The translations under genes and the position numbers were made by a program. The notes beneath the pieces are model-generated. The model worked only from the letters and a program-made list of their open reading frames with translations. It made no database searches and was not told the DNA's origin. From NCBI GenBank assembly GCA_964537265.1, contig CAZHZE010000001.1, positions 91,103-155,102 of the forward strand: a stretch of 64,000 bases of DNA, read 5' to 3'. How positions within the stretch are numbered: the stretch's first letter is position 1; the number at the start of each line of letters is the position of its first letter. Positions 1-64,000 of the stretch are shown here, in pieces. Source of the stretch: an uncultured Gammaproteobacteria bacterium (GTDB taxonomy: Bacteria > Patescibacteriota > Patescibacteriia > Patescibacteriales > GWC2-42-12).

Positions 1-832
1 CCAACTTCATATTGCTAATTGGACAATGAGAAACTTTTACATCTCTTTTTTTATAAATTTCTAAATCATTATCGCTTAACCAAACGCTATGCGCGGCTAT
101 TAAATTGCCCGACAATAAGCCAAGTTCGTCTAAATATTCAACCGGCGATTTGCCGTTATTTTTTATAGAATCTTCAACTTCTTTTTTAGTTTCGCTCACA
201 TGAATATGAATGCGTAAATTTTCATCTTCAGCAACTTTTTTAATTTTTAATAAATTTTCTTTTGAACAGGTATAAATTGCATGCGGCGCTAAAACAATTT
301 TTATAAATTCATTATCCGCATATTTTTTCGATAACCTCGCCGCTTCTTTTAGAGCTAAATCAGGATCTTTGAAATCTATACCCGTAATTCCAACCGCTGT
401 CCGTAAACCTGCTTTAATCGCTGGCTCAGCCATAGCTTCGCCTAAAAAATACATATCATTATAATATGTTACGCCGGCTTTAATCATTTCTAAACAGGCT
501 AACTCGCCAGCTTGCTTTACAAAATTTTCATTGACATATTTAACTTCAGCCGGCCAGATATGTTTATTAAGCCAAATATCTAAAGGCAAATCATCAGCTA
601 ACCCGCGAAAATATGTCATGGCTGCATGCGTATGCGTATTTATTAAGCCCGGCATAATAATTGAATTTCCCGCGTCAATCACTTCTTGAGTTTTATAATT
701 TTTAATTTCATTATCGCCGCCTAAAGCTAAAATTTTATTTTTAGACACAGCAACAAAACCGTTTTCTATAACGGTTAATTTTTCATCCATGGATAAAATG
801 TATTTTCCTTTTATAATTAAATCACACTGCAT
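1..832 (-). CDS. amidohydrolase-family deaminase, MTA/SAH deaminase (MtaD)-like; partial, C-terminus runs off the window
   Basis: Absent from the ORF track because it is edge-truncated. Manual reverse translation from ATG (832-830) gives MQCDLIIKGKYILSMDEKLTVIENGF...MPGLINTHTHAAMTYFRGLADDLPLDIWL. The HxH metal motif and context are typical of MtaD/chlorohydrolase amidohydrolases. Confidence 0.7.
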   Translation of the reverse strand, partial: MQCDLIIKGKYILSMDEKLTVIENGFVAVSKNKILALGGDNEIKNYKTQEVIDAGNSIIMPGLINTHTHAAMTYFRGLADDLPLDIWLNKHIWPAEVKYVNENFVKQAGELACLEMIKAGVTYYNDMYFLGEAMAEPAIKAGLRTAVGITGIDFKDPDLALKEAARLSKKYADNEFIKIVLAPHAIYTCSKENLLKIKKVAEDENLRIHIHVSETKKEVEDSIKNNGKSPVEYLDELGLLSGNLIAAHSVWLSDNDLEIYKKRDVKVSHCPISNMKL

Positions 833-834
833 AA

Positions 835-1893
835 TTATTTTAATAAACTTTTTATAATTTTTACCATCTCTTGATTGGCTCCTTTTTTCATGGCTTGCGC
901 CATATTTACGGATAAATTAGTTAGTATCTTCTCGTCGGCTAATAAATCCTTAATCATATGCGTAAAATTTTCCGCGGTCAAATCTTTTTGATTTATTACA
1001 ATTGCAGCTTTTCGATTTTTAAAAAATTCGGCGTTAACTTCCTGGTGCGAATCTGGCATAGGAATTATTATGGATGGCTTACCTAGATATGATAACTCGG
1101 ACAAAAACCCTAACCCAGCGCGAGTTATTACTAAATCCGCCGCATGCAAAACTTCAACCATTTTTTCTACATCCAAAAATTCATAATTTTTATAATTCAC
1201 AATTTCAGTATTTGATATATTTCTTTTTTCCCCTGTTATATGAATAACATGGCAGAGCTTAACTAATTGACTTAAACTATCTTTTACTAATTCATTAATT
1301 GCCATTGCCCCGGTTCCGCCGCCAATAATTAAAACTACTGGTAAGTGGTTATGCGTTTTTAAACTATTAATTTTTAACTCTCGCCTAATCGGATTTCCTA
1401 TCCAAATCGCCTTTTTACCATAATCTTTTAACGAACTTTCAAATGTTACAGTAATAATTTTAGCAAACGGCGCCATTAATTTATTGGCTAGACCAGCTAC
1501 AATATCCTGCTGATGAATTAAAACTGGCACGCGTAAAACCCAGGCCGCCCAAGCGATAGGCACGCTTATAAAACTACCGGCGCTCATAATTAAATCCGGG
1601 CGGGATTTTATCATTATAAATAAAGCCTGGAAAAAACCTATTTTAATTTTTATAATATCTAAAAAATTTTTAAAGGAAAAATAGCGGCGCAATTTTCCTC
1701 CGCTTATAGCTTTAAATTTAATACCAGCTTTCTCTACCATGACTTTTCCCGGGCCGAACTTCGTGCCCAACCATAAAAATTCAAACTCACTTTCATTTTT
1801 TAGTTCATCGTAAATTGCTAGTAGCGGAGTTACTGATCCGCCCGTTCCGCCGCCGGTTAAAAGTATTTTGTATTTTTTATTTTCAGAATACAT
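835..1893 (-). CDS. murG: UDP-GlcNAc:lipid I N-acetylglucosaminyltransferase MurG
   Basis: 352 aa. N-terminal GGGTGGSVTPLLAI glycine-rich loop. Sits in dcw context after ftsW. Confidence 0.9.
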   Translation of the reverse strand: MYSENKKYKILLTGGGTGGSVTPLLAIYDELKNESEFEFLWLGTKFGPGKVMVEKAGIKFKAISGGKLRRYFSFKNFLDIIKIKIGFFQALFIMIKSRPDLIMSAGSFISVPIAWAAWVLRVPVLIHQQDIVAGLANKLMAPFAKIITVTFESSLKDYGKKAIWIGNPIRRELKINSLKTHNHLPVVLIIGGGTGAMAINELVKDSLSQLVKLCHVIHITGEKRNISNTEIVNYKNYEFLDVEKMVEVLHAADLVITRAGLGFLSELSYLGKPSIIIPMPDSHQEVNAEFFKNRKAAIVINQKDLTAENFTHMIKDLLADEKILTNLSVNMAQAMKKGANQEMVKIIKSLLK

Positions 1894-1920
1894 TTTATTT
1901 AATTCGTAATTTAAAATTGA

Positions 1921-3054
1921 TTATCTCGTCTGCTTACTAATATTAATTAAAATACCAATGGAAGACAAAGCGACTAGCATAGCTGATCCGCCGTAGCTTA
2001 TCATAGGCAAAGGCACGCCAGTCATTGGCATAATATTAACCATACCGCCGATATTTATAAAGGCTTGCATAACAATCCAGCTTACTATGCCAATAGCCAA
2101 AATTTTTCCAAAATCATCCGGGGCTTTTTTGGCTATAAGAAAACCTCGATAAAATAAAGCTAAATATAATAAAACTAAAATAACTGAAAAAACAAATCCT
2201 ATTTCTTCGCTGATAATTGGAAAAATTGCGTCGTTTTGCGCTTGTGGAAGATATAAAAATTTCTGTCTTGATTCGCCTAAACCTCGACCGAAAAATCCAC
2301 CTGATCCGATCGCGATCAAAGATTGATTAATCTGATAACAATATTTATCCGGAGAATATGAAGGATCCATCATGCATTTAAAGCGATTAGCCTGATACGG
2401 ATAAATATTTACCATTATAATTATAGCCGTTAATCCTAATAATATTAAAACTATTAAATGCTTAACGCTGCCTCCACCAATAAAATAAACGATTAGTGAT
2501 GATAAGGCAATAATAGTTAGAGTGCCCATATCCGGCTGCAATATCATAAGTAAAGCGATTATCCCAAGAATAACTAAAAATGGTCCAAGGCCAGTAGCAA
2601 TTTCCCCTAATTTCTTTTTTCTCCCCTCGAGCCAAGCGGCTAAATAAATTAAAAAGGTAATTTTAACAAATTCCGACGGTTGCAAAGAGTAACCAAAAAC
2701 ATTTATCCAACTTTTAGAAGTGCCCCAAGTTCCGGCTAAACCTGGAATAAAAACTAAAATTAATAAAATAATAGAAAAAATAAGCATCCATAAAGCATAT
2801 TTTTTCCAAACCTGATAATCAATTCGCGAAAAAATCCAAGCTGCTATAAGACCTAAAATTAAGCCAAAAAGCTGATGTTTAAAAAAATAATAACTGTCTT
2901 GATGGGCGCTATAAGAAATAATTGATGAGGCGCTAGAAAGCATAATCATTCCAAAAATAATAATCGCCCCAACTATAAAAATAAGCGGCTTGTCTGATTC
3001 ATGATCGCCGCGATAGGATAATATTTTATTAAAAGAATTTATTAATGACTTCAT
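1921..3054 (-). CDS. ftsW: SEDS-family peptidoglycan glycosyltransferase FtsW/RodA
   Basis: 377 aa polytopic protein with SEDS-like motifs (NDAIFPIISEEIGF, PLPMISYGGS). Lies between mraY and murG. Confidence 0.85.
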   Translation of the reverse strand: MKSLINSFNKILSYRGDHESDKPLIFIVGAIIIFGMIMLSSASSIISYSAHQDSYYFFKHQLFGLILGLIAAWIFSRIDYQVWKKYALWMLIFSIILLILVFIPGLAGTWGTSKSWINVFGYSLQPSEFVKITFLIYLAAWLEGRKKKLGEIATGLGPFLVILGIIALLMILQPDMGTLTIIALSSLIVYFIGGGSVKHLIVLILLGLTAIIIMVNIYPYQANRFKCMMDPSYSPDKYCYQINQSLIAIGSGGFFGRGLGESRQKFLYLPQAQNDAIFPIISEEIGFVFSVILVLLYLALFYRGFLIAKKAPDDFGKILAIGIVSWIVMQAFINIGGMVNIMPMTGVPLPMISYGGSAMLVALSSIGILINISKQTR

Positions 3055-3060
3055 AATTTT

Positions 3061-4110
3061 TTACATCTTCTTGTCTAACAAAAATATTATTAAACCCATG
3101 GCCGCGCTAACTCCGGCGATAACCCAAAAACGCATGACAATTTTCGGCTCGCTCCAACCAATAGCTTCAAGATGATGATGAACCGGCGAAGAAATAAATA
3201 TTTTTTTGCCTCTAATTTTTTTAGACAACTGCTGAATGATTACAGATAAAGATTCAATAACAAAAATTAAACCAATAACCGGTAAAATCAAAGCTGAATT
3301 AGTCAACATAGCGATGACGCCCAAAGTAATACCTAAGCTCATAGCCCCGGTATCGCCCATATAAAACCTGGCGGGGTTAATGTTAAACCACAAGAAAGCC
3401 AATAAAGCTCCGACAATAACCCCGCAGAAAGCAGCTAAATCATACTTGCCTGTGATAAAAGCTATCACGCCAAAAGAGGCAAAAGCAAAAAGCAAAGTTC
3501 CACCGGCTAAACCGTCCAAGCCATCCGTTTCGTTAACTGAAAAAGCTGTGGCCACTAAAACAAAAATAAAAATCAAAATATATGGCCAACCCATCTGATA
3601 ATCTCCTAAAAATGGCACATGAAAAATATCCCAATCCAATTTAAAATAAAACCACCAGGCGCCGAAGCAAGCGATAATAGTATAAATCAATAAGCGATGT
3701 TTAACTTTCAGTCCGCCGCCGCCCAAAATACCTTTACCTCTTACATCTAACCAATCATCAACTAAACCAACCAAAGCTGTAGCTACTAAAACGCCTAAAG
3801 GCAAAAGAGTTTCCTTACGAGATAAAAAATTAAAATAATTAAAAAAATCTGCAGTAAAAATTTTTGGCAAATAATAAAACACAACGGCCATAATTAAAAC
3901 CGTTAACCAGATTAAAATTCCGCCCATAGTCGGCGTGCCGTCTTTATGAGCATGCATTTTTGTAAAAATCGGAGTCGTGCCGTTTGATCTTATTTTTTTT
4001 CCGCAATTATATTTATATAAATAATGAGTTAAGAGTGGCGTCCAAAAAATAGCAAAAATAAAGGCTAAAGCCGTTAAAAATAAAATTTTAATAACATAAA
4101 AATCAAACAT
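3061..4110 (-). CDS. mraY: phospho-N-acetylmuramoyl-pentapeptide transferase MraY
   Basis: 349 aa with MraY motifs (GLVDDWLDVRGKG, NETDGLDGLA, MGDTGAMSLG, PVHHHLE). Confidence 0.92.
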   Translation of the reverse strand: MFDFYVIKILFLTALAFIFAIFWTPLLTHYLYKYNCGKKIRSNGTTPIFTKMHAHKDGTPTMGGILIWLTVLIMAVVFYYLPKIFTADFFNYFNFLSRKETLLPLGVLVATALVGLVDDWLDVRGKGILGGGGLKVKHRLLIYTIIACFGAWWFYFKLDWDIFHVPFLGDYQMGWPYILIFIFVLVATAFSVNETDGLDGLAGGTLLFAFASFGVIAFITGKYDLAAFCGVIVGALLAFLWFNINPARFYMGDTGAMSLGITLGVIAMLTNSALILPVIGLIFVIESLSVIIQQLSKKIRGKKIFISSPVHHHLEAIGWSEPKIVMRFWVIAGVSAAMGLIIFLLDKKM

Positions 4111-4114
4111 ATTT

Positions 4115-4528
4115 TTATCGAAAATTTACCAAATATATAGCCAGCGTGCTGGCGATTAAAAATAAATTAATTAATAAAGAAAAGCTTAAAATCAAATGAA
4201 TCAAAAATTTGCTTTTTCTAAAAATATTTAAAAGCAAAATTAAATTTATAACAATAAAAGCTAACCCTAAAGTCGGAATAATATAAATATCTCGAACATC
4301 ACCGATAAGATTAACACCTAGATTAACATTATAATGCAAAATAACCAAATTTTGGCTTACATTTCTGTTTACATATAAAACTAATAGCCAATTAATTACA
4401 TTCAAAGAAAACAAAAATATAAGATATATCCTAACGAAAACAAGGCTGACCAAAAGCAAAACAGCTTGAACCAATTTTTCTCGGCTAAGATAAAGATAAT
4501 TTAAAATTTTATGGCTATCGATCGCCAT
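4115..4528 (-). CDS. hypothetical integral membrane protein
   Basis: 137 aa, several hydrophobic segments, 4 nt upstream of mraY on the same strand. No recognisable family. Confidence 0.5.
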   Translation of the reverse strand: MAIDSHKILNYLYLSREKLVQAVLLLVSLVFVRIYLIFLFSLNVINWLLVLYVNRNVSQNLVILHYNVNLGVNLIGDVRDIYIIPTLGLAFIVINLILLLNIFRKSKFLIHLILSFSLLINLFLIASTLAIYLVNFR

Positions 4529-4602
4529 ATATTTAATTTAACATATTTCCATTTAAAAATAAACTTTAACCAAAAATTGCTAGATATATCAATAAACTAC
4601 TC

Positions 4603-4631
4603 TTGCGCTAAAATAATTTTTCTGCTATATT
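4603..4631 (+). promoter_or_regulatory. sigma70-type promoter with extended -10 (TTGCGC-17 nt-TGCTATATT)
   Basis: -35 TTGCGC at 4603-4608, 17-nt spacer, TGC + TATATT at 4623-4631, about 40 nt upstream of the ATG at 4671. Confidence 0.45.
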
Positions 4632-4670
4632 AATTTGTCACTCTTAAAATATAAAAATTAGGGGGAAAAA

Positions 4671-5012
4671 ATGGAAAAAATAAAATATTTTTTTGTTTGG
4701 TTGCACTTTAAAATTATAATGAAACGTTTAAACAATTGCCAGGAGATAAGTTTTTCTTCACTTTCAAGCACAACGCTGGAACATCCTGAATTTAAAAAAT
4801 TAACCTCTTTGGGGCCGACAATTATGCCTATGCTCCTAAAGAATTTACAAAAAATAAGGGATGATAAAAAAACTCTTGGTGCGTTAACAATTTTGCTCGC
4901 CCTACCTATTATTTCCGGAGAAAATCCTATTCTCAAAGAGCATCGCGGCAAAATGTCTAAAATGCAAAAAGATTGGATAAGATGGGGTAAAAAGAAAAAA
5001 TATTTAAAATAA
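4671..5012 (+). CDS. hypothetical protein (orphan, self-contained transcription unit)
   Basis: 113 aa. Strong SD (TAGGGGG, 5 nt before the ATG), own promoter and own terminator. Preferred over the overlapping antisense ORF 4658..5056. Confidence 0.5.
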   Translation: MEKIKYFFVWLHFKIIMKRLNNCQEISFSSLSSTTLEHPEFKKLTSLGPTIMPMLLKNLQKIRDDKKTLGALTILLALPIISGENPILKEHRGKMSKMQKDWIRWGKKKKYLK

Positions 5013-5030
5013 ATCTCCGTCAAAATAGTT

Positions 5031-5069
5031 ATAGCCAAATGAAGTCTTGTCTTCATTTGGCTATTTTTA
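5031..5069 (+). terminator. rho-independent terminator
   Basis: 14-bp perfect stem ATAGCCAAATGAAG / CTTCATTTGGCTAT, 6-nt loop, then TTTTT. Confidence 0.8.
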
Positions 5070-5080
5070 TATTTTAGGTA

Positions 5081-5110
5081 TTTACCTTATATAAACTTTT
5101 ATGTTATAAT
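5081..5110 (+). promoter_or_regulatory. candidate promoter of the pil operon (extended -10 TGTTATAAT)
   Basis: TGT + TATAAT at 5102-5110. Weak -35 (TTTACC/TTACCT) 17-18 nt upstream. 45 nt before the pilB ATG. Confidence 0.35.
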
Positions 5111-5154
5111 ATAGCTAAGTTAAATCCTCTTTTTTATTTATATTTAATAAACCC

Positions 5155-6876
5155 ATGCTATCTGACCAACAACTTAAAAAAATACTGGCCAAATCAGATA
5201 TAATGCCGGCTGAAGAATTCGAAAAATTCTCCAAAGAAGCAGCCAAGTCCGGTAAAAACCTTGATAGTTATTTAATTGAAAAAAAAATAATAACTTCTAA
5301 CGCTCTTTACGAAAGTGCGGCTATTTTTTTTAACGTGCCTTTCATAAATCTAAAGGATCAAATTATAAGAAAAGACGTTTTATTTAATATACCGGAACCG
5401 ATTGCTACTACCCACCAGGTAGTTGCTTTTGCAGCTGATGAAAAAGAAATTAAAATAGCCACTTTAGATCCTGAAAATATAGAAATTTTTGAATTTATTA
5501 AGAAAAAAACCAACCTTAAGCCGGTTATTTATTTAACCACGCCAGAAAGCTTAAATGAAACTATAAAGCAATATCATAAAAGCTTAAAAGCTGAGTTCAA
5601 AGACCTAGCTGAAGAGAATATAGGTGGTGATGACGAAAATCTAAAAAAATTAGCAGAGAATTTACCAATTGTTAGAATTGTAGATACTCTCTTAGAATAT
5701 GCTATTTTTGAAGGCGCTTCCGATATTCATATAGAGCCGGAAGAAAAAGATGTTATTGCCCGCTACCGCGTGGACGGAATTTTGAGAAATGTTATGACTT
5801 TGCCTAAAAATGTTCAGCCGGGAATTATTGCTCGCATAAAAATATTAGCCAATCTTAAAGTTGACGAACATCGCCTACCCCAAGATGGACGCTTTAAAAT
5901 AACTGCTAAAGACTATAAAGTCTCTTTCAGAGTTTCCATCATACCTACTTTTGACGGAGAAAAAATTGTCATGCGCTTATTAAGCGAAAAAGCGCAGGTT
6001 TTAACTTTGGAACAACTCGGTTTCCAACCCTCAGCCCTGGAAGCTTTAAAAAGAAACATTTCCAAACCGCATGGAATGATTTTAGTAACCGGACCGACCG
6101 GCTCAGGAAAAACCACTACGCTTTATACTGTTTTAAACATTTTAAACACTCCAGAAGTTAATATAGTTACTATTGAAGATCCAATTGAATATCGCATGCC
6201 TCATGTTAACCAATCACAAGTCAATCCTAAAATCGGTTATACTTTTGCCGCCGGTTTAAGAGCTTTTTTAAGGCAAGATCCTAATATTATTATGGTTGGA
6301 GAAATAAGAGACCAGGAAACAGCGGAAATCGCTATCCATGCCGCTATGACCGGACATTTAGTATTGTCAACTTTGCACACCAACGATGCTGTCACTACCC
6401 TGCCCCGCCTTTCTGATATGGGTGTCCCGGCTTTTTTAGTAGCTTCAACTACTAATGTTATAATCGCTCAAAGACTGGTTAGAAAAATTTGCCCTAATTG
6501 TATTCAAAGCTACAAATTAGACAAACAAGTTATAGAAGAATTGATGCAACAATTAGACGTAGAAAATATCATGAAAACTCTTGAAGAAAAGAAAATTATT
6601 ATTAACGCTAAACAAGGTATAGAAAATTTATTATTTTACCGGGGCAAAGGCTGTAAACAATGCTCTAACACAGGCTATAAAGGCAGGCTTGGTATTTATG
6701 AAGTCTTGGAAATTACCGCTGAAATATCGGAATTAATTTTAAAAAAGGCTTCAGCCTCAGAACTTAAAAAACAAGCAGAAAAACAAAAAATGCTAACTAT
6801 TATTGAAGATGGTTTTATTAAAGCTAAAAATGGCATTACCACAATCGAAGAAATTATGAGAGTAACTAAGGAGTAA
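5155..6876 (+). CDS. pilB: type IV pilus assembly ATPase PilB (GspE family)
   Basis: 573 aa. Walker A GPTGSGKTTT, Asp/His boxes, tetracysteine CPNC...CKQC, N-terminal GSPII_E_N-like region. Confidence 0.9.
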   Translation: MLSDQQLKKILAKSDIMPAEEFEKFSKEAAKSGKNLDSYLIEKKIITSNALYESAAIFFNVPFINLKDQIIRKDVLFNIPEPIATTHQVVAFAADEKEIKIATLDPENIEIFEFIKKKTNLKPVIYLTTPESLNETIKQYHKSLKAEFKDLAEENIGGDDENLKKLAENLPIVRIVDTLLEYAIFEGASDIHIEPEEKDVIARYRVDGILRNVMTLPKNVQPGIIARIKILANLKVDEHRLPQDGRFKITAKDYKVSFRVSIIPTFDGEKIVMRLLSEKAQVLTLEQLGFQPSALEALKRNISKPHGMILVTGPTGSGKTTTLYTVLNILNTPEVNIVTIEDPIEYRMPHVNQSQVNPKIGYTFAAGLRAFLRQDPNIIMVGEIRDQETAEIAIHAAMTGHLVLSTLHTNDAVTTLPRLSDMGVPAFLVASTTNVIIAQRLVRKICPNCIQSYKLDKQVIEELMQQLDVENIMKTLEEKKIIINAKQGIENLLFYRGKGCKQCSNTGYKGRLGIYEVLEITAEISELILKKASASELKKQAEKQKMLTIIEDGFIKAKNGITTIEEIMRVTKE

Positions 6877-6887
6877 ATTTTTATATT

Positions 6888-8087
6888 ATGACAATAATTT
6901 TACCGCCACAAAACGAACCGAATAACCAAGGTGAACAAACTTCGCCGGCCATAGATCAGGCTGGCAAAACTAATGAAACCGAAGCGTCAGAAGAAAAAGC
7001 AAAAAAAATAAATATAATGAGTTCTATCAATGGCGTCTTAGAAAAATTTTCTAGGATACCTATTTCAGAAAAATTATTTTTTGTGCAAAATTTAGGCATC
7101 ATGCTTAAGGCTGGCATATCCTTATCCGTAGCTTTAAAAACTTTAGCGCGCCAAACTAATAATAAGAGATTTGCTAAAATAATAGCGGAAATTTCTAAAA
7201 ATGTTGAAAAGGGCGTAAGTTTTACCGAAAGTTTAAAACCGCACGAAAAAATATTTGGCCAACTTTTTATTAACATGGTTGAATCTGGAGAAATATCAGG
7301 AAAACTTGAAGAAGTTTTAAAAAGACTGCATATACAATTTAAAAAAAACCATGAATTAGTTGCCAAAGTCAAGGGCGCGCTTACTTACCCAGCCGTAATT
7401 TTATTAGTCATGATCGGCATGGGTATTTTTATGATGATATCAGTAGTGCCTAGTATCGCCGCCATGTTTAAAGACCTTAATGCTGAATTACCTTTTGCGA
7501 CTAAAATGTTAATTAAACTATCTGAAAGTTTAGTGGCGCATGGGGCGCTTTATTTAATAGGCGCGGTAGTTTTAATTTTAATTATAGTCCAAGCGGCTAA
7601 AACAAAAAAAGGTAAATATTTTTTTCATGGCCTGCTATTAAAACTGCCAATTTTTTCCACAATTATAAAAAAAATAAATTTAGCCCGCTTCGCTAGAACC
7701 ATAAGTTCGTTATTAAAAACCGACATCATGATTATAAAAAGTTTACAAATAACCGCTAATGTTTTAGGCAATGTTTATTATCGTGACGCCCTTAATGAAA
7801 TGAGCGTCAAAATTAAAAAAGGCGGTACTATTAATGAAGTTATTGCCAACTACGAAAAATTATTCCCGCCAATAGTAACGCAGATGATTGCCGTAGGTGA
7901 AGAAACTGGCGAGCTTGATTTTATACTTGAAGAATTGGCCGAATTTTACGAAGGAGAAGTAGATCAAACCATGAATAATTTACCATCAATAATTGAACCG
8001 GTTTTAATTTTAGTTCTTGGTTCAGCTGTTGGCGGCATGGCTGTCGCCATTATCATGCCTATGTATTCCTTAAGCTCGGCAATATAA
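6888..8087 (+). CDS. pilC: type IV pilus platform protein PilC (GspF family)
   Basis: 399 aa. Two GspF-type repeats (GISLSVAL..., VGEETGELD), 3 TM segments. Confidence 0.9.
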   Translation: MTIILPPQNEPNNQGEQTSPAIDQAGKTNETEASEEKAKKINIMSSINGVLEKFSRIPISEKLFFVQNLGIMLKAGISLSVALKTLARQTNNKRFAKIIAEISKNVEKGVSFTESLKPHEKIFGQLFINMVESGEISGKLEEVLKRLHIQFKKNHELVAKVKGALTYPAVILLVMIGMGIFMMISVVPSIAAMFKDLNAELPFATKMLIKLSESLVAHGALYLIGAVVLILIIVQAAKTKKGKYFFHGLLLKLPIFSTIIKKINLARFARTISSLLKTDIMIIKSLQITANVLGNVYYRDALNEMSVKIKKGGTINEVIANYEKLFPPIVTQMIAVGEETGELDFILEELAEFYEGEVDQTMNNLPSIIEPVLILVLGSAVGGMAVAIIMPMYSLSSAI

Positions 8088-8100
8088 AAAAGGTAAAAAT

Positions 8101-8553
8101 ATGCAATTATGCCGAAATAAAAAAGGCAGCATGCTCACAGATTTATTAGTAGTTCTAGGTATTATCGCGCTGCTGTCTACAATCAGCATACCTTATTTAA
8201 GAAGATACCAGCCAAACTTAAAATTAAATGCCGCCGCCAGAAATTTAACCACTGACTTAAGATATGCCCAACAATTAACCATAACTGAGCAAAAAGTTCA
8301 TCAGGTTGTTTTTGATTTAAATAATGATTCATATCAAATTCAAAAAATAGACGTAGCTACAACCACCATTAAAACAGTTGCCCTTGAATCAGAAATTAGC
8401 ATCAAGCAAATTAATGATTTAACCGGCGACAAGGTGGTTTTTAATTATTATGGCGGAGTCAGCCAATCCGGACAAATAATTTTAACTAACATAAATAATG
8501 CGGACGCCATTGTTAATATAAAACCATCTGGCTATGTGCAATTCGATCAATAA
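8101..8553 (+). CDS. pilin-like minor pilin, FimT/GspH-like
   Basis: 150 aa. N-terminal KKG|SMLTDLLVVLGIIALL class-III-like signal with Asp at +5, followed by a LRYAQQLTITEQ GspH-like segment. Confidence 0.6.
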   Translation: MQLCRNKKGSMLTDLLVVLGIIALLSTISIPYLRRYQPNLKLNAAARNLTTDLRYAQQLTITEQKVHQVVFDLNNDSYQIQKIDVATTTIKTVALESEISIKQINDLTGDKVVFNYYGGVSQSGQIILTNINNADAIVNIKPSGYVQFDQ

Positions 8554-8561
8554 AAATAACT

Positions 8562-9002
8562 ATGACGATTAAAAAAATAAAAATATTTTCCTGCCAAAAA
8601 GGCCTTAGTCTTTTAGAAATAATGGTATCTTTTTCTATACTAGTAATCGCTTTTATGGCTTTAATGCAATCTTTCCCTATAACTTTATCTATTAATAAAA
8701 CTTCAGAAAATGCCACTAAGGCCGCTTATTTAGCGCAAGCAAAATTAGAAGAATTAAATTCTTTAGGCTATAACAGTGTTGCCGTCGGCACAATAGAAAC
8801 TAAACATCGCCTATCCAACGATACATCAAATTATTTATACTATTTTCAAAGGCAAACTGTGGTAAATTATGTTGATGGAAATTTGCAGAATAGTGGATCG
8901 GACACGGGATTAAAAAAAATTTCTGTAACAATCTACTACACTAATGTTTTATCAAGAATTGAAAAAGTCTACACCACGGTTACACTTATAAGCCAATTAT
9001 AA
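8562..9002 (+). CDS. prepilin-type minor pilin (PilV-like)
   Basis: 146 aa. QKG|LSLLEIMVSFSILVIAF prepilin cleavage/methylation motif with Glu+5. Confidence 0.65.
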   Translation: MTIKKIKIFSCQKGLSLLEIMVSFSILVIAFMALMQSFPITLSINKTSENATKAAYLAQAKLEELNSLGYNSVAVGTIETKHRLSNDTSNYLYYFQRQTVVNYVDGNLQNSGSDTGLKKISVTIYYTNVLSRIEKVYTTVTLISQL

Positions 9003-9003
9003 T

Positions 9004-9669
9004 ATGCGGGGTTTTTCCATTATAAATATCATAATAATCATGGGCTTAATTTTGCTGGCCTATTTGGGTTATGCGCAGTATTTAGATAATAAGGTTGAAA
9101 AAATATTAAAAAATTCTGAATCGCCTAGTAAATTTGTAACTTCAGAAAATCCACAAACCGCTACTACAACTAACTCAATAACTATAGAAAAAAATTCATC
9201 AACAACAACTCAAGCAACTTCTAAAATTCTTACTACGGAAAAAATAACAGAAACAACTAAAACAGGGTTCTATAAAAACAATACTTATTTTTATCAAATT
9301 AGTTTTCCTGAAAATTGGCCCATAAAAATACAAGCGGCAAGCAATGTTTCTTTAGGCACCGTACCACCTAAAAATGGCCAAGGAGCCATAACTATAGAAG
9401 TAACCCAGGGGCAAAGCAATGAAATTAACCAAGCAAAAGCTGAGGCAAAAAAATATCCGGAAATTATTTCTCTGACTGAAGAATTTATTACTTTAAGCGG
9501 GGTAAATGGAAATAAAATAACTATTACCAACCTTATAACAAAAAATAAAACTATTAATATTTTATTAAATAAACTAAATTATAATTACATTATAAAATAC
9601 AGCGAAGAATCTGCTGAATTTGTCAAACAAGTAAACCAAGCTTTAGCTACTTTTAAATTTCTTAAATAA
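9004..9669 (+). CDS. pilin-like membrane-anchored protein lacking Glu+5, Thr-rich linker plus globular C-terminal domain
   Basis: 221 aa. MRG|FSIINIIIIMGLILLAY (Asn at +5), T/S-rich stretch, C-terminal YQISFPENWPIK... reminiscent of a PsbP/DcrB-like fold (weak). Start is 1 nt after the preceding stop. Confidence 0.4.
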   Translation: MRGFSIINIIIIMGLILLAYLGYAQYLDNKVEKILKNSESPSKFVTSENPQTATTTNSITIEKNSSTTTQATSKILTTEKITETTKTGFYKNNTYFYQISFPENWPIKIQAASNVSLGTVPPKNGQGAITIEVTQGQSNEINQAKAEAKKYPEIISLTEEFITLSGVNGNKITITNLITKNKTINILLNKLNYNYIIKYSEESAEFVKQVNQALATFKFLK

Positions 9670-10254
9670 ATGAAAAATATAAATAAAAAAAATAAATTTT
9701 CTGGTTTCACTTTATTAGAAATTATAGCTAGCATTTCTTTATTTACTGTCATTATTCTTTTAACAACCAATATTTATTTAGCCACTCAACGAGCTTACAA
9801 TAAAAATTCTAACATGGCCGAATTAACACAAAACGCTCGAGTATCTATAGACAGAATTTCCAGAGAATTAAGACAATCTTCAAGCATCATCACAGCTTTA
9901 CCCGAAACAAACAACGACCCGAGCAACCCGCCAACTAACCAAATATTTTTTCAAGACGGACACAATATAAATCAAGTTACTTATTTAAGGTATTATTTAG
10001 AAGACACTAATTTAATGCGAGAACATAAAGCTTACTATTTCAATAATGAACCTTCAGTTTATGTAACTTATAATAGCCTTGATAGCGGAGGCAGCCCGCC
10101 GCAAGAAATTATATTGGAAAATAGAATAATTGGAGAATATTTTAATGAATTAGAATTTTGGGGAACAAGCGGATTAATTAATATTGTTTTAAATCTAGAA
10201 AAAAATCAAAGCGTTTTCGATATAGAAACTTCAGTCTATTCCCGAAATTATTAA
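9670..10254 (+). CDS. prepilin-type minor pilin (PilW-like)
   Basis: 194 aa. FSG|FTLLEIIASISLFTVIILL canonical class III signal. ATG abuts the upstream TAA. Confidence 0.65.
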   Translation: MKNINKKNKFSGFTLLEIIASISLFTVIILLTTNIYLATQRAYNKNSNMAELTQNARVSIDRISRELRQSSSIITALPETNNDPSNPPTNQIFFQDGHNINQVTYLRYYLEDTNLMREHKAYYFNNEPSVYVTYNSLDSGGSPPQEIILENRIIGEYFNELEFWGTSGLINIVLNLEKNQSVFDIETSVYSRNY

Positions 10255-10258
10255 AATT

Positions 10259-11494
10259 ATGGATAAAATTACTCTTAAAAAACAAAACCGAGGAGTAGCT
10301 CTTATTTTAACCATTCTTCTAATGGCTTTGGTTTTATTTTTATCATTATATCTTATAAATTTTACTTTAACCGAAGATCGTATCGCCAGAAGCCAATCTT
10401 GGGGAGCTAAAACTTATTATCTTTCTGAAGCTGGAATTCAAGACATGGTGTGGAAACTAAAAAACGATAATACTTACAAAAATAATTTTGAAACTAACCC
10501 TAATTGGACTGCAAGTTTTACTCGCACAAATCCGTTCGGTTCCAGCAACGGTTCATATACAGTTAGTATAGCCAACAGCAGTTTAGCTCATGGCGTAATT
10601 ACTTCTATTGGCACAATTGATATCGGCAACGGCAAAACCAGCCAAAGAATAGTAAAAACTTATGTTTACAGAGCCTTAGGACAATCAGGTGTTGAAGACA
10701 ACTGCGGTTTTGCTGATGGTAATATTGATATTTCGGCAAGCATTGTTAATTTTCATGATGGTAGCTCACATTCAAACAATAATTTTATTGTTAATGGATT
10801 AAGCACTGTTAATGTGGATACAGATTTAGATGCTGTTAACCAATATAATAAATCTTGGCTTTCTACGGTAAATGTAGGCGGAGATATTCACTCAGCAAAT
10901 TATCCTCCGGCGGCTACAGCCATTACTATGCCGGCTATAGACTTTGATTCAGCAAGCCCCAACTCTTTAAAAAATAGAGCCGACGTCGTATATAGCCAAA
11001 ATCAATTTGATAATTTAATGGCTAACAACCAAAATTTAACTTTAACCGGACCAATAACTTATGTTGATGGAGATGTAGAATTAAGAGGAAACCAACATTT
11101 AACTATTAACGGCCTTTTAGTGGTAAGTCGTGATTTAATAGTCGGCCATTGGCTTTGTAGGGGTTTGCGCTGCGGCAATAATTCCATAACAGTAAATCAT
11201 ACTACCGGTGAAGCAGCTGGTATAATAGCTAAAAGAAAGATAAATTTTGAAACTTGGACTGGCGACATTGACATCAACGGCGCAGTTTACGCAAATGACC
11301 AATTGAATTTGTTAAGCTTCCCTATAGGTTTTGACTTTGATGTTACCGGAGGTTTAATAGCCAGAAAATTAACCATAACCAGCGTTTGGCAACCTCTTAA
11401 CATTAATTATGACAATACAATTTTAACTGAAGTTTTAGGCGCAACTGAATTTTCCCCCGTGATAACAGTCGAACATTGGGAAGAAGAATACTAA
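10259..11494 (+). CDS. large pilus-associated protein with PilX-like N-terminus
   Basis: 411 aa. NRGVALILTILLMALVLFL PilX_N-type hydrophobic N-terminus. Asn/Gly-rich, probably beta-rich C-terminal region. Confidence 0.5.
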   Translation: MDKITLKKQNRGVALILTILLMALVLFLSLYLINFTLTEDRIARSQSWGAKTYYLSEAGIQDMVWKLKNDNTYKNNFETNPNWTASFTRTNPFGSSNGSYTVSIANSSLAHGVITSIGTIDIGNGKTSQRIVKTYVYRALGQSGVEDNCGFADGNIDISASIVNFHDGSSHSNNNFIVNGLSTVNVDTDLDAVNQYNKSWLSTVNVGGDIHSANYPPAATAITMPAIDFDSASPNSLKNRADVVYSQNQFDNLMANNQNLTLTGPITYVDGDVELRGNQHLTINGLLVVSRDLIVGHWLCRGLRCGNNSITVNHTTGEAAGIIAKRKINFETWTGDIDINGAVYANDQLNLLSFPIGFDFDVTGGLIARKLTITSVWQPLNINYDNTILTEVLGATEFSPVITVEHWEEEY

Positions 11495-11512
11495 TGTGAT
11501 ATAATAAATATT

Positions 11513-12679
11513 ATGATATTAACCAACGGATCAACACGCCCGGTCGGTTTAGATATATCAGATTTATCCATAAAATTAATTCAACTAGACAAACGCCGGG
11601 ATAAAATAAAAATTAGAGCTTTGGGCAAAATAGATTTGCCCCAAGGCGTTGTTGTTAATGGAGAAATAAAAAATAATGTCGAAATTATAAAAGCTATTAA
11701 AAAACTTATATCTAACCCGCTTTACGGAAAAATAAATTCTGAAGAAGTTGTAGCCTGCCTGCCTGAATCTAAAACATTTATTAAATTAATCGAGGTGCAA
11801 AAATCGCCAAATCACTTATCGGACATTATTGGTTCAGAGATCGAAAAGCATGTTCCTATGGCGCTTAACGAAATTTACTATGACTGGCAAACTATTAAAG
11901 AGCTGCCTGATAAATATTTAGTATTAATAGGAGCGGCCCCAAAAAATATAGTTAACCAATATACGGAAATGCTGGATGGAGCAAAATTATCAGCAGTAGC
12001 TTTGGAAATAGAGCCGGTAGCTATTTGTCGCTGTTTATTAAAAGAAGAATCTTTAAATTTAAAAAACGCCAAAGCCGAAATTAACAAAAATTATGGGATA
12101 ATCGATATTGGCGCTAATCATACTTGCATGATATTTTATTCAGGCAATTCCATACTTTTCACAGTTAGCATGCCAATATCCGGCGAAGAAATAACAGCTA
12201 AGATTTCTCAAAGTCTTAATTTAACAAAAGAGCAGGCTGAAAAAGCTAAAATTATTTGCGGTTTAGATGAAAAAAAAGCCAACGGAGTAATTAAAGACAT
12301 CTTATCAGATACTTTAAAAAACTTAATGGAAAAAATAAAAGAGGCCATTTCTTTTTATGAAAATTATTTTCCACAAAACGGACCATTAAATCAAATTTTA
12401 TTATGCGGCGGCGGAGCTAATATACCTAATCTAGAAAAAATTATAAGTGAAGAAATTTCAGTTGAAGTAAAATTAGCCGATACTTTAGTTAATCTATCTG
12501 AAGTAAAAAATAAATTAGACGAAATATTCACCGAAAAACATACACTAAATGTCGCCTCAACAAAACTTGAATCCAATAATGACAAAGAGCATGATTTATC
12601 AATTAAACAAAGTTACAGCGCAACTTTTGCTACGGCCTTTGGCTTGGCTTTAAGAGGTATTTTTATAGACGAACTATAA
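11513..12679 (+). CDS. pilM: type IV pilus assembly protein PilM (actin-like ATPase fold)
   Basis: 388 aa. GLDISDLSIKLIQL start and LLCGGGANIPNL are typical of PilM/FtsA-like proteins. Followed by pilN/O-like genes. Confidence 0.85.
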   Translation: MILTNGSTRPVGLDISDLSIKLIQLDKRRDKIKIRALGKIDLPQGVVVNGEIKNNVEIIKAIKKLISNPLYGKINSEEVVACLPESKTFIKLIEVQKSPNHLSDIIGSEIEKHVPMALNEIYYDWQTIKELPDKYLVLIGAAPKNIVNQYTEMLDGAKLSAVALEIEPVAICRCLLKEESLNLKNAKAEINKNYGIIDIGANHTCMIFYSGNSILFTVSMPISGEEITAKISQSLNLTKEQAEKAKIICGLDEKKANGVIKDILSDTLKNLMEKIKEAISFYENYFPQNGPLNQILLCGGGANIPNLEKIISEEISVEVKLADTLVNLSEVKNKLDEIFTEKHTLNVASTKLESNNDKEHDLSIKQSYSATFATAFGLALRGIFIDEL

Positions 12680-12680
12680 T

Positions 12681-13211
12681 ATGATTACTTTAAACCTAAT
12701 TTCCGAGGAATTAAAAAAAGAAATAAAACTACGTCATCTTTATTTATTTATAAAAAAAATAAATTTGGCGCTAATTGTTATTACTATTATTATTGCGATT
12801 ATTCTTTTAGCTGCCAAAACCATATTGCAAGTAAATTTTAATAATATCGTTGAGCAAACTACGCTGGTAACCAAAAATAACCAAGGGTATAACAATAAAA
12901 TAAAAGAAATAAATAGTAAAATAGATTTTATAGAAAAAATACAGAACGATTTCATACCTTGGTCAAATTTATTAGAGATTATAGCTGAGATAACGCCTGG
13001 AGATGTTAATCTATATTATTTAAAAATTAATGAAGACAAATCCATTAAAATTAAAGGCAAGGCTAATTTACGTGATAGCTTATTAAATTTTAAACAAAAG
13101 ATGGAGGCCGCCACAGTCTTTAAAGATATCGATTTTCCTATAAAAAATATTTTAGAAAAAGAAAATATTGATTTTGAAATAAATGCTAAAATAATTGTTG
13201 ATAAGATATAA
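12681..13211 (+). CDS. pilN: PilN-like bitopic pilus alignment protein
   Basis: 176 aa. N-terminal ITLNLISEE (INLLP-like) motif, single TM, position after pilM. Confidence 0.6.
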   Translation: MITLNLISEELKKEIKLRHLYLFIKKINLALIVITIIIAIILLAAKTILQVNFNNIVEQTTLVTKNNQGYNNKIKEINSKIDFIEKIQNDFIPWSNLLEIIAEITPGDVNLYYLKINEDKSIKIKGKANLRDSLLNFKQKMEAATVFKDIDFPIKNILEKENIDFEINAKIIVDKI

Positions 13212-13219
13212 ATTTATCT

Positions 13220-13816
13220 ATGAATGGCATTAAATACTTAAAACTAAATTTAAAAAATAAAATTACCATAACTATGGTTGGTTTTATTATAATAATTTTA
13301 TCTTTAGTTTATTTTATTGTCGCTCCGACAATCAAAGATATAAAAACTATGGGCAATTCGATAGAAGCGCAAAGAGAAGATTTAGAAAAAAAATATATTA
13401 AGGGCCAAAGTTTAAAAAAATTGACTGAAAATTTAAATAAAATAGAGCCTAAACTTGAATTACTAAACCAAATTTTTATTAATAAAAATCGAGAGTTAGA
13501 ATTTATTACTAGTTTAGAAAAAGAAGCAAATAAAAACCAAATAGGTCAAAAAATAAATTTAAGTTCTTTAGAAAAAACAGAAAACCAAAATTTCGGAAAA
13601 ACCAATCTACAACTCTTTACTAAAGGAAATTTTATAAAACAATTGCAATATTTAAAAGATTTAGAACAATTAAACTATTATATAAATATTAATGTTATTG
13701 AATTATCGCCGCTAACTAGCGGGGAACAATTAAAAATGTTTGGTCAAGAATCTCAAGCCGCCGCAGGACAAACTAACCTTAATATGTATATTAGCGCTGA
13801 TACTTATTGGAATTAA
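13220..13816 (+). CDS. PilO-like bitopic coiled-coil protein
   Basis: 198 aa. One TM then a predicted coiled coil. Synteny after pilM-pilN. Confidence 0.45.
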   Translation: MNGIKYLKLNLKNKITITMVGFIIIILSLVYFIVAPTIKDIKTMGNSIEAQREDLEKKYIKGQSLKKLTENLNKIEPKLELLNQIFINKNRELEFITSLEKEANKNQIGQKINLSSLEKTENQNFGKTNLQLFTKGNFIKQLQYLKDLEQLNYYININVIELSPLTSGEQLKMFGQESQAAAGQTNLNMYISADTYWN

Positions 13817-13817
13817 T

Positions 13818-14096
13818 ATGAAGATAATCAAACCAATAAAAATAACTCCGAAAAAATTATCCAGTCTAACAACTATGAGTATTATTTTAATAACTCTGCT
13901 AATTTTAATCTGCATGTCCTTATTTTTATATAAAAATTTCTACCAGACTATAACGCAATCTAAGGAAATCATAATTTTGAGAGAAAAGGTAGCTGTAGAT
14001 ACTGTAAATATAGAAAAATTTAATATTATAATGAGTAAAATAGATAAAAAAACCACTTTTAATAAAACAGAAAATATTACAAGCCCATTTCATTAA
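13818..14096 (+). CDS. small single-TM protein, last gene of the pil operon
   Basis: The track ORF 13740..14096 overlaps pilO. The internal ATG at 13818 (1 nt after the pilO stop) gives MKIIKPIKITPKK..., 92 aa with one TM. Confidence 0.4.
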   Translation: MKIIKPIKITPKKLSSLTTMSIILITLLILICMSLFLYKNFYQTITQSKEIIILREKVAVDTVNIEKFNIIMSKIDKKTTFNKTENITSPFH

Positions 14097-14110
14097 AAAT
14101 TCTAAATATA

Positions 14111-14150
14111 AAAAACACCCTTCGCTCTAATCTAGCGAAGGGTGTTTTTT
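14111..14150. terminator. bidirectional rho-independent terminator (pil operon / Fe-S operon convergence)
   Basis: AAAAACACCCTTCGCT ... AGCGAAGGGTGTTTTTT. A perfect stem flanked by an A-run and a T-run. Confidence 0.85.
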
Positions 14151-15342
14151 ATAACGCCGGGGATATATGCCTTAATTTTTTTATTATTGGAGGTAAAATT
14201 TTTAAAACATGCTTTATTTCCGATCTGGTGTTGCCTTTACCGAAAGTAAATCTAATAGTGCTATGTGCGATTTCCTCTTTTATCCCCATAGCTAAAAGCA
14301 CAGATGAGGCTTTTAAACTTTCTGATGCGCAAGCGGAACCAGTAGAAACAGCGATACCTTCTAAATCTAGGGCGATTAAAATTGACTCCCCCTCAGAACC
14401 AACAAACGAAATATTGGCGTGCGCCGGAGTAGCATTTTTAAAATCAGTATTAAAAATAATATTAGGAACTTTTTGCTTAATTAAATAAACAAATTCATCG
14501 CGTAATAAAGAAATTTTTTTATTATTTTTTGCTTGCTCTTTTGCTAATAATCTTATGGCCGCGCCTAAACCAATAATGCCAGGGACATTAAGCGTTCCGC
14601 TTCTTAGATTATTTTCATGGTGACCGCCGAGCTGAATTCCGATGATTGGCGTTCCAGTCTTCACAAATAAAGCGCCAACCCCTTTAGGCCCGTAAATTTT
14701 ATGACCAGACAAAGATAATAAATCAACATGCAAATATTTAATATCGCAATTCAAAAAATTCAAAGCTTGCACTGCGTCAGTATGAAAATAAATTTTATTT
14801 TTATTATTCTGTTTACCCCTTTCTTTATTAATCTTTTCAATAATTTTTCCAATTTCTCTAATAGGCTGGATGCTACCGACTTCGCTATTAACATACATTA
14901 TAGAAACAAAAACCGTATTATCTTTTATAGCTTTTTTAAAAGTCTCTAAATTAACTACGCCATTTTTCTCAACCGGTAAATAAGTAACTTCTACGCCCTG
15001 CTTTTTTAACTTATTAAAAGGTTCTAAAACCGCCGGATGTTCTATGGCTGAAGTAATTATATGCAATTTTTTACCTTTATTTTGCAAAGCGCTTACCACG
15101 CCAAAAATAGCTAAGTTATCAGCTTCGGTAGCGCCAGAAGTAAAAATTATTTCATCGGCTTGGCAATTTAAAAATTTAGCTGTATTTTCTCGTGCTTGCA
15201 TAACAGCTGCTGAAGCTTTTTGTCCAAAGCCATGGAGCGAAGATGGATTGCCAAAATTTTTCGAAAAATAAGGTGATATAGCTTTCAACACGGCCTTATC
15301 AACGGGTGTAGTAGCGCTATGATCTAAATAGATTGGTTTCAT
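14149..15342 (-). CDS. cysteine desulfurase (NifS/IscS class)
   Basis: 397 aa. PLP-lysine motif SLSGHKIYGPKG, catalytic-loop STGSACAS. Confidence 0.9.
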   Translation of the reverse strand: MKPIYLDHSATTPVDKAVLKAISPYFSKNFGNPSSLHGFGQKASAAVMQARENTAKFLNCQADEIIFTSGATEADNLAIFGVVSALQNKGKKLHIITSAIEHPAVLEPFNKLKKQGVEVTYLPVEKNGVVNLETFKKAIKDNTVFVSIMYVNSEVGSIQPIREIGKIIEKINKERGKQNNKNKIYFHTDAVQALNFLNCDIKYLHVDLLSLSGHKIYGPKGVGALFVKTGTPIIGIQLGGHHENNLRSGTLNVPGIIGLGAAIRLLAKEQAKNNKKISLLRDEFVYLIKQKVPNIIFNTDFKNATPAHANISFVGSEGESILIALDLEGIAVSTGSACASESLKASSVLLAMGIKEEIAHSTIRFTFGKGNTRSEIKHVLKILPPIIKKLRHISPAL

Positions 15343-15405
15343 ATAATTATTTATTAGCTAAACGACTCGCCCAAAAAATTAGGCGAGCTTATCCAACCAA
15401 TAAAA

Positions 15406-15549
15406 TTATTTACAGCAACCACAAGTGCATTTTTTTATTTCAACTTTATCGCCAGCCTTTTTCATCGGCTTGCCGCAACAAGTTGGGACTTTATCGCCTT
15501 TAGCTTCAACTATGGCACCACAACCGCATTGGCATATATATTTTAACAT
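15406..15549 (-). CDS. unannotated 47-aa cysteine-rich small protein (9 Cys), desulforedoxin-like motif plus C-terminal CTCGCC tail
   Basis: Below the track's size cut-off. Manual translation: MLKYICQCGCGAIVEAKGDKVPTCCGKPMKKAGDKVEIKKCTCGCCK*. Fills the gap between the Nfu and NifS genes on the same strand. Confidence 0.5.
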   Translation of the reverse strand: MLKYICQCGCGAIVEAKGDKVPTCCGKPMKKAGDKVEIKKCTCGCCK

Positions 15550-15577
15550 ATGTTTTTTAGTTAATTAATTAATAATT

Positions 15578-15838
15578 TTAAATAGCTTTAACTTCTTTAA
15601 CGCCCTTAACCGACTTTTTTATCTCCGCTTCAATACCCTGTTTTAAAGTTAATTGCGACATCGGGCAATGAGCGCAATGACCCATTAATTCCACTTTTAA
15701 AACTCCTGATTTTTTATCAAAATTAACAAAATGTACATCGCCTCCGTCCATTTGTAAGGCCGGTCGTACTTTTTCTAAAATATTTTTTATTTTATCTTCA
15801 ATATTGTCTTTATTATCTTTATTGTTTTTTTTGATCAT
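15578..15838 (-). CDS. Nfu/NifU C-terminal-domain Fe-S carrier protein
   Basis: 86 aa. VRPALQMDGGDVHFV...GHCAHCPMSQLTLK (CxxC Nfu motif). Confidence 0.85.
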   Translation of the reverse strand: MIKKNNKDNKDNIEDKIKNILEKVRPALQMDGGDVHFVNFDKKSGVLKVELMGHCAHCPMSQLTLKQGIEAEIKKSVKGVKEVKAI

Positions 15839-15849
15839 ATTATTTTGTA

Positions 15850-16224
15850 TTATTTCTTAAATTTTATTTTATACTTCTTAATTGCTTGTCTCAAAGCTTC
15901 TATACCCAGCATTGAACAGTGAATTTTAATCTGTGGCAATCCGCCTAAATTTTTAACTATTTCATCTTTTTCAACTTTTAAAGCCTTTTCTAAAGTTTGA
16001 CCTTTAACAATATCAGTTAAAGCCGAAGATACGGCGATAGCCGCAGCGCAACCTAAGGTTTCAAATTTAATATTTGTTATTGCATTATCTTTAATTTTTA
16101 AATAAATTTTCATAACATCGCCACAGGCAGGATTGCCGACCTGGCCGATAGCATCAGCATTTTTAATTTTACCCTGATTATGGGGATTTTTAAAATGCTC
16201 AATTACTTTTTTAGAATATTGCAT
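15850..16224 (-). CDS. IscU/NifU N-terminal-type Fe-S scaffold
   Basis: 124 aa. Three scaffold cysteines in GNPACGD, LGCAAA, HCSML. Confidence 0.88.
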   Translation of the reverse strand: MQYSKKVIEHFKNPHNQGKIKNADAIGQVGNPACGDVMKIYLKIKDNAITNIKFETLGCAAAIAVSSALTDIVKGQTLEKALKVEKDEIVKNLGGLPQIKIHCSMLGIEALRQAIKKYKIKFKK

Positions 16225-16234
16225 ATTTTTATTA

Positions 16235-16975
16235 TTAATATATTTTAACTATCATACCTATTTCCGCCCAATTGTAAATTAATTTAGCCGGTCCGATGCC
16301 TAAACGAATGCAACCATGAGAAACCGGGATACCTAAATGACTTTCTCCTTCACGATAACCGTTAGGCCACACCGGTAATTCATGAATACCAAATTTACCC
16401 TGGCCTAGACCAATCCAATAAGGCATCCATAATCCGTAAGGCGACCAAGCCTTAGGGGCTTTATTTAAAATTTTAAATTCTCCTTTCGGCGTAGGCGTTG
16501 ATGGTTTGCCGGTGGAAACTTTAAAAGTGCCCATTTCTACCCCGGCTAAAAAATAACTTAGTTCCTGATTTTTGATATTAATTTCAATTTGTTTTAATAA
16601 TTTAACGCCTGCTTGAGAATTTAGCGGATCATGACCGCTATTTATCTCTTCTCCATCTTTATAGCCATCTCCATCGGTATCTGGGTTAGTTAAATCTGTC
16701 TTAAATTTTATTTCCTGTTCATCATTTAATCCGTCATGGTCATAATCGTTATTTTTCGTTTTTACTTTTTCTGTATTTAATGCGGAATAACCAGCCGCCA
16801 CTTCAACGCCGTCACTATAGCCATCGCCATCAGTGTCAGGATTTAAAAAATTAGTGTGATAAATATTTATTTCATCTTCATCAAATAGGCCATCTTTATC
16901 GCTATCAATTTTTACATCAGCCAAACAAGGAACAGCTAACAAAAATAAAATGGCTATTAAAGCTATTTTTTTCAT
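16235..16975 (-). CDS. secreted L,D-transpeptidase (YkuD) with thrombospondin-type-3-like Ca-binding repeats
   Basis: 246 aa. Signal peptide, repeated DxDxDG motifs (DTDGDGYSDGVE, DHDGLNDEQE, DTDGDGYKDGEE), catalytic SHGCIRL. Confidence 0.85.
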   Translation of the reverse strand: MKKIALIAILFLLAVPCLADVKIDSDKDGLFDEDEINIYHTNFLNPDTDGDGYSDGVEVAAGYSALNTEKVKTKNNDYDHDGLNDEQEIKFKTDLTNPDTDGDGYKDGEEINSGHDPLNSQAGVKLLKQIEINIKNQELSYFLAGVEMGTFKVSTGKPSTPTPKGEFKILNKAPKAWSPYGLWMPYWIGLGQGKFGIHELPVWPNGYREGESHLGIPVSHGCIRLGIGPAKLIYNWAEIGMIVKIY

Positions 16976-17373
16976 AATAGCTGGCTTAATTTTATATTTT
17001 TTAAAGTTTTTTCAATCGCCTGGTCTACTCTAGATAAAACATAAGTGGCCTGGCAATTGCAAAGTTTACTGCAATAGATTTTGGCGTTTTTGCCAGTACA
17101 ATGAAAACAGTTAAGCTCGCCTTCTAAAGATTTAATAATATCGTAAACATTTATTTTTTTAGAATCTTTAGCTAATAAATAACCGCCCGTAGCTCCTTTT
17201 ACGGATTTTACTAACCCGGCTTTTTTTAAACTAGCAAAAAGCTTTTCTAAATATTTTAAAGAAATATTCTCCTGTTTAGCAATAACCGATAAAGAAACAT
17301 TGCCAAACTTTTGTTGTTTAGCTAAATTTATTATGGCCCTTAAGCCATAAGTTGAACGGGTAGAAAAAATCAT
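16972..17373 (-). CDS. Rrf2-family transcriptional regulator (IscR-like)
   Basis: 133 aa. STRSTYGLRAIINLAK wHTH start, Cys-rich segment CFHCTGKNAKIYCSKLCNC. Its stop overlaps the next ATG (ATGA). Confidence 0.85.
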   Translation of the reverse strand: MIFSTRSTYGLRAIINLAKQQKFGNVSLSVIAKQENISLKYLEKLFASLKKAGLVKSVKGATGGYLLAKDSKKINVYDIIKSLEGELNCFHCTGKNAKIYCSKLCNCQATYVLSRVDQAIEKTLKNIKLSQLL

Positions 17374-17377
17374 ACTT

Positions 17378-17402
17378 AATACCTACTAAATTAGTTGGTA
17401 TT
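17378..17402. promoter_or_regulatory. 25-bp palindromic operator candidate (IscR type-1-like)
   Basis: AATACCTACTAA A TTAGTTGGTATT, 11 of 12 arm positions complementary. Lies 5-29 nt upstream of the Rrf2 ATG and over the predicted TSS. Confidence 0.45.
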
Positions 17403-17405
17403 TAT

Positions 17406-17433
17406 ATAATATCATACATTCTTTTATTGTCAA
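17406..17433 (-). promoter_or_regulatory. promoter of the Rrf2/Fe-S operon (TTGACA-16 nt-TGATATTAT)
   Basis: Minus-strand TTGACA (17433-17428), 16-nt spacer, extended -10 TGa TATTAT (17411-17406). Confidence 0.45.
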
Positions 17434-17458
17434 GTTCTGCCTCTATCGGCAGGCAAGC

Positions 17459-17487
17459 TTGACGCCGGATGCTTCTTCTGCTATATT
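17459..17487 (+). promoter_or_regulatory. rpmA promoter (TTGACG-17 nt-TGCTATATT)
   Basis: -35 TTGACG at 17459-17464, 17-nt spacer, TGC + TATATT at 17479-17487. Confidence 0.55.
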
Positions 17488-17534
17488 GAAATAGTGGTTT
17501 TTCGCCACATTTTTATTTATTAAATTATCACAAT

Positions 17535-17816
17535 ATGGCACATAAGAAAGCGGGCGGTTCTACATCGCTAGGCCGCGATTCGCAAAGTAAAAGACTGGGC
17601 GTAAAACTCTACGACGGAGAATACGCTAAAGCCGGATCGATTATTATCCGCCAACGCGGCACAAAATACAGACCAGGCAAAAATGTTAGGATTGGTAAAG
17701 ACGATACTCTGTTTGCAAAAATTGCCGGTTTGGTAAAATTTTCTACAAAAAAAATAAGGAAATTTGATAATCATCTGGTTGCTGCAAAATTCGTCAATGT
17801 AATTCCGCAAAAATAA
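17535..17816 (+). CDS. rpmA: 50S ribosomal protein L27
   Basis: 93 aa. [24 protein letters not shown]...[16 protein letters not shown]. Confidence 0.95.
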
Positions 17817-17830
17817 AATTTTACGAATTT

Positions 17831-17866
17831 AAAAAAGAAAGCTTCATTTAAAAGCTTTCTTTTTTA
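17831..17866. terminator. bidirectional rho-independent terminator (rpmA / pyrG)
   Basis: AGAAAGCTT-CATTTAA-AAGCTTTCT flanked by an A-run and a T-run. Confidence 0.75.
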
Positions 17867-17879
17867 TTATAAATTTTAT

Positions 17880-19529
17880 TTATTTTTTCCCTTTACTACA
17901 AACCCTAATAAATTCTACAAATAGCGGATGCGGATCTAACGGACGAGAAATGTATTCAGGATGAAATTGCGTACCGATAAAAAATGGATGGTTGGTTATT
18001 TCTACGGCTTCAACGATCTTTCCATCTGGCGATGTTCCAGCAATACGCAAACCAGCTTTTTCAAATTGCTGGCGATACTTATTATTAAATTCATATCTAT
18101 GCCTATGGCGCTCGCTAATAGTCCCCTTTTTACCGAATTTAGCGTAGGCTGTGGCTAAATGTGTGCCTGGCATAATTTTACACGGCCAACCGCCTAATCT
18201 TATGGTTCCACCGTATTGTTTCTTAGCCAATAATTCTTTTTGGTGAGGCATCATATGAATAACCGGACAAGCAGTTTTAGTATTAGCTTCTTCGCTATTA
18301 GCGCCTTTTAATTTTAAAACATGACGGGCAAACTCAATAACCGCCATCTGCATGCCATAGCATAAACCAAAATAAGGCACATTTTTTTCTCGACAATATT
18401 TTATGGCTTTAATTTTTCCTTCACAGCCACGCGATCCCCAACCCTGAGGTACGATCACGCCGTCGCAATTTTTTAATAAAGATACACCTTTTTTCTCAAG
18501 TTCTTCAGCGTCTATCCAAAAAAATTCGGTCTTACAATTATTGACTGACGAGGCATGCTTAATAGCTTCAATTACGGAAATATATGAATCGGAAACAAAA
18601 TATCCACCTTTTTTAAAATATTTTCCAACCAAAGCGATTTTGACTTTATTTTTAGCTTTTTTAACCCGCTTGACCATGGCCTGCCATTCGCCTTTTGATT
18701 TTTGACGAGCTTTTAACCCAAATTTATCTAAAATTCTGTCCCCCAATCCGCTTTTTTCAAAATTCAAAGGCACGTCATAAATTGAATCTATATCAGGCGC
18801 GGCGATAACATCATCAGCCGAGATATTGCAATTCAAAGCTATTTTTTCTTTACGCTGTTTATCAATAGCTTTTTCGCTTCTAGCGATAACAAAATCTGGC
18901 TGAATACCAGCAGAATTTAAAGTGCGAATGGCGTATTGAGTTGGCTTGGTTTTCATTTCTCCGACTTTGTTTGGTATAGGCAAATAACTGACAATGGCGA
19001 ATAAAACATCTTTAGGATTATATAATTTCATCATTCTGGCTGCTTCTAAAAAAAGTAAATTTTGATATTCGCCAACCGTACCGCCAATTTCAATGATCAT
19101 AATTTCGGCCTTGGTTTTTTTAACAGCCTTATGAATGCGATCTATTATCTCTAACGGAATATGGGGCACCACCTCCACGTCATCGCCCTTATATTCTAAA
19201 TTACGCTCTTTTTGAATTACAGATAAATAAACCCTGCCGGTAGTCATATAATTCTCGCGGTAAATATTCTTATTTAAAAATCTTTCATAATTGCCAATAT
19301 CTTGGTCAGTTTCGTCTCCATCTTCAGTAACAAAAACTTCACCATGTTCAAAAGGGTTGATAGTGCCGGCATCAACATTAATATAAGGATCAATTTTTAT
19401 TGCGCTGACATTAAATCCTCTGGATTGTAAAATTTCTGCTATTGAAGCTACTGATATGCCTTTGCCTACGCTAGACATTACTCCACCAACAACAAAAATA
19501 TATTTGGTTTTATTAGTTTTAGTTGCCAT
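17880..19529 (-). CDS. pyrG: CTP synthase
   Basis: 549 aa. N-terminal synthase domain (KYIFVVGGVMSSVGKG) and C-terminal glutamine amidotransferase (GLCYGMQ, HRHRYE). Confidence 0.95.
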   Translation of the reverse strand: MATKTNKTKYIFVVGGVMSSVGKGISVASIAEILQSRGFNVSAIKIDPYINVDAGTINPFEHGEVFVTEDGDETDQDIGNYERFLNKNIYRENYMTTGRVYLSVIQKERNLEYKGDDVEVVPHIPLEIIDRIHKAVKKTKAEIMIIEIGGTVGEYQNLLFLEAARMMKLYNPKDVLFAIVSYLPIPNKVGEMKTKPTQYAIRTLNSAGIQPDFVIARSEKAIDKQRKEKIALNCNISADDVIAAPDIDSIYDVPLNFEKSGLGDRILDKFGLKARQKSKGEWQAMVKRVKKAKNKVKIALVGKYFKKGGYFVSDSYISVIEAIKHASSVNNCKTEFFWIDAEELEKKGVSLLKNCDGVIVPQGWGSRGCEGKIKAIKYCREKNVPYFGLCYGMQMAVIEFARHVLKLKGANSEEANTKTACPVIHMMPHQKELLAKKQYGGTIRLGGWPCKIMPGTHLATAYAKFGKKGTISERHRHRYEFNNKYRQQFEKAGLRIAGTSPDGKIVEAVEITNHPFFIGTQFHPEYISRPLDPHPLFVEFIRVCSKGKK

Positions 19530-19537
19530 ATTATTAT

Positions 19538-20824
19538 CTATTTTTTATTTAATATTTCTATCGCTTTGTTAATTTGCGGATCTTTATCAGCGTTATAATC
19601 TTCCAGGATTAAATCTATCTGAATATCAGGAGTTATGCCCTGATCATTAATATTATAGCCTTTTGGCGTCAACCATTTAGCTACAGTTATTTTTATAGAT
19701 GAACCATCATCCATATCTTCTAGGGTTTGCACCGATCCTTTGCCAAACGTTTTCATTCCTACTATAGTAGCTTTGCCATAATCCTTTAACGCCCCGGCAA
19801 CAATTTCCGAAGCTGAGGCGCTACCTTGATTAACTAAAACAACTGTTGGAAAATTTTTTAATCTAGCTAAACCTCGATTTTTATACTCGTTCTTTTTTTC
19901 CTGGCTAAATTGCTCTGATACTATGATGCCTTCGTCAATCCATTCACTAGCTACATCAATAGCAGTTTCTAAATATCCTCCTGGGTTATTTCTTAGATCA
20001 AGAATAATACCTTTAGGATTTTTACTAACCGCTTCAGCTACCGCCTGTTTAAACAAATCGCTAGTATCATCATTAAAATTAGTGATGGTAATAATAAATA
20101 TACCATCTTCACTTATTTTTGTTTTAACGCTTTTAACTATAATCATTTCTCTAATTATAGTAATATCTTCAGTTTTCTCAAAACCTTTTCTAAAAATAGT
20201 TAAAGTAACTTTAGTGCCTTTTGGCCCGCGTATTTTATTTACTACTTCATCAATTGTTAAACCAGCCGTTGACTCTCCGTCGACCGCATAAATCTGATCT
20301 CCGGCTTGCAGACCAGCTTTTTCCGCCGGCATACCGGCCAGGGGCGCGACAATAGTTATAATATCATTTTTTTTACCTAATTCAGCGCCGATACCTTCGA
20401 ATGTTCCAGCCAAATCATTAGAAAATTCCTTGGCTATTTTTGGATCCATAAAAATAGTATAAGGATCGCCGGTTGATTCTACTAATCCCTTTAAAGCTCC
20501 ATAAAACATTTTTTTGTCATCTAACTTATCTTTATCAACATATTTTTCTTTCAGCTGATCCCAAACATCCCAAAATAAATTAAAATCAATATCTTTGGTT
20601 AATTTGTTGGCTGGGGCAGTAATATATTTATTATAAACTTGGCCAGCATAAACTGCTTCTTTTAAACTCACGGCTTTCAAAAATTCATTTTTTTGCGATG
20701 ACAACATGCCCGCACCAAAAGCGACTGATAATAAAAATAAATTTAATAAAATAACGCCGGTAATTTTCCAGCGCTTAAATCTCTTAATTTCCGGCGCGCT
20801 TGATGGTAAATTCTGATTATCCAT
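19538..20824 (-). CDS. carboxy-terminal processing protease (S41) with PDZ domain
   Basis: 428 aa. PDZ (AGLQAGDQIYAVDG), RNNPGG, catalytic GSASASEIVAGALKD. Confidence 0.9.
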   Translation of the reverse strand: MDNQNLPSSAPEIKRFKRWKITGVILLNLFLLSVAFGAGMLSSQKNEFLKAVSLKEAVYAGQVYNKYITAPANKLTKDIDFNLFWDVWDQLKEKYVDKDKLDDKKMFYGALKGLVESTGDPYTIFMDPKIAKEFSNDLAGTFEGIGAELGKKNDIITIVAPLAGMPAEKAGLQAGDQIYAVDGESTAGLTIDEVVNKIRGPKGTKVTLTIFRKGFEKTEDITIIREMIIVKSVKTKISEDGIFIITITNFNDDTSDLFKQAVAEAVSKNPKGIILDLRNNPGGYLETAIDVASEWIDEGIIVSEQFSQEKKNEYKNRGLARLKNFPTVVLVNQGSASASEIVAGALKDYGKATIVGMKTFGKGSVQTLEDMDDGSSIKITVAKWLTPKGYNINDQGITPDIQIDLILEDYNADKDPQINKAIEILNKK

Positions 20825-20960
20825 AGATAATTATTGAGTATTACTTATTATATATTATCATATCTGGGTTTATTTTGACAAATCAATTTAAGGCATTGAA
20901 AAATAAGCAAATTTAGGTTATTATAAATATAATAATAAATAATAAAAATATATAAATATT

Positions 20961-22259
20961 ATGTCTAATTTTGTAATAAAAGGCGGCAAAAAACTCCATG
21001 GTAAAATTAAAACTAATTCAGCTAAAAATTCAGCTGTGTCCATTCTTTGCGCTCTCCCCATGATTAAAGGAAAAACAATTTTAAATAATATGCCGCGCAT
21101 TGAAGAAGTCAATCGGATTATTGAAATTTTAACCTCTATCGGTTTAAAAATAAGCTGGGCTGGATCTAGCACTTTACACGTCTTAAATAATGGTAAAATT
21201 AACTTAAAAAAAATAAATATAGAATCATACGAGAAAACCAGATCGGCTATTTTACTTATTGGTTCTCTGGCTTCTATTTTTAATAAATTTTCTCTGCCAA
21301 AAATTAGCGGCTGTAAATTAGGAAAACGTACTGTTAATCCGCATATGATCGCCTTAAACCATTTGGGAATAGAGGTTAAAAAAACTAACAATTTATTTCA
21401 TATTAACCGCGGCAAGGCCAAAGGATCAGATTTTACTATGTATGAATCTGGCGATACAGCCACGGAAAACGCTATTTTAGCAGCGGTTTTGCTTCCTGGA
21501 AAAACAAAAATAAATTTAGCCTCGCCTAATTATATGGTGCAGGATTTATGTTACTTTTTGATCAAAGCTGGGGCGAAAATAAAAGGCGTAGGAACAACAA
21601 AATTAGAAATTACCGGCGTAAAAAAATTAAAACAAATAAGCTACTCTATAATGCCTGATCCAATAGAATCTATGGCTTTTATCGCTATTGCTATCGCTAC
21701 GGAATCAAAATTAAAAATCACTGGCTGCCCGATAGAATTCTTAAGTTTAGAATTAGAAAAATTAAGAGTCATGGGACAAAAAATGAAAATTAGCAAAACT
21801 TATAAATCAAGCAATGGTAAATTCGACTTGGTTGACATAGAAATAATTCCTTCAAAATTAACCGCTCTACCGGACAAAATTTACGGCCGCCCTTTCCCAG
21901 GATTAAATATCGATAATTTGCCGTTATTTTTACCAATTTTGATAAAAGCTCATGGGCAAACTTTAGTACATGACTGGGTTTATGAAAATAGAGCCGTATA
22001 TTATCTAGAATTAAATAAACTCGGCGCAGACATTATGCTTCATGACGCTCACCGAATAACAGTCTCTGGGCCATCTAAATTAAGACCGGCGGAAATTATT
22101 TGCCCGCCAGCCTTAAGACCAGCTATAAACCTTTTAATTTGCATGCTCGCTGTTAAAGGCACCTCAACGCTCTATAATTCATACTCGATTGACCGCGGTT
22201 ATGAAAATATCTGCGAACGCTTGAATAAACTCGGCGCTAATATAAAAAAAGTTGATTAA
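20961..22259 (+). CDS. murA: UDP-N-acetylglucosamine 1-carboxyvinyltransferase
   Basis: 432 aa. IKGGKKLHGKIKTNSAKNS start, active-site loop ISGCKLGKRTVNPH (Cys retained). Confidence 0.9.
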   Translation: MSNFVIKGGKKLHGKIKTNSAKNSAVSILCALPMIKGKTILNNMPRIEEVNRIIEILTSIGLKISWAGSSTLHVLNNGKINLKKINIESYEKTRSAILLIGSLASIFNKFSLPKISGCKLGKRTVNPHMIALNHLGIEVKKTNNLFHINRGKAKGSDFTMYESGDTATENAILAAVLLPGKTKINLASPNYMVQDLCYFLIKAGAKIKGVGTTKLEITGVKKLKQISYSIMPDPIESMAFIAIAIATESKLKITGCPIEFLSLELEKLRVMGQKMKISKTYKSSNGKFDLVDIEIIPSKLTALPDKIYGRPFPGLNIDNLPLFLPILIKAHGQTLVHDWVYENRAVYYLELNKLGADIMLHDAHRITVSGPSKLRPAEIICPPALRPAINLLICMLAVKGTSTLYNSYSIDRGYENICERLNKLGANIKKVD

Positions 22260-22293
22260 TCTCGCTAAAAAATATTTAATAAGATAAAATACT

Positions 22294-23610
22294 ATGACTC
22301 TAAAAGTTAGAAGAATATTGAGTATAATATTTATTATCTTATTTCTTGTTATGACGCCGGCTATTATGTTATATGCTGCCGGTTATCGTTTAGGTAATAA
22401 TGGTTTATCTATCCAAAAAACCGGCATGTTTATTATTGACTCAAGGCCTAAGGGCGCAAAAATATATATAGATGGCGAGCTACAAAAAACCTGGCCGAAC
22501 TCAATTATCACCACGCCGGCTAAAATAAAAAATTTATTGCCTAAAGAATATGAATTAAAACTTGAACTTGATGGCTATTGGAGTTGGCAGAAAAAATTAG
22601 TCGTTAAGCCCGGGGCTTCAACTTTCGCTGAAAATATTTATCTTTTCAAAAATGATTTGCCGGTCCAAATTTTACCAGCCGATATTGAATCTATCCGTTT
22701 ATGGTCAGGCAAAAATCAATCTATAATTTTATCCAAAAATTTGATAACTTTTTTAAATTTAAACGATGAATCGCAGAAAATAATTCAACGCGACAAATTA
22801 GTCGCAAAAAATATATTTTTTTCTAAAGATCAAAATAAAATAGTAATAGATAATTATCTATACAATTTAATAAACTTAAATTCATCTATCAACTTAAAAA
22901 ATTTCAATATTAACTCATTTAATTATAAATGGGATGATAATATTTTATATTATCAGGACAAACTTTCTATTTATAAATTAGAAGAAAATAATAAACCGAT
23001 AAAAATCGTCAATAATAAAATATTTAATGATTATTTAGTAAAAAATAATTATTTATATTTAATCATTGAAACTAAACAAGGATTTGATTTGGAAATAATA
23101 GATATAGATAGCGGAAAAAATTTAAAAAATATAAACCTACCTGCAGCCGGTAATTATTCTTTTATTAATACTGAAAATAATCTGCTCAATATTTATGATA
23201 AAAATCATAAAACTCTTTTCTTGATTAACCCTATGTCAACTTTTGAGCCATTAGTAGCTGTTATTAATAACTTAAAAACGGCTTCTTGGAATGACAGCAA
23301 CAGCTTAGTATACTCTAATGATTTTGAAATATGGCTTTATGATTTATCATCAAAAAATAAAACTTTAATAACCAGAATATCTGATACTATAACTAACGCT
23401 ATCATGCACCCAAGCAAAGACTACATTATTTACTCCACAGAAAAAACTATCAACACTATTGAGCTAGACGAAAGGGACAAAAAAAATGTTAATGAGTTAG
23501 TAAAATTTGATTCTGTTAATTCATTCATCTTAACTAACGGCGACATTCTTTATTTTTCCGGTAAAATAGGCAATTCAGAGGGTTTATATAAAAAATCTTT
23601 GATGCAATAA
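22294..23610 (+). CDS. membrane-anchored PEGA-domain protein, beta-propeller-like C-terminus
   Basis: 438 aa. N-terminal TM, PKGAKIYIDGELQ...YELKLELDGYWSW (PEGA-like). The remainder is Asn/Ile-rich and repetitive. Confidence 0.5.
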   Translation: MTLKVRRILSIIFIILFLVMTPAIMLYAAGYRLGNNGLSIQKTGMFIIDSRPKGAKIYIDGELQKTWPNSIITTPAKIKNLLPKEYELKLELDGYWSWQKKLVVKPGASTFAENIYLFKNDLPVQILPADIESIRLWSGKNQSIILSKNLITFLNLNDESQKIIQRDKLVAKNIFFSKDQNKIVIDNYLYNLINLNSSINLKNFNINSFNYKWDDNILYYQDKLSIYKLEENNKPIKIVNNKIFNDYLVKNNYLYLIIETKQGFDLEIIDIDSGKNLKNINLPAAGNYSFINTENNLLNIYDKNHKTLFLINPMSTFEPLVAVINNLKTASWNDSNSLVYSNDFEIWLYDLSSKNKTLITRISDTITNAIMHPSKDYIIYSTEKTINTIELDERDKKNVNELVKFDSVNSFILTNGDILYFSGKIGNSEGLYKKSLMQ

Positions 23611-23615
23611 TAAAT

Positions 23616-23652
23616 AAAAAAACAGACTGATGCTATTTTAGTCTGTTTTTTT
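23616..23652. terminator. bidirectional rho-independent terminator
   Basis: AAACAGACT / AGTCTGTTT 9-bp stem, A-run upstream, T7 downstream, between convergent genes. Confidence 0.8.
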
Positions 23653-23673
23653 ATTTATTCGCAAATTTATTTT

Positions 23674-24798
23674 TTATTTAAATTCGTCTAAGACTGCGAT
23701 TAAAGTAATGAATTTACCGTCACGAAAAACTTTTAATCCTATTTTATTGCCTGGTTTATATTTTTGTATAACAGACAATAAAGTTGTTTGACCTTGCAAT
23801 TTAATAGCGTTTACTTCTGTTATAATATCGCCTGGCTTTAGACCAGCTTTATCGGCCGGAGAATCAGATAAAACAGAAGGTGTTTCTTCTTTATTGCCAG
23901 TCGGTATCCAAGCGCCAGTATCTTTCGTTAAATTATTTTCTTCAGCAATTACCGGGGTCAGCATAATATATCTAACGCCCAATCTAGTCCTAACTATGCG
24001 CCCTATTTCTTTAACAGTCTTTATAACTGGCCTAGCATCATTTATTGGTATGGCGAATCCTATAGATGTTCCGCTTTGGTCAATAGCTACGTTAATGCCC
24101 ACAATATTACCATTTAAATCTATTAACGGGCCGCCGGAATTACCTAAATTTATTTCCGCATCAGTCTGTATGACATTATCTAAAATTTCCGTCGTTGATC
24201 CAGATTGGTCTGAAGCCTCTAAACTTCTGCCTAACCCGCTAACTATGCCTTTGGTGGCGCTATTTTGGTATTTGCCTAAAGTATTGCCAATAGCAATAAC
24301 CGTTGAACCAATCTGCAATTTATCACTGTCTCCTAGCTGAGCATAAGGTAAATTTTTATCAAAAATCTTTAACACCGCCAAATCATTAATCGGATCCTTG
24401 CCGATCAGCTGCGCATAATATTTTTTGCCAGAATTTAAAACAATTTTATACTCTGCGGTTTTTTCATCACCAGCGCTTACCACATGCTTATTGGTAAGAA
24501 TAAGGCCATCAGAGGAAATTAAAAAACCTGTGCCAGAACCTTTCTGTACCGTTTCTGTTTTTTGTGTTTGCTCTCCAGTATTTAAATTTATTGTAGTGGT
24601 AGTTTCTTTATCCATTATAATAATATTTACTACCGCCGGCATAACTTTCTTTATAGCTCTAATAGTCGCTTCTTGATCATCCAAATGCAAAGTATCGGCA
24701 ACAACATCGGTTATATTTGAATTATTATTTAAAACAAAAAAACTTACACTAAGACAAGTTAATAACAAACTTATTATGATATATTTTTTTATTGACAT
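23674..24798 (-). CDS. htrA: HtrA/DegP-family serine protease with PDZ domain (catalytically intact)
   Basis: 374 aa. His (TNKHVV), Asp (DLAVLKI), Ser (GNSGGPL), C-terminal PDZ. Confidence 0.9.
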   Translation of the reverse strand: MSIKKYIIISLLLTCLSVSFFVLNNNSNITDVVADTLHLDDQEATIRAIKKVMPAVVNIIIMDKETTTTINLNTGEQTQKTETVQKGSGTGFLISSDGLILTNKHVVSAGDEKTAEYKIVLNSGKKYYAQLIGKDPINDLAVLKIFDKNLPYAQLGDSDKLQIGSTVIAIGNTLGKYQNSATKGIVSGLGRSLEASDQSGSTTEILDNVIQTDAEINLGNSGGPLIDLNGNIVGINVAIDQSGTSIGFAIPINDARPVIKTVKEIGRIVRTRLGVRYIMLTPVIAEENNLTKDTGAWIPTGNKEETPSVLSDSPADKAGLKPGDIITEVNAIKLQGQTTLLSVIQKYKPGNKIGLKVFRDGKFITLIAVLDEFK

Positions 24799-24834
24799 AT
24801 TTTATAAATTATTTAATTTCTTAATTTTATGAAT

Positions 24835-25242
24835 TTACTCATAGAAATCAGGCCTACTTTCTTTATATTTTTTTACTCTTTCTTCAGCATCTTTCTCGCT
24901 ATAAAATTTACTACTTTTATAAACATTATAAACGCCTATATTTTTATTTTTTAAAATTTCGACTACAGCGGAATTTATTTTATCTAAAAATTTTGGGGTT
25001 TCTGAAAAATTATCTAAATTTCCATATTGCGAATTATAATAATGAGCGGCGCGAGACAAAAAGAGTTTACTAACAGTAGCGGAATTAGACTTACCTTCTT
25101 TAGCCAACATTTGATTAACAACATCCTCCAATTTTTCATGATCAATTGGTTCTATTATTTCCCTATCTTGCATTTTTTTCTCTTGAGAGATAAAATCAAA
25201 GCTTAAATTTTCTGGACCTTGTAGACCCTTTAATTTATCCAT
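24835..25242 (-). CDS. hypothetical protein
   Basis: 135 aa, soluble, no recognisable motif. Confidence 0.45.
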   Translation of the reverse strand: MDKLKGLQGPENLSFDFISQEKKMQDREIIEPIDHEKLEDVVNQMLAKEGKSNSATVSKLFLSRAAHYYNSQYGNLDNFSETPKFLDKINSAVVEILKNKNIGVYNVYKSSKFYSEKDAEERVKKYKESRPDFYE

Positions 25243-25291
25243 AATTTTAATTTATTTTTATATTATAACCCAAACAAAAATTCCTAGCAAC

Positions 25292-25320
25292 TTTACAAAA
25301 AACATAAAATCTTTTATTAT
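25292..25320 (+). promoter_or_regulatory. candidate promoter for tRNA-Gln/yhhQ (TTTACA-17 nt-TATTAT)
   Basis: -35 at 25292-25297, -10 at 25315-25320. Confidence 0.4.
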
Positions 25321-25328
25321 AACAATAG

Positions 25329-25348
25329 TCCCGAATATTCGGGATTTT
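25329..25348 (+). promoter_or_regulatory. perfect 16-nt palindrome plus T-run in the tRNA-Gln leader (terminator/attenuator-like)
   Basis: TCCCGAATATTCGGGA followed by TTTT, located between the predicted promoter and the tRNA 5' end. Confidence 0.4.
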
Positions 25349-25357
25349 ACTTATCAA

Positions 25358-25431
25358 TCGGGGATCGTCCAATGGTAAGACAGCGGCCTTTGGAGCCGTT
25401 AATCATGGTTCGAATCCATGTCCCCGAGCCA
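25358..25431 (+). tRNA. tRNA-Gln (anticodon UUG), CCA encoded
   Basis: Manual cloverleaf. Acceptor TCGGGGA/TCCCCGA, anticodon loop CTTTGGA, T arm CATGG-TTCGAAT-CCATG, then GCCA. Confidence 0.9.
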
Positions 25432-25444
25432 TTAAATCAATTCA

Positions 25445-26071
25445 ATGAAATTCTTCTCTAAAATTAACTTCCCTATTTTAAGCAGCTCTCTTTATGTGGC
25501 GGCGCAAATCTTCGCCAACATTCTTTCAACAAAAATTACAATTTTACCATTAATTAATCTAGCAGTTGATGGCGGCACAATAATTTACCCTCTAACTTTT
25601 ACTTTAAGAGATTTTGTACATAAAACTTGTGGAAAAAATAGCGCTAGACAAGTAGTTTTGATTGCCGCTAGTTTAAATGCTTTTATGTTTCTTCTATTCT
25701 GGTTAATTGGTAAAATGCCTGCCGACCCAACTTGGCAATTTCAAGAAGCTTATGAAAATATTTTATTGCCAGTCGGGAGAATTGTTATCGCCAGCATAAT
25801 TGCCCAAGTAATTTCCGAATTAATTGATACAGAAATTTTTAGTATTATTTTTAAAAAAATTAATGATCTATCAGCCGTTTTTATATCTAACTTAGTCGGT
25901 TTATTAATTGATAGTTTTATTTTTGGCTTTATCGCTTTTTTTGGCAATTTACCATTAACGACCGTATTAGAAATTATTTTAGCTAATATTTTAATTAAAT
26001 TAATTATTAGCATTTTAAGCACTCCGACAATAAAATTAATCCCTAGGTTAGTCAACTTCGAAAAAATTTAA
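25445..26071 (+). CDS. yhhQ: queuosine-precursor transporter, YhhQ/DUF165 (VUT) family
   Basis: 208 aa polytopic. YPLTFTLRDFVHK and ...SNLVGLLIDSFIFGFIAFFG match the YhhQ pattern. Confidence 0.7.
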   Translation: MKFFSKINFPILSSSLYVAAQIFANILSTKITILPLINLAVDGGTIIYPLTFTLRDFVHKTCGKNSARQVVLIAASLNAFMFLLFWLIGKMPADPTWQFQEAYENILLPVGRIVIASIIAQVISELIDTEIFSIIFKKINDLSAVFISNLVGLLIDSFIFGFIAFFGNLPLTTVLEIILANILIKLIISILSTPTIKLIPRLVNFEKI

Positions 26072-26075
26072 TAAT

Positions 26076-27188
26076 ATGATTTATTTATTTATTTTAGCCA
26101 CCACGGCTATTTTAGCGATTATTTTCGCGGCGCATTATTTTTTATTTCAATCGTTAATTTATTTTTTGGGCATAACCAACCAGGTCTATCTAATAATATT
26201 AAAAAGTATCTTTATTTTTTTACCCATTAGTTTTATTGTAGCGTCAATTTTAATTTCTCGTTTTTCAAATATTTTAGTACGGCTTTATTATATTATTTCA
26301 GCCAGCTGGTTTGGCATATTACTTTATTTTACGCTCGCTTGTCTACTCACCTATTTTATTATATGGTTAGGAAAAATTTTTTCTTTTGACATAAACCAAA
26401 AAAGTATATTTATTAGTTTATTAATAACCGCTACCACCATAATAATTTATGGCATTATTGCTGCGCAAAATATAAAAATAAAAGAATTAAATATTTCTTT
26501 GCCTAACATACCAAACGAATGGCGAGGTAAAACCGCAGTTTTTATAAGCGACTTACATTTAGGCACAATTGATAATTATGAATTCGCTTCAAAAGTCGCA
26601 GATCAGATTGAAAATTTAAAACCTGATTTACTATTAATCGGCGGGGATTTTTATGATGGCCAAGCCAATGTTAACTTAAATAGATTAGCGCAAATTTTTT
26701 CAACAATTAAAACGCCTTTAGGCAAATTTTTCGTAACTGGCAATCATGAAGAATTCGGCGACAACACTAAATATATTGAAGCGATTGCTAAAGCCGGCAT
26801 AAAAGTTTTAGATGATGAAATGGTAGAAATAAACGGGCTACAAATAATCGGCATTGATTATAAATCTGCTTATAATAAAAATGATTATGAAAATATTTTA
26901 GCAGATCTTAAAATAGACAAAAACAAACCAAGTATTTTATTAAGACATGTGCCTGATAAAATGAGTGTACCGCCTAAATTTGGCATTTCTTTGGAACTCT
27001 GCGGCCATGCGCATAAAGGTCAGCTCTTCCCAATCCAAATTATTGAACATTTTTTATACAACGGCTTCCAGTATGGTCTAAAAAAATCCGGTTCTACTCT
27101 AGTTTATACTTCTTCAGGGACTGGCACCTGGGGACCGCCTATGAGAATTTTAGCCGCACCTGAAATAGTTAAAATAAAATTTAAATAA
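26076..27188 (+). CDS. membrane-anchored calcineurin-like metallophosphoesterase
   Basis: 370 aa. Four or five N-terminal TMs, then ISDLHLG, GGDFYDG, GNHE, GHAHKGQ. Confidence 0.8.
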   Translation: MIYLFILATTAILAIIFAAHYFLFQSLIYFLGITNQVYLIILKSIFIFLPISFIVASILISRFSNILVRLYYIISASWFGILLYFTLACLLTYFIIWLGKIFSFDINQKSIFISLLITATTIIIYGIIAAQNIKIKELNISLPNIPNEWRGKTAVFISDLHLGTIDNYEFASKVADQIENLKPDLLLIGGDFYDGQANVNLNRLAQIFSTIKTPLGKFFVTGNHEEFGDNTKYIEAIAKAGIKVLDDEMVEINGLQIIGIDYKSAYNKNDYENILADLKIDKNKPSILLRHVPDKMSVPPKFGISLELCGHAHKGQLFPIQIIEHFLYNGFQYGLKKSGSTLVYTSSGTGTWGPPMRILAAPEIVKIKFK

Positions 27189-27190
27189 TA

Positions 27191-27224
27191 AAAAACAGCC
27201 GATAATTATACCGGCTGTTTTTTT
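27191..27224. terminator. bidirectional rho-independent terminator
   Basis: AACAGCCG / CGGCTGTT stem with flanking A5 and T7 runs. Confidence 0.8.
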
Positions 27225-27235
27225 ATACCAATGGA

Positions 27236-28150
27236 TTATACTTTTGAATACTTGCCTACCGCCACCAAACTAGCCATTATATTTATAAAACTAGCGGCTA
27301 AAAATTCTAAACCAAAAATTAACAAAAAATTACTATTATAATAATCTATTAAATTAATTTGAGCGCCGGCAAAAAATGAAGCCAAATAAGGCTGAATTAA
27401 ACTTAAAAATGGATAAATAACAGCTAAAATAACAACTACGCCAAAAAATGAGTAAATTAAACCAGAAATCAAATAAGGAGCGCGTATAAACCAAGCTGAA
27501 GCTCCAACTAACCTCATAATTGCAATTTCACGCTTATGAGTGGAAATAGCTACGCGCACAGCGTTATAAACAACTAATAGGGTTATAAAAATAAAAAGTA
27601 AACTAATAAATAAACTAGCTTCGTTGGCTTTTTGCGATATGCTATTTATCTTATTTAAAATAGCTTTATGATCATCAAAATTTCTTGATTCGATTATTTG
27701 ATTATCAATTTTATTTAGATCGACAATCAATTCGTCATAATTATCAATATTTTTTGGCTTTATTATTAAGCTTGGTGATAAAGGGTTTTTACCCAGCTCC
27801 AAAAGAGCTTGCAATATTTCAGGATCGTTTTTATGTTTTTCCCTAAAACTTTCTATGGCTGCCTGTTTAGAAATATAATTAACTTGCTTAGCAGAATTTA
27901 AATTCTCAATTTCAATTTTTAAAGCTAATATAGCTTCTTCGCTAGAATCTGGTTTTAAATATAAACTAATATCAACTTTTTCTTTTACTGCATTTACCGT
28001 AGCAGAAGTTAAAACTTTTACTATCACTAATAAATTAACAGAAAATAAAGCCAAAGAAATAATAACTATGGTAATAAGAGATAGCCAAATATTGCGAATA
28101 ATATCTTGAAAACTAAATTTTATAACTCTTAAAAATGATAATAGAAACAT
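27236..28150 (-). CDS. ftsX: cell-division ABC transporter permease-like protein FtsX
   Basis: 304 aa. 4 TM with a large first extracytoplasmic loop, IAIMRLVGASAWFIRAPY motif. Confidence 0.85.
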   Translation of the reverse strand: MFLLSFLRVIKFSFQDIIRNIWLSLITIVIISLALFSVNLLVIVKVLTSATVNAVKEKVDISLYLKPDSSEEAILALKIEIENLNSAKQVNYISKQAAIESFREKHKNDPEILQALLELGKNPLSPSLIIKPKNIDNYDELIVDLNKIDNQIIESRNFDDHKAILNKINSISQKANEASLFISLLFIFITLLVVYNAVRVAISTHKREIAIMRLVGASAWFIRAPYLISGLIYSFFGVVVILAVIYPFLSLIQPYLASFFAGAQINLIDYYNSNFLLIFGLEFLAASFINIMASLVAVGKYSKV

Positions 28151-28224
28151 AAAAACAAATTTATATTTGATATATTATATTTTTTAAAATATTAAAAACT
28201 TTTTTGAAAAAATTTTTAAGGATT

Positions 28225-28905
28225 TTATAAAACGTATTTGCCGACTGCTTGATCACTAACAATTAATCCGTTTTCTATAGTAATAACCCTTTTCTTTAGT
28301 TTATTAACAACTTCTCTATTATGAGTCACTAGAAGAACAGTGGTGCCAAATTTATTAATTTTCTGCAAAATTTCAATAATTTCGTCAGCATTAATAGAAT
28401 CTAAATTGCCTGTTGGTTCATCTGCTAAAAGAATTTTTGGTCGATGAACTAAAGCGCGAGCTATAACAGCTCGTTGCTGCTCGCCTCCGGAAATTTGTAG
28501 CGGATAACGATGCATTTTGTTTTCTAAACCCACAATCTTTAAAACTTGCGGGACAATACCATTTATTTTTTTCTGTGATTCTCCACAAACCTGCAGAGCG
28601 AAAGCAACATTTTCAAATAAAGTCTTTTTTTGCAATAATTTAAAATCTTGAAAAACTACGCCAATTTGTCTTCTTAAAACTGAAATTTCTGACTGACCTA
28701 TATTAGTAATATCCCATCCGCCAATTACTATTTTTCCTTCATCTGCCTTCTCTTCGCTTATTAAAAGTTTTACTAATGTTGTTTTTCCTGTGCCTGATTG
28801 ACCTACGATAGAAACAAATTCTCCGGGTTTGATATGCAAATTTACTTTACGAAGCGCAGTAATATCGGGCGGATAAATTTTAGTAATATTTTTTAAATTA
28901 ATCAT
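28225..28905 (-). CDS. ftsE: cell-division ATP-binding protein FtsE
   Basis: 226 aa. Walker A GQSGTGKTT, signature LQISGGEQQR, Walker B ILLADEP. Confidence 0.9.
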   Translation of the reverse strand: MINLKNITKIYPPDITALRKVNLHIKPGEFVSIVGQSGTGKTTLVKLLISEEKADEGKIVIGGWDITNIGQSEISVLRRQIGVVFQDFKLLQKKTLFENVAFALQVCGESQKKINGIVPQVLKIVGLENKMHRYPLQISGGEQQRAVIARALVHRPKILLADEPTGNLDSINADEIIEILQKINKFGTTVLLVTHNREVVNKLKKRVITIENGLIVSDQAVGKYVL

Positions 28906-28906
28906 A

Positions 28907-30508
28907 TTATTTATTTTTCAACACATATTTTAATAATCTCTCGGTCTCGTTAAAACTATTTTCCCTAGTATCAACACCCATGGTAACTGCAATTATATCT
29001 TTTCCTGAACTATTTTTTACTCTAACCATTAGACAATATTGAGATTCATCAATATAGCCAGTTTTAGACCCGGTGATATTAAAATTACTAATATGCAAAA
29101 GTTTATCAGTATTTTTTATAGTATGAGACTTTTTTGTATTATTGGTAATAAATTTATACTGAGCCATAGTGCTGGCTTTTTGAATAATCGGATTAGTATA
29201 AACTTCTTTAGTTATTATAGCATAATCAAGCGCTGAACTCACATTTTTAGGAGATAAACCTGTCGGTTCAATAAAATGTGTGATAGTAGCGCCCCAATTA
29301 ATTACTTCCTGATTCATTTTTTCTATAAATTCATCGCGCGTTAAACCGCTTACCCTAACCAAAGTTTCAATAGAATTATTGGCAGAACCGACTAAAGCGG
29401 CATAAAGCAAATCTTCAATAGTTAAAGTATCGCCATCGTTTAATTTCAATCTAGCTGATTCCCATTTATTTACATACTCATAATTATATTCTTCATCTTT
29501 TATGCTATAAGTGACTAAATTATTTAACGTCGGCTTAGTATCAAGAAAAACTTTAATAGCTACTAATTTAGTTAAACTCGCCAAAGGTAAGGTGCTAGTA
29601 GCATTTTTTTGCCAAAGTATTTCGCCTGTTTGTTCGTCAACGGCGACAGCTGATTTAGCGGTAAGCTTGAACTCTGTTTTAGCTCCTGAATCATCTATAT
29701 CTAAAATTTTATTATTTTCCGGAGTAACGCTAAGCGGTTGCACTCTCACATCAATTACTCCCGCGCCAATAGAAGATAATTTTTTAAAAGCCACTTTATC
29801 CAAATCAATAACTCTATCTGGGTGCAATTTTCTGTCCGGTCCAAAATCATTAACTACCACATCAACAAACTTATTGTTAGCGGTATTATAAACCCGCAGT
29901 TTTGAACCTTTAGGAAAATCCGGCGAAGCGGCGAATAAACCTCCCTTATATGAATACCAACTGGCTCGACCGGTAACTAAAGCTTCTGGGTTGGCAAAAA
30001 CTGCAATACGGGCAAACGGTAAATGGATTAAAGAACGCACAAATGATTTGTCCGGATAATCAACGGTTGGTAAAGGCCTCCATGAAGAATAATTTTTATC
30101 ATAATAAAAAACTTGCTTATAATAATTTGAGTCTTTATTATAAGATAACTGCACATAGAAAGGTTTTTTATTATCATAAGCGGATTTATTTTTAAATTCA
30201 AATTGATAAACATTACTTAATCTTTCCAGCTGCCAAGGCTCATCCATCTCTTCATTTAATTCTACAATTTCTACTCCCGTCGAATCGCTTAATATTCCGG
30301 GAGTTAAAGAAAGTTTTAAAACATCCTTAAAAGCGCCAACTGTATAACCTCGAACGATTGTTTTTTTGTCTAAATTTATAAAGTAAAAATTGTTTTGTGA
30401 TGATATATTATTTTTCTGCGCATAAACAAAACCACCGGCCGTTTGCGCCAGCGTTAATATTAGAAAAAATATTACAATTTTACTATAAATTTGACTTTGC
30501 CCAATCAT
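28907..30508 (-). CDS. secreted fusion protein: RlpA-like DPBB domain plus S11 D-alanyl-D-alanine carboxypeptidase domain
   Basis: 533 aa. Signal/TM, GRASWYSYKGGLFAASPDFPKGSKLRVYN...VVVNDFGPD (RlpA DPBB). Then SLTK (SxxK), GSANNS (SxN), SKTGYI (KTG). Its stop is 1 nt before the ftsE ATG. Confidence 0.75.
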   Translation of the reverse strand: MIGQSQIYSKIVIFFLILTLAQTAGGFVYAQKNNISSQNNFYFINLDKKTIVRGYTVGAFKDVLKLSLTPGILSDSTGVEIVELNEEMDEPWQLERLSNVYQFEFKNKSAYDNKKPFYVQLSYNKDSNYYKQVFYYDKNYSSWRPLPTVDYPDKSFVRSLIHLPFARIAVFANPEALVTGRASWYSYKGGLFAASPDFPKGSKLRVYNTANNKFVDVVVNDFGPDRKLHPDRVIDLDKVAFKKLSSIGAGVIDVRVQPLSVTPENNKILDIDDSGAKTEFKLTAKSAVAVDEQTGEILWQKNATSTLPLASLTKLVAIKVFLDTKPTLNNLVTYSIKDEEYNYEYVNKWESARLKLNDGDTLTIEDLLYAALVGSANNSIETLVRVSGLTRDEFIEKMNQEVINWGATITHFIEPTGLSPKNVSSALDYAIITKEVYTNPIIQKASTMAQYKFITNNTKKSHTIKNTDKLLHISNFNITGSKTGYIDESQYCLMVRVKNSSGKDIIAVTMGVDTRENSFNETERLLKYVLKNK

Positions 30509-30554
30509 ATAAATATAATTATATCATAAAATACGTAAAAATTAAAAATTTTAA

Positions 30555-30625
30555 GCGGGTATAGTATAATGGCAGTACGCGACCTTCCCAAGGTTGAGGC
30601 ACGGGTTCAATTCCCGTTACCCGCT
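30555..30625 (+). tRNA. tRNA-Gly (anticodon CCC), no encoded CCA
   Basis: Acceptor GCGGGTA/TACCCGC, anticodon loop TTCCCAA, T arm ACGGG-TTCAATT-CCCGT. Confidence 0.9.
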
Positions 30626-30629
30626 CCCT

Positions 30630-30962
30630 ATGTTAAAAAAATCTGAATATATTAAAATTCGAGTTAGCGTACCCGTTGAAGCCGCCGATAAAATTCGTCT
30701 AGCGATTGGTAAAGCTGGCGCCGGACAGCAAGGAAATTACAAATTCACTAGTTCTTCTTTAAAGCAGACTGGTTATTTTAAGCCTATGGCCGGCGCACAT
30801 CCAGCGATTGGCGAAATTGGCAAACTTGAAAAAGTACAAGAAGAATTAATCGAAACCATCTGCCACAAAAATTTAGTAAAAAAAGTTATTTTTGAAATTA
30901 AAAAAGTACATCCTTACGAAGAACCAGCTATTGATATTATACCCAGATATGATATAGTTTGA
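30630..30962 (+). CDS. PII-like small protein (COG3323 / NIF3-insert-like family)
   Basis: The track ORF starts at a TTG inside tRNA-Gly. The ATG at 30630 gives 110 aa: MLKKSEYIKIRVSVPVEAADKIRLAIGKAGAGQQGNY...HPYEEPAIDI. Confidence 0.55.
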   Translation: MLKKSEYIKIRVSVPVEAADKIRLAIGKAGAGQQGNYKFTSSSLKQTGYFKPMAGAHPAIGEIGKLEKVQEELIETICHKNLVKKVIFEIKKVHPYEEPAIDIIPRYDIV

Positions 30963-30968
30963 TTTTAT

Positions 30969-31041
30969 GCCGAGATAGCTCAACTGGTAGAGCAGCGGTA
31001 TCGTAAACCGCAGGTTGGAGGTTCAATTCCTCTTCTCGGCT
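30969..31041 (+). tRNA. tRNA-Thr (anticodon CGU), no encoded CCA
   Basis: Acceptor GCCGAGA/TCTCGGC, anticodon loop ATCGTAA, T arm GGAGG-TTCAATT-CCTCT. Confidence 0.9.
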
Positions 31042-31101
31042 CAAAAAATAATTTTGTAAACTATAAGTTCGCCCCGTTTTGATATTTCAGAAATAAGCAC
31101 C

Positions 31102-31131
31102 GAGGAGCTTCAATTTACGGTCTCGGCTCAA
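31102..31131 (+). repeat. degenerate duplicate of the tRNA-Thr 3' end (T-loop to acceptor 3' strand)
   Basis: TTCAATT-5 nt-TCTCGGCTCAA recurs 87 nt downstream with identical spacing. 18 of 23 positions are identical, including an exact 11-mer at 31034-31044 = 31121-31131. Confidence 0.6.
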
Positions 31132-31134
31132 TAT

Positions 31135-31166
31135 AAAAACAACCTTAATTTTTGGGGTTGTTTTTT
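31135..31166. terminator. bidirectional rho-independent terminator
   Basis: AAAAACAACC ... GGTTGTTTTTT. Confidence 0.7.
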
Positions 31167-31178
31167 ATTAACGATATT

Positions 31179-32489
31179 TTAATTAGCTAAAATAAAAATT
31201 TTTATTTTTGATAATTTCTCGGCGACATATTGGTCTAAAGTTTTTGCGCCGACAAAAAGATATTTAATGCCTAATTGTCCGTTTATATTATTAATTACCT
31301 GAACAATATAATACCCCGTGGGGCTTAAAATTATATCGCTAATTTGGTTATCTTTTAGGTTTAAAATGCCTGGGCCGAAAATTTTTGAAGCATCTTCAGC
31401 ATTATAATAACTTAAATCTTGATATTTGTCGGCGTACCTGCTTAATTCTTCTATGTTGTTAATATTTTTTACCAGGTCATTAATTTTTTTAATTCTAGAG
31501 AAACCTACTTGGTTATAATCATCGTCTACGATGAAAGATTTAACCAAATCTTCTTCCTGGGTGTTAGGCGGCAAATTATATTTTTTGCTTAAATTATTTA
31601 GAATTAACCAATTAGCCAAAATATCTCTTTTTTGATTTAAATTATTAAAGTTGTTTTTATTTATATTTATAAAATCATGATAATTAATTATTCCTTGGCT
31701 TGTTATTACCGCCGGCACTGGTATAGAATATTCTATTTTTTTAACAAAACTATTATCAATTTTAAATCTTAAAACCAATAAACAAAAAAATAGATAAGTA
31801 AAAATTAAAAAAATAAATAAATACAGTATGCCATAAAAAAAATTTTTCTTAACCGCTAAAAACAGACTATTTAATTTGTATTTTAAATTTTTTTTAAAAA
31901 TTTTAATAGCTTTTTTACGTTTTATTTTTATTTTTTCTTTAGCTTTAATTTTAGCTAATTTTAATTCTTCTTTTATTCTTTTTATTTCCTCTGCGCGCTT
32001 TATCTTTTCTAAACGCTTATTTTCCCTTATTACTCTTTCTCCTTCTTTTGCTTCCTCCTCTAATTTTAATTTTTCTTGCAACTTTTTACTTTTTTCAATT
32101 TTAGCCTTTTCCTCAGCTTCAATTTTGGCTTTTTTTATCATGATTTCAGCCTGGGCCTTTTCTTTGATTTGACGTTTATTTTTTTCAACAATTTCTTTTT
32201 TAACCAATTCTTCTTGCTGAATTTTTTCTTGAGATTTTTCTATATTTAAACCTATATTTTTCTTTTCTATATCTTTACTATTTAAAGATGATTTTTTAAA
32301 TATATCCCTAACTTTTGATTTAATTCCATCAACTTTATTAAAACCGGAAGGCAAAATTTCGGGAATTTCCTTTTTTTCGACTAGTTCCGTATCTTTTTCT
32401 CCTATATATCTTAAAACTATTTTACGATTCTCTTTAATTTCTTCTGGGGTTAATTTTTTTATGCCATCTAAACTTTTTACCATAAACAA
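31179..32489 (-). CDS. membrane-anchored protein with long Lys/Glu-rich coiled coil and a weakly parvulin/SurA-like C-terminus
   Basis: 436 aa. About 130 aa of KE-rich low complexity, one TM, C-terminal ...SPTGYYIVQV... (weak PpiC-like resemblance). Confidence 0.45.
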   Translation of the reverse strand: MFMVKSLDGIKKLTPEEIKENRKIVLRYIGEKDTELVEKKEIPEILPSGFNKVDGIKSKVRDIFKKSSLNSKDIEKKNIGLNIEKSQEKIQQEELVKKEIVEKNKRQIKEKAQAEIMIKKAKIEAEEKAKIEKSKKLQEKLKLEEEAKEGERVIRENKRLEKIKRAEEIKRIKEELKLAKIKAKEKIKIKRKKAIKIFKKNLKYKLNSLFLAVKKNFFYGILYLFIFLIFTYLFFCLLVLRFKIDNSFVKKIEYSIPVPAVITSQGIINYHDFININKNNFNNLNQKRDILANWLILNNLSKKYNLPPNTQEEDLVKSFIVDDDYNQVGFSRIKKINDLVKNINNIEELSRYADKYQDLSYYNAEDASKIFGPGILNLKDNQISDIILSPTGYYIVQVINNINGQLGIKYLFVGAKTLDQYVAEKLSKIKIFILAN

Positions 32490-32506
32490 AATATTAATAA
32501 ATTACA

Positions 32507-32941
32507 TTACTTTAAAAAATAATTAAGCCATTTTTCCGGGTTTGACTTCTTAACTTCTGGTTTTATTTTTTCGTAACCAGGAATGCTAAAAATTGTCTGG
32601 CTGCTAGAAGAATTTTCAATTAAACTATTTTCATTTGCATTTTTTATTATCATTACTTCTTCGCCAGGTTTTTTTAGACCTAAATTAAGTCTGGCCTGCT
32701 CTTCAGCAAATTGGTCAGATTCCAAATAGGAAACAAAATTTTTTAAATCAACGTTTTTATTTTGTAAATCAGCAATTTCTTTTTTCAGTTCACTAATTTC
32801 TTTATTAATCTTATACTGCTTAAGAGTGTTTTTTATAAAAGGAAAACTAATTAAAATAATTATAATTAAACCTAGCGATGCTAAAAATTTTTGGTTAAAG
32901 AATATTTTTTGAAAATTATTATTTTTTCTTTTTGCAATCAT
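32507..32941 (-). CDS. septum formation initiator FtsB/DivIC-like
   Basis: 144 aa. One TM then a leucine-zipper-like coiled coil, and ...SDQFAEEQARLNLGLKKPGEEV typical of the DivIC/FtsB family. Confidence 0.7.
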   Translation of the reverse strand: MIAKRKNNNFQKIFFNQKFLASLGLIIIILISFPFIKNTLKQYKINKEISELKKEIADLQNKNVDLKNFVSYLESDQFAEEQARLNLGLKKPGEEVMIIKNANENSLIENSSSSQTIFSIPGYEKIKPEVKKSNPEKWLNYFLK

Positions 32942-32973
32942 ACATATTTAAATTATCTGCTTTTTCGGAGTAA

Positions 32974-33180
32974 TTATAATAGTATTATTATACCAACAAT
33001 CAGCCAAAATATCAAAACGTAATTTAAATTTAAATAAGCTAAAATAATTCCCGGCCAAAATATTTCTAAACAAACAAAAATTATTAGAGCTACGGTAAAA
33101 ATATAGAATAATTCATAAAAAAAACATTTAAAATATTCTTTTATTTTGGCGAATTTTTCGCTTTTTATATTATCAAGCAT
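32974..33180 (-). CDS. small two-TM membrane protein
   Basis: 68 aa hydrophobic ORF, same strand and tight spacing within the operon. Confidence 0.4.
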   Translation of the reverse strand: MLDNIKSEKFAKIKEYFKCFFYELFYIFTVALIIFVCLEIFWPGIILAYLNLNYVLIFWLIVGIIILL

Positions 33181-33191
33181 AATTATCTAAA

Positions 33192-34598
33192 CTAAAAATA
33201 TTTTTTAATCTTTTCTTTAAGGCTAGTGCCATAAAGATCAACTTTTATTTCTTTTATAATAACTTGCCCCTGAGTAAATTCTTCGGCCTTAAGAGAAGGA
33301 ATGGAAATTAAAAATTGATATTTTCCCTTTTCTTGATAAGCTTTAGTTAAATCAAAATCAGCGCTAGCTATTTGCCAACCGTCATAGTCAATCGGCGTTT
33401 CATAATTTGTTAAAACATATTCTATATTTTCGTTTTTTATATCTAAACTTTCGCTGATATTTTTAAAACTTGGGTCAAGCAAACTATCTTCTGAAAAACT
33501 AAAAACACCATCTCCGGAAATAATCATATCGTCCTTATAAAGTTCTATTTTTACCGGCTGAACTAAAGTTTTCATTGAAAATTGTCTATAAGTTTCTTCA
33601 ATATCTAAAAAATTATCGCCAATTTTTAGTCTGCCAGCACTAGCGGGATTTATAGTTTGGGCGTTAACTAAACGGCTATTAGTAAATAAAATTATATTAT
33701 TTTTATTGCCTTCAGCTAGCCAAATTTTATTAATTAAAGAAAATTGGCTTTGTTTTGTCTTTATGCTATCAGTTATTATATCGTCATTAACAATAATGCT
33801 AAAACGATAAACACCTTCTGGCAAATCAGGCATTTTTATAGAGGCTTGACGTTCAACTTCATCTTTATTTTTATCGTTAATAATTATTGAATAGATTTCC
33901 TTGCTGCCTGAATAAATTTTAATTTCAACTGGATCTTCGTCAGCGTTAATATTTAAGTCGCTAAAATTAAAATTATAATTAAGCTCCTCCTGTTTTATGT
34001 AAGTATAAAATTGATAAGAACCGCGAAATTTATAATTAATTATATTATTTTCTTGCGTTGGCTTGTAATTACCAATTAAAAAATTGTCTTTAAGGCTATA
34101 ATTATATAAAGCGATTTTATCCTTGACCGGTAAATTATTAGAAAATTCTTCAACTGTATTATATTTTTTTTCACGCTGGATTAATTTTATATCATCTTCC
34201 CCTCTTGTAATTTGCCAAACTAAAAGCAACTGGTCAATAATTTTATTTTGCAAAGGCTTTAAATCATAGCTCCAGGAATTTTTATTATTCAGCAGACCAA
34301 TTTCCATAATCGGAAAAGTTGTATTGTTTTTAAATTTTATAGTTACTTTGGCATGCTCAAATCTTCTTGACGGTTTTAAAGAAAAATAAATCGGATCGCC
34401 TTTTATTTCTGCGCCTGTTTCTTTTGTAATAACTCTTTCCTCTGGGGCTAATTTACCAATAAAATAACTTGGACGGCTAAAATTATAAATGTAGCTTATA
34501 GACCCCGACGGCACTATTTTCATATAAACAAACCAGCTAATAATTATACCTAAAATTAGCCATAAAAAAACTCTAATTTTAAAAAATGTTTTATTCAT
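33192..34598 (-). CDS. hypothetical N-terminally anchored extracytoplasmic protein
   Basis: 468 aa. One N-terminal TM, no recognisable motif. Overlaps the upstream GT gene by 8 nt. Confidence 0.5.
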   Translation of the reverse strand: MNKTFFKIRVFLWLILGIIISWFVYMKIVPSGSISYIYNFSRPSYFIGKLAPEERVITKETGAEIKGDPIYFSLKPSRRFEHAKVTIKFKNNTTFPIMEIGLLNNKNSWSYDLKPLQNKIIDQLLLVWQITRGEDDIKLIQREKKYNTVEEFSNNLPVKDKIALYNYSLKDNFLIGNYKPTQENNIINYKFRGSYQFYTYIKQEELNYNFNFSDLNINADEDPVEIKIYSGSKEIYSIIINDKNKDEVERQASIKMPDLPEGVYRFSIIVNDDIITDSIKTKQSQFSLINKIWLAEGNKNNIILFTNSRLVNAQTINPASAGRLKIGDNFLDIEETYRQFSMKTLVQPVKIELYKDDMIISGDGVFSFSEDSLLDPSFKNISESLDIKNENIEYVLTNYETPIDYDGWQIASADFDLTKAYQEKGKYQFLISIPSLKAEEFTQGQVIIKEIKVDLYGTSLKEKIKKYF

Positions 34599-35730
34599 TA
34601 TTAAATATTTTTAAATATTGTTCGGCCGCATTACGCCAATTAAATTTTTTTGCCTGTTCTAATCCTCGAACAACTAATTTATTTTTTAAATTTTCATCAC
34701 CAAGTATCTGCTTAATTGCTTGAGCTATATCATTAATATTATAAGGATCAACCATCAGCGATGCTTCTTCTACTACTTCTGGCAAACTTGCGGCATAGCT
34801 CGTAATAACTGGGCAGCCGCAAGCCATGGCTTCTAAGGGTGGGAAGCCAAAACCTTCATAAAAAGACGGGTAAATAAAAACTGAGGCCGAACTATAAAAA
34901 TAAATTCTCTCTTGGCTATTTATATAACCTAAAAATTTAATATCATTTTTAAACTCTGATCTACCCCATTCTTTATAGACATTATTGCTTTTCCACCCCT
35001 TATCGCCTATTATTACCAATTTATAATCTTTAAATTTACTACTACTTTTTCGTAATTCATTATAAGCCTTAATTACTCCCTCGACATTTTTTCGCGGCTC
35101 AACCGTGCCTAAATATAATATATATTTATCTGATAATTCATATTTACTTTTAACAGCAGATCGCTTGCTTTCGTTAATTTCTTTATTAATAAATTCTTCT
35201 GACAACCCGGGATAAATAACTTTTATTTTATTTTCATTTATATCGCACAATTTCACAATATCTCTCTTAGTATTTTCACTCACCGCTATTATCATATCAA
35301 ATCGCTTAATTAACTTTTTAACATTAATCATCTTGTGCCAAAAATTCTTGCGCCAGCTAAAAAATTCTGAATATTTTAGAAAAGATAGATCATGAATAGT
35401 AATTATTTTTTTGCCGGCCAAAGACATGCCAATAAAATTTATATGGGGCATAAAAAAAGTATCAACCATCAAATCTTTATTTATTTTAGGGTAATTAAAA
35501 AATTTAAAAAGCAAATAATTTAAAATTTTATTGGGATAATTATATTTTACGAGCCGAACATTATTTTCTTTAAATTCGGGCATTTTAAAATCGCCGAATG
35601 AATTATAAAAAAGCCGGTATTCATTATTATGATCCAGCCTTAAAATCTCCTTAATTAAATTAACTGTATATTCGGACACGCCGCTATATCGCGAGTCCAT
35701 AAGAGTTCTTATGTCGATACCAATTTTCAT
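34591..35730 (-). CDS. glycosyltransferase family 4 (GT-B)
   Basis: 379 aa. EGFGFPPLEAMACGCPVITS EX7E-type motif. Confidence 0.85.
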   Translation of the reverse strand: MKIGIDIRTLMDSRYSGVSEYTVNLIKEILRLDHNNEYRLFYNSFGDFKMPEFKENNVRLVKYNYPNKILNYLLFKFFNYPKINKDLMVDTFFMPHINFIGMSLAGKKIITIHDLSFLKYSEFFSWRKNFWHKMINVKKLIKRFDMIIAVSENTKRDIVKLCDINENKIKVIYPGLSEEFINKEINESKRSAVKSKYELSDKYILYLGTVEPRKNVEGVIKAYNELRKSSSKFKDYKLVIIGDKGWKSNNVYKEWGRSEFKNDIKFLGYINSQERIYFYSSASVFIYPSFYEGFGFPPLEAMACGCPVITSYAASLPEVVEEASLMVDPYNINDIAQAIKQILGDENLKNKLVVRGLEQAKKFNWRNAAEQYLKIFNNE

Positions 35731-36837
35731 CTAATTATCTTTAAAATTTTTCCATGATTCTTCTATATATTCTTTCATATCTTTTTTAAATCTCTCTACG
35801 CTAAATTTTTCTGCATGCCTCCTAATTACTTGAGGATCGAATTTAGAGCTGTTAAAATTTTGTAAAGCTTCAGCTAAACTATTTGCAGTCTGCTCTTTAA
35901 AAAATGTTCCGGTTACACCGTCGACTACTGTTTCCGTAGCTCCACCTTTGGCATAAGCGATTACTGGCCGGCCACTAGCCATAGCTTCGACCGCAGTAAT
36001 GCCGAAATCTTCTTCTTGCGGATAAATAAAGGCTAAACAATGGCTATAGAGATCGGCTTTAGCAACATCATCTACCCAGCCCAAAAATTCAATATTAGTA
36101 TAACCTTTAGCTATGTCTTCAAGTCTAGTTAAATCTATGCCGTCCCCATAAATTTTTAATTTTTTGCCAGTTTTTTTGCAAGCCTCTACCACTAAATCAA
36201 CTCTTTTATAAGGCGCTAAACGGCCACCAATTAAAAAATAATCCCCTACTTGCTCGGCAATTTTAAATTGCTCGGTTTCTACCGGCGGATAAATTACAGT
36301 TGATTCCTTCTTGTAATATTTTTTTATTCTTTTAGCCACAAATTTAGAATTGGCAATATATTGATCAACTCTGTCGGCAGCTAGTCTATCCCACATTCTA
36401 ATGTAATTTAACACCAACGATATAACTTTTTTAAAATATTTATTATATTTTAACTCATTTATATATTGATGCGTATCGCTCCAAAGATAGCGTGTCGGCG
36501 TATGGCAATAACATATATGAAGAGTATGACTGGAAGTTATTACACCTTTGGCGAATGAGCTAGTATCAGAAATTACTAAATCAAAGTTAGATAAATCAAA
36601 AAATTCTACAGCCATAGGCATAAAAGGCATATACCATTGATAATGGGAAATTCCGCCTGGCAATTTTTGGATAATTGAAGTTTCAATATTACGATGGCGA
36701 TAATATTTATCCGTATGCTTTTTCTCATAAAGCAAAGTAAAAATTGGGGCCTCCGGAAACATTTCGGCTAAAACCTTTAAAACTTTTTCGGCTCCGCCGT
36801 CTTGTGCTAAATGATCATGGATTAAAGCTACTTTCAT
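35731..36837 (-). CDS. glycosyltransferase family 4 (GT-B)
   Basis: 368 aa. EDFGITAVEAMASGRPVIAY motif. Confidence 0.85.
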   Translation of the reverse strand: MKVALIHDHLAQDGGAEKVLKVLAEMFPEAPIFTLLYEKKHTDKYYRHRNIETSIIQKLPGGISHYQWYMPFMPMAVEFFDLSNFDLVISDTSSFAKGVITSSHTLHICYCHTPTRYLWSDTHQYINELKYNKYFKKVISLVLNYIRMWDRLAADRVDQYIANSKFVAKRIKKYYKKESTVIYPPVETEQFKIAEQVGDYFLIGGRLAPYKRVDLVVEACKKTGKKLKIYGDGIDLTRLEDIAKGYTNIEFLGWVDDVAKADLYSHCLAFIYPQEEDFGITAVEAMASGRPVIAYAKGGATETVVDGVTGTFFKEQTANSLAEALQNFNSSKFDPQVIRRHAEKFSVERFKKDMKEYIEESWKNFKDN

Positions 36838-36845
36838 ATTTAAAT

Positions 36846-38267
36846 TTATACAACTCTTCTGCCTCTTATAACCGCTATTGGTGTTCTTAATAAAATAGCG
36901 ATATCAAAAAGCAAAGACCAATTTTCAATATAATAACTATCTAATTTTACTTCATCTTCGAAGCTTAAATCGCTACGACCTGAAATCTGCGCCAAACCAG
37001 TAATACCCGGCTTGATTGTTAAAACTTTTTTATGATGACGTTCATATTTAGCTACTTCTCTTGGTTGATGCGGACGTGGGCCGACTAAGCTCATATCACC
37101 TTTTAAAACATTAAAAAACTGGGGTAATTCATCTATGCTCCAACGCCTAATAAATTTACCAACCCTGGTTAAACGAGGATCGTTGGCTATTTTATAAACC
37201 GGTCCGACTTTTATACTTTTCTCTTCAATTAATTTTTTTTCAACTTCTAAAGCCTGATCGTTGCCATATTCTTCACCAACACAATATTGATAAATCATTG
37301 ATCTAAATTTAAAAAGTTTAAAAGTTCCATTTTTAAAAACACGCTCATTTTTATAAATAACCGGGCCGCGCGAATCTATTTTAACCATCAAAGCGGTTAT
37401 TATTATTATGGGGCTGAAAATAATTATCAAAATTAAGGAAAAAATAATATCAAAAATTCTTTTTATAATTCTCCCCCAACCTTCGAGCGGTGTCTTTTTT
37501 ACTTCTACAACAGGGATGCCGGCAATTTCCGAAACTTCAGTCTTCATTACTTTCGCACCCAACAAATCGGCTGCATATTTAAAAGTAATATGATTTTCAT
37601 CAGCAAAATCAAACAATCTAATAGCTTCAGCCTTGCTTAAATTAGGATCGCTCTGCATTATTTCATCAACTCTATATATTTTTAAAAATTCGGCTAATTC
37701 ATCCGCCGCTTCCAGACTAAAATTTTTCAATCTCTTAACAACCTCATAGCCAGAATTATTACGACTGGAAAATTCATAAATTAAAGCGTCGGTAGTATTA
37801 CTGTCGCCGACTAAAACTATTTTATGGACGCCAAAGCCGTATCTTAATAAAACTTTTTGAATTAACCTGATTATCATTCTGGCAAAACTTATATAAACTA
37901 TAGCTAAAATCCAGCCAGCTAAAACTATAAAACGAGAGGAAAAAAGTTCCCTTGAAGCAAAAATCATAATAACTATTAACATTAAACCGGTTGAACAAGC
38001 TAAAATAACTCGATAAATTTCCGAGGTTAAACGTAAAGAACTTTTTATGCTATATAAACCTGCAAAAGCAAAAATAATTACCCAGGCTACGGCAATCATT
38101 AATAAAATTTGAAAATATTCGCTGAAAGGCAAATTAAAAATAACTGGCCTTATTTCAGTGGCAATATTAGCAAAACGCAAAGAATAAGCAGAAATTCCAG
38201 CTAAAAGAATCATTAAAAAATCTAACGGAACTAATAAGCCTGAAAAAACTAACTCACTTTGTTTCAT
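36846..38267 (-). CDS. polyprenyl-phosphate sugar phosphotransferase (WbaP/EpsB-type initiating transferase)
   Basis: Multi-TM N-terminus plus C-terminal bacterial sugar transferase domain (DELPQFFNVLKGDMSLVGPRP). The track start at 38288 is GTG and overlaps the rnpB terminator hairpin, so the ATG at 38267 is preferred. Confidence 0.85.
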   Translation of the reverse strand: MKQSELVFSGLLVPLDFLMILLAGISAYSLRFANIATEIRPVIFNLPFSEYFQILLMIAVAWVIIFAFAGLYSIKSSLRLTSEIYRVILACSTGLMLIVIMIFASRELFSSRFIVLAGWILAIVYISFARMIIRLIQKVLLRYGFGVHKIVLVGDSNTTDALIYEFSSRNNSGYEVVKRLKNFSLEAADELAEFLKIYRVDEIMQSDPNLSKAEAIRLFDFADENHITFKYAADLLGAKVMKTEVSEIAGIPVVEVKKTPLEGWGRIIKRIFDIIFSLILIIIFSPIIIITALMVKIDSRGPVIYKNERVFKNGTFKLFKFRSMIYQYCVGEEYGNDQALEVEKKLIEEKSIKVGPVYKIANDPRLTRVGKFIRRWSIDELPQFFNVLKGDMSLVGPRPHQPREVAKYERHHKKVLTIKPGITGLAQISGRSDLSFEDEVKLDSYYIENWSLLFDIAILLRTPIAVIRGRRVV

Positions 38268-38281
38268 AAAATGTTTAAAAC

Positions 38282-38303
38282 ATAACACGCTACTGCGTGT
38301 TAT
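38282..38303 (-). terminator. terminator hairpin downstream of rnpB
   Basis: ATAACACGC-AGTA-GCGTGTTAT on the minus strand, followed by GTTTT. Confidence 0.55.
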
Positions 38304-38319
38304 GAGAGTTATATTTCAC

Positions 38320-38713
38320 TAATATCAAGGTAAGCTATAAGCCGGATTCTGTATAAATGATTATCTATCTAGCCTTAGCGTTGCCGCTAAGGTCAAGCGA
38401 GCTACTTTTCATTATTCCGCGGATACGGAATAGTTTGCTCTTGCTCCAGGCAGGGTTTACCATCTAGCGCTGTTGCCAACGCAGAATGCTCATAGCCTAA
38501 GTTATTTGGATATCCTAATATAACTTAAACACTGGGCAACTTTTCACCTTTCCCTCATGTTATACGAGGTAGTATTGTCTCTGTGGCACTTTCCCTAAGA
38601 TTACTCTTGGTGGACGTTATCCACTGCCGCTTTCCAGCATAAAAAATGCTTTTGGAGTCCGGACTTTCCTCCCACTTAAATTAGTGGGCAATCATCCGCT
38701 TACCTTGATATTA
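38320..38713 (-). ncRNA. rnpB: RNase P RNA, bacterial type A
   Basis: The minus strand contains GGGAGGAAAGTCCGGACTCC (P4 5'), GGGAAAGTGCCACAGAGA, AAGGTGAAA, GATGGTAAACCCTGCCTGGAGCAAGAGCAAA, ACAGAATCCGGCTTATAGC (P4 3'). P1 pairs 38322-38335 with 38698-38711. Confidence 0.92.
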
Positions 38714-38742
38714 TTAAAATATAAATAGCAAATTATATAAAA

Positions 38743-38771
38743 ATATTACCATTAAATAGAAAAAAAGTCAA
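38743..38771 (-). promoter_or_regulatory. candidate rnpB promoter (TTGACT-17 nt-TGGTAATAT)
   Basis: Minus-strand TTGACT at 38771-38766, 17-nt spacer, extended -10 TGg TAATAT ending at 38743. Confidence 0.4.
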
Positions 38772-38785
38772 ATAATTAATTGAAT

Positions 38786-38820
38786 AAAAAAAGCTGCGAC
38801 ATTAAAAACTGCCGCAGCTT
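38786..38820 (-). terminator. rho-independent terminator of the small-ORF islet
   Basis: GCTGCG/CGCAGC stem followed on the minus strand by T7. Confidence 0.65.
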
Positions 38821-38834
38821 TATAAATACATTTA

Positions 38835-39350
38835 TTAAACAAAACCAGTTATGTCCTCCTGCTCATTATCATCTCCCCGGGATAACCATTTAACAATTGC
38901 GATTAACATAATGATTGAAGATATAATGACCGCGGTTACCACCTTCCAGCCGAAAATGAAAAAGATAATAATTGTTGTAACTATTGTCGAAACAACACCC
39001 ACCGCGATCCAAAAAATACTCTTTCTAAATCCCTCGAGGTCTTGCTCGCTATTATCCTGTTTGTTTGTTTCGCTATCCATTATTTTCTCGGCTAATCTTC
39101 TCTCTTTTTTATCTTTTTTAGCTCTTAGGCCGCAAAGATAAAAACAGAAAAAAATCCAGAGACCGATGACAGACCAGGCTTTATGAGATAATAGCCAGGC
39201 TATTATTTGATCGAACCTGCTCAAAAATTCATGGGTTGATCTCCATAAATTCGCCTGATAGATGATAACCGAAAAAGATATCGCAAGAAAAAAAATCAAT
39301 AACAAACTAACAACTAAATGGAACTTACTCCCCTGATTAATTTTGCTCAT
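38835..39350 (-). CDS. hypothetical 4-TM membrane protein (islet gene 3)
   Basis: 171 aa. SD-like TAGGGGGT 8 nt upstream of the ATG. Charged KKDKKERR...DNSEQD loop between TM pairs. Confidence 0.55.
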   Translation of the reverse strand: MSKINQGSKFHLVVSLLLIFFLAISFSVIIYQANLWRSTHEFLSRFDQIIAWLLSHKAWSVIGLWIFFCFYLCGLRAKKDKKERRLAEKIMDSETNKQDNSEQDLEGFRKSIFWIAVGVVSTIVTTIIIFFIFGWKVVTAVIISSIIMLIAIVKWLSRGDDNEQEDITGFV

Positions 39351-39388
39351 TTTTTATACCCCCTATTTAAAATAAAAAATCAATTTTT

Positions 39389-39529
39389 TTAAATCAGCTC
39401 ATCCCCTACAACCCTGCCACATTTAGGGCAAATCTCTCTGATGTATTTTCTTTTTGTTTTTGGATCTGTTCCTCTTTTCTTTATGGTTTTTCCGCTAAAA
39501 TTTTTACTCCAGCAACTACATTGGCTCAT
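39389..39529 (-). CDS. unannotated 46-aa basic zinc-ribbon-like small protein (islet gene 2)
   Basis: Manual translation: MSQCSCWSKNFSGKTIKKRGTDPKTKRKYIREICPKCGRVVGDELI*. Canonical SD GGAGGA 5 nt before the ATG. CxC...CxxC. Confidence 0.45.
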   Translation of the reverse strand: MSQCSCWSKNFSGKTIKKRGTDPKTKRKYIREICPKCGRVVGDELI

Positions 39530-39593
39530 AAATTCCTCCACAATCATTAATTGTTATAAAAATAAGATAAATGCGATAATAAACCATCTTTAC

Positions 39594-39749
39594 TTAAATA
39601 CTAAATCTTGCCATTATTATTGCATCTCTTGCTGATTCTTCTATTGATTTAATTAAAGCTTTGTCTTCTCTTTTTTTCCTTTTAGCTTCCGAAAAACTTC
39701 TCCGCCATTTTTTAAACAACTCACGCCATAACCATATTTTAAAGAACAT
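39594..39749 (-). CDS. unannotated 51-aa basic amphipathic small protein (islet gene 1)
   Basis: Manual translation: MFFKIWLWRELFKKWRRSFSEAKRKKREDKALIKSIEESARDAIIMARFSI*. Canonical SD AAGGAGGA 8 nt before the ATG. 34 nt downstream of the outer tRNA 3' end. Confidence 0.4.
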   Translation of the reverse strand: MFFKIWLWRELFKKWRRSFSEAKRKKREDKALIKSIEESARDAIIMARFSI

Positions 39750-39843
39750 AATATTTTTCCTCCTTTTGAAAAATATAACTTTGTGAACAATAGAGGACTC
39801 GAACCTCTGACCTTTCCGATGTGAACGGAACGCTCTAACTTCA

Positions 39844-39856
39844 CCCCGTCACCTTT
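39844..39856. repeat. 13-bp inverted-repeat arm flanking the inner tRNA-Val (3' side on the minus strand)
   Basis: AAAGGTGACGGGG (minus-strand reading) is perfectly complementary to CCCCGTCACCTTT at 39945-39933. Confidence 0.9.
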
Positions 39857-39858
39857 TG

Positions 39859-39932
39859 TGGGCACAAAAGGACTCGAACCTTTGACCTCTCCGATGTGAA
39901 CGGAGCACTCTAACCAACTGAGCTATGTGCCC
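39859..39932 (-). tRNA. tRNA-Val (anticodon CAC), inner complete gene, no encoded CCA
   Basis: GGGCACA-TA-GCTC-AGTTGGTTA-GAGT-G-CTCCG-TTCACAT-CGGAG-AGGTC-AAAGG-TTCGAGT-CCTTT-TGTGCCC-A. Confidence 0.92.
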
Positions 39933-39945
39933 AAAGGTGACGGGG
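39933..39945. repeat. 13-bp inverted-repeat arm flanking the inner tRNA-Val (5' side on the minus strand)
   Basis: CCCCGTCACCTTT abuts nucleotide 1 of the inner tRNA directly and pairs with 39856-39844. Confidence 0.9.
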
Positions 39946-39969
39946 CAAGCCTGAGCTAATTGTCCTTAA

Positions 39970-40383
39970 TCATTTTCCCGCGTTATCTAAAGCTTTATTA
40001 ACCAATTTATCAGCCTGACTATTTTTTTCTCTAAAAATATGCTTAAAAATAATCTTTTTAAAACCCAACGAAATATTATACACTTGAACGAATAAAGGCG
40101 CAAGGTCTTTATCTTTAACCCGATATTCTCTATTTAACTGTTTAACTACAAGTTCAGAATCAAGAAAAACATCTATTTCGCTAGCGCCCAAATCTTTGGC
40201 CTTATCCAAACCGGCTATTAAAGCTTTATACTCGGCTTGATTGTTAGTAGTTTCCCCTATATATTTAGAAATTTCAGCTACTAAATTTTCCTGCTCATCA
40301 AAAATAACCACACCAATACCAGCGGGGCCAGGGTTGCCTCGAGCGCCACCGTCAGTATAAAGTTTTAATTTTTTGTATTTCAT
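39970..40383 (-). CDS. rnhA: ribonuclease HI
   Basis: 137 aa. LYTDGGARGNPGPAGIGVVI, NNQAEYKALIAGL, DSELVVKQL. The TGA stop is 4 nt before the outer tRNA. Confidence 0.88.
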   Translation of the reverse strand: MKYKKLKLYTDGGARGNPGPAGIGVVIFDEQENLVAEISKYIGETTNNQAEYKALIAGLDKAKDLGASEIDVFLDSELVVKQLNREYRVKDKDLAPLFVQVYNISLGFKKIIFKHIFREKNSQADKLVNKALDNAGK

Positions 40384-40385
40384 AA

Positions 40386-42116
40386 TTATTTTTTACTTAA
40401 TTTTATATCAATAATTTTCATCTGGGTTGTCCGCCGGTTATTAAACTCATTAAACTCTAAATAATAGACTACATCGACTTCATCACCTATTTTAAAATCT
40501 TTTAAATTTTCCGCCTGGCTAAAAGCTACCGCCCAGATAGAATCAAATCTGAATTTAATATGTTGGGCTTCGGCTCCCATATTTATCTTATCCATAATTT
40601 TTAATTTTCTGCTTAAAAATTTAGGCTTTTCATTATCTTCGCCAAAAGGTTCAAATTTTTCCAATGTCTCTAATAGCTCATCGTTAATATCAATCAAATC
40701 AACTTCCGCTTCAATAAAAATTTTTGGCGCTAATTCAACCATCGCCAATGCTTCATCGGTAATTTTTTTCATATTCTTTTTGAAATCTCTTAAAACTTGA
40801 TAATTTTTCAAAGTAAATCCACAGGCTGACGCATGTCCGCCAAATTTTTCTAGATAAATACTAGATTTTTCAATCGCATTCATAATATTAAATTCGTCGA
40901 TGCTTCGACCAGAGCCTTTGATTTCGTCTTTTATTTTAGTAATAACTAAAACTGGCCTGGCATATTCATCACACAACCTGCCAGCTACTAAACCTACTAC
41001 TCCTTCAGGCCAACTTTCTGATTTATCATCTTCAATATTGGGTGAACAAAAAATAAAAATTTTATCTTTGAGCATTCCTTGATTAGCAATTTTACGGCAA
41101 AATTCTGTTATATCTTCGGTTATTTTTTGCCTTTCGCTATTTTTCACGTTTAATTTTCTAGCAATTTCTTGCGCTTCTTTTTTATTTTTAGTAATTAAAA
41201 TTTCGTAGGCTGTATTAGCATGGTCTAAGCGTCCGGCAGAATTTAATCTCGGTGAAATCTGCCAACCTAAATGAAAAGAATTTATTTTTTTATTAAAACT
41301 ATTATTAGTCTGAGCAACTTTTATTAGTTCGTTTATTCCTAATCTTTTTTGTTGATTTATTATTTCTAAACCGCGACTAACCAAAGTCCTATTCTCCCCA
41401 ATCAAACTCACCATATCAGCCACTGTACCAATCGCTACTAAATCTAAAACTTTCTCGGATAATTTATTCTTTAATTGTTCATCTAATTTCGATAATTCAA
41501 TTAAACCTTGAATAAATTTAAAAGCTACGCCTACGCCAGCAAAATTTTTATAACTATAATTTTCGGCTTTAGGATTTATGATTAAGCAGTCCGGCCAATT
41601 ATTTTTATCCGGCGGAGGCTCATGATGATCAGTTATAATTATATCTAAACCTAATTGTTTGGCATAAACCACTTCTTCCTTATTACGTATACCGTTATCA
41701 ACAGTGATTATTAATTTTGCGTTTATTTTTGCTAATTCATTAATAGCTTTTTTATTTAAGCCATAACCTTCGCTCGTTCTGGCTGGTATATAGACGCTTG
41801 TTTTAGCTTTAAAAATATTTAAAATTTCCACTAAAGTGGCTGTAGCAGTCACTCCATCAGCATCATAATCACCATAAACTATAATTAAATTTTGCTCTTT
41901 TATATGTTTAATAGTTAAATTTATCGCTTCTTTCATGTCTTTAAACAAAAAAGGGCTTGATAATTCAATTTTTTCAGGTTGAAAAAAATTTTTTATCTCT
42001 TGTTTGCTAACTATTCCCCTATTAAAAAGCAACTGAAGTATAATCTTATTATAGTCAGAATTTTCTTTAATAAAATCATTCGAAGCAACAGGTTTTAATT
42101 CCCATTTATTAACCAT
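40386..42116 (-). CDS. recJ: single-stranded-DNA-specific exonuclease RecJ
   Basis: 576 aa. DHH motifs (GDYDADGVTATA, ITDHH), DHHA1 (GGHASACG). Confidence 0.9.
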   Translation of the reverse strand: MVNKWELKPVASNDFIKENSDYNKIILQLLFNRGIVSKQEIKNFFQPEKIELSSPFLFKDMKEAINLTIKHIKEQNLIIVYGDYDADGVTATATLVEILNIFKAKTSVYIPARTSEGYGLNKKAINELAKINAKLIITVDNGIRNKEEVVYAKQLGLDIIITDHHEPPPDKNNWPDCLIINPKAENYSYKNFAGVGVAFKFIQGLIELSKLDEQLKNKLSEKVLDLVAIGTVADMVSLIGENRTLVSRGLEIINQQKRLGINELIKVAQTNNSFNKKINSFHLGWQISPRLNSAGRLDHANTAYEILITKNKKEAQEIARKLNVKNSERQKITEDITEFCRKIANQGMLKDKIFIFCSPNIEDDKSESWPEGVVGLVAGRLCDEYARPVLVITKIKDEIKGSGRSIDEFNIMNAIEKSSIYLEKFGGHASACGFTLKNYQVLRDFKKNMKKITDEALAMVELAPKIFIEAEVDLIDINDELLETLEKFEPFGEDNEKPKFLSRKLKIMDKINMGAEAQHIKFRFDSIWAVAFSQAENLKDFKIGDEVDVVYYLEFNEFNNRRTTQMKIIDIKLSKK

Positions 42117-42119
42117 AAT

Positions 42120-42221
42120 TTAATAAGTAAAAAACGCTCCTACAGTCCAAATAACCATAGAAAAAATTACCATAATGCTAATAATTGTCCAAATTATCCT
42201 GTTAAAATTTTTCTTTTTCAT
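42120..42221 (-). CDS. possible 33-aa hydrophobic small protein
   Basis: Manual translation: MKKKNFNRIIWTIISIMVIFSMVIWTVGAFFTY*. Fills the lepA-recJ gap, and its stop is 3 nt before the recJ ATG. Confidence 0.3.
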   Translation of the reverse strand: MKKKNFNRIIWTIISIMVIFSMVIWTVGAFFTY

Positions 42222-42248
42222 ATTTTATTTTAAAAAATTTAAAAATCT

Positions 42249-44042
42249 CTATTTTTTTAATAACTTAACAAAAGCATCGCTAGGAATTTCCACTTTGCCC
42301 TTGCCGTGCGCTTCCATTTTTTTCTTGCCTTTTTTCTGCTTTTCTAATAATTTTCTTTTGCGAGAAACATCACCACCATATAATTTAGCCGTTACATCTT
42401 TACGCATAGCAGAAATTCTTTCAGCCGCAATAATTTTTCCACCTACAGCCGCCTGCAATTTAATAACAAACATTTGCTTGGGCAAAGTTTCTTTTAAAGT
42501 ATTTACCACTTCTTTGCCGCGCCTAAAAGCCTCGTCGCGATAAACTATCATAGCCAAAGCTTCAACCGGCTCTTCGGCGACTAAAATATCCATTTTTACT
42601 ACATCGGCTTGGCGGTAACCAGCGAATTCATAATTTATTGAAGCATAGCCTGAACTTACGCTTTTAATTTTATCATAAAAATCCGTTAGAATTGCTGCCA
42701 TAGGAATATTATAATGTAAAATCACCCTGCTCTCGTCTATATATTCAGTATTTTTATAAACACCTCTTTTATCTTGGACTAAATTTAAAATAGCTCCTAT
42801 ATATTCTTTCGGCGCAATAATATCCAAATTAACCCATGGCTCTTCAATTTTATCTATTTCTGTCGGATCTGGTAACTTTTGCGGGCTACGAATAATCGAG
42901 TTATCACCATTTTTTTTATAAACTTTATAAGCTACGCTAGGAATAGTAACTGTTAAATTTAAATTATACTCTCGACTTAAACGTTCCTGAAAAATTTCCA
43001 AATGTAATAAACCTAAAAAACCGCATCTAAAACCAAAACCTAAAGCTTCGGAGTGCTCTGGCTCATAAATTAAAGCCGCGTCATTTAATTTTAGTTTAGC
43101 GATTGCTTCTCTTAATTCTTCGAATTCGTTACCTTCATGAGGAAAAACTCCGGCGAAAACCATAGGCTTAACTTCATTATAACCCTTTAAAGGCTCTGTT
43201 TCTTTTTCACGACTAGAAAGCGCAATAGTATCACCTACTCGGCATTCACCAACATCCTTAAAGCCAGTGACAATATAACCTATTTCTCCAGTCTTTAATT
43301 CTCCGGTAGATTTATATTCTGGTTTAAAAATTCCCACGTCTAAAGCTTCGCTCTTGGCTTTAGTAGCCAATAAAACTATTTTATCGCCCTTTTTTATGGC
43401 ACCGTCAAAAATTCTAATATAAGCCACCACTCCTCTATATTCGTCATAAGTAGAATCAAATATTAAAGCTCTAAGCGGTGTATCAAGCTCCGTTAATTTA
43501 ATACAGGAAGGAGCCGGCACATTTTTTATAACTGCCTTTAAAACATCCTCGACGCCCTGACCGGTTTTACCAGAAGCTAAAATTATTTCTTCTGGCTTAC
43601 ATCCTAATAACTGAATAATTTCTTTTTTTGTTTTTTCTACATTGGCTGCCGGTAAATCGATTTTGTTAATTACCGGAATAATATTTAAATCTTGTTCTAA
43701 AGCTAAATATAAATTAGCTAAAGTTTGTGCCTGTATTCCTTGAGACGCATCAACTAAAAGCACTGCGCCTTCGACAGCCGCTAAGCTACGCGAAACTTCA
43801 TAAGTAAAATCAACATGACCGGGCGTATCAATTAAATTCAACGCATAACCTTGATATTCCATTTTAACTGGTTGCAATTTTATAGTTATTCCTCTTTCTC
43901 TTTCTAAATCCATGCGGTCTAACACCTGATCTTTCATTTTTCTTTTTTCAATTGTACCGGTAATTTCTAACATACGATCAGCCATAGTTGATTTACCATG
44001 GTCTATATGAGCTATAATGCAAAAATTACGAATATTTTTCAT
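42249..44042 (-). CDS. lepA: translation elongation factor 4 (LepA)
   Basis: 597 aa. NFCIIAHIDHGKSTMADR, DTPGHVDF, NKIDLP, LepA C-terminal domain. Confidence 0.95.
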   Translation of the reverse strand: MKNIRNFCIIAHIDHGKSTMADRMLEITGTIEKRKMKDQVLDRMDLERERGITIKLQPVKMEYQGYALNLIDTPGHVDFTYEVSRSLAAVEGAVLLVDASQGIQAQTLANLYLALEQDLNIIPVINKIDLPAANVEKTKKEIIQLLGCKPEEIILASGKTGQGVEDVLKAVIKNVPAPSCIKLTELDTPLRALIFDSTYDEYRGVVAYIRIFDGAIKKGDKIVLLATKAKSEALDVGIFKPEYKSTGELKTGEIGYIVTGFKDVGECRVGDTIALSSREKETEPLKGYNEVKPMVFAGVFPHEGNEFEELREAIAKLKLNDAALIYEPEHSEALGFGFRCGFLGLLHLEIFQERLSREYNLNLTVTIPSVAYKVYKKNGDNSIIRSPQKLPDPTEIDKIEEPWVNLDIIAPKEYIGAILNLVQDKRGVYKNTEYIDESRVILHYNIPMAAILTDFYDKIKSVSSGYASINYEFAGYRQADVVKMDILVAEEPVEALAMIVYRDEAFRRGKEVVNTLKETLPKQMFVIKLQAAVGGKIIAAERISAMRKDVTAKLYGGDVSRKRKLLEKQKKGKKKMEAHGKGKVEIPSDAFVKLLKK

Positions 44043-44060
44043 AATTATATTAATTTATAT

Positions 44061-44083
44061 AAAAACAGGTTTAAAAACCTGCG
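44061..44083 (-). terminator. terminator-like hairpin between murJ and lepA
   Basis: CAGGTT-TTTA-AACCTG plus TTTTT on the minus strand, only 18 nt before the lepA ATG, so it may be a partial terminator or a leader element. Confidence 0.4.
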
Positions 44084-44129
44084 CCATACCACTAATCCTA
44101 CTTGTTTTTTAATTTTTGGTCAAACTAAT

Positions 44130-45773
44130 TTATATGCCTCGCGCTTCGGTTTGATCAGGCGTTTCAATTTTTTTAGAGCCAACTAAACGTCGTTTAAAAG
44201 AAAGCCAAAAATCAAATAATTCTTCGCTTTTCAAAATATAACAAACAAAAATATAAACTATTATGCCAACTAAGCCAGCCATAAAACCTTGGGTCGCAAT
44301 TTCCCAAAATCTATCTAAGTCAACTTGATTGCCAATAAATAATTTTACGCATTGGACAGAAAAGCCACAAGCCAAAGCGGCTAAACAAAATTTTAGAGTT
44401 GAAATCAAAATTCTTGCTTCATCAATTTTACCTATTTTTATATTAAGCCATAACCATAGCCACAGTAAATTTATAATATTGCTGATAGAAAATGCCAAGG
44501 CTAAACCAGCCACGCCCATGCTTTGAGAAAGCTCAATAGATAATAAAATATTAATTATAGCTGTTATCAAACCTATAATAAATGGCGTTTTAGAATCATG
44601 CCTAGCATAAAAAACACGAATTAATAAAGGAATTAGAGATTGAGCGAAAAGAGATATGGAAAAAAAGCCTAAAGTATCAATAGTTAGAAGAGTATCCTGC
44701 CAATCAAATTGACCAGTACCTAAAATAACTCTAATAATCTGGGCGCGCAAAGATAAAAGAAGGACCGTAGATGGGATAATAAAAAATAATATCTGCCTTA
44801 TAGTTAAGGATAAATTTTTAACTAATTCATTTTTATTAAAGCCAGAAGAAGATAGTGCGGGAAAAGCTGCTATCGCAAAAGAAATACCGAAAATACCCAC
44901 GGGAAAAGATTGTAAATTATTAGCGAAATTAAAAACAGCCAGTGAACCGCTCGCTATAGTTGAAGCAATAACCGTAATAACTAATAAATTTAATTGTGAA
45001 ATAGCTAAACTCATCGTCCTGGGGATCATTATTATCCAAATTTTTCTGACCATATTATCTTTGATTTTAAATATGAAATTGTATTTAAAACCTAATTTAA
45101 TCAAAGCCGGAATCTGCACAGCCATATGAATAAAAGCGCCCAGTACTACACCCCAAGCTAAACCATAAATTCCGCAGACTGGCACAAAATATAAAGCGCC
45201 AATAATGATGCCTATATTGTAAAAAATTGGCGATAAAGAATAGACAAAAAATCTTTTGAAAGATTGCAATATACCGCCAAAAACGCTAGAAATGCCTAGA
45301 AAAATCGGTGATAAAAACATAATTCTTGATAAACCGATAGTTAAATTCATTTTTTCTCCGCTAAAACCCGGGGTAATCAAATGCATAATTTGTGGAGCAA
45401 AAATTACTCCTAAACCACATAAAATTAAAAGTGCAGCAACTAAAATATTTAAAATATTGCTAGCTAACTGCCAAGCCGCTTTGTATTCTTCTTGTATAAA
45501 AGATTTTATTTTTTCTAAAGGGCTTTTAATTAAAGAAGTAAAAATAGGAATAAAGCCAGCTGATAAAGCTCCTAAAACTAACAAATTAAAAATTAAATCT
45601 GGAACACGAAAAGCCGCATAATAAATATCTAAAGTATCTCCGGCTCCAAATTGACCGGCTAAAATACGATCGCGAAAAATTCCTAATAAACGGCTAATTA
45701 AAGAAGAACCGCCAACCAACAAAGCGGCTACGGTTATGCTATTTATTTCTCCATTTAAAATCCGTTTTATCAT
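44130..45773 (-). CDS. murJ: lipid II flippase MurJ (MviN)
   Basis: 547 aa, about 14 TM. SRLLGIFRDRILAGQFGAG...D.YY.AFRVP is the typical MurJ N-terminus. Confidence 0.88.
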   Translation of the reverse strand: MIKRILNGEINSITVAALLVGGSSLISRLLGIFRDRILAGQFGAGDTLDIYYAAFRVPDLIFNLLVLGALSAGFIPIFTSLIKSPLEKIKSFIQEEYKAAWQLASNILNILVAALLILCGLGVIFAPQIMHLITPGFSGEKMNLTIGLSRIMFLSPIFLGISSVFGGILQSFKRFFVYSLSPIFYNIGIIIGALYFVPVCGIYGLAWGVVLGAFIHMAVQIPALIKLGFKYNFIFKIKDNMVRKIWIIMIPRTMSLAISQLNLLVITVIASTIASGSLAVFNFANNLQSFPVGIFGISFAIAAFPALSSSGFNKNELVKNLSLTIRQILFFIIPSTVLLLSLRAQIIRVILGTGQFDWQDTLLTIDTLGFFSISLFAQSLIPLLIRVFYARHDSKTPFIIGLITAIINILLSIELSQSMGVAGLALAFSISNIINLLWLWLWLNIKIGKIDEARILISTLKFCLAALACGFSVQCVKLFIGNQVDLDRFWEIATQGFMAGLVGIIVYIFVCYILKSEELFDFWLSFKRRLVGSKKIETPDQTEARGI

Positions 45774-45784
45774 AGATATTAATA

Positions 45785-46831
45785 TTAAAAGGCTAAAGTC
45801 TTAATTTCTCTCATAATCATTAATTCTTCATTAGCTTTAACCGTCAACATGGGCAGTTTGCCCAAGCATTTTATTTTTTTCATAACCTGATTACGAGTCA
45901 TCGGGTTGCCCGACCCTATAGCTCCGGTAAAAACAATCGCTTGTACTTTGCCTTCTAGCTCTGTCCAATAAGAGCCGATATATTTTACTAAACGATTAAT
46001 AGCTAAATCAAAAGCTAAGTTAGCGTCTTTATCTCCCAGCGAAACCATTTTTAATAATTCCTGAAAATCATTAACGCCTGCCAAGCCTTTAATGCCTGAC
46101 TGCTTATTTAATAAATCATAAACTATTTCTACTTTTTCTTTATTTATTTCTTCTGGCAGATATTCCAATAGTTTAAAAATTATACCCGGGTCGATATCTC
46201 CAGCTCTAGTCATCATGATTAAGCCTTCTAAAGGCGTAAAGCCCATTGAAGTATCAATGGGTTGGCCATTTTTTATGGCTGTGATTGACCAGCCGCCTCC
46301 TAAATGGCAACTAATTAAATTAATTTTATTGATTTCTGTTTTTAACGCTTTAGCGCTTTCTTGCATAGCATATTTATGAGAAGTGCCATGAAAACCATAA
46401 CGATAAATTTTATACTTTTCGCTTATATTTTTAGGCAAAGCGTAAAATTTAGAAATATCCGGCAAATTGGCATAAAAAGCGGTATCAAAAACTGCCACCT
46501 GTTTAATATGCGGCAAATATTCCATAACTGCCTTAATGCCGGCTAAATTATAAGGGTTATGTAAAGGCGCTAAATCATTAAATTTTTCTAAATCAGAAAA
46601 ATTATCTTGATTTATAATAATAGGTTTAAAAAAATTATAGCCGCCATGAACTACTCTATGGCCAACTGCTTTTAAGTCTTGCAAACTTCCTACATCTCTT
46701 AAAATTTTTTTTAAGGCTGCTTGATGATCAACAACATTATCAATTTCGCCTTGCTTTAATTCTTCTTCTTGCTCAGAAAATAATTTATATTTTATGGAAG
46801 TTGATCCGGAGTTTATAACAAGTATAGACAT
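45785..46831 (-). CDS. ackA: acetate/propionate-family kinase (short form)
   Basis: 348 aa. LVINSGSTSIKYKLF, GHRVVHGG, YGFHGTSHKY, TRAGDIDPG. Confidence 0.8.
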   Translation of the reverse strand: MSILVINSGSTSIKYKLFSEQEEELKQGEIDNVVDHQAALKKILRDVGSLQDLKAVGHRVVHGGYNFFKPIIINQDNFSDLEKFNDLAPLHNPYNLAGIKAVMEYLPHIKQVAVFDTAFYANLPDISKFYALPKNISEKYKIYRYGFHGTSHKYAMQESAKALKTEINKINLISCHLGGGWSITAIKNGQPIDTSMGFTPLEGLIMMTRAGDIDPGIIFKLLEYLPEEINKEKVEIVYDLLNKQSGIKGLAGVNDFQELLKMVSLGDKDANLAFDLAINRLVKYIGSYWTELEGKVQAIVFTGAIGSGNPMTRNQVMKKIKCLGKLPMLTVKANEELMIMREIKTLAF

Positions 46832-46868
46832 AAATTAAATTTGAAATGTAAAATTTGTTTAACAATTA

Positions 46869-48458
46869 TTATATCAGGCTTCGGCCAGTCATATCTGCTG
46901 GTTTATCTAAGCCCATAACTTTTAAAATTGTTGGCGCTACGTCAGAAAGCATTCCTTGGGGCTGAAGCAAGCTTAAATCACCTCCCGGCGCGTCAGGCAA
47001 AGATAAAGTTTTGCCCTCATAATCTTTACCAATAATTAAAAACGGCACCGGATTAGCTGAATGTTCTTTATCAATTATTCCTGTCTGCATATTAAATAAA
47101 TCCTCAGCATTACCATGATCAGCCGTAATAAATAACATGCCATTTTTATTTAAAACCGAATTTACTATCTTGCCCACGCATTTATCAATCACTTCAATCG
47201 CTTTGATTGTAGCCTTTAGATTGCCGGTATGGCCCACCATATCTGGATTGGCAAAATTTATTAAAATGAAATCATAAGTATCCTGGTCAACGGCTTTAAT
47301 AACTTTATCAGTAACTTCTAGAGCCGACATTTCTGGTTTAAGATCATAACTAGGTACGGCTGGAGATGGAACTAATATTTGATCCTCTCCGTCTGATTTT
47401 GTTTCACGACCTCCGTTAAAAAAATATGTTACATGAGCATATTTTTCCGTTTCAGCTATTCTTAATTGTCTTAAACCTGATTGAGATAAAACTTCTCCTA
47501 AAGTATTTTTTAAAGTATCTGGAGGAAAAATTAATTCTACTGGTAAATTTTTTTCATATTCAACAAAAGTAGCAAATAAAATATTTAAATATTTTTCTCT
47601 TTTAAATTTTTCGAAACTGGGCAAAGTAAAAGCTTTGGTAAGTTGGCGCGCCCGATCAGGACGATAATTAAAAAATATAACCGCATCACCATCTTCAATT
47701 TTGGTTATGGGCTGGTTATTTTTAGTAATAACGGTAGGCATAAATTCTTCATCATATATTCTTTTTTCATAACTGTCGACAATAGCTTTTTCAACTGATT
47801 CACTTTTTTCGCCAATGCCTAAAACCATAGCTTCATAAGCCTTTGACGTTCTATCCCAATGGTTATCTCTATCCATAGCATAAAAACGTCCAGACAAAGA
47901 AGCTATTTTACCGTTTGTATTATTTAAAGACGCTTCAAGCTCTTTAATAAAATTTAAACCAGAATTAAATGCTGTGTCCCGGCCGTCTAGAATTGCATGA
48001 ATATAAAATTCTTTAACTTTTTCTTCTGCCATTAGAGCTATTAATGCTTGTAAATGATCGATTGAAGCATGAACTCCACCGTTAGAAGTTAAACCGATTA
48101 AATGCAATTTGGAATTGTTATTTTTTACTTGCTCAACGGCTTTTAATAATACTTTATTTTTATAAAAACTATTATCGGCTATAGCTCGATTAATTTTAGG
48201 AAGATTTTGATAAATAATTCGGCCTGAGCCTAAGTTTAAATGTCCGACTTCACTGTTGCCAAATTCCCCCCAAGGCAAACCCACGCCCTCGCCAGAAGCC
48301 ATTAAAACCATAGAAGGATATTTAGCTATATAATTTTTTATGTTTGGTATATTGGATTGGCTAATAGCATTGCCTGCGTAAGAGCTAGCTATGCCCCAAC
48401 CATCAAGAATCATCAAAACAACCGGTCTGGGACAAGAAATTTTTTTATTATCTTTCAT
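46869..48458 (-). CDS. gpmI: 2,3-bisphosphoglycerate-independent phosphoglycerate mutase, copy 1
   Basis: 529 aa. LDGWG, GNSEVGH (catalytic Ser), SNGGVHAS, DGRD, GRFYAMDRD, ETEKYAHVTYFFNGG, NPDMVGHTG, ADHGN, EHSANPVP. Confidence 0.92.
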   Translation of the reverse strand: MKDNKKISCPRPVVLMILDGWGIASSYAGNAISQSNIPNIKNYIAKYPSMVLMASGEGVGLPWGEFGNSEVGHLNLGSGRIIYQNLPKINRAIADNSFYKNKVLLKAVEQVKNNNSKLHLIGLTSNGGVHASIDHLQALIALMAEEKVKEFYIHAILDGRDTAFNSGLNFIKELEASLNNTNGKIASLSGRFYAMDRDNHWDRTSKAYEAMVLGIGEKSESVEKAIVDSYEKRIYDEEFMPTVITKNNQPITKIEDGDAVIFFNYRPDRARQLTKAFTLPSFEKFKREKYLNILFATFVEYEKNLPVELIFPPDTLKNTLGEVLSQSGLRQLRIAETEKYAHVTYFFNGGRETKSDGEDQILVPSPAVPSYDLKPEMSALEVTDKVIKAVDQDTYDFILINFANPDMVGHTGNLKATIKAIEVIDKCVGKIVNSVLNKNGMLFITADHGNAEDLFNMQTGIIDKEHSANPVPFLIIGKDYEGKTLSLPDAPGGDLSLLQPQGMLSDVAPTILKVMGLDKPADMTGRSLI

Positions 48459-48460
48459 AA

Positions 48461-50044
48461 TTATTTTATCAATGATTTACCAGTCATTTCTACTGGTTTT
48501 TTAAAACCTAATAATTCTAAAATTGTGGGGGCAATATCGCCCAAAATACCTCCCTTTCTTAATTTAATTTTATTGCGTAAATTTTTATTTACTAATATAA
48601 AAGGCACTTGATTTATAGAATGTTCTGTATCAATTTCGCCGGTTTTTAGATTAATCATTTCTTCTATATTACCATGATCAGCAGAAACTAAAACAGTGCC
48701 GTTAACATTTAAATAGGCCTTAATAATTTTCCCTAAATATTTATCAACTTCATGGCAGCATTCTATGCCAGCTTCCAAATTGCCTGTATGGCCTATCATA
48801 TCCGGGGCGGCAAAATTTAAAACCGTAAAATCATATTTATTTTTATTAAGATTTGCTATTATTTCATCGCACAGTTTTTCTGAACTCATGGCCGGTATAA
48901 CATCATAAGATTTTACATCGGGCGAAGGTATAACTTGTCTATCTTCGCCATCGACTGAATCAGCGTAACCACCATTAAAAAAATAGGTCACATGAGCGTA
49001 TTTTTCCGTTTCGGCAATATATAATTGTTTTAAGCTAGCCAACTCCATGGGCAAAGTATTTTTTAAATCGCTTGAAGGGAAGGCCGTAAAAATACTATCT
49101 AAATCAGGCCCAAAATCCGTCATAGCCACAAATAATAAATCGCGCAAGAATTTTTTCCTAGTAAAACAAAATTTATTTTTTTCGCAGAAATCTTTCTGCA
49201 CAAAAACTTTAGCTAATTGTCTGGCTCGATCAGACCTCAAATTAAAAAATATTACACTATCCTTAGAAGCTATTCTCGGCAAAGGTTTTCCGTCTTTAGT
49301 AATAATATAAGGTTCGATAAATTCATCATTTTCTCCCCTATTATAACTTTCGGTAATTGCCGATTGCGCGCTAACGGCTTTTTTGCCAAGACCATTAACT
49401 AAAGCATTATAAGCTTTTTCTGTCCTGTCCCAAGTTTTTTTTCTATCCATAGCATAAAATCTTCCCATAACGGTAGCTATAGCTTCGCCATTTTTAAAAG
49501 ATTTTTGAATATCAGTAATTAATTTTAAAGAGGCGTATTTTGGAGAATCTCTTCCGTCTGTAAATAAATGCAAATAAACATCTTTCACATTATTATCTCT
49601 GGCTAAAGATAATAAGGCCAATAAATGTTTAGGGTCGCTATGCGCGCTCATGCCGTTAGACACCATGCCCATAATATGCAAATTTGATTTATTTTTTTTA
49701 GCATGCCTAATAGCTTCAATAAAACTAGCATTTTTATAAAAAGTACCGTTGTTAATACTTTGGGAGATTCTTTCAGCGTCTTGTTCTACTATACGACCAG
49801 CTCCAATGTTCATATGGCCGGCTTCGCTATTGCCAGATTGCTGGGCTGGCAATCCAACATATTTGCCATAAGCATAAAGCTTGGTGCTAGGATATTTTTT
49901 ACTTATCCCATCCATAGTCGGAATTTTTGCTAAAGCGATAGCATTGCCACGATTTGGCATAGCCAAGCCCCAACCGTCAAGGATTATTAAAATCATGGGT
50001 AAATTATTTTTTTCTAGTTTATTTAATTTTTCTTTTTTAGGCAT
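48461..50044 (-). CDS. 2,3-bisphosphoglycerate-independent phosphoglycerate mutase, divergent tandem paralog (copy 2)
   Basis: 527 aa. Same catalytic and metal motifs (GNSEAGH, DGRD, APDMIGHTG, ADHGN, EHSINQVP), but the GGVHSH motif is altered to SNGMSAHSD. Confidence 0.88.
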   Translation of the reverse strand: MPKKEKLNKLEKNNLPMILIILDGWGLAMPNRGNAIALAKIPTMDGISKKYPSTKLYAYGKYVGLPAQQSGNSEAGHMNIGAGRIVEQDAERISQSINNGTFYKNASFIEAIRHAKKNKSNLHIMGMVSNGMSAHSDPKHLLALLSLARDNNVKDVYLHLFTDGRDSPKYASLKLITDIQKSFKNGEAIATVMGRFYAMDRKKTWDRTEKAYNALVNGLGKKAVSAQSAITESYNRGENDEFIEPYIITKDGKPLPRIASKDSVIFFNLRSDRARQLAKVFVQKDFCEKNKFCFTRKKFLRDLLFVAMTDFGPDLDSIFTAFPSSDLKNTLPMELASLKQLYIAETEKYAHVTYFFNGGYADSVDGEDRQVIPSPDVKSYDVIPAMSSEKLCDEIIANLNKNKYDFTVLNFAAPDMIGHTGNLEAGIECCHEVDKYLGKIIKAYLNVNGTVLVSADHGNIEEMINLKTGEIDTEHSINQVPFILVNKNLRNKIKLRKGGILGDIAPTILELLGFKKPVEMTGKSLIK

Positions 50045-50105
50045 AAATATAAAAAGTTAATTAGTCGCGTAGTTAAAATGCAAAACTAATTAACCAACCA
50101 ACTAA

Positions 50106-51380
50106 TTAACTAATTAACTGTTCCTCTATTTCCATTAGCCTATTATATTTTGCTACTCTTTCTCCGCGAGATAGTGAACCAGCTTTAATATAATCCGCTT
50201 GAGCGGCTACGGCTAAATCAGCTATAAAATCATCAGATGTTTCACCACTTCTGTGCGAAATAATGATTTTATAATTATGTTTTTTAGCTAATTTTATACA
50301 ATCAATGGTTTCTGTTAATGTCCCGACCTGATTTAATTTTATTAAAATAGCATTAGCCGCGCGTTCCTTAAGCCCCCTTCTTAAACGTTCTACGTTGGTC
50401 ACAAATAAATCATCTCCAACTAGCATAATTTCCGAGCCTAATTCTTTATTTAATTTTTGCCAACCTTCCCAATCATCTTCAGCTAAACCGTCTTCAATAT
50501 AAATAATTGGATATTTCCTAAACCATTCATAATATAAATTAGTTAAAGTGTCTGATGTAAAACTGGCCTGATCTAATTTAAAAACATATTTTCCGTCAGT
50601 TTTATTGTAAAGTTGCGATGAGCCAACATCAACTCCCAAAGCTATTTCACTGCCTGATTTAAAACCGGCCTGAACGGCTGAAGCCATTATCAATTCAATG
50701 GCCTGAATAGAAGAATTAATATTAGGAGCATAACCGCCTTCATTGCCAACGTCAGTATCAAAACCAGCCTTTTTTAAAACTCTGCCTAAAGAATGAAAAA
50801 TTTCTGATCCAATTCTTACTTTTTCTTTTATGCTAGTATTCAAAACTGGAATAACCATAAATTCCTGAAAATCAAGATTAGTATCAGCGTGTTTCCCACC
50901 ATTAAAAATATTAAAACAAGGCGTAGGCAATTTATAGCTTTTGCCGTCTTTGGGTGCGCCTAATTCATAAGTTCTGCTAATATACTCATAAAGCTCTAAA
51001 TCTAAACTTAAAGCTGCGGCTCGGGCACAAGCCAAAGATACGGATAGAATGGCGTTGGCTCCCAATTTGCTTTTAGCTTTTGTACCGTCTAGCTTTATCA
51101 TTAAATCATCAATTTTTTCCTGTTCAGTTATACTAAAACCTATTAATTCAGGAGCAATTTTTTTCTCTACATTTTTTACAGCTTTAAGAACGCCAAGACC
51201 CTCATATCTTTTTACATCTTCGTCGCGCAATTCTAAAGCTTCATGAACTCCGGTAGAGGCGCCAGATGGCACGCTAGCTTTTGCCTTTAAACCATTATCT
51301 AAAAAAACATAAGTTTCTATCGTCGGATTTCCTCTTGAATCTAAAATTTCACGCGCGATTATTTTTTTTATTTTTGGCAT
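50106..51380 (-). CDS. eno: enolase
   Basis: 424 aa. EILDSRGNPT, SHRSGETSDDFIADLAV, IKAGSLSRGERVAKYNRL. Confidence 0.95.
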   Translation of the reverse strand: MPKIKKIIAREILDSRGNPTIETYVFLDNGLKAKASVPSGASTGVHEALELRDEDVKRYEGLGVLKAVKNVEKKIAPELIGFSITEQEKIDDLMIKLDGTKAKSKLGANAILSVSLACARAAALSLDLELYEYISRTYELGAPKDGKSYKLPTPCFNIFNGGKHADTNLDFQEFMVIPVLNTSIKEKVRIGSEIFHSLGRVLKKAGFDTDVGNEGGYAPNINSSIQAIELIMASAVQAGFKSGSEIALGVDVGSSQLYNKTDGKYVFKLDQASFTSDTLTNLYYEWFRKYPIIYIEDGLAEDDWEGWQKLNKELGSEIMLVGDDLFVTNVERLRRGLKERAANAILIKLNQVGTLTETIDCIKLAKKHNYKIIISHRSGETSDDFIADLAVAAQADYIKAGSLSRGERVAKYNRLMEIEEQLIS

Positions 51381-51497
51381 AATTATATATAATCAAATAA
51401 AAATTTATTGCCTTATAGTTTAGATGATTATCCTCGCCTTAACTTTTTTTGAGCGAGTTAAAAAATTTTTATTTGATACCTTATATTTTTTAAGTAT

Positions 51498-52253
51498 CTA
51501 TAAAATTTCATACTGGACTGTAGCAAAAACTGTTATTTCATTACTGCCAGCTTCAACTGCTGGCGCTGCGCCGCCGCCGCCCATACCTTCTGCCATGGCA
51601 TAACCGCTATAATATTGGGTTGGCGTGCTTGAAGATTCACTAAAAGAAACTACCTTGCCAAGTTTTACGCCGACTATGTTAGCTAAAGCCTCTGCTTTGG
51701 TTTTAGCTTGCTCTAAAGCTTTTTGCCTAGCTTCTTCTTTAAGCTTATCCGGATTATCTATCTCAAAAGTCAAACTGCCAACTTGATTCAAACCAACAGT
51801 GCCAGCCGCATCTAAAATCTGGCTTACCTTATTCATATCTCTTACTTTAACGCTTAAATCCTGACTTACCAAATAACCTCTTAACGACTGCTTGCCACTG
51901 CTTAACCAATCATACTGCGGAGAAATATAATAATTAACTGTCTTAATATCTTTAGCATCAACTTTAAAATCTTTTTTTAGCTTATCAATCATAGCATTAA
52001 TTTTAGTAGTATTTTCTTTTTGGGCATCAGCTACGGTTTTTTTCTCCACGCTAAAACCTAATTGAATTTTAGCTACATCAGGTACGCCAGTTACTTTGCC
52101 TTCGCCAGTGATGGTTATAGAATGGCTTTCTTTAGGGCTGATACCAATATAATCATGGGTTTTAAAAGCGTTCCAGCTTAAAATTCCTAAATAAATTGTG
52201 CCGAGCGTTAAAAATACGCCGACAAAAATTGTTACGATTTTGTTTGGAATCAT
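51498..52253 (-). CDS. SIMPL/DUF541-domain periplasmic protein
   Basis: 251 aa. N-terminal TM, ITITGEGKVTGVPDVAKIQLGF start of the SIMPL domain, Gly/Ala-rich segment near the C-terminus. Confidence 0.7.
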   Translation of the reverse strand: MIPNKIVTIFVGVFLTLGTIYLGILSWNAFKTHDYIGISPKESHSITITGEGKVTGVPDVAKIQLGFSVEKKTVADAQKENTTKINAMIDKLKKDFKVDAKDIKTVNYYISPQYDWLSSGKQSLRGYLVSQDLSVKVRDMNKVSQILDAAGTVGLNQVGSLTFEIDNPDKLKEEARQKALEQAKTKAEALANIVGVKLGKVVSFSESSSTPTQYYSGYAMAEGMGGGGAAPAVEAGSNEITVFATVQYEIL

Positions 52254-52270
52254 AGATTTATATTTAAAAA

Positions 52271-53440
52271 TTATTTAGCGATTCCTTTTAGGCCGGGCAT
52301 TTTTTCTCCGCCCAAGTAAGTAAGCATAGCTCCCCCGCCGGTTGAAATCCAATCAATATAATCTTCCATTTTAGACATTTTTAAAGCTTCAATAGTTTCT
52401 CCGCCGCCAACTACACCAAATGCCTTACCGCTAGATCTTGTTGCTACAAAACGAGCTATAGATAAAGTACCATGTTTAAAATGTTCATTTTCAAAATAAC
52501 CCAATGGACCGTTCCAAATTATAGTATTGGCGTGCCTTATAAAATTCACAAAAAGTTTAATTGTTTGAGGACCAACATCAAGTATTATATCATCTTTGCT
52601 AACTTGATTAACCGGCTTGACTTCTACAATTTTACTTTTAATACTTTTAGCCGTAATTACATCAATCGGCAAAATAATATTTTTATATTTTTTAGATAAA
52701 GCTACTGCTATTTTTATACTGCCTTTGTCGGCCATCGAATTACCGATCTCAAAGCCGTGAGCGGCTATAAAATTATTAGCCAAAGCCCCGCCGATTAAAA
52801 CTTTTTGGGATTTTCTAGCTAATCTTTTTATTAAAGCAATTTTAGTTTCTATTTTAGCTCCGCCAATTATGGATATTAATGGTTGCTTAGGATTCAAAAC
52901 TTTATTTAAATTTAAAATTTCTTTTTCTAAAAGTGGGCCAGCAAACGATGGCAAATATTTCTTAATTATACTGACCGAAGCATGGTTGCGATGGCTTACA
53001 GCAAAAGCGTCGTTAATGTAAATATCGGCTAGCTGCGCCAATGATTTGGCAAATTTTTTTTCATTTTTTTCTTCGCCTGGATTAAAACGCAAATTTTCTA
53101 AAAATATTATACTTTTGTTTTCTGCTTTTTTTATAGCCGATTTAACTCTTTCGCCGACACACTCATTAATAAATAATATTTTATGGCCTAAAATATGAGC
53201 CAATTTTTCAGCTATTGGTTCAGCTTTATTTTTCTTATCTACATGGGTAATAATAACTATTTTTGAATTATGTCTTAATAAATAGCGAAGGGTGGGCAAA
53301 ATAGCTATAATTTTAAAATCGTTTTTTATCTGGTCATTTTTTATCGGCACATTTAAATCCGCGCGCAATAAAATAGTTTTTCCAGCTAAACCCTTAATAT
53401 TTCTTATAGATTTTATTTTTGTCTGATTATAAATTTTCAT
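52271..53440 (-). CDS. pgk: phosphoglycerate kinase
   Basis: GKTILLRADLNVP, AFAVSHRNHASV, GGAKIETKI, GGGETIEA. The track start at 53461 is TTG, so the ATG at 53440 (MKIYNQTK...) is preferred. Confidence 0.92.
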   Translation of the reverse strand: MKIYNQTKIKSIRNIKGLAGKTILLRADLNVPIKNDQIKNDFKIIAILPTLRYLLRHNSKIVIITHVDKKNKAEPIAEKLAHILGHKILFINECVGERVKSAIKKAENKSIIFLENLRFNPGEEKNEKKFAKSLAQLADIYINDAFAVSHRNHASVSIIKKYLPSFAGPLLEKEILNLNKVLNPKQPLISIIGGAKIETKIALIKRLARKSQKVLIGGALANNFIAAHGFEIGNSMADKGSIKIAVALSKKYKNIILPIDVITAKSIKSKIVEVKPVNQVSKDDIILDVGPQTIKLFVNFIRHANTIIWNGPLGYFENEHFKHGTLSIARFVATRSSGKAFGVVGGGETIEALKMSKMEDYIDWISTGGGAMLTYLGGEKMPGLKGIAK

Positions 53441-53610
53441 GGATAGATAGAATGAAAACAAATCAAAATTATATTTAACGCTTTATTAAAAATTCAGAAA
53501 AAAACTTCCAACCTGAATGTATAAAGCATGTTAATATTATAACATAAATTAAGTAAAATAAAAACCCGCTTAATTACAGTAAAACGGGCTTAAATTTATT
53601 TATTTTATAA

Positions 53611-54786
53611 TTATTTTTGCTCCCCTAATATTACTTCAATTTTTTCTGCTACACCTGATCTTATAATCTCTATAGTTATCTTATCTTCGGCTGCATAATT
53701 TTGAATAATATCGGCCAAATTATTAAATTCATTAAGAATTATATTGCCAACAGAAATTATAATATCACCTTCACGCAAACCGGCTTTTTCGGCAGAACTA
53801 TTTTTTTTAACCGCAACACCCTTCTGATCCCTGGCGATAATCGCTCCTTTTTGCCAATTTTTATTTTGATTATCTGCGCCATAAATAAGCGAGGACAAAT
53901 TTATATAATTAACTCCTAAACTCGGCCTTTTTATAGATTTATGTTTAAATAAACTGTTAACCGCAGATTCTAAATGATATATAGGCTCAATTTCCCCTTT
54001 GAGATTAATTAAACCTAAAACATCGCCGGCCATATTAAAAACTACCGCACCTTTAAAATCCTGGGGCACATCACTATTCAAAATCAATTTGTTGGTAAAA
54101 CTATCGCTTGATTCAACTAATTCGTTTTTTTTAGTAAAACCTAACACAGAAGAAATCCAACTTAACCCCGACCAATTTATACAAATAGTAAAATTACCTT
54201 CATTAATATCTTGACTTTCTATAAATTTTCTAACCGGGAAATCTTTAACTGCAACATGTATAAAAGTAAAACCGGAAGAAATATCGCTAATAGCTTTGTC
54301 AATTTGATAAATTTTTTTATCTTGAGCGATCACTACATAATCAACATAAACTTTTTCTAAAGACAAAGTTGTTATTATCCAACCATCGGATGTTATAATG
54401 AAGCCTTGGCCGTCAGCATCGTTTATTTTATAAAAATTGTTTAAAGAAAAATTATTAACCTGGCTAATTTTCTGTTTTTTATAAATGCCAACTAAACTTT
54501 GGCTAACCGATTTTATAGTCTCCTCAATTTTAACATCTTGTTGCACTATAACATTTTTTGCATTGCTAATTATTATTCCTTGATCCTTAAATTTACCTTG
54601 GGAAAAATCAATGTTATTTAAAGAAGAAAAATTATAAGAAGCATCTAAAAAATAAGATTTAACGATGATGCTGCTAATTAAACCGCCGATTAAACTTAAA
54701 ATTAAAATAGTCAATAATAACAAAAATAATTTATGTTTTTTAAAAAAATTTTTTATATAATTCATATTATTTTTTACTAAATCCAC
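53611..54786 (-). CDS. HtrA-like trypsin-fold protein with PDZ domain but without the catalytic triad (pseudoprotease)
   Basis: 391 aa. Aligns to the HtrA at 23674..24798, but TNKHVV becomes ITTLSLE, DLAVLKI becomes GFTFIHV, and GNSGGP becomes DFKGAV. PDZ retained (AEKAGLREGDIIISVG). Confidence 0.7.
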   Translation of the reverse strand: MDLVKNNMNYIKNFFKKHKLFLLLLTILILSLIGGLISSIIVKSYFLDASYNFSSLNNIDFSQGKFKDQGIIISNAKNVIVQQDVKIEETIKSVSQSLVGIYKKQKISQVNNFSLNNFYKINDADGQGFIITSDGWIITTLSLEKVYVDYVVIAQDKKIYQIDKAISDISSGFTFIHVAVKDFPVRKFIESQDINEGNFTICINWSGLSWISSVLGFTKKNELVESSDSFTNKLILNSDVPQDFKGAVVFNMAGDVLGLINLKGEIEPIYHLESAVNSLFKHKSIKRPSLGVNYINLSSLIYGADNQNKNWQKGAIIARDQKGVAVKKNSSAEKAGLREGDIIISVGNIILNEFNNLADIIQNYAAEDKITIEIIRSGVAEKIEVILGEQK

Positions 54787-55553
54787 TTAGCTGTAAGTAA
54801 TATTAAAAATAAACTTATTGAACCTAACATCAAATACATTTTTACCTTATTAGCGTCTAACTTGTCAAGCAAATAATTTTTTATTAAACCAATAATAACA
54901 TAAAAACAAATTGCTAAGCAAAGACCGGAAATATTGTAATTAAAAGGTAAAAATGAAATTGACCAACACAATTCAACTAAAAGCAAACAACTAATTAAAA
55001 TATAAGGCAAACCACTTTTAAAATCTATTTTATTAACCCAGATAACTTGATAGATAATTAAAATGGATACAGCTAAAAAAATTAAAGCTAAATTTAAAAT
55101 AGGTAAATTCAGAAAAGATTGCAATCCATAAATTACCGACGAGAGCATAAAGAAGCTAAACCAACTTATATAGGAAGAAATATTTTCTATGCTAAAAATT
55201 TCGTAAGCGCTGGGATTTATAAGATAATAATAAATATGGCGTAAATAAAAATACAAAAAAAATAAATTCAAAATAAATAAAAACTGAATAATTAATTTTG
55301 AACTTAAAAAAATTGAGTAGCCTATAATTACGCTAGACATGACGGCTGGTAAAATAAAATAATTCCACCACTGTTTATCAACTTGGCTGGCTGCGCAAAA
55401 CTGCCAAACTGCAAAAAAAATAAATAAATTTATTAAAACAACGGCTATATAAATTAATTTTGGATAGAAAAAATACATTTCTTCTAAAGCAAAAATTAAC
55501 AATGGTATTAATAAAGGCAAAAGGCGATTTAATTTCATATTGAAAATAAACAA
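54777..55553 (-). CDS. hypothetical polytopic membrane protein (about 8 TM)
   Basis: 258 aa, highly hydrophobic. Overlaps the downstream gene by 10 nt. Confidence 0.5.
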   Translation of the reverse strand: MFIFNMKLNRLLPLLIPLLIFALEEMYFFYPKLIYIAVVLINLFIFFAVWQFCAASQVDKQWWNYFILPAVMSSVIIGYSIFLSSKLIIQFLFILNLFFLYFYLRHIYYYLINPSAYEIFSIENISSYISWFSFFMLSSVIYGLQSFLNLPILNLALIFLAVSILIIYQVIWVNKIDFKSGLPYILISCLLLVELCWSISFLPFNYNISGLCLAICFYVIIGLIKNYLLDKLDANKVKMYLMLGSISLFLILLTAKWI

Positions 55554-55557
55554 TAAA

Positions 55558-55971
55558 CTAACTATTTAACCAACTATAATTGGCTTTTAATTGATTAACC
55601 ATTTGCAAACTATCAATTTTTTCCTGCTCATCTTTATTATTCAAATAATTTTCCATTTTAGTTAAAGCTAAAACTAGCTGAATATGCAAATCTTTAAATT
55701 TAGCCGGCACTTTTAACTCTAATAATTTATTTTTTAATTCAGCTAAATTTTCCTGATTAAAACTGCTATTTTTAATTAAAATATCAAAAGAATAAAAAAC
55801 TTCTTTAGCTTTGGGTTTATAATCAGCTTCTAATTGAACTAGATTAGTTTGCTTCGCTTGTTGCTCGGGATTATTTATTTGTTTAACTGACTCTGAAGTA
55901 AGAATTAAATATAAAACAAGAAAAAACAGAATAGATAAAAGAAGAATCAAAATTTTTTCATTTTTTTTCAT
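55558..55971 (-). CDS. hypothetical N-terminally anchored protein
   Basis: 137 aa, one TM, helical remainder. Confidence 0.45.
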   Translation of the reverse strand: MKKNEKILILLLSILFFLVLYLILTSESVKQINNPEQQAKQTNLVQLEADYKPKAKEVFYSFDILIKNSSFNQENLAELKNKLLELKVPAKFKDLHIQLVLALTKMENYLNNKDEQEKIDSLQMVNQLKANYSWLNS

Positions 55972-55998
55972 ATTATTAAAATTATTATTTAAAATAAA

Positions 55999-56328
55999 TT
56001 AAAAATTAAAATTTTTTGCTTCCATTTCTGACCAATCGTTTAAGACCTCATCCCATTTATAAACTTTTAATTTATGAGATTTTTCTTCTTTACTGTAAAT
56101 ATAATCAACCACAGTTTCTGAGCCAATACGATTTGAATATTTTGTTTTTTTATCAAGAATCACTGGCCTAGAAATAAATTCTAATCTCATCCTGCCTAAC
56201 GGCCCGTTAAAAACTATAAACTCCACATCTATACCGCCCTCTTCTTCAACATGCTCATGGCCGTTTTCTTCAACTTCAAAATTATCCTTTATATTTCCAA
56301 CTATTTCCTGCCATTTTTCAGGTAACAT
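55999..56328 (-). CDS. hypothetical acidic cytoplasmic protein
   Basis: 109 aa, immediately downstream of pilT. Confidence 0.45.
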   Translation of the reverse strand: MLPEKWQEIVGNIKDNFEVEENGHEHVEEEGGIDVEFIVFNGPLGRMRLEFISRPVILDKKTKYSNRIGSETVVDYIYSKEEKSHKLKVYKWDEVLNDWSEMEAKNFNF

Positions 56329-56337
56329 AAATTTATA

Positions 56338-57381
56338 TTAATAATAAGATGCTTGAGTTTCTAAATTTCTTTTGCAATTACGCGCCACATCATCGCTAAT
56401 TAAGCCCTGTACCAACAATTCATCAATCGATTTATTCATGGTAATCATACCTTCTTTGCGGCTAATTTGAATTGCTGAATAAATTTGGCCTATTTGACCG
56501 TTTCTGATTAAATTAGCTACTGCGGCATTAATTATTAAAATTTCTCTAGCCACTACCCGCCCACCGCCAATTTTCGGTAATAGTTGCTGAGCGACAACTG
56601 CGCGTAAATTTGAAGCTAATTGATTTAAAATTTGATGCTGTTGATGGGCCGGAAACGCATCTACGATACGACTAATAGTTTCAGCAGCAGTAGAGGTATG
56701 CAGGGTTGAAAAAACTAAGTGGCCTGTTTCAGCTGCCGTTAAAGCTGCGGCTATTGTCTCCTGATCCCTCATTTCTCCTAACATAATAATATTTGGATCC
56801 TGGCGCAAAGCGTACTTTAGAGCCGAGGCATAACTCTCAGTATCACGACCTAATTCACGCTGTTCTATAATGCTTTGTTCTTCGGTAAATAAATATTCAA
56901 TCGGATCTTCTATAGTAATAATATGAGAGCGCCTTTCCTTATTGATAATATTTATCATGCAAGCCAAAGTAGTTGATTTGCCTGAACCTGAAGGACCCGT
57001 AACCAAAATCAACCCATCTTTTAAATGCGTCATTTTGTAAATAACTTCGTCAAAAATTAATTCGTTTGGCTCGGGAACATTTTTGGGCACCAATCTAGCG
57101 GTTAAAGCAATTTTGCCTTCTTGATAATGTAAATTTACCCTAAAACGTGAACCAAAAAATTCCTGGGAAAAATCTAATTCGCGATGCCGCGCAAATTTTT
57201 CCATAGTTTTATTATCTATTAACGAAGCAATCGCCTGTTCTAAATCTTCATTATTAACAATATCATGATTAAGCTTTATTAAATCCCCGCCAATACGTAA
57301 AGCCGGGATGCTGCCGGCAGCCAAATGTAAATCTGAAGCTTTTTTCTCGATGGCTTGTTTGAAATAAGAGGAAATATCCAT
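56338..57381 (-). CDS. pilT: type IV pilus retraction ATPase PilT
   Basis: 347 aa. GPSGSGKSTT, ITIEDPIEY, LRQDPNIIMLGEMRD, GHLVFSTLHT, AHQQHQ. Confidence 0.9.
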   Translation of the reverse strand: MDISSYFKQAIEKKASDLHLAAGSIPALRIGGDLIKLNHDIVNNEDLEQAIASLIDNKTMEKFARHRELDFSQEFFGSRFRVNLHYQEGKIALTARLVPKNVPEPNELIFDEVIYKMTHLKDGLILVTGPSGSGKSTTLACMINIINKERRSHIITIEDPIEYLFTEEQSIIEQRELGRDTESYASALKYALRQDPNIIMLGEMRDQETIAAALTAAETGHLVFSTLHTSTAAETISRIVDAFPAHQQHQILNQLASNLRAVVAQQLLPKIGGGRVVAREILIINAAVANLIRNGQIGQIYSAIQISRKEGMITMNKSIDELLVQGLISDDVARNCKRNLETQASYY

Positions 57382-57413
57382 GAAATGATTATAACATTAA
57401 AAGCTGCTATTTT

Positions 57414-57956
57414 TCAACTCACCCTTAAAGAAAATTCGCAACCGCAATAATTTTGGCGATATAAATTTAATTCTTTCGCCAATGCGGCTGACTTTTTAAA
57501 ACCATCCTGTTTTTTAAAATCTTGGTTTAAAAATTTTATACCATTTTCTTCAGCTATTTGCTGCCCGATTTCATTAATCGCCGTGGCAATTTTATGCGGG
57601 CTGGTAGTTAAAGTGGTAGTTAAATAATTACAATTTAATTTTTTAGCCATGACCGCGGCCGCCTGCAATCTAAACTTATAACAGATTAAACAACGCTCGC
57701 CTTTTTCTAAATCAGCTTCGCGCCCGCGTACTGCTTCTAGCCATTTATCATGTTCGTATTCTCCTTTTATTAATTCTAAATTAAATTGTTTAGCAACTTT
57801 ATTTGCTTCGTCTATTCTTTTTTTATATTCTTCTTCCGGCCAAATATTGGGATTATAAAAAAACAGTATTACTTCGTAATCCTGCTTCAACAACTGGCTA
57901 ACATAAACTCCGCAACCAACACAACAAATATGAAGAAGAAGTTTTGGTTTTACCAT
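57414..57956 (-). CDS. queH: epoxyqueuosine reductase QueH (DUF208)
   Basis: 180 aa. LLLHICCVGCGVY N-terminus and YRQNYCGCEFS C-terminus, characteristic of QueH. Confidence 0.8.
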   Translation of the reverse strand: MVKPKLLLHICCVGCGVYVSQLLKQDYEVILFFYNPNIWPEEEYKKRIDEANKVAKQFNLELIKGEYEHDKWLEAVRGREADLEKGERCLICYKFRLQAAAVMAKKLNCNYLTTTLTTSPHKIATAINEIGQQIAEENGIKFLNQDFKKQDGFKKSAALAKELNLYRQNYCGCEFSLRVS

Positions 57957-57963
57957 AAATTAA

Positions 57964-59172
57964 TTACTTTAGATATTTTTTGCCTTTTAATTTTTCTGGC
58001 AAATATTCCTGTTTTTCTTGATAATTAAAGTTCGGCGAATATTTGTAATCTTTACCATAACCTAAATCTTTCATTAATTTAGTCGGCGCATTTCTAATGT
58101 GCAAAGGCACCGGCAGATTGCCTAATTCGCGCACATCGGCCGCGGCTTGGTTATAAGCCATATAAAGCTCATTAGATTTTTTACATTCAGCTAAGTAAAC
58201 TACAACTTGCGCTAAAATTACGTTACACTCAGGTAAACCTATAAAATGACACGCCTGATAAGCGGCCACGGCTTGTTCCAAAGCGCGCGAATTAGCTAAA
58301 CCGACATCCTCGGAAGCAAAACGCACTAAACGCCGCGCCACATAAAGTGGATCTTCACCGGCCTCGAGCATTCTCGCTAACCAATATAAAGCCGCATCAG
58401 CGTCTGAACCGCGTAAAGACTTATGCAAAGCCGAAATTATATTATAATGTTCTTCACCGTCTTTATCATAAAGTAAATATGATTTTTGAAAAGCTTCTTT
58501 TATAACTTCACTAGAAATATTTTTACTTATAGTGGCGGCATACTCTAAAACATTCAATGCTGTTCGCGCGTCGCCATTAGACATCTGCGCTAATAAATTT
58601 ATAGTCTGATCATTTATTTTTATAGCTAACCCGCCTAATCCTTTAATTTTATCAGCTAAGGCTCTTTTAATAATTTCTATAATCTGCTCGGCGGTTAACT
58701 GTTTTAAAACAAAAACACGGCACCTTGATAATAAAGCTCCACGAACTTCAAAACTGGGATTTTCCGTGGTAGCGCCAATTAAAATAATCGTGCCGCGTTC
58801 AACGTGTGGCAGCAATGCATCTTGTTGTGCCTTATTCCAACGATGAATTTCATCGATGAATAGAATAGTTTTTTTATCTTCAATAGCATTCTCTCTGGCT
58901 TTTTTTATAACTTCTTTTAAATCCTTAACGCCGCTGGTTACCGCACTAAATTGGATAAATTCAGCTTTAGTATTTTTAGCTACAATATGAGCTAATGTGG
59001 TTTTACCTGAACCAGGCGGACCCCAAAAAATCATAGACGGAGCCTTGTCCGCTTCTATGGCTTGTCTTAGCATTTTTCCTTGGCCAATAATCTCGTCTTG
59101 GCCTAAAAATTCCTCTAATATTTGCGGCCTAATTCGATCGGCTAAGGGAGTATTTTTTGTCTCTTTATTCAT
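57964..59172 (-). CDS. rarA: replication-associated recombination protein A (RarA/MgsA AAA+ ATPase)
   Basis: 402 aa. GPPGSGKTTLA, ILFIDEIHRWNK, ALHKSLRGSDADAALYWLARM. Confidence 0.9.
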   Translation of the reverse strand: MNKETKNTPLADRIRPQILEEFLGQDEIIGQGKMLRQAIEADKAPSMIFWGPPGSGKTTLAHIVAKNTKAEFIQFSAVTSGVKDLKEVIKKARENAIEDKKTILFIDEIHRWNKAQQDALLPHVERGTIILIGATTENPSFEVRGALLSRCRVFVLKQLTAEQIIEIIKRALADKIKGLGGLAIKINDQTINLLAQMSNGDARTALNVLEYAATISKNISSEVIKEAFQKSYLLYDKDGEEHYNIISALHKSLRGSDADAALYWLARMLEAGEDPLYVARRLVRFASEDVGLANSRALEQAVAAYQACHFIGLPECNVILAQVVVYLAECKKSNELYMAYNQAAADVRELGNLPVPLHIRNAPTKLMKDLGYGKDYKYSPNFNYQEKQEYLPEKLKGKKYLK

Positions 59173-59208
59173 GCCAGCAGTTTAGCAAAATATAATCAAA
59201 AATTCAAT

Positions 59209-59236
59209 AAAAAAATCCTTCTTAAAAAGAAGGATT
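59209..59236 (-). terminator. rho-independent terminator after uppS
   Basis: AATCCTTCTT / AAGAAGGATT 10-bp stem, followed on the minus strand by T7. Confidence 0.75.
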
Positions 59237-59252
59237 AATTATATAAAAACCC

Positions 59253-59966
59253 TTAATCACCGCCAAACTTTCTCTGTCTTTCTGCATATTCCCTTAAAAC
59301 AACATCTACGTCAGACTCCTCAAAATCCGGCCAATATTTTTTTATAAAAAATAATTCGCTATAAGCCGATTGCCAGGTTAAAAAACCTGATAATCTCTCT
59401 TCGCCTGAAGTGCGCACAATTATGTCCGGGTCAGGCAAATCAGTTTGATACAAATATTTTTTTATCATGCCTTCGTGGACCTGCTCTAATTCAACTTTAT
59501 TTTTTATCATTTTGCGAACAGCATCAACTATTTCGGCTCTACCGCCGTAATTTAAACAAAAATTAATAACACCATGATTATTTGATTTTGTTTCTTGCAT
59601 TATAGCTAAGCATTTAGCTGGCAAGTCGCCAGGCAACTCTTCTATCCGCCCGCTGATTAAAATTTTATAATTTTTCTTTTTAGCGAGTTCGCGCAAATTA
59701 TTTTCTACCGCTTTCTCTAATAATTTCATTAAATAATTCACTTCGGCCGGTTGGCGATTCCAATTCTCCGTGGAAAAAACAAAAAGCGATAAAACTTTAA
59801 CGTTGCGAGAAAAAAACCATTCTGGTACTTTTTTAATTTTTTCGTAACCGATGGCATGGCCTTCGAAAGTAGGCAAATTTCTTTCTTTGGCCCAACGCCT
59901 ATTGCCGTCCATAATAATACCGACATGAACGGGAATATTAGAATTTTTTGATTCTATTTCTGGCAT
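59253..59966 (-). CDS. uppS: undecaprenyl diphosphate synthase
   Basis: 237 aa. HVGIIMDGNRRWA, FSTENWNR, RTSGEERLSGFLTWQSAYSE. Confidence 0.92.
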   Translation of the reverse strand: MPEIESKNSNIPVHVGIIMDGNRRWAKERNLPTFEGHAIGYEKIKKVPEWFFSRNVKVLSLFVFSTENWNRQPAEVNYLMKLLEKAVENNLRELAKKKNYKILISGRIEELPGDLPAKCLAIMQETKSNNHGVINFCLNYGGRAEIVDAVRKMIKNKVELEQVHEGMIKKYLYQTDLPDPDIIVRTSGEERLSGFLTWQSAYSELFFIKKYWPDFEESDVDVVLREYAERQRKFGGD

Positions 59967-59970
59967 ATGT

Positions 59971-60240
59971 TTATTGTTTTATAATTTTTACTAATTTCAA
60001 CCTCTCGCCTGCTCCGCTGATTATTTTAACATTATCGGTTATTATACCAAACTGTTTTGCTAAAAATTTTATTAATTCTTTATTAGCTTTTCCTCTCTCC
60101 GGCGCGGCAGCTAAATTAACCTTAATCGTTTCGTTAGACATTATTTCTTTAATGCAGGTTTTATCGGCATTAGGACGAACTTTAACGCTCAAATAAACTT
60201 CGCTTTTTTCCTGAAAAATTTTTTTAAATTTTCTTATCAT
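59971..60240 (-). CDS. DUF167 (YggU) family protein
   Basis: 89 aa. VKVRPNADKT...LAAAPERGKANKELIKFLAK pattern. The ATG is 1 nt after tRNA-Pro. Confidence 0.7.
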   Translation of the reverse strand: MIRKFKKIFQEKSEVYLSVKVRPNADKTCIKEIMSNETIKVNLAAAPERGKANKELIKFLAKQFGIITDNVKIISGAGERLKLVKIIKQ

Positions 60241-60241
60241 G

Positions 60242-60313
60242 TCGGGGTACCCGGAATTGAACCGGGATTACACGCACCCGAAGCGTGCGTAATAGCCTTT
60301 ATACCATACCCCG
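60242..60313 (-). tRNA. tRNA-Pro (anticodon CGG), no encoded CCA
   Basis: CGGGGTA/TACCCCG acceptor (C1-G72), anticodon loop TTCGGGT, T arm CCCGG-TTCAATT-CCGGG, 4-nt variable loop. Confidence 0.88.
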
Positions 60314-60316
60314 CTG

Positions 60317-60387
60317 TGGACCTAGCCAGAATCGGACTGGCGTCTCGGCAATGCGAATGCCGCGTCATACCACTAGACCATAGGCCC
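60317..60387 (-). tRNA. tRNA-Ala (anticodon CGC), no encoded CCA, unusual T-loop
   Basis: GGGCCTA/TAGGTCC acceptor with G3.U70, anticodon loop TTCGCAT. T arm GCCAG-TCCGATT-CTGGC, with C at position 55. Confidence 0.85.
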
Positions 60388-60393
60388 CGGATT

Positions 60394-61152
60394 TTATTTA
60401 ATTAATTCTATACTGCTTACAATAACATCTTCAGTCGGATGGTCATTCTCATTCACCACAACTTTTTCTATTTTTTCTACCACATCCATACCATCGGTTA
60501 CGTAACCGAAATTAGTATGTTTACCATCTAGCCAAGGAGTTGAACTGGCGGTTACTATAAAAAATTGCGAACCGTTCGTATTTGGCCCAGCGTTAGCCAT
60601 GGCTAAACTGCCTTTAACTAATTTATATTGGTTGATTTCATCTTGGAATTTATAACCTGGGCCGCCAGTTCCGTCATTCGACCAATCGTCATCTTTGCTA
60701 TTAGGATCGCCGCCCTGAATCATAAAATCTTTAATCACTCTATGAAATTTAGTGCTATTATAAAAACCGGCTTTAGCTAAATTCATAAAATTATTTACGG
60801 TAATCGGCGATTCTTCGGCGTAAAACTTTATTGTAATGTCTCCGAAATTTGTTTTTATGACCGCGCTGCTATACTGCGCAGCTAAATTTTCCAGTTGTTT
60901 ACCCTGGTTTGCTTGCTCTTGATTTTGCGTTTGTTCATTTTGCATAGTTGATGATTTACTTGGTTTAATTTTTGGCGTAGCGCCATTTTTTATATCATTC
61001 ATTCTGTCAATTATATCAGCTTCGCTAGAATTATCCATAGATTTAGACATGTTATTTTCATTATAATTATACTGCTTGCTAGAATTCATTGAACAAGCGG
61101 TTAAAATTATTAGTAATGAGGCTAGCACAATTAATTTTTTATAATTTTTCAT
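60394..61152 (-). CDS. cyclophilin-type peptidyl-prolyl isomerase, lipoprotein
   Basis: FHRVIKDFMIQGGDP, GSLAMANAGPNTNGSQFFI. The ATG at 61152 gives MKNYKKLIVLASLLIILTAC|S (lipobox). The track start at 61179 is TTG. Confidence 0.88.
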   Translation of the reverse strand: MKNYKKLIVLASLLIILTACSMNSSKQYNYNENNMSKSMDNSSEADIIDRMNDIKNGATPKIKPSKSSTMQNEQTQNQEQANQGKQLENLAAQYSSAVIKTNFGDITIKFYAEESPITVNNFMNLAKAGFYNSTKFHRVIKDFMIQGGDPNSKDDDWSNDGTGGPGYKFQDEINQYKLVKGSLAMANAGPNTNGSQFFIVTASSTPWLDGKHTNFGYVTDGMDVVEKIEKVVVNENDHPTEDVIVSSIELIK

Positions 61153-61600
61153 ACTTTTGCACTTTGCTATTATTATCAAAATAAAATTTCATTTTTATAA
61201 ATTCACCATTTAAAATATTCGGTAGCCAATATGAGTCATCGTCCCACATTTCATTGTAAGGAATTTCATTAATATTAAACCACTTTAATTTACCCTCTTC
61301 GCTATCGATTATACTGCCATTAAAATCTCGAGTTATATAAACATGGGCTATCTGATTCCATTCCGCTTTATTAATAAAATAAAATTCTAATTCCGCCATT
61401 TTTTTTAAATTTTTTATATCTAGCCCGGTTTCTTCCTTTACTTCTCTAACCGTCGCCTGCTCTAACGTTTCTCCGGGCTCCACCTTGCCTCCTGGCCCGT
61501 TCCATTTACCAACGCCGAAACCTTTACGTTTATATTGCAAAAGTATTTCATCTCTATTATTAATTACATAACACAAATTTACAGCCCTTAAATCTGACAT
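61139..61600 (-). CDS. NUDIX hydrolase (MutT-like)
   Basis: 153 aa. Nudix box GGKVEPGETLEQATVREVKEETGL. Confidence 0.85.
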   Translation of the reverse strand: MSDLRAVNLCYVINNRDEILLQYKRKGFGVGKWNGPGGKVEPGETLEQATVREVKEETGLDIKNLKKMAELEFYFINKAEWNQIAHVYITRDFNGSIIDSEEGKLKWFNINEIPYNEMWDDDSYWLPNILNGEFIKMKFYFDNNSKVQKYEKL

Positions 61601-61609
61601 GGGTTTATT

Positions 61610-63082
61610 TTATTTAACGTAAAACTCTTTTTTTATTTCTTCATCATCTTCCATTTTTTTCTCTTCAATTTTTTCTTTAGCTTGATCGCGCAATTCTTTT
61701 AAATCCATCTCATTTAATTCTAAACTTCGTTTTTCCAAATATTCTTTATTATTTAATTTTTGATCTTCGATTACTTCTGATAATAAAACATCTAAAATAG
61801 CGCCGATTTTTGGGCCTGGTTCTATTTTTAATATTTTCATTAAACCATCGCCATTTATTTTTAACATTTTAACCGAGACTGCATCGAACCTAACTTTTTT
61901 CATCATGTACTCTAAATGGCGCAATTTATATGGTTTGGCTTTGGGCACGCCCGAACCTAAACGATCGGCAATGCGCAAATCAATTAAATCAGCTAAATTT
62001 TCTTCACCAACTTTTCGAATTAAGCGACGTACTGAACTTTCCGTTACTTCGCCTACATTATAATAAAACATATGATTTTTAACTAAAGTCGTAACTTTTT
62101 CAATATCCGCGTTAGAGAATTTTAACCTCTGCATTATTTTATTAGTAACTTTTGCTCCCACTATATCATGATTATAAAAAGTGGCGTCACCTTTTATAAT
62201 TCTTTTGGTCTGCGGCTTAGCTATATCATGAAGTAACGAAGCCAGCCTAACTTGCCACTTTTTATTTGGCGTATGCTTTAATGATAAAACACTATGTTTA
62301 AAAACCGTATAAATATGATGTCTGTTTTGATCCATACCTACGCCGCGCTCTAATTCTGGAAGAATATACTGAAGCAATTTATATTCATGAAGCCTCATTA
62401 TTCCTTCATAAGCCTGCTCGGATTCCAAAATTTTTATAATTTCATCACGTAATCTTTCGCCGGAAATAAATTTAATACCACCAGCCATTTTAATAATTGC
62501 CCGTTCGGTTTTAGGCTCGATAGAAAATTTAAGCTGACAGGCGAATCTAACGGCACGCATCATTCGTAAAGCGTCTTCTTTAAATCTATCTTCCGGTTCT
62601 CCGACGGCGCGAATAATATGTTTTTGTAAATCTTTTTGCCCGCCAAACAGATCAACTATTTCAAAATCTACATTTTCAACTTTTGACTTTTTACTTTTAA
62701 CTTTTAACTTAATGGCCATGGCGTTAATAGTAAAATCTCTGCGGCTTAAATCTTTTTCTAAACTATCTTCAAAAGTAATTTTATCAGGATGGCGACGGTC
62801 GCTATAACCTTGCTCACTGCGATAAGTAGTTACTTCTACAACATCCTCGGTTTCGCCATTTTTAGATTTAATCGGCACTAAAACCGTGCCAAAAATATTT
62901 TCATATTTACCATCAGAAAATACTTTCAACATATCTTCCGGTCGCGCATTAGTAGTTACATCCCAATCTTTCGGCGTTTTACCCAATAACAAATCACGCA
63001 CGCAACCGCCAACAACAAAAGCTTCGAAACCTGCTTGTTCTAATTTTTCAACAATATTTTTTACGTATTCAGGAATTTTCAT
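61610..63082 (-). CDS. cca: CCA-adding enzyme (tRNA nucleotidyltransferase) with HD domain
   Basis: 490 aa. GGCVRDLLLGKTPKDWDVTT, RDFTINAMA, HDIAKP HD motif. Confidence 0.88.
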   Translation of the reverse strand: MKIPEYVKNIVEKLEQAGFEAFVVGGCVRDLLLGKTPKDWDVTTNARPEDMLKVFSDGKYENIFGTVLVPIKSKNGETEDVVEVTTYRSEQGYSDRRHPDKITFEDSLEKDLSRRDFTINAMAIKLKVKSKKSKVENVDFEIVDLFGGQKDLQKHIIRAVGEPEDRFKEDALRMMRAVRFACQLKFSIEPKTERAIIKMAGGIKFISGERLRDEIIKILESEQAYEGIMRLHEYKLLQYILPELERGVGMDQNRHHIYTVFKHSVLSLKHTPNKKWQVRLASLLHDIAKPQTKRIIKGDATFYNHDIVGAKVTNKIMQRLKFSNADIEKVTTLVKNHMFYYNVGEVTESSVRRLIRKVGEENLADLIDLRIADRLGSGVPKAKPYKLRHLEYMMKKVRFDAVSVKMLKINGDGLMKILKIEPGPKIGAILDVLLSEVIEDQKLNNKEYLEKRSLELNEMDLKELRDQAKEKIEEKKMEDDEEIKKEFYVK

Positions 63083-63122
63083 AACAAAAATAACACTTAA
63101 TTTAGCGTTATATTACAGTTAA

Positions 63123-63151
63123 AATATATAATAAATAATTAGTTATGTCAA
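63123..63151 (-). promoter_or_regulatory. cca promoter (TTGACA-17 nt-TATATT)
   Basis: Minus-strand TTGACA at 63151-63146, 17-nt spacer, TATATT at 63128-63123. Lies between the sRNA terminator and the cca ATG. Confidence 0.45.
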
Positions 63152-63157
63152 AATTAA

Positions 63158-63195
63158 CAAAAAACAAATAACCCCGACAAAACAGGGTTATTTTT
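63158..63195 (-). terminator. rho-independent terminator of the sRNA candidate
   Basis: AATAACCC / GGGTTATT 8-bp stem. On the minus strand it is followed by TGTTTTTT. Confidence 0.65.
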
Positions 63196-63391
63196 GATAA
63201 ATTAACATATATCAATTATTTAAACTTGGCGAAGAGTAGTAGTCATATTTTTAGCTAACTCGTCCCAGGGAATAACATTTTATAATTTTCAAATTTTTAT
63301 TTAAACTATCTGCTAGGGACGGCAGTAGTTAAATCATATATTATTCCCAAGCATTAAGGAGAGCTGCTAAAAATATTTTCTTACTCTCCGG
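63160..63391 (-). ncRNA. candidate stand-alone structured sRNA (about 230 nt, rod-like, 6S-like architecture)
   Basis: Nested helices in + coordinates: 63230-63238/63382-63390 (9 bp, including one pair that is G.U only on the minus strand), 63245-63255/63366-63376 (11 bp perfect), 63259-63265/63358-63363, 63268-63275/63341-63348 (8 bp), apical 63310-63313/63322-63325. Own promoter and terminator. Confidence 0.45.
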
Positions 63392-63395
63392 CCAT

Positions 63396-63424
63396 ATAAT
63401 ATAGCAAAATTTTTAAAAAGTCAA
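63396..63424 (-). promoter_or_regulatory. promoter of the sRNA candidate (TTGACT ... TGCTATATTAT)
   Basis: Minus-strand TTGACT at 63424-63419. TGC + TATATT (63403-63398, 15-nt spacer) or TATTAT (63401-63396, 17-nt spacer). The predicted TSS falls at the base of the rod helix. Confidence 0.45.
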
Positions 63425-63479
63425 GAGTTAAAGCCCGCTACTTTTCAACTATTAGCTCACAATTTATCCACCTTTTCAT

Positions 63480-64000
63480 TTAAAATCTCTTCAACCACTT
63501 TAAAATCGCCCAAGCAATCATGCCGCCGATTACGGCCGTAGCCAGTTGCGGCCAGCTCATCATTTGCGCTATTTTTACGGCTAATTCTTGTTTTATTAAT
63601 AAATTAGATATCCAATTAACGCTTAAATATAAAAAAGCAAATTTTAAAATTGAGGCCGCTAAAATGCCTCTGATATAACCGGTTTCGGAATTTTTTGACC
63701 AATCATAAAACCGATCAATTGTTAAAATATAAATTACATTGCTAATCATAATAAAAGGCACGGCTGGCGCTAAAACCGCCGGCAAAAGCCCTCCGGCTAA
63801 AGCCATTAAGCTCGGTATTAAAGCCACGACTAAAGCGCTTCTTATACCGACTAAAAATAAAATTAAAATTAACAAAGCGTTAATTATCGGGCCGGTGATC
63901 CATTGCAAATGAATAAGAAATGGTAAAAATAAAGCAACGCCAGCTAAAATTATAAATTTAGCTAAGTTTTGGGCATTAACTTTATCTAAAATTTGTTCCT
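63480..64000 (-). CDS. polytopic membrane protein, possibly an ECF-type substrate-binding (S) component; partial, N-terminus off-window
   Basis: The track ORF starts at a TTG (63908), but the frame stays open to the window edge (...EQILDKVNAQNLAKFIILAGVALFLPFLIHLQWITGPIINALL...). At least 5 TMs. Confidence 0.5.
   Translation of the reverse strand, partial: EQILDKVNAQNLAKFIILAGVALFLPFLIHLQWITGPIINALLILILFLVGIRSALVVALIPSLMALAGGLLPAVLAPAVPFIMISNVIYILTIDRFYDWSKNSETGYIRGILAASILKFAFLYLSVNWISNLLIKQELAVKIAQMMSWPQLATAVIGGMIAWAILKWLKRF

What the first reader, a model, noticed from the sequence alone, without database searches (positions are those of the whole stretch)
15406..15549. Unannotated 47-aa, 9-cysteine ORF wedged between the Nfu and NifS genes
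The 235-nt gap between the Nfu-like gene and the cysteine desulfurase contains a same-strand ORF: MLKYICQCGCGAIVEAKGDKVPTCCGKPMKKAGDKVEIKKCTCGCCK. The segment Y-x-C-x-C-G-C-G-x-I-V-E ... C-C-G-x-P-M resembles the desulforedoxin / desulfoferrodoxin N-terminal Cys4 iron-binding motif (Y-x-C-x-x-C-G-x-x-V-x-V ... C-C-G-x-x-M) but with altered first-pair spacing. The C-terminus adds a CTCGCC cluster. A 19%-Cys mini-protein in the middle of a minimal Rrf2-IscU-Nfu-NifS operon is a plausible iron donor, electron donor or sulfur relay for cluster assembly. In ISC systems that role is filled by ferredoxin, CyaY or IscX, none of which is encoded here. It is too small for routine annotation.
Basis: partly seen in the sequence, partly recalled or inferred. 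Interest (0 to 1): 0.6.

Follow-up and report, generated by a model that had tools for sequence, protein, structure and literature searches.

The report
Desulforedoxin-like poly-cysteine mini-protein in Fe-S operon
The 47-codon, 9-cysteine ORF is a real, selected gene for a tiny desulforedoxin-like metal-binding protein with a poly-cysteine tail, always found between Nfu and the cysteine desulfurase in some Patescibacteria, which makes it an untested candidate helper (electron or iron donor) for iron-sulfur cluster assembly.

Summary
A 47-aa, 9-Cys ORF lies on the minus strand at 15406-15549, in the 235-nt gap between Nfu and NifS. It is a real gene. About 14 distinct homologues exist, all in Patescibacteria metagenome assemblies. 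Every one with readable context sits between Nfu and NifS. Pairwise dN/dS is 0.03-0.39. The N-terminal 31 residues are a diverged desulforedoxin (Dx) domain. The family profile hits desulfoferrodoxin 1DFX (E 6e-4), hhalign against solved Dx domains gives 94%, and the AlphaFold model's best PDB matches are 1DFX and 1DXG. The curated Pfam and NCBIfam models do not reach threshold, and the first Cys pair is C-x3-C or C-x-C rather than C-x2-C. A charged linker and a terminal C-x-C-C/CCCC cluster follow. The gene is patchy: many sister lineages with the same operon lack it, so it is an accessory. Function is inferred only. The most likely role is a small Fe(Cys)4 redox or iron-handling partner of the IscU/Nfu/NifS machinery, which has no ferredoxin in the operon. 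Rivals are a co-transcribed redox or metal buffer and a Cys-sensing upstream ORF coupled to a conserved hairpin before nifS. Homologues are already called as hypothetical proteins.

The parts
15406..15549 (-). Small CDS: 47 codons plus a TAA stop, encoding a Dx-like poly-Cys mini-protein
   Evidence: ORF listing and sequence. Homologues at 43-96% identity, always between Nfu and NifS. Pairwise dN/dS 0.03-0.39.
15457..15549 (-). Codons 1-31: desulforedoxin-like Cys4 metal-binding domain. Proposed ligands are C6, C10 (or C8), C24 and C25. Motif: M-x-K-Y-x-C-x3-C-G ... P-x-C-C-G-K-P-M-K-K.
   Evidence: Family profile against PDB: 1DFX residues 6-37, E 6e-4. hhalign against solved Dx domains: 94.2%, E 1.2e-7. 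The AF2 model (pLDDT 79) has 1DFX and 1DXG as best Foldseek matches, rmsd 1.6-2.0 A.
15430..15456 (-). Codons 32-40: charged linker (K/D/E-rich), variable in sequence and length
   Evidence: Alignment A9. Per-block pLDDT falls from 81-86 over residues 1-30 to 77 (residues 31-40) and 66 (residues 41-47).
15409..15429 (-). Codons 41-47: C-terminal cysteine cluster (CTCGCCK). The family core is C-x-C-C or CCCC within the last 1-6 residues.
   Evidence: Alignment A9: C43 and C46 are invariant and C45 is in >=90% of members.
15343..15409 (-). Stable RNA hairpin filling the 63-nt spacer between the small-ORF stop codon and the NifS start codon
   Evidence: MFE -28.6 kcal/mol, z = -6.45. Same position in 8 of 10 ORF-bearing loci. 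Consensus of 21 pairs, 6 with compensatory changes. Hairpins also occur in the Nfu-NifS gaps of ORF-less relatives.
15578..15838 (-). Nfu-type Fe-S carrier (NifU C-terminal domain), directly upstream
   Evidence: PF01106, E 1.9e-25.
15850..16224 (-). IscU/NifU-N scaffold
   Evidence: PF01592, E 1.7e-46. TIGR03419, 170.6 bits.
14149..15342 (-). NifS/IscS-type cysteine desulfurase, directly downstream
   Evidence: PF00266, E 8e-76. TIGR03402, E 6e-139.
16235..16975 (-). YkuD L,D-transpeptidase with TSP3 repeats, embedded in the operon. Its ATG overlaps the Rrf2 stop as ATGA.
   Evidence: PF03734, E 7e-18. PF18884, E 7e-17. Coordinates.
16972..17373 (-). Rrf2-family (IscR-like) regulator, first gene of the operon
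   Evidence: PF02082, E 3.9e-37.
17406..17433 (-). Best sigma-70-like promoter match (TTGACA-16-TATTAT, 11 of 12, TG extended) upstream of Rrf2
   Evidence: Consensus scan only.

Best explanation
Shown: the ORF is a genuine protein-coding gene of a small, lineage-restricted family found in Patescibacteria. The family is co-located with, and presumably co-transcribed with, the IscU-Nfu-NifS Fe-S assembly genes. The protein has three parts:
- a diverged desulforedoxin-type knuckle domain (residues 1-31) offering four Cys ligands: C6, C10 or C8, C24 and C25;
- a roughly 10-residue charged, flexible linker;
- a terminal C-x-C-C/CCCC cluster.

Inferred: the Dx-like site binds one Fe in a rubredoxin-type Fe(SCys)4 centre. 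The protein then acts as an accessory redox or iron-handling partner of the assembly machinery. It would deliver the electrons needed to reduce the NifS-derived persulfide (S0 to S2-) on IscU, or to couple [2Fe-2S] units. Ferredoxin does this job in ISC, and the central [2Fe-2S] domain of NifU does it in NIF. Both are missing from this split IscU + Nfu arrangement.

More speculative: the poly-Cys tail on its flexible arm is a second metal, cluster or persulfide hand-off site, possibly shared between two subunits because Dx is a homodimer.

Many sister lineages lack the gene, so it is a dispensable enhancer rather than a core component.
For: Real gene:
- About 14 distinct homologues exist.
- Pairwise dN/dS is 0.03-0.39.
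- Synonymous changes dominate the window-versus-L001 comparison of the ORF: 13.5 of 26.3 synonymous sites changed against 14.5 of 114.7 non-synonymous sites (pS 0.51, pN 0.13).
- The Cys excess has P of about 1e-5.

Dx-like domain:
- hmmsearch of the family profile against PDB gives 1DFX as the only significant hit, E 6e-4, with Cys aligned to Cys.
- hhalign against Dx/Dfx domains gives 94.2%.
- The six best Foldseek PDB matches of the AF2 model are all Dx/Dfx domains.
- Archaeal relatives of the N-terminal domain score E 2.3e-4 on PF06397, and several carry a precomputed PF06397 hit.

Link to Fe-S assembly:
- Every member with readable context lies between Nfu and NifS. This holds in eight divergent operon versions.
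- It holds in operons without YkuD (L102, L103) and in operons with extra MBL or NUDIX genes (L005-L008).
- The operon encodes no ferredoxin, CyaY, IscX or IscA.
- A 2026 review states that the electron donors of minimal MIS/SMS systems are unknown, and that NifU's central domain is thought to supply electrons (PMC13066941).

Redox use of the domain elsewhere: archaeal relatives lie next to flavodiiron protein, ferritin, rubrerythrin and hemerythrin genes.
Against: - There is no biochemical, expression or interaction evidence of any kind.
- The curated Dx models are not reached.
- The first Cys pair has non-canonical spacing, and either C8 or C10 can be missing. Metal identity (Fe or Zn) and geometry are therefore open.
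- The gene is absent from many close relatives whose operon is otherwise the same: L017-L019, L021-L024, L026 and others have 30-165 nt gaps with no ORF. In the NifS tree, ORF-bearing clades are interleaved with ORF-less ones.
- The operon also carries clearly unrelated cargo (YkuD), so guilt by association is weakened.
- Foldseek E-values are weak (0.3-0.4) because the domain is so short.
Confidence: 0.4

Rival explanations
1. General small redox or oxidative-stress electron carrier, the usual context of Dx and rubredoxin. It rides in the Rrf2-regulated operon and serves other partners, not Fe-S assembly itself.
For: Archaeal relatives of the N-terminal domain lie beside flavodiiron protein, ferritin and rubrerythrin (L014) and hemerythrin (L015). 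The operon tolerates unrelated cargo such as YkuD, MBL and NUDIX genes. The gene is dispensable in sister lineages.
Against: The position between Nfu and NifS is kept in every one of eight divergent operon variants, including those lacking YkuD. None of the six operon genes is a superoxide reductase, rubrerythrin or flavodiiron protein. The rest of the window was not scanned against Pfam. The poly-Cys tail is specific to the Patescibacteria operon-linked clade.
Confidence: 0.22
2. Metal buffer or metallochaperone (Zn, Cu or Fe), metallothionein-like. The Cys4 knuckle would be a structural Zn ribbon. The poly-Cys tail would sequester thiophilic metals that poison IscU, or store and deliver Fe2+.
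For: The protein is 19% Cys with a terminal C-x-C-C/CCCC cluster on a flexible arm. Cys4 knuckles of this fold often bind Zn (established knowledge). The non-canonical first-pair spacing could disfavour a Dx-type Fe site.
Against: The closest sequence and structure relatives are Fe-binding Dx domains, not zinc ribbons or metallothioneins. There are no metallothionein Pfam or NCBIfam hits. Only 3-5 tail Cys are present, so capacity is small.
Confidence: 0.18
3. Cys-sensing upstream ORF. The run of Cys codons just before the stop, together with the hairpin that spans from the stop codon to the NifS start, would couple NifS translation to the supply of Cys-tRNA. A terminating ribosome would melt the hairpin. 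A ribosome stalled at the Cys codons would leave the nifS start occluded.
For: The hairpin is stable (-28.6 kcal/mol, z = -6.45). It starts at the stop codon and ends 1-15 nt before the NifS AUG, and six of its pairs show compensatory changes. The tail is conserved in Cys composition rather than exact sequence. No gene in the window has a Shine-Dalgarno sequence, so an unstructured leader may matter for initiation.
Against: The N-terminal 31 residues are conserved as a folded Dx-like domain under purifying selection, which is unlike a leader peptide. L005 and L013 keep the Cys tail but have no hairpin, with 36-nt and 15-nt spacers. Similar hairpins occur in ORF-less relatives. This role could coexist with a protein function.
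Confidence: 0.1
4. Chance ORF or non-coding spacer, with no protein product.
For: The ORF is very short. There is no Shine-Dalgarno sequence and no Pfam hit. One near-identical contig (L002, coverage 1.5) has TGA at codon 6.
Against: dN/dS is 0.03-0.39 across nine sequences. The frame, the length and 11 invariant residues are conserved down to 43% identity. No gene in this genome has a Shine-Dalgarno sequence. The Cys excess has P of about 1e-5.
Confidence: 0.02

Closest known systems
Desulforedoxin (D. gigas Dx, PDB 1DXG) and the N-terminal centre-I domain of desulfoferrodoxin / 2Fe-superoxide reductase (PDB 1DFX, 2JI1; Pfam PF06397, TIGR00319)
   Same: Same size (about 30-36 residues). The Y-K-C ... 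C-G-x-[IV]-V-E ... C-C-G-x-P-M-K signature is shared, including the vicinal Cys pair. Profile-level homology is supported (E 6e-4; hhalign 94%). The predicted fold superposes at 1.6-2.0 A.
   Different: The first Cys pair is C-x3-C (or C-x-C in one member), not C-x2-C. It scores below the Pfam and NCBIfam cut-offs. It has an added charged linker and a C-terminal C-x-C-C/CCCC cluster. It sits in an Fe-S assembly operon, not a sulfate-reducer or oxidative-stress context. It is not fused to a SOR domain.
ISC ferredoxin (Fdx) and the central [2Fe-2S] domain of NifU
   Same: Proposed functional analogy only. Each is a small redox protein or domain encoded with the scaffold and the desulfurase, and supplies electrons for persulfide reduction and cluster coupling (PMC13066941).
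   Different: There is no sequence or fold relationship. A mononuclear Cys4 site is predicted here instead of a [2Fe-2S] cluster. The role is not demonstrated.
Archaeal (Thermoplasmatota) ~60-aa 'CCGKPMK ... HxEHARPM ... CDDGR' proteins
   Same: They have the closest N-terminal domain outside Patescibacteria (46-55% identity over about 30 residues), including the P-x-C-C-G-K-P-M-K motif.
   Different: They have a canonical C-x2-C first pair and a different C-terminal module, with no poly-Cys tail. They are not next to Fe-S assembly genes. They are also uncharacterised.
Dph3/Kti11 (CSL zinc-finger, Fe-Cys4 electron donor to Dph1-Dph2); cited from memory, not tested here
   Same: It is a precedent for a tiny Cys4 Fe protein that acts as a dedicated electron donor to an Fe-S enzyme system.
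   Different: The fold family is unrelated, it is eukaryotic or archaeal, and it has no poly-Cys tail.

Membership tests
Desulforedoxin / Desulfoferrod_N (PF06397, TIGR00319) | Scores above the curated HMM cut-off | tested here: not met
   The window protein has 0 Pfam and 0 NCBIfam hits at E<=10. The best family member scores 12.3 bits on PF06397 against GA 23. dfx_rbo gives E 0.08-0.7.
Desulforedoxin / Desulfoferrod_N (PF06397, TIGR00319) | Detectable homology to solved Dx domains at profile level | tested here: met
   The family profile against PDB gives 1DFX at E 6e-4 as the only hit below 0.4. hhalign against 1DXG/1DFX/2JI1 domains gives 94.2%, E 1.2e-7. Archaeal intermediates score E 2.3e-4 on PF06397.
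Desulforedoxin / Desulfoferrod_N (PF06397, TIGR00319) | Ligand pattern C-x2-C ... C-C (vicinal pair) | tested here: not met
   The vicinal C24-C25 pair is invariant. The first pair is C6-x3-C10 in 12 of 13 members. P0015 has C6-x-C8 with Tyr at position 10. C8 is absent in P0005 and P0046. Four ligands are always available, but the canonical spacing is not kept.
Desulforedoxin / Desulfoferrod_N (PF06397, TIGR00319) | Dx fold (two-knuckle beta-hairpin) | tested here: met
   The AF2 model has pLDDT 79 with strands at 2-5, 13-16 and 30-32. Foldseek PDB ranks 1-6 are all Dx/Dfx domains: 1DXG rmsd 1.6 A over 33 columns, TM(target) 0.64; 1DFX rmsd 2.0 A. E-values are only 0.3-0.4 because of the short length.
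Desulforedoxin / Desulfoferrod_N (PF06397, TIGR00319) | Binds one Fe in a distorted tetrahedral Cys4 site; forms a homodimer | not testable with these tools
   This needs metal analysis, UV-vis and EPR, and size-exclusion or a structure.
Known ISC/NIF accessory proteins (Fdx, CyaY, IscX, IscA, HscAB) | Sequence membership of one of these families | tested here: not met
   No Pfam or NCBIfam hit was found for the small protein.
Known ISC/NIF accessory proteins (Fdx, CyaY, IscX, IscA, HscAB) | Conserved placement inside the scaffold/desulfurase operon | tested here: met
   The gene is always between Nfu and NifS in all loci with context: window, L001-L013, L020, L097-L103.
Amino-acid-sensing leader peptide / attenuator | Run of regulatory codons near the stop plus an RNA structure controlling the downstream gene; peptide otherwise unconstrained | tested here: inconclusive
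   The Cys codon run and a conserved hairpin are present. However, the N-terminal domain is under protein-level selection, the hairpin is missing in L005 and L013, and hairpins also occur without the ORF.
Cys-rich RiPP precursors (e.g. SCIFF/ranthipeptides) | Adjacent radical-SAM or other maturase gene | tested here: not met
   The neighbours are only Rrf2, YkuD, IscU, Nfu, NifS and, in relatives, MBL and NUDIX genes.
Metallothioneins | Membership of a metallothionein family model; Cys-x-Cys/Cys-Cys clusters throughout with no folded core | tested here: not met
   There are no family hits. The N-terminal two thirds are predicted as a Dx-like beta domain. Only the last 4-7 residues are metallothionein-like.

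The most novel reading that the evidence does not exclude
This mini-protein would be the dedicated electron donor, and possibly iron donor, of a ferredoxin-less minimal IscU/Nfu/NifS machinery. A mononuclear Fe(Cys)4 desulforedoxin-type centre with a swinging poly-Cys arm would replace ISC ferredoxin or the central redox domain of NifU. That would be the first Dx-type protein assigned to Fe-S biogenesis, and a concrete answer in these lineages to the open question of what reduces persulfide in minimal systems.
Probability: 0.3. Interest if true: 0.75.

Novelty: new variant of a known kind. Interest (0 to 1): 0.55.

Why it matters
Desulforedoxin has had no clear physiological role outside its fusion in 2Fe-superoxide reductases. 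The electron and iron donors of minimal Fe-S assembly systems are explicitly listed as unknown (PMC13066941). This family is small, easy to express and strictly linked by position to Nfu and NifS, so it gives a directly testable candidate. Its patchy presence among otherwise identical operons is a natural with/without comparison. It also shows that real, selected genes under 50 codons sit in 'intergenic' gaps of Patescibacteria operons and are deposited only as hypothetical proteins, or are mislabelled.

Tried and rejected
- Pfam and NCBIfam scans of the window protein gave nothing at E<=10. Direct membership of Desulfoferrod_N therefore cannot be claimed.
- A single-sequence PDB search gave only chance cytochrome c3 matches at E 0.2.
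- P0003, a 450-aa hit in the exhaustive HMMER search, is a repetitive 'IPTCAGKP' artefact and was discarded.
- The chance-ORF reading is rejected by dN/dS and conservation.
- The RiPP-precursor reading is rejected because no maturase is nearby.
- The missing Shine-Dalgarno sequence is not evidence against translation, because no gene in the window has one.
- The hairpin is not a signature tied to the ORF, because hairpins also occur in ORF-less Nfu-NifS gaps.
- The TGA at codon 6 in L002 was considered as selenocysteine or an alternative code. This is unlikely: the contig has coverage 1.5, and in this window the Rrf2 stop codon is TGA, overlapping the YkuD start as ATGA.
- Literature searches for desulforedoxin together with Fe-S assembly or cysteine desulfurase found no paper that links desulforedoxin to Fe-S cluster assembly.

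Full report
**1. Observation**

The window carries a 47-codon ORF on the minus strand at 15406-15549. It reads MLKYICQCGCGAIVEAKGDKVPTCCGKPMKKAGDKVEIKKCTCGCCK and has 9 Cys. It fills most of the 235-nt gap between an Nfu-type gene (15578-15838) and a NifS-type cysteine desulfurase (14149-15342).

The operon is Rrf2 (16972-17373), YkuD L,D-transpeptidase (16235-16975), IscU (15850-16224), Nfu, the ORF, then NifS. All assignments are confirmed by Pfam and NCBIfam. A strong sigma-70-like promoter match lies upstream of Rrf2.

From the window's composition, a 47-codon open frame has P of about 0.02, and 9 or more Cys has P of about 1.3e-5. The ORF has the highest Cys fraction of all 312 ORFs of at least 30 aa in the window.

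**2. Is it a gene?**

Searches of 5.8 billion clustered proteins and 1.84 billion representatives found only a handful of relatives. A broader profile search raised this to about 14 distinct sequences at 43-96% identity, all 44-50 aa. One of them (P0019) is called as 84 aa from an upstream start and was trimmed to 48 aa for the alignment. Those with named records are Patescibacteria metagenome assemblies.

Every member whose contig gives context lies between Nfu and NifS on the same strand:
- the window clade: L001-L004, L011, L012, L020;
- L010 and L013;
- L005-L007, where a metallo-beta-lactamase-fold gene and a NUDIX gene are inserted between IscU and Nfu;
- L008/L009, which carry the MBL-fold gene;
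- L097-L099 and L100/L101;
- L102/L103, whose operon lacks YkuD.

Nei-Gojobori dN/dS between nine coding sequences is 0.03-0.39, with synonymous sites near saturation. In the window-versus-L001 comparison of the ORF, synonymous changes dominate: pS 0.51 against pN 0.13. None of the 11 window genes inspected, which include L27 and CTP synthase, has a Shine-Dalgarno sequence, so its absence here says nothing. The gene is therefore real and under purifying selection.

It is not truly unannotated. Gene callers have predicted it in several collections, and one homologue is GenBank MFA5359417.1, 'hypothetical protein'. IMG mislabels some members as NagD.

**3. Anatomy**

Alignment of 13 members shows these conserved positions:
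- invariant: M1, K3, Y4, C6, P22, C24, C25, G26, M29, C43, C46;
- nearly invariant: C10, K27, P28, C45.

C8 is Ala in P0005 and Gly in P0046. C10 is Tyr in P0015, which keeps C8. Four ligands are therefore always available: C6, C10 or C8, C24 and C25.

Residues 32-40 form a charged K/D/E-rich linker that varies in sequence and length. The C-terminus always ends in a C-x-C-C or CCCC cluster within the last 1-6 residues.

**4. What the N-terminal domain is**

- Pfam PF06397 and NCBIfam TIGR00319/TIGR00320 give no hits, or only sub-threshold hits at E 0.08-0.7.
- A profile of the family against all PDB sequences gives desulfoferrodoxin 1DFX residues 6-37 as the single significant hit, E 6e-4. C6 aligns to C9, C10 to C12 with a one-residue insertion, and C24/C25 to C28/C29.
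- hhalign against verified Dx/Dfx domain sequences gives 94.2% probability.
- An AlphaFold2 model (pLDDT 79) has 1DFX, 1DXG and four other 2Fe-SOR chains as its top six Foldseek PDB matches, with rmsd 1.6-2.0 A. The E-values are only 0.3-0.4 because the domain is so short.
- Thermoplasmatota proteins sharing P-x-C-C-G-K-P-M-K bridge the two groups. They have a canonical C-x2-C, score E 2.3e-4 on PF06397, and several carry precomputed PF06397 hits. They lie next to flavodiiron protein, ferritin, rubrerythrin or hemerythrin genes and have no Fe-S assembly neighbours.

The window protein is thus a diverged Dx-like domain with altered first-knuckle spacing. It also has a poly-Cys tail that is specific to the Patescibacteria clade.

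**5. Distribution**

A metagenome scan with an Nfu profile returned 80 loci. About 35 of them have Nfu followed by NifS. Only one of these (L020) has the small ORF.

Close relatives with the same Rrf2-YkuD-IscU-Nfu-NifS operon have 30-165 nt gaps with no ORF in any frame. These include L017-L019, L021-L024 and L026, whose NifS is 67-78% identical to the window's.

On a NifS neighbour-joining tree, ORF-bearing loci form three clades interleaved with ORF-less clades. Because the position is identical in all of them, ancestral presence followed by repeated loss is the simpler reading. The gene is accessory.

**6. Mechanism**

Two things are shown: a selected small protein with a Dx-like Cys4 module and a terminal Cys cluster, and strict positional linkage to Nfu and NifS.

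Several steps are inferred.
- The operon encodes a scaffold (IscU), a carrier (Nfu) and a sulfur donor (NifS), but no redox component.
- NifU combines IscU-like, central [2Fe-2S] redox and Nfu-like domains. Here the two outer domains are separate genes and the redox domain is missing.
- A 2026 review notes that the electron donors of minimal systems are unknown.
- A mononuclear Fe(Cys)4 protein is a competent one-electron carrier (established knowledge of rubredoxin and desulforedoxin). An electron-donor role, or an iron-donor role, is therefore the best-supported guess.
- The flexible poly-Cys arm may be a second hand-off site. Resemblance to the C-G-C tail of A-type carriers is a recollection only and was not tested.

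I put about 0.4 on this whole statement. The parts 'real gene' and 'Dx-like metal-binding domain' taken alone I put at about 0.95 and 0.8.

**7. Rivals**

- (a) A general redox or oxidative-stress carrier that is merely co-transcribed.
- (b) A Zn-ribbon or metallothionein-like metal buffer.
- (c) A Cys-sensing upstream ORF. The 63-nt spacer forms a hairpin (-28.6 kcal/mol, z = -6.45) running from the stop codon to just before the NifS AUG. It is present in 8 of 10 ORF-bearing loci, with six compensatory pairs. However, L005 and L013 keep the Cys tail without the hairpin, and similar hairpins occur in ORF-less gaps.
- (d) A chance ORF, which is effectively excluded.

**8. Novelty**

No Pfam or NCBIfam family covers these proteins, and no paper found links desulforedoxin to Fe-S assembly. 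The fold is known. The Cys spacing, the poly-Cys tail and the Fe-S operon context are new. I rate it a new variant of a known kind, of moderate interest. The narrow, patchy distribution and the lack of any functional data limit it.

Noticed in passing
window 15343-15409 (- strand); also L001, L002, L008, L010-L012, L020: A very stable hairpin (-28.6 kcal/mol, z = -6.45) fills the spacer from the small-ORF stop codon to the NifS start. Its position is conserved and six pairs show compensatory changes. Comparable hairpins sit in the Nfu-NifS gaps of relatives without the ORF (L018, L023, L037, L055, L057, L079). It may set NifS expression relative to the scaffold genes, or act as a processing or stability element.
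   Followed up: partly
L002:51-53 (codon 6 of the homologous ORF): A 96%-identical contig (coverage 1.5) has TGA where all others have the Cys6 ligand codon. ENA translated it as Trp. In this window the Rrf2 stop codon is TGA (ATGA overlap at 16972-16975), so TGA is probably a stop in this lineage. The TGA is therefore most likely a sequencing error or a strain-level nonsense mutation. Selenocysteine was not excluded.
   Followed up: partly
window 16235-16975 (-), overlapping the Rrf2 stop at 16972-16975: A secreted-looking YkuD L,D-transpeptidase with TSP3 calcium-binding repeats lies between the Rrf2 regulator and IscU. This arrangement is conserved in many Patescibacteria relatives (L005-L008, L010-L013, L017, L021-L024, L097 and others), which is odd cargo for an Fe-S assembly operon.
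   Followed up: no
L005:6620-7644, L008:9149-9703: Some relatives have a metallo-beta-lactamase-fold gene inserted between IscU and Nfu, and L005-L007 also have a NUDIX gene there. The window lacks both.
   Followed up: no
window, 30 nt upstream of the 11 genes inspected (e.g. 17505-17534, 19530-19559): None of the 11 inspected genes, including L27, CTP synthase and PilM/N, has a recognisable Shine-Dalgarno sequence. Start codons are preceded by A/T-rich tracts (…ATAAT ATG).
   Followed up: partly
L015:5989-6177, L016:1755-1943 and about 100 proteins: A sizeable uncharacterised archaeal family of about 60 aa (Thermoplasmatota and related) has a Dx-like N-terminal C-x2-C...CCGKPMK domain. It also has a conserved C-terminal C-x-QP-x-H-x-EHARPM...(E/D)xCDD(G/F)R motif. 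Only some members carry a Pfam PF06397 hit.
   Followed up: partly
L014:4643-7262: In a Thermoplasmatota MAG, a 49-aa relative has an N-terminal CGCGCG head (poly-Cys at the opposite end of the protein). It sits between a flavodiiron protein and ferritin plus rubrerythrin genes.
   Followed up: no
cluster of P0002 (P0010, P0012): IMG names two members of this mini-protein cluster 'ribonucleotide monophosphatase NagD (HAD superfamily)'. This is an evident annotation error for a 46-aa Cys-rich protein.
   Followed up: no
window 11513-13816 (+) and L008, L100: Type IV pilus assembly genes (PilM, PilN and a PilO-like gene) lie convergently downstream of NifS. This neighbourhood is conserved in divergent relatives.
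   Followed up: no

Follow-up and report, generated by a model that had tools for sequence, protein, structure and literature searches.

The genes ftsE and ftsX of a Falkowbacteria-like patescibacterium follow, on the same strand, a gene for a 533-residue multidomain protein, and this adjacency is nearly universal across a wide clade despite rearranged flanks, persisting even after loss of the S11 peptidase domain of that protein. The best explanation is that the three genes form a division operon whose first product works at the septum together with FtsEX, a reading that we hold with about even confidence. The division operon is conserved and its first product is a plausible non-canonical FtsEX partner, for which we infer septal localization, the enzymatic specificities and any contact with the extracytoplasmic domain of FtsX.

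The stretch of DNA analysed, called the window here, is 64 kb long. The first gene of the operon, for a secreted multidomain peptidoglycan enzyme with Pfam DPBB_1 and Peptidase_S11 matches, lies on the minus strand at 28907..30508 and runs from 30508 to a TAA stop at 28909–28907, with one base between this stop and the ATG of ftsE at 28905; the ORF list and the junction sequence agree with the sequence-only reading on the extent of this 533-codon ORF and on its 1-nt distance from ftsE. The ftsE gene (28225..28905, minus strand, 226 aa) is separated by an AT-rich gap of 74 nt from ftsX (27236..28150, minus strand, 304 aa), the extracytoplasmic domain of which (aa 59–149) corresponds to window positions 27704–27976. 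No terminator-like site was found in the intergenic gaps among the three genes. A strong terminator-like hairpin (27190..27223, minus strand), with a 15-bp stem and a T run, is located 13 nt past the ftsX stop; it closes the transcription unit and may serve the convergent gene at 26076–27188 as well. At the other end, a weak promoter-like site (30512..30539, minus strand, 9/12 matches) closely precedes the enzyme gene, within the 45 nt that separate this gene from a divergent tRNA-Gly (30554–30628). The promoter scan of the region returned 24 such sites against 20 ± 4 expected, which is not above chance, so that this site is a suggestion only and no promoter is claimed. Judged by these features, the enzyme gene, ftsE and ftsX make up a single predicted transcription unit.

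FtsE scores above the equivalog cut-off of NCBIfam TIGR02673 (270.2 bits; cut-off 264.85), and its gene adjoins ftsX. FtsX exceeds the Pfam cut-offs for both the extracytoplasmic domain, located between TM1 and TM2 (FtsX_ECD, PF18075; 57 bits, cut-off 23.5), and the permease domain (FtsX, PF02687; 44.2 bits, cut-off 25.5), and matches the solved FtsX chains 8tzj, 8idb and 8i6o with E-values from 3e-18 to 2e-14. It falls under the equivalog/exception cut-offs of NCBIfam TIGR00439 (166.6 bits; cut-off 255), NF038347 (149.3 bits; cut-off 225) and NF038346 (109.2 bits; cut-off 250), and on these matches is a divergent patescibacterial FtsX.

Among 80 species-level genome loci, ftsE lies directly downstream of the enzyme gene and on the same strand in 78, and in the two loci with no visible ftsE the contig ends first; the median gap from the enzyme gene to ftsE is 35 nt, and 14 junctions overlap. 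The enzyme gene also adjoins ftsEX in 63 of 67 informative metagenome loci (41 of 43 with fused DPBB and S11 domains and 22 of 24 that are S11-less), with no ftsEX beside it in the other four. Co-occurrence upstream of ftsEX in relatives, which had been proposed as a check on the linkage, is therefore borne out by both sets of loci and reaches far past close relatives, the linkage being found at 40 % enzyme identity as well. The S11-less loci represent a sister clade that has lost the S11 domain and has kept a gene for the N-terminal beta domain and DPBB in front of ftsEX (22/24), so the ftsEX-linked unit is the beta domain plus the RlpA-like DPBB and not the peptidase. Proteins that have the beta domain and S11 without a DPBB are not encoded beside ftsEX in either of the two contexts seen; since the beta domain is thus also fused to S11 alone, away from ftsEX, a role dedicated to FtsX as its adaptor is unlikely. 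The flanks of the block are rearranged, the gene 3′ of ftsX being common to only six loci in the genome comparison and a glycosyltransferase cluster shifting from upstream to downstream of the block in four, which argues that the block is kept by selection and not just by recency. Relatives at 31–36 % identity either carry a MacB-type ATPase/permease ABC pair that separates the enzyme gene from ftsEX or show no linkage, so that a position directly next to ftsE is not the ancestral state throughout; in three relatives (33, 34 and 50 % identity) ftsEX is nowhere near.

The wider neighbourhood is a division cluster in which divIC, a PrsA/SurA-like gene and the enzyme gene precede ftsEX. The divIC/ftsB-like gene (32507..32941, minus strand; Pfam DivIC, 55.6 bits) is a conserved neighbour that lies upstream, on the strand of the enzyme gene, in 53 of the 80 genome loci and also occurs in the distant loci L083, L087, L089 and L172. 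The gene at 31179..32489 (minus strand) encodes a membrane protein that is Lys/Glu-rich in its N-terminal part and shows weak peptidyl-prolyl isomerase matches (Rotamase, E-value ~3e-3, under the cut-off), and has a homologue in 32 of the 80 loci; clear SurA_N plus Rotamase proteins occupy its position in L083, L087 and L089, and we regard it as the counterpart of the SurA_N/rotamase (PrsA-like) gene that relatives carry between divIC and the enzyme gene. A scan of 48 window ORFs of at least 150 aa, together with two shorter neighbours, revealed no EnvC-like, M23, NlpC/P60, CHAP or amidase gene in the 64-kb window; as this is the only part of the genome in view, a coiled-coil partner of the canonical type may have its gene outside it.

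These observations bear on the strongest alternative, namely that the enzyme is co-expressed with ftsEX yet independent of it, the relationship being one of co-regulation only, and that FtsEX would control a different, canonical partner encoded elsewhere. The protein would then be one more peptidoglycan tailoring enzyme made at the time of divisome activity, an RlpA-like strand cutter joined to a class C PBP, like the rlpA–dacA pair of Proteobacteria; we consider this a real possibility, if on balance a doubtful one. The lack of a coiled coil in the enzyme is consistent with independence, as is the order DPBB then S11, which copies the E. coli arrangement mrdA–mrdB–rlpA–dacA and has nothing to do with ftsEX, and divIC and the PrsA-like gene suggest a general division or envelope neighbourhood. 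Unlinked relatives and the ability of a MacB pair to intervene point the same way, but the adjacency has withstood repeated reshuffling of the genes on either side as well as the loss of an entire domain, start/stop overlaps and junctions of 1–5 nt are frequent and suggest coupled translation, and no other hydrolase was found among the ORFs scanned in the 64-kb window.

The enzyme itself has four parts: a signal-like helix, an all-beta domain of ~140 aa, an RlpA-type DPBB and an S11 penicillin-binding domain. The full-length AF2 model has a pLDDT of 90.8 and a pTM of 0.82, and full-length homologues at 62–83 % identity form more than 120 clusters in Falkowbacteria/Patescibacteria. The hydrophobic N-terminal helix (aa 3–25; 30422..30508, minus strand), evident in both the sequence and the model, is followed by a low-confidence linker (aa 26–35) and is probably a cleavable signal peptide without a lipobox Cys, the VYA↓Q site having been assigned by eye with the −3/−1 rule. 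The beta domain (aa 36–178; 29975..30403, minus strand) had no Pfam match at E≤10, and a phmmer search of the PDB with aa 37–273 gave significant matches confined to the DPBB part, the sole hit to the N-terminal domain having an E-value of 1.3. Modelled alone it has a pLDDT of 94.2, and Foldseek against the PDB suggests a fold like that of ZU5 and GAIN subdomain B, with matches to ankyrin ZU5 and GAIN domains (TM 0.60–0.66, ~10 % identity, E-values 2e-4 to 5e-3). Autoproteolytic members of the ZU5/GAIN group have a conserved H-(L/F)-(S/T) cleavage site; the corresponding ‘IHLPF’ lacks a nucleophile where one is needed, and its His is not conserved, so autoproteolysis is unlikely and that reading of the domain was rejected. 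The AF2 models contain no coiled coil in the mature enzyme, aa 36–260 being all-beta and the helices confined to the S11 fold.

The C-terminal S11 low-molecular-weight PBP domain (aa 275–533; 28910..29686, minus strand) matches Pfam Peptidase_S11 over aa 279–513 (141.2 bits, cut-off 27.6; profile positions 7–238 of 239). Its SLTK (311–314), SAN (375–377) and KTG (482–484) motifs are complete, with S311–K314, S375–N377 and K482–G484 conserved in 87 sequences, and together with GRASWYSYKGG and VVVNDFGPD of the DPBB they are invariant or nearly so in the 87 homologues; the catalytic motifs of the enzyme are intact and under purifying selection. All five motifs, and the combination of a DPBB with a complete S11 domain, had been recognized in the sequence-only reading, and the domain scan supports both assignments (37.7 and 141.2 bits). 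The term ‘DD-carboxypeptidase’ used in that reading is not established: the S11 domain with its three motifs stands, but it is PBP7/PbpG-type DD-endopeptidases that provide the nearest solved structures and the nearest NCBIfam model. The Pfam scan gave no PBP5_C match, and the protein stops ~20 residues past the S11 domain, leaving no PBP5 C-terminal domain. Scores against DacA (48, cut-off 694) and DacD (63, cut-off 610) are far under their cut-offs. The best NCBIfam model is the PbpG DD-endopeptidase PRK11669 (119.4 bits, itself under its cut-off of 294), and among structures 6muq and 6azi match best (TM 0.86–0.91 on target), which does not by itself establish membership of PBP7/PbpG; by sequence and structural similarity the domain resembles DD-endopeptidases at least as much as carboxypeptidases, with PBP7/PbpG nearest.

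The central domain (aa 179–262; 29723..29974, minus strand) is identified as an RlpA-type double-psi beta-barrel by Pfam DPBB_1 (aa 193–256; 37.7 bits, above the cut-off of 28.8) and by its nearest PDB chain, PA4485 (4avr). The match covers only profile positions 26–83 of 83, indicating a shortened barrel, and the enzyme is under the cut-offs of NCBIfam TIGR00413 (rlpA; 40, cut-off 82.15) and PRK10672 (23.3, cut-off 201); the Pfam scan found no SPOR domain, and the signal region contains no Cys. The catalytic Asp of RlpA is D168 in P. aeruginosa and is replaced by Ser in the inactive E. coli RlpA (PMC9712689). A BLASTP comparison of the DPBB with E. coli RlpA yielded no informative alignment, and the position was mapped by eye on the shared motif ND-GP...DRVI-L, which aligns ‘DRVIDLD’ of the enzyme with ‘DRVISLS’ of E. 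coli RlpA and places D235 opposite the Ser. D235 (VIDLD) is invariant in the 87 homologues and also in S11-less proteins, which carry the same NDxGP and ASWY residues that are invariant in the homologues.

We think it improbable that the DPBB is non-enzymatic, being instead a targeting module that binds peptidoglycan or resembles expansins, or a regulator like the catalytically dead LytM factors. FtsEX would in that case use it to position or activate the fused S11 domain or, where this is absent, an unlinked enzyme, and known FtsEX partners can indeed be pure activators, as EnvC is. The structural, inactive divisome role of E. coli RlpA (PMC9712689) offers a precedent with which the shortened barrel and the low TIGR00413 score would agree, but here the Asp lost in that protein is invariant together with NDxGP and ASWY, and S11-less proteins retain the same residues. 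Least probable, and already disfavoured, is that the adjacency is a functionally meaningless accident in the history of one close clade: the linked loci are all from Patescibacteria and some distant relatives are unlinked, but linkage extends from 83 % to 40 % enzyme identity, across two architectures and changing neighbour genes.

To our knowledge, all characterized FtsX partners (EnvC, PcsB, CwlO and RipC) bind FtsX via a coiled coil, and we know of no characterized FtsEX partner that is not a coiled-coil protein acting on peptide bonds. Since the enzyme has no coiled coil, any contact with FtsX must use a new, non-coiled-coil interface; this lack, and the distant relatives in which the genes are unlinked or separated by a MacB-type pair, argue against a canonical effector role. 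In the collection of papers searched, none linked FtsX to a double-psi barrel and nothing relevant on Patescibacteria and FtsEX was found. Adjacency is weaker evidence of function in patescibacterial genomes because these are small and densely packed. The proposal in the sequence-only reading that operon linkage makes the fusion protein the candidate effector thus holds for the linkage, which is conserved, and has to be recast for the protein, the linked module being the beta domain and DPBB and the enzyme having no coiled coil; it is from operon structure that we infer an effector of FtsEX at all.

In the mechanism we favour, the division operon would comprise a promoter region, the enzyme gene, ftsE, ftsX and a terminator, and its first product would be a secreted peptidoglycan-remodelling enzyme in which an accessory beta-sandwich domain accompanies an RlpA-type lytic-transglycosylase barrel, with the catalytic Asp kept, and a PBP7-like DD-peptidase whose active site is complete. 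Acting at the septum together with FtsEX, this enzyme may be recruited or activated through its RlpA-like module by divisome-anchored FtsEX at the outer face of the membrane, so that glycan strands would then be cut solely at the place and time of division, as would peptide cross-links or terminal D-Ala in the lineages that have S11. That the beta-sandwich and RlpA-like barrel constitute a new, coiled-coil-free class of FtsEX-controlled cutter, and the first lytic transglycosylase governed by FtsEX, with the DD-peptidase optional, is a bolder proposal that we regard as possible and rather unlikely.

The nearest known systems are FtsEX with its coiled-coil partners, EnvC–AmiA/B in E. coli, PcsB in S. 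pneumoniae, CwlO in B. subtilis and RipC in mycobacteria and corynebacteria. The patescibacterial locus shares with these bona fide ftsE and ftsX genes, the latter with an FtsX_ECD, and a secreted peptidoglycan-active protein whose gene is linked to them in a cluster of division genes; it differs in that the candidate has no coiled coil, is known from gene linkage, and carries a putatively glycan-cutting DPBB and a serine DD-peptidase domain (S11) where those partners have LytM, CHAP or NlpC/P60 domains. E. coli PBP4 (DacB, S13), a low-molecular-weight DD-carboxy/endopeptidase, is also functionally connected to FtsEX, which it needs for midcell localization, and binds EnvC (PMC9166362), although it belongs to another peptidase family and its link is through EnvC and the non-catalytic domain 3 and not through an operon. 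RlpA is a septal lytic transglycosylase that binds PBP7 in vitro (PMC9712689), being the septal ring enzyme of P. aeruginosa and V. cholerae and inactive in E. coli. The enzyme resembles it in the DPBB_1 barrel, ASWY, NDxGP, (V/I)IDL and the position of the catalytic Asp, and departs from it in having no SPOR domain or lipoprotein signal, a shortened barrel, TIGR00413 and PRK10672 scores that are too low, an additional, putatively ZU5-like N-terminal domain and a fused PBP. The rlpA–dacA/dacC pair of Proteobacteria (mrdA–mrdB–rlpA–dacA) shows these two domain families in an identical order, fused here and separate there, where they lie beside the elongation genes mrdAB and not ftsEX. Finally, the single-domain S11 PBPs, such as PBP7/PbpG (6muq, 6azi), the Streptomyces K15 DD-transpeptidase and Listeria PBPD2/Lmo2812, have the same fold, SxxK, SxN and KTG motifs and lack of a PBP5-type C-terminal domain, whereas identity to them is 23–28 % and S11 is here the C-terminal domain of a three-domain protein.

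By the ‘Rosetta stone’ argument, the fusion of DPBB and S11 speaks for a functional partnership of RlpA-type enzymes with class C PBPs, for which the only other hints are rlpA–dacA gene order and in-vitro binding in Proteobacteria. FtsEX is the best-understood example of an ABC ‘transporter’ that governs the cutting of the cell wall by passing force through the membrane. If the enzyme is merely co-expressed with it, the locus is a division gene cluster of the ordinary kind in which the domain fusion is unusual; if FtsEX does control it, a coiled-coil-free cutter would replace the EnvC–amidase, PcsB, CwlO or RipC solution in these reduced genomes. Such a glycan-cutting partner would broaden the repertoire of the FtsEX mechanism, and would inform how the septum is split in the largely unstudied, uncultured Patescibacteria.

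The enzyme gene (30508-28907, 533 aa), ftsE (28905-28225, 226 aa) and ftsX (28150-27236, 304 aa) are three successive ORFs on the minus strand, and the enzyme gene ends 1 nt before the ftsE ATG, as the sequence-only reading had stated; its stop is a TAA codon at 28909-28907. The gap between ftsE and ftsX is AT-rich and 74 nt long. No terminator-like sites were found in the intergenic gaps of the three genes, and a terminator-like hairpin (27223-27190, minus strand; 15 bp stem with GC, and a T run) lies 13 nt past the ftsX stop codon. A divergent tRNA-Gly gene (30554-30628) is situated only about 45 nt upstream of the enzyme-gene ATG, which makes the enzyme gene the first of the unit. Promoter-like matches do not exceed chance frequency, so no promoter is claimed. 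The G+C content is approximately 30 %. FtsE scores above the TIGR02673 cut-off (270.2 bits against 264.85); FtsX carries FtsX_ECD and FtsX by Pfam and is matched to FtsX chains of known structure, and its scores fall short of the NCBIfam FtsX cut-offs, which marks it as divergent within the family. Those homologues of the enzyme that are named belong to metagenome-assembled genomes of Candidatus Falkowbacteria and Patescibacteria.

The AlphaFold2 model of the 533-aa protein, built with 87 homologues, is confident (pLDDT 90.8, pTM 0.82). In it a hydrophobic helix (aa 3-25) leads through a disordered linker (aa 26-35) to an all-beta domain (aa 40-177), which is followed by a double-psi beta-barrel (aa 179-260) and a penicillin-binding-protein fold (aa 275-533). 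The helix lacks cysteine and is followed by VYA↓Q, and together these are probably a cleavable signal peptide. The N-terminal beta domain matches nothing in Pfam, even at E≤10, and has no significant relative among PDB sequences; modelled alone (pLDDT 94.2), it resembles ankyrin ZU5 and GAIN subdomain B (TM 0.60-0.66, E 2e-4 to 5e-3, about 10 % identity), a likeness of the predicted structure that does not go beyond the fold. The domain lacks the autoproteolytic motif that some ZU5/GAIN domains carry.

Both enzymic domains proposed from sequence alone are recovered by the Pfam scan. DPBB_1 is matched at aa 193-256 with 37.7 bits (cut-off 28.8), and the barrel is RlpA-like, its closest solved chain being PA4485 (PDB 4avr). 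E. coli RlpA is inactive, its catalytic aspartate (D168 in Pseudomonas aeruginosa) being replaced by serine (PMC9712689). The E. coli protein reads NDRGPYGNDRVISLS in this region and the window protein NDFGPDRKLHPDRVIDLD, a comparison that places D235 at the putative catalytic-aspartate position; D235 is invariant in the 87 homologues, and likewise in the relatives that lack the S11 domain. The protein differs from RlpA in having neither a SPOR domain nor a lipobox, and it scores under the RlpA family cut-offs.

Peptidase_S11 is matched at aa 279-513 with 141 bits, and the SLTK, SAN and KTG motifs are present and conserved among the homologues, although the C-terminal domain of PBP5-type enzymes is missing. 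The earlier label of DD-carboxypeptidase is not established, as the best NCBIfam model is PbpG (119 bits, below its cut-off of 294) and the best structural matches are the DD-endopeptidases 6muq and 6azi; the domain could equally be an endopeptidase. We note that an L,D-transpeptidase of the YkuD type with bacterial TSP3 repeats is encoded at 16235-16975 (minus strand). L,D-transpeptidases take tetrapeptide donors, which are products of DD-carboxypeptidases, and supplying such donors is a possible second role of the S11 domain.

The linkage to ftsEX is borne out in related genomes. When one genome was scanned for each species, 80 loci with a full-length protein (49-83 % identity) were obtained. 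In 78 of them ftsE follows immediately in the same orientation, and the contigs of the remaining two stop 0 or 444 nt past the enzyme gene. The gap to ftsE has a median of 35 nt and is at most 150 nt in 68 of the 78, with 14 junctions overlapping. Wherever ftsX was detected (71 loci) it comes next, and the remaining seven loci that have ftsE run out of sequence too early to show it. The flanks of the block are not conserved: the neighbour 3′ of the window ftsX is common to only six of the genome loci, and in four the glycosyltransferase cluster, upstream in the window, lies downstream. Upstream of the block, 53 of the 80 loci have a divIC-like gene and at least 32 have one that is PrsA/SurA-like. 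In a few genomes inserts of 0.6-2.5 kb separate the enzyme gene from ftsE, or ftsE from ftsX (L012:2215-3325, L098:7581-8643, L102:2215-3325 and L064:9485-13230).

To reach more distant relatives, representatives clustered at 50 % identity were searched exhaustively; this gave 449 clusters at E≤1e-30, among them full-length proteins down to 31 % identity. Gene contexts were compared for a selection of these. At 40 % identity (P0145 and P0148) the order is PrsA-like gene, enzyme gene and ftsE, then ftsX or the contig end, with divIC also upstream in P0145. At 31-36 % identity (P0183, P0187 and P0161) divIC, a PrsA-like gene and the enzyme gene are followed by genes for an ABC ATPase and a MacB_PCD permease and then by ftsE and ftsX, the P0183 contig beginning at the enzyme gene; P0175 (31 %) has a MacB-type ATPase next and then the contig end. 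These MacB pairs (L082:1654-3608, L083:6521-8432 and L087:6575-8478, also L081:1803-2144) consist of a 224-242 aa ATPase and a 407-415 aa permease with MacB_PCD, and their junctions with the enzyme gene are abutting or overlapping. One hydrolase gene is thus followed by two tandem type VII ABC systems, and the insertion shows that the gene need not adjoin ftsE directly. P0203 and P0174 (33-34 %) are followed by a PMT glycosyltransferase gene and have no ftsEX within 5 kb. P0124 (50 % identity; L176:1141-3609, 822 aa) carries an extra GH114 glycoside-hydrolase domain C-terminal to DPBB-S11 and is not succeeded by ftsEX; about 1.5 kb further on there is an FtsW/RodA gene.

The same search found two shorter architectures. 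Proteins of about 256-300 aa end after the N-terminal domain and barrel, and at one locus such a gene lies between divIC and PrsA-like genes on one side and ftsE and ftsX on the other. This S11-less clade occupies the same place ahead of ftsEX at L089:2774-3544 and at 27 more loci within L091-L167. A metagenome scan seeded with S11-less proteins gave 80 further loci: 28 are S11-less, with ftsE downstream in 22 of the 24 that are informative (median gap 14.5 nt), and 52 are fused, with ftsE downstream in 41 of 43. When clustered on the shared region the S11-less proteins form essentially one clade and the deep outgroups are fused proteins, for which a single loss of the penicillin-binding domain, with the ftsEX linkage kept, would be the simplest reading. 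In a third architecture of about 420 aa, found in many clusters, the N-terminal domain is joined directly to S11; two such barrel-less proteins, P0173 (L090:5001-6272) and P0194 (L177:238-1497), are not beside ftsEX in the two contexts seen. It is therefore the barrel-containing module that tracks ftsEX, rather than the peptidase or the N-terminal domain alone.

Several other features of the window may be recorded. A small plus-strand insert (30554-31042) separates the PrsA-like gene from the enzyme gene and consists of tRNA-Gly(CCC), an ORF of about 110 aa (30630-30962) and tRNA-Thr(CGT); the ORF has no Pfam match and a homologue in five related loci, and in most relatives this gap has other content or none. 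The PrsA-like gene itself (31179-32489, minus strand; 436 aa, TTG start) encodes a protein whose long N-terminal half is rich in Lys and Glu and probably helical, and which has a membrane segment and matches PPIase only weakly; in relatives its counterparts have clear SurA_N and rotamase domains and are in every case placed between divIC and the enzyme gene. The 468-aa protein encoded between divIC and the glycosyltransferase genes (33192-34598, minus strand) begins with a membrane helix, matches nothing in Pfam and has a homologue in only 8 of 80 related loci. At 2.4-8 kb downstream of ftsX (19538-24798) are genes for a CtpA/CtpB-like S41 protease with PDZ (19538-20824, minus), MurA (20961-22259, plus), a PEGA-domain protein (22294-23610, plus) and an HtrA-like protease (23674-24798, minus); S41 proteases are often near ftsEX-envC in other phyla. 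MurG-FtsW-MraY are encoded at 835-4110 (minus), and a type IV pilus cluster at 5155-13816 (plus) comprises a PilB-like ATPase, PilC, PilM, PilN and several unannotated ORFs, with a second T2SSE-type ATPase at 56338-57381. A glycolysis run comprises genes for enolase, two tandem paralogues of cofactor-independent phosphoglycerate mutase (iPGM_N and Metalloenzyme; 46869-48458 and 48461-50044, minus), acetate kinase and PGK. A class A RNase P RNA (209 bits) is at 38322-38707 (minus), and a marginal second tRNA-like match (39784-39932, minus; 29.6 bits, at threshold), not called by ARAGORN, adjoins tRNA-Val.

From the arrangement of the operon, its place in a division cluster, the preserved catalytic residues and the lasting adjacency taken together, we propose that the protein may be a septal peptidoglycan-remodelling enzyme, which would be produced with FtsEX and coupled to it in function through recruitment or activation at the extracytoplasmic face of the membrane. 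We would give such coupling, direct or indirect, an even chance. RlpA, a lytic transglycosylase of the septum, is active on denuded glycans and binds PBP7 in vitro (PMC9712689), and in E. coli the midcell localization of PBP4, which binds EnvC, needs FtsEX (PMC9166362); by analogy, these links make coupling of the enzyme to FtsEX plausible. The DPBB-S11 domain order has a further parallel in the E. coli gene order mrdA-mrdB-rlpA-dacA.

No coiled coil is seen in the predicted models of the full protein or of its N-terminal domain. EnvC, PcsB, CwlO and RipC all dock on FtsX via a coiled coil, and its absence thus counts against a canonical effector role, as do the unlinked relatives, the MacB insertion and the occurrence of the N-terminal domain in proteins unlinked to ftsEX. 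That the gene is merely co-expressed with ftsEX is a serious, if lesser, possibility, to be set beside the linkage retained by the S11-less clade. Within functional coupling, a direct contact through a new type of FtsX-partner interface is rather doubtful. A search for alternative FtsX partner genes, which covered the 64 kb window, found none. Our literature search found no paper tying FtsX to a double-psi barrel protein, or describing such an operon in Patescibacteria, and database names for the fusion are generic only (e.g. 'RlpA-like double-psi beta-barrel domain-containing protein' or 'serine hydrolase'). The locus is a division operon that encodes FtsEX together with a candidate partner of an unusual kind.

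Follow-up and report, generated by a model that had tools for sequence, protein, structure and literature searches.

The 3′ part of a tRNA gene is a classic integrase target, and the genomes of CPR bacteria (Patescibacteria) contain many small genes without a family, in organisms for which the rules of translation initiation are poorly known. In Bacteroidia, which are poor in Shine-Dalgarno (SD) sequences, special genes such as rpsU (encoding bS21) and rpsR are translated in an SD-dependent manner (PMC7797042, PMC9976891). In Parcubacteria, about half of the 16S rRNA genes reportedly show no detectable anti-SD motif (PMC9297842). The locus described here is a minus-strand islet of about 0.9 kb located between a tRNA-Val locus and rnpB, within a 64-kb window (the whole stretch of DNA analysed) from a low-GC bacterium that probably belongs to the CPR. 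As in tRNA-adjacent variable islets, the variable segment of this islet starts in the 3′ part of the tRNA and differs between near-identical strains, its genes are orphans with atypical codons, and it is absent from a more distant relative. Unlike those islets, it is tiny (0.9 kb, with an exchanged piece of 0.3-0.4 kb) and has no integrase, flanking direct repeats or mobile-element genes. Similarly to the rpsU/rpsR system of Bacteroidia, the window is SD-poor, with A/U-rich starts and few genes bearing strong conserved SDs. In contrast to that system, the SD-led genes of the islet are orphan accessory genes and not ribosomal protein genes (none of its three ORFs matches Ribosomal_S21 or S18 in Pfam), and their SDs reach -9 to -12 kcal/mol, compared with the extended helices below -13 kcal/mol of rpsU. 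Our results favour, without securing it, the interpretation of this islet as a real, lineage-restricted accessory operon of three proteins, at a recombination-prone spot just after the 3′ end of the tRNA-Val.

The islet is composed of ORF1 (39594..39749, minus strand), encoding a 51-aa cationic, Trp/Phe-rich amphipathic peptide, ORF2 (39389..39529, minus strand), encoding a 46-aa basic protein of the putative C4 (CxC...CxxC) zinc-ribbon type, and ORF3 (38835..39350, minus strand), encoding a 171-aa predicted four-helix membrane protein; the ORF listing places no further genes in the interval from the tRNA to rnpB. For these ORFs, the initial annotation was correct in coordinates, strand and length, and the two listed ORFs that it had considered spurious, 39441..39635 (plus strand) and 39653..39865 (minus strand), are both shadow ORFs, the second one starting inside the tRNA locus. 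This nested tRNA-Val locus (39784..39965, minus strand; fold z = -6.2) consists of an outer tRNA-Val(CAC)-like gene whose D-loop is split by a 13-bp perfect inverted repeat enclosing a complete inner tRNA-Val(CAC) (39932-39858). At the other end, an intrinsic terminator (38790..38821, minus strand; 12-bp stem, six GC pairs, T-run) closes the islet, as had been proposed, ahead of rnpB (38322..38707, minus strand; bacterial type A RNase P RNA, 209 bits), which has its own promoter, predicted from the sequence as TTGACT-17-TAATAT (38771-38743, minus strand). No promoter-like site was found between rnhA and ORF1, and a permissive Rfam scan for cis-regulatory RNAs in the islet retrieved only tRNAs and noise. 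Since the rnhA stop codon lies 4 nt before the outer tRNA and the ORF1 ATG 34 nt after its 3′ end, leaving no room for a promoter, the islet is probably transcribed as the tail of a (recJ-)rnhA-tRNA transcript ended by the terminator of the islet itself. Processing of the tRNA end would leave an islet mRNA with a short leader.

Two other haplotypes, each represented by one metagenomic contig, were available for comparison: L009 (3934 bp), from a ~98% identical strain, which may be a chimeric assembly, and L005 (948 bp), from a different species. Five further contigs of the same organism were 99.8-100% identical and uninformative for population SNPs. The comparison with L009 delimits a strain-variable cassette (39405..39795, minus strand) that begins with the 3′ T-stem/acceptor strand of the outer tRNA, includes ORF1 and extends over ORF2 except for its last 16 nt. 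The window and L009 share 99-100% identity to the left of the cassette, 95-99% to its right and 33-57%, with many gaps, inside it, where positions 39735-39405 gave no blastn match. Identity stops within the outer tRNA, directly after GGTTCGAGTCCT of its T-arm, which places the boundary inside the 3′ part of the tRNA, and the acceptor 3′ strand of L009 (TACGTCC) does not pair with the resident 5′ strand. The L009 replacement, unalignable and shorter, contains a single unrelated 59-aa ORF and nothing of ORF2 beyond the last 16 nt, with an exchanged piece of ~300-390 nt. The inner tRNA, the outer tRNA up to the T-loop, the rnpB promoter and the SD of ORF3 are identical in L009, rnpB is 95-99% identical, and the terminator stem differs at three positions (G->A and C->T at a single pair, which is still A-U paired, plus one G->A). 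The exchange has the appearance of a homologous recombination event anchored in conserved flanks, namely the tRNA body on one side and the end of ORF2 with the ORF3 leader on the other. In L005, ORF2 and membrane ORFs occupy the same slot upstream of the same rnpB promoter (~94% conserved), and in a relative with 63% RecJ identity the whole tRNA-islet-rnpB arrangement is absent. The proposal of a horizontally acquired or accessory module has to be divided. The accessory nature is supported by the swap of the ORF1/ORF2 part in L009, by the absence of the arrangement from the 63%-RecJ relative and by the outlying codon usage of ORF3. A recent one-off import is contradicted, because the species of L005 carries ORF2 and membrane ORFs at the same place, with a dS of ~0.8 for ORF2.

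Regarding coding reality, the reading frames are intact in all the haplotypes compared, and dN/dS is 0.21 for ORF2 against its orthologue and 0.08 for ORF3 against L009 (three amino acid changes), far from the value near 1 expected of spurious frames. The somewhat higher G+C that had been noticed by eye holds at third codon positions and not for bulk GC. ORF3 has a GC3 of 0.40, compared with 0.256 +/- 0.044 in core genes, and its GC3 and synonymous codon usage fall outside 5000 of 5000 length-matched core-gene samples; the bulk GC of ORF1, ORF2 and ORF3 (0.30, 0.37 and 0.36) falls within the values for the other genes (0.32 +/- 0.04) and equals that of the flanks. The absence of recognisable families was confirmed by protein, profile, structure, phage, defence, genome and metagenome searches, which returned only the ORFs themselves and one ORF2 orthologue.

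ORF1 starts with MFFKIWLWRELFKKW, followed by a basic helical part, and its own frame has a better codon score than the other five; database searches for homologues return ORF1 itself only. Its conservation with L009 stops after MFFK, the first four codons. The unrelated 59-aa ORF found at this position in L009 has the same SD (TTAGGAGGAT), although the flanks are unalignable, and the same first 14 nt (ATGTTCTTTAAAAT). Among out-of-frame ATGs in the window, only 5% and 3.7% open at least 51 or 59 codons, respectively. When ORF1 was considered as a type I membrane toxin, no continuous hydrophobic helix of ~18 residues or more was found. The N-terminus (FFKIWLWRELFKKW), interrupted by K, R and E, is predicted to be amphipathic and not transmembrane, and leader or export motifs are absent. 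The identification of ORF1 as bS21 was rejected, as a Pfam scan gave no Ribosomal_S21 match.

The syntenic ORF2 orthologue of the other species (P0003) is 74-77% identical and the four cysteines, C4, C6, C34 and C37, are invariant. The AF2 model (pLDDT 80.6) has three beta-strands (16-21, 28-33 and 40-45), and the conserved cysteine pairs together with this predicted three-stranded sheet correspond to a C4 zinc-ribbon fold with putative metal binding. The ATG at 39529 (46 aa) is the correct start, and not the 52-aa one of the gene callers, because the SD falls inside the longer version and the L005 orthologue has an upstream in-frame stop. ORF2 resembles stand-alone zinc ribbons (TFIIB-/NrdR-type; small phage and archaeal proteins) in its two cysteine knuckles and predicted three-stranded ribbon, and its second knuckle, ICPKCGRVVGD, is close to ICPECGLVVGD of TFIIB. 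It differs from them in the first knuckle, CxC instead of CxxC, and in a clade-specific basic loop, GTDPKTKRKYIRE. Nevertheless, the best sequence and fold matches (E 0.2-0.7) are not significant: the TFIIB ribbon is the only Pfam hit at E<=10, and the ORF2 profile against all PDB chains retrieved the TFIIB knuckle alone (E 0.2), without any ribosomal chain up to an E of 10. There is no sequence match to the families or ribosome chains of bL33, bL36, bL32, bL31 and uS14. ORF2 was also considered as a bL33 paired with ORF3 in an rpmG-secE-like arrangement; this candidate was discarded, with no ribosomal match in Pfam or PDB and no SecE match. Scans of GTDB genomes, IMG/VR and JGI metagenomes, the last queried by protein pattern and by a degenerate DNA pattern encoding DPKTKRKYIRE, gave either nothing or no true relative, and the rnpB promoter 29-mer had no match in IMG/VR.

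In ORF3, the central loop (residues ~76-110) is charged and the C-terminus acidic, and the AF2 model is all-helical (pLDDT 62). Searches in 5.8e9 and 1.84e9 proteins gave self matches only, and an exhaustive HMMER search gave zero relatives. It shares 24% identity with a 122-aa ORF of L005 (pairwise E 7e-5). A split of ORF3 in L005, with a 40-aa ORF as the positional analogue of its C-terminal half, was abandoned, as no significant alignment was obtained. The Pfam family DUF6249 (PF19762), comprising small membrane proteins of Bacteroidota for which we know of no function, aligns with residues 63-153 at E 2.6e-5 and 24.6 bits, below the gathering cut-off of 33. ORF3 is similar to this family in being small and multi-pass and in its weak profile match, but the match is sub-threshold and the L005 counterpart has none. 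Within the species ORF3 is constrained, but between species it diverges very fast.

As indicated in the initial annotation, all three ORFs are preceded by strong, correctly spaced SDs: AAGGAGGA for ORF1 (39765-39758, minus strand; 8 nt before the ATG, with the GGAGG core 9 nt before it), GGAGGA for ORF2 (39539-39534, minus strand; 4 nt before the ATG, core 5 nt before it) and TAGGGGGT for ORF3 (39365-39358, minus strand; 7 nt before the ATG). Their duplex energies with CACCUCCUUUC, which may not be the host's own 16S anti-SD, are -12.2, -9.3 and -10.7 kcal/mol, respectively, that of ORF1 being the strongest in the window. The other long ORFs (n=61) are mostly near 0, and only about two lie below -5. 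This difference (3/3 against ~2/61) is significant (Fisher exact p ~1e-4 to 3e-4), the exceptions being an ORF at 6888 (-7.3, with an implausible 13-nt spacing) and one at 13740 (doubtful TTG start). The housekeeping genes checked (PilB, LepA, RecJ, RNase H, MurJ and sugar/glycosyl transferases) are without SD, also as anticipated. The SD is not exclusive to the islet, as a further SD-led orphan ORF is found at 4671-5012 (plus strand), and it does not mark orphan genes in general, because several other family-less genes of the window have none. In L005, every ORF has an SD-like run: AGGAGGT 6 nt before the ATG of the ORF2 orthologue, GGTAGGGGAA before the 122-aa ORF and AAGGGGGAG before the 40-aa ORF. 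Since these purine runs persist in the three haplotypes in the midst of unalignable sequence, they appear to be under selection and hence to be used by ribosomes. Two structural explanations were dropped. An SD exposed in the loop of an A/U hairpin at the start codon was suggested by flanking stems of 9 bp (ORF1) and 7-9 bp (ORF3), compared with at most 7 bp in core genes, but shuffled sequences fold about as stably (z -1.3 to +0.5) and the pattern is inconsistent among haplotypes. An SD offsetting a structured start is not supported either, the -30..+30 MFE of the islet (-2.2 to -6.1) being within the core range (-3.9 +/- 2.7). Neither prfB, whose frameshift SD can serve as a proxy for a working anti-SD, nor the genes for the 16S rRNA and for the proteins that sequester the anti-SD in the bS21 autoregulation of Bacteroidia (rpsU, rpsR and rpsF, for bS21, bS18 and bS6) are located in the 64-kb window.

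The exchange of part of the islet in a near-identical strain and its near-unique SDs suggest a fast-evolving accessory module and not a housekeeping one. SD/anti-SD pairing would initiate translation of each cistron, a route that the rest of the genome hardly uses, and such a self-contained strong ribosome-binding site would make each small gene expressible wherever recombination puts it. The products would be a cationic amphipathic peptide replaced between strains (ORF1), a zinc ribbon conserved where present but dispensable (ORF2) and a putative four-helix membrane protein (ORF3). Considering only composition and evolutionary pattern, their role is most likely membrane- or envelope-associated and strain-specific, for example in inter-strain competition/immunity or in phage/host interaction, and a core cellular function is unlikely.

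An alternative reading, a small module of the toxin/immunity or toxin-antitoxin kind in which ORF1 or ORF3 would be toxic and another islet product would neutralise it, seems unlikely. The Trp/Phe/Lys-rich amphipathic ORF1, the allele swap with a conserved start and an unrelated body, reminiscent of polymorphic toxin or bacteriocin loci, the membrane partner, the tight operon and the rapid divergence of ORF3 between species would all fit such a module. However, no toxin-antitoxin, bacteriocin, CDI or defence profile matched (CdiI_N, at E 0.007, falls short of its cut-off of 25 bits with 16.7 and represents noise), and ORF1 has neither the full-length hydrophobic helix of type I toxins nor a leader or export motif. 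Moreover, ORF2 is not an essential antitoxin of ORF3, and a classic antitoxin role is unlikely, because ORF3 remains under purifying selection in L009, where ORF2 is missing.

Alternatively, the islet could be what is left of an integrative element that targets tRNAs (for instance a phage, a defence islet or some other mobile element), its SDs and codon usage reflecting an SD-using donor; we consider this improbable. The start of the variable segment inside the tRNA 3′ part, the loss of acceptor pairing in the L009 allele, the GC3 and codon usage of ORF3 and the three orphan proteins are compatible with it. Small stand-alone zinc ribbons are frequent among uncharacterised phage proteins, which also fits, although the best BFVD match reaches only E 0.2. 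Nevertheless, no integrase was detected among the three ORFs (Pfam, PHROGs, NCBIfam), and a repeat search over 38300-40400 retrieved only the inner/outer tRNA duplication; neither the terminator nor rnpB has a copy of the tRNA end nearby. The phage or defence remnant suggested initially is not supported by PHROGs, PADLOC, IMG/VR, INPHARED or BFVD, in which there is no match (the best PHROG and PADLOC scores, E 0.0095 and E 0.0054, are typical transmembrane-segment noise), nor by any att repeats. The small size of the exchanged piece and the flank-like bulk GC also argue against it. Finally, the SDs are kept over the ORF2 dS of ~0.8 and in the L009 allele, which seemingly comes from a related lineage and has the same tRNA-SD-MFFK layout; this fits selection within the clade better than the decay of a foreign signal.

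A bolder idea, to which we give little credence, is that SD pairing is reserved for exchangeable accessory genes (the islet ORFs, perhaps also 4671-5012), the anti-SD acting as a dedicated channel and SD cassettes being swapped through recombination that is anchored in the duplicated or nested tRNA-Val. One possibility, by analogy with the bS21-lacking ribosomes of Flavobacteria, would be an anti-SD that becomes available only under certain conditions, or a subpopulation of ribosomes.

It is very improbable that the ORFs have no function or a very recent origin (decaying sequence or proto-genes), with SD-like runs that are accidental. The three orphans are poorly adapted in codon usage and ORF1 is conserved over four residues only, but purifying selection on ORF2 and ORF3, the preserved frames and the well-spaced strong SDs (3/3 against ~2/61 elsewhere), with runs kept in L005 and L009, contradict this explanation, which is largely refuted for ORF2 and ORF3. 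The idea that ORF2, perhaps with ORF1, processes or stabilises the nested tRNA-Val or RNase P RNA as an RNA-binding factor, in line with the initial suggestion of factors tied to the odd tRNA locus, is hardly credible. In its favour, ORF2 is a very basic zinc ribbon whose gene has a highly unusual tRNA locus on one side and rnpB on the other, and probably shares a transcript with the tRNA. However, L009 retains those RNAs (the outer tRNA up to the T-loop) with no ORF2 and an unrelated ORF1, and ORF2 does not resemble RnpA, archaeal Rpp21, Trm112 or any ribosomal zinc-ribbon protein.

Returning to the accessory operon, the islet is a moderately interesting locus that involves no new mechanism. 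It nevertheless offers a compact test case, in which strong SDs survive both the replacement of an allele and the divergence of species, in a genome that hardly uses SDs elsewhere. If these SDs are functional, the lineage keeps SD pairing for a special class of genes; otherwise, it acquires genes from SD-using sources again and again. The tRNA-Val/rnpB interval also stands out, through the cassette swap, as a micro-hotspot of variation, and is of use in tracking strains and in discovering accessory functions of episymbiotic bacteria.

The islet consists of three minus-strand ORFs, ORF1 (51 aa, 39749-39594), ORF2 (46 aa, 39529-39389) and ORF3 (171 aa, 39350-38835), preceded on the same strand by recJ (42116-40386), rnhA (40383-39970) and the nested tRNA-Val locus (39965-39784), and followed by a hairpin terminator (38821-38790), rnpB's own promoter (38771-38743), the rnpB RNA (38707-38322) and, beyond it, a sugar-transferase/glycosyltransferase cluster. 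Because only 4 nt separate the rnhA stop from the outer tRNA and 34 nt the outer tRNA from the ORF1 start, with no promoter-like site seen between rnhA and ORF1, the islet would most simply be the 3' tail of the rnhA-tRNA transcript. A TTGCGC-17-TATAAT arrangement within rnhA (40103-40075) consists of Tyr-Asn codons and is no proof of a promoter.

In the tRNA locus, the D-stem, anticodon arm and T arm of the outer tRNA-Val(CAC)-like gene are intact and its acceptor stem is 7 bp long (GGACAAT/ATTGTTC), and its D-loop is broken by a perfect 13-bp inverted repeat (39945-39933/39856-39844) enclosing a complete tRNA-Val(CAC) (39932-39858, minus strand, 70.5 bits). The whole 189 nt fold as a cloverleaf within a cloverleaf (-78 kcal/mol, z = -6.2); a survey of tRNA introns in Patescibacteria, dated 2026, uses neither of the terms "nested" and "tRNAVal". 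The rnpB gene is flanked by a 27-nt inverted repeat, 93% complementary (38309-38335/38698-38724). Since this repeat lengthens helix P1 well past the ends of the Rfam model, the stretch from the rnpB promoter to the Rfam start, a "leader" conserved in the metagenomic contigs L005 (a second species, 948 bp) and L009 (a ~98% identical strain, 3934 bp), probably belongs to the RNA itself.

The initial annotation had contrasted strong Shine-Dalgarno (SD) sequences in the islet with their lack in almost every housekeeping gene checked, and the computed scores bear this out. Pairing the 20 nt 5' of each start codon with CACCUCCUUUC gave -12.2, -9.3 and -10.7 kcal/mol for ORF1, ORF2 and ORF3, respectively, against +3 to -3 for nearly all of the 61 other long ORFs in the window (Fisher's exact p ~1e-4 to 3e-4), the exceptions being 6888 (-7.3, 13 nt from the ATG) and 13740, with a dubious TTG start. 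Regions upstream of other genes have 18% GC and 9% G, and every verified housekeeping gene (PilB, LepA, RecJ, RNase H, MurJ, transferases) lacks an SD. Scanning the whole window for an SD plus start retrieved one further convincing case, a 113-aa orphan gene at 4671-5012 (plus strand), with TAGGGGGA 5-6 nt before its ATG, a terminator hairpin of its own (~5033-5062), lower than typical synonymous codon usage (p ~0.02) and no match in Pfam, PHROG, PADLOC or NCBIfam; the longer antisense ORF 4658-5056 (minus strand) is probably its shadow. As several other family-less genes of the window have no SD, this signal is no simple mark of hypothetical genes. Three haplotypes (window, L005 and L009) retain the SD runs amid scrambled neighbouring bases, which supports selection maintaining them and a dependence of the islet cistrons on canonical SDs. 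About half of Parcubacteria 16S genes reportedly have no detectable anti-SD motif (PMC9297842). Conceptually, the nearest precedent for a handful of strong SDs in an otherwise SD-blind genome comes from rpsU/rpsR in Bacteroidia, whose anti-SD is kept sequestered while the SDs have a regulatory function (PMC7797042; PMC9976891).

Among 5.8 billion proteins, ORF2 has a single homologue, P0003 (47 aa, 74-77% identity), encoded on L005. Since this contig ends with the rnpB promoter and 5' end known from the window (~94% identity across the last ~85 columns), P0003 is the ORF2 orthologue of another species, located at the corresponding genomic position. All four cysteines are invariant, the single codon indel leaves the frame intact, and dN/dS is 0.21 (dS ~0.8). 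The two invariant Cys pairs, together with an AF2 model of three beta-strands (pLDDT 80.6), indicate a predicted zinc ribbon; its best profile resemblance is a sub-threshold TFIIB ribbon knuckle, and the best Foldseek E-values were 0.7 in PDB and 0.2 in BFVD. Downstream of P0003, L005 carries a 122-aa two-helix membrane ORF, 24% identical to the N-terminal half of ORF3 (pairwise E 7e-5), and then a 40-aa hydrophobic ORF, each with a G-run SD before it and both followed by terminators. An additional 13-bp GC-rich hairpin (ATCCCCACACTT...AAGTGTGGGGAT; L005 838-867), absent from the window, separates the islet terminator of L005 from the -35 box of rnpB.

ORF3 differs from its L009 counterpart, P0006, by 9 synonymous and 3 non-synonymous changes (dN/dS 0.08), and its model is all-helical (pLDDT 62), with a charged loop and four long hydrophobic helices. 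ORF1 has no conserved homologue; at its position L009 has an unrelated frame, open for 59 codons, with the same SD and first four codons, and in this AT-rich window out-of-frame ATGs open as far as 51 and 59 codons in 5% and 3.7% of cases, respectively. The three ORFs thus look like real genes, as first proposed, with dN/dS values well away from 1 for ORF2 and ORF3. Their products likewise have no recognisable family: ORF1 and ORF3 retrieved only themselves in the word-indexed search of 5.8e9 proteins, as did ORF3 when 1.84e9 cluster representatives were scanned exhaustively with HMMER; profile searches against Pfam, NCBIfam, PHROGs and PADLOC yielded no more than sub-threshold noise (for ORF3, DUF6249 at best, 24.6 bits vs a cut-off of 33); PDB sequences gave no significant match; and no additional relatives turned up in GTDB genomes, JGI metagenomes, IMG/VR or phage genomes.

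The comparison with L009, one short-read contig, indicates that the islet varies between strains. Identity to the window is 99-100% across recJ, rnhA and the nested tRNA as far as GGTTCGAGTCCT, and 95-99% over a second block that takes in the final 16 nt of ORF2, then ORF3, the terminator, rnpB and the sugar transferase. The part between these blocks, window ~39795-39405, is unalignable (33-57% identity, many gaps; no blastn match for 39735-39405), except for a preserved island, GGAGGA..ATGTTCTTTAAAAT. The L009 replacement is shorter and holds a single ORF, of 59 aa, behind an SD of its own (TTAGGAGGAT); ORF2 is missing, its 16-nt tail left as a scar. The nested tRNA is identical as far as the outer T-loop, but the outer 3' acceptor strand beyond it is swapped for TACGTCC, which no longer pairs with the resident GGACAAT. 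This lost pairing suggests that recombination brought the segment in from a diverged relative with the same tRNA-SD-MFFK layout (MFFK being the first four codons of ORF1), and argues that the outer tRNA copy is dispensable in this strain. Both L009 flanks, rnhA (98.3%) and ORF3 (97.7%), are non-window, which fits one genuine strain. The dS between window and L009 climbs towards the islet (recJ 0.0075, rnhA 0.036, ORF3 0.093), suggesting that the tRNA-islet-rnpB interval is the centre of a recombination tract or hotspot. Independent assemblies of the same organism (Logan/ENA contigs L001-L004, L010) break repeatedly near window 39835 (in the outer tRNA) and 38581 (in rnpB), consistent with graph branching from co-existing islet haplotypes. 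In the relative L008 (63% RecJ identity), a malic enzyme gene directly follows recJ-rnhA; tRNA, islet and rnpB are all absent there, and no SD-led gene start occurs across 13.6 kb.

The higher G+C suspected by eye holds only in part: in bulk GC the islet matches its flanks, but ORF3 has a GC3 of 0.40 (vs 0.256 +/- 0.044) and a synonymous-usage score of -0.01 (vs 0.34 +/- 0.07), with synonymous sites as extreme in 0/5000 length-matched core samples. ORF2 is marginal (p ~0.025) and ORF1 typical. The outlier usage of ORF3 fits foreign ancestry and, equally, a recombination-hotspot effect such as biased gene conversion.

The allele replacement in L009 and the absence from L008 support the proposed accessory module, here a small operon at a recombination hotspot adjoining a tRNA. 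A peptide-toxin/immunity arrangement is possible, although family searches gave it no positive homology support; that ORF2 is the essential antitoxin to ORF3 is excluded, as L009 retains ORF3 without ORF2. That the products serve the neighbouring RNA genes, as suggested for the odd tRNA, is unlikely, since L009 lacks ORF2 and yet keeps these genes (rnpB at 95-99%). A phage or defence remnant is unsupported, with no integrase, att repeats or homology found. A membrane-associated, strain-specific role is most likely for the islet, whose interest lies, rather than in a demonstrated new mechanism, mainly in its pattern of SD usage and its cassette-like allele replacement.
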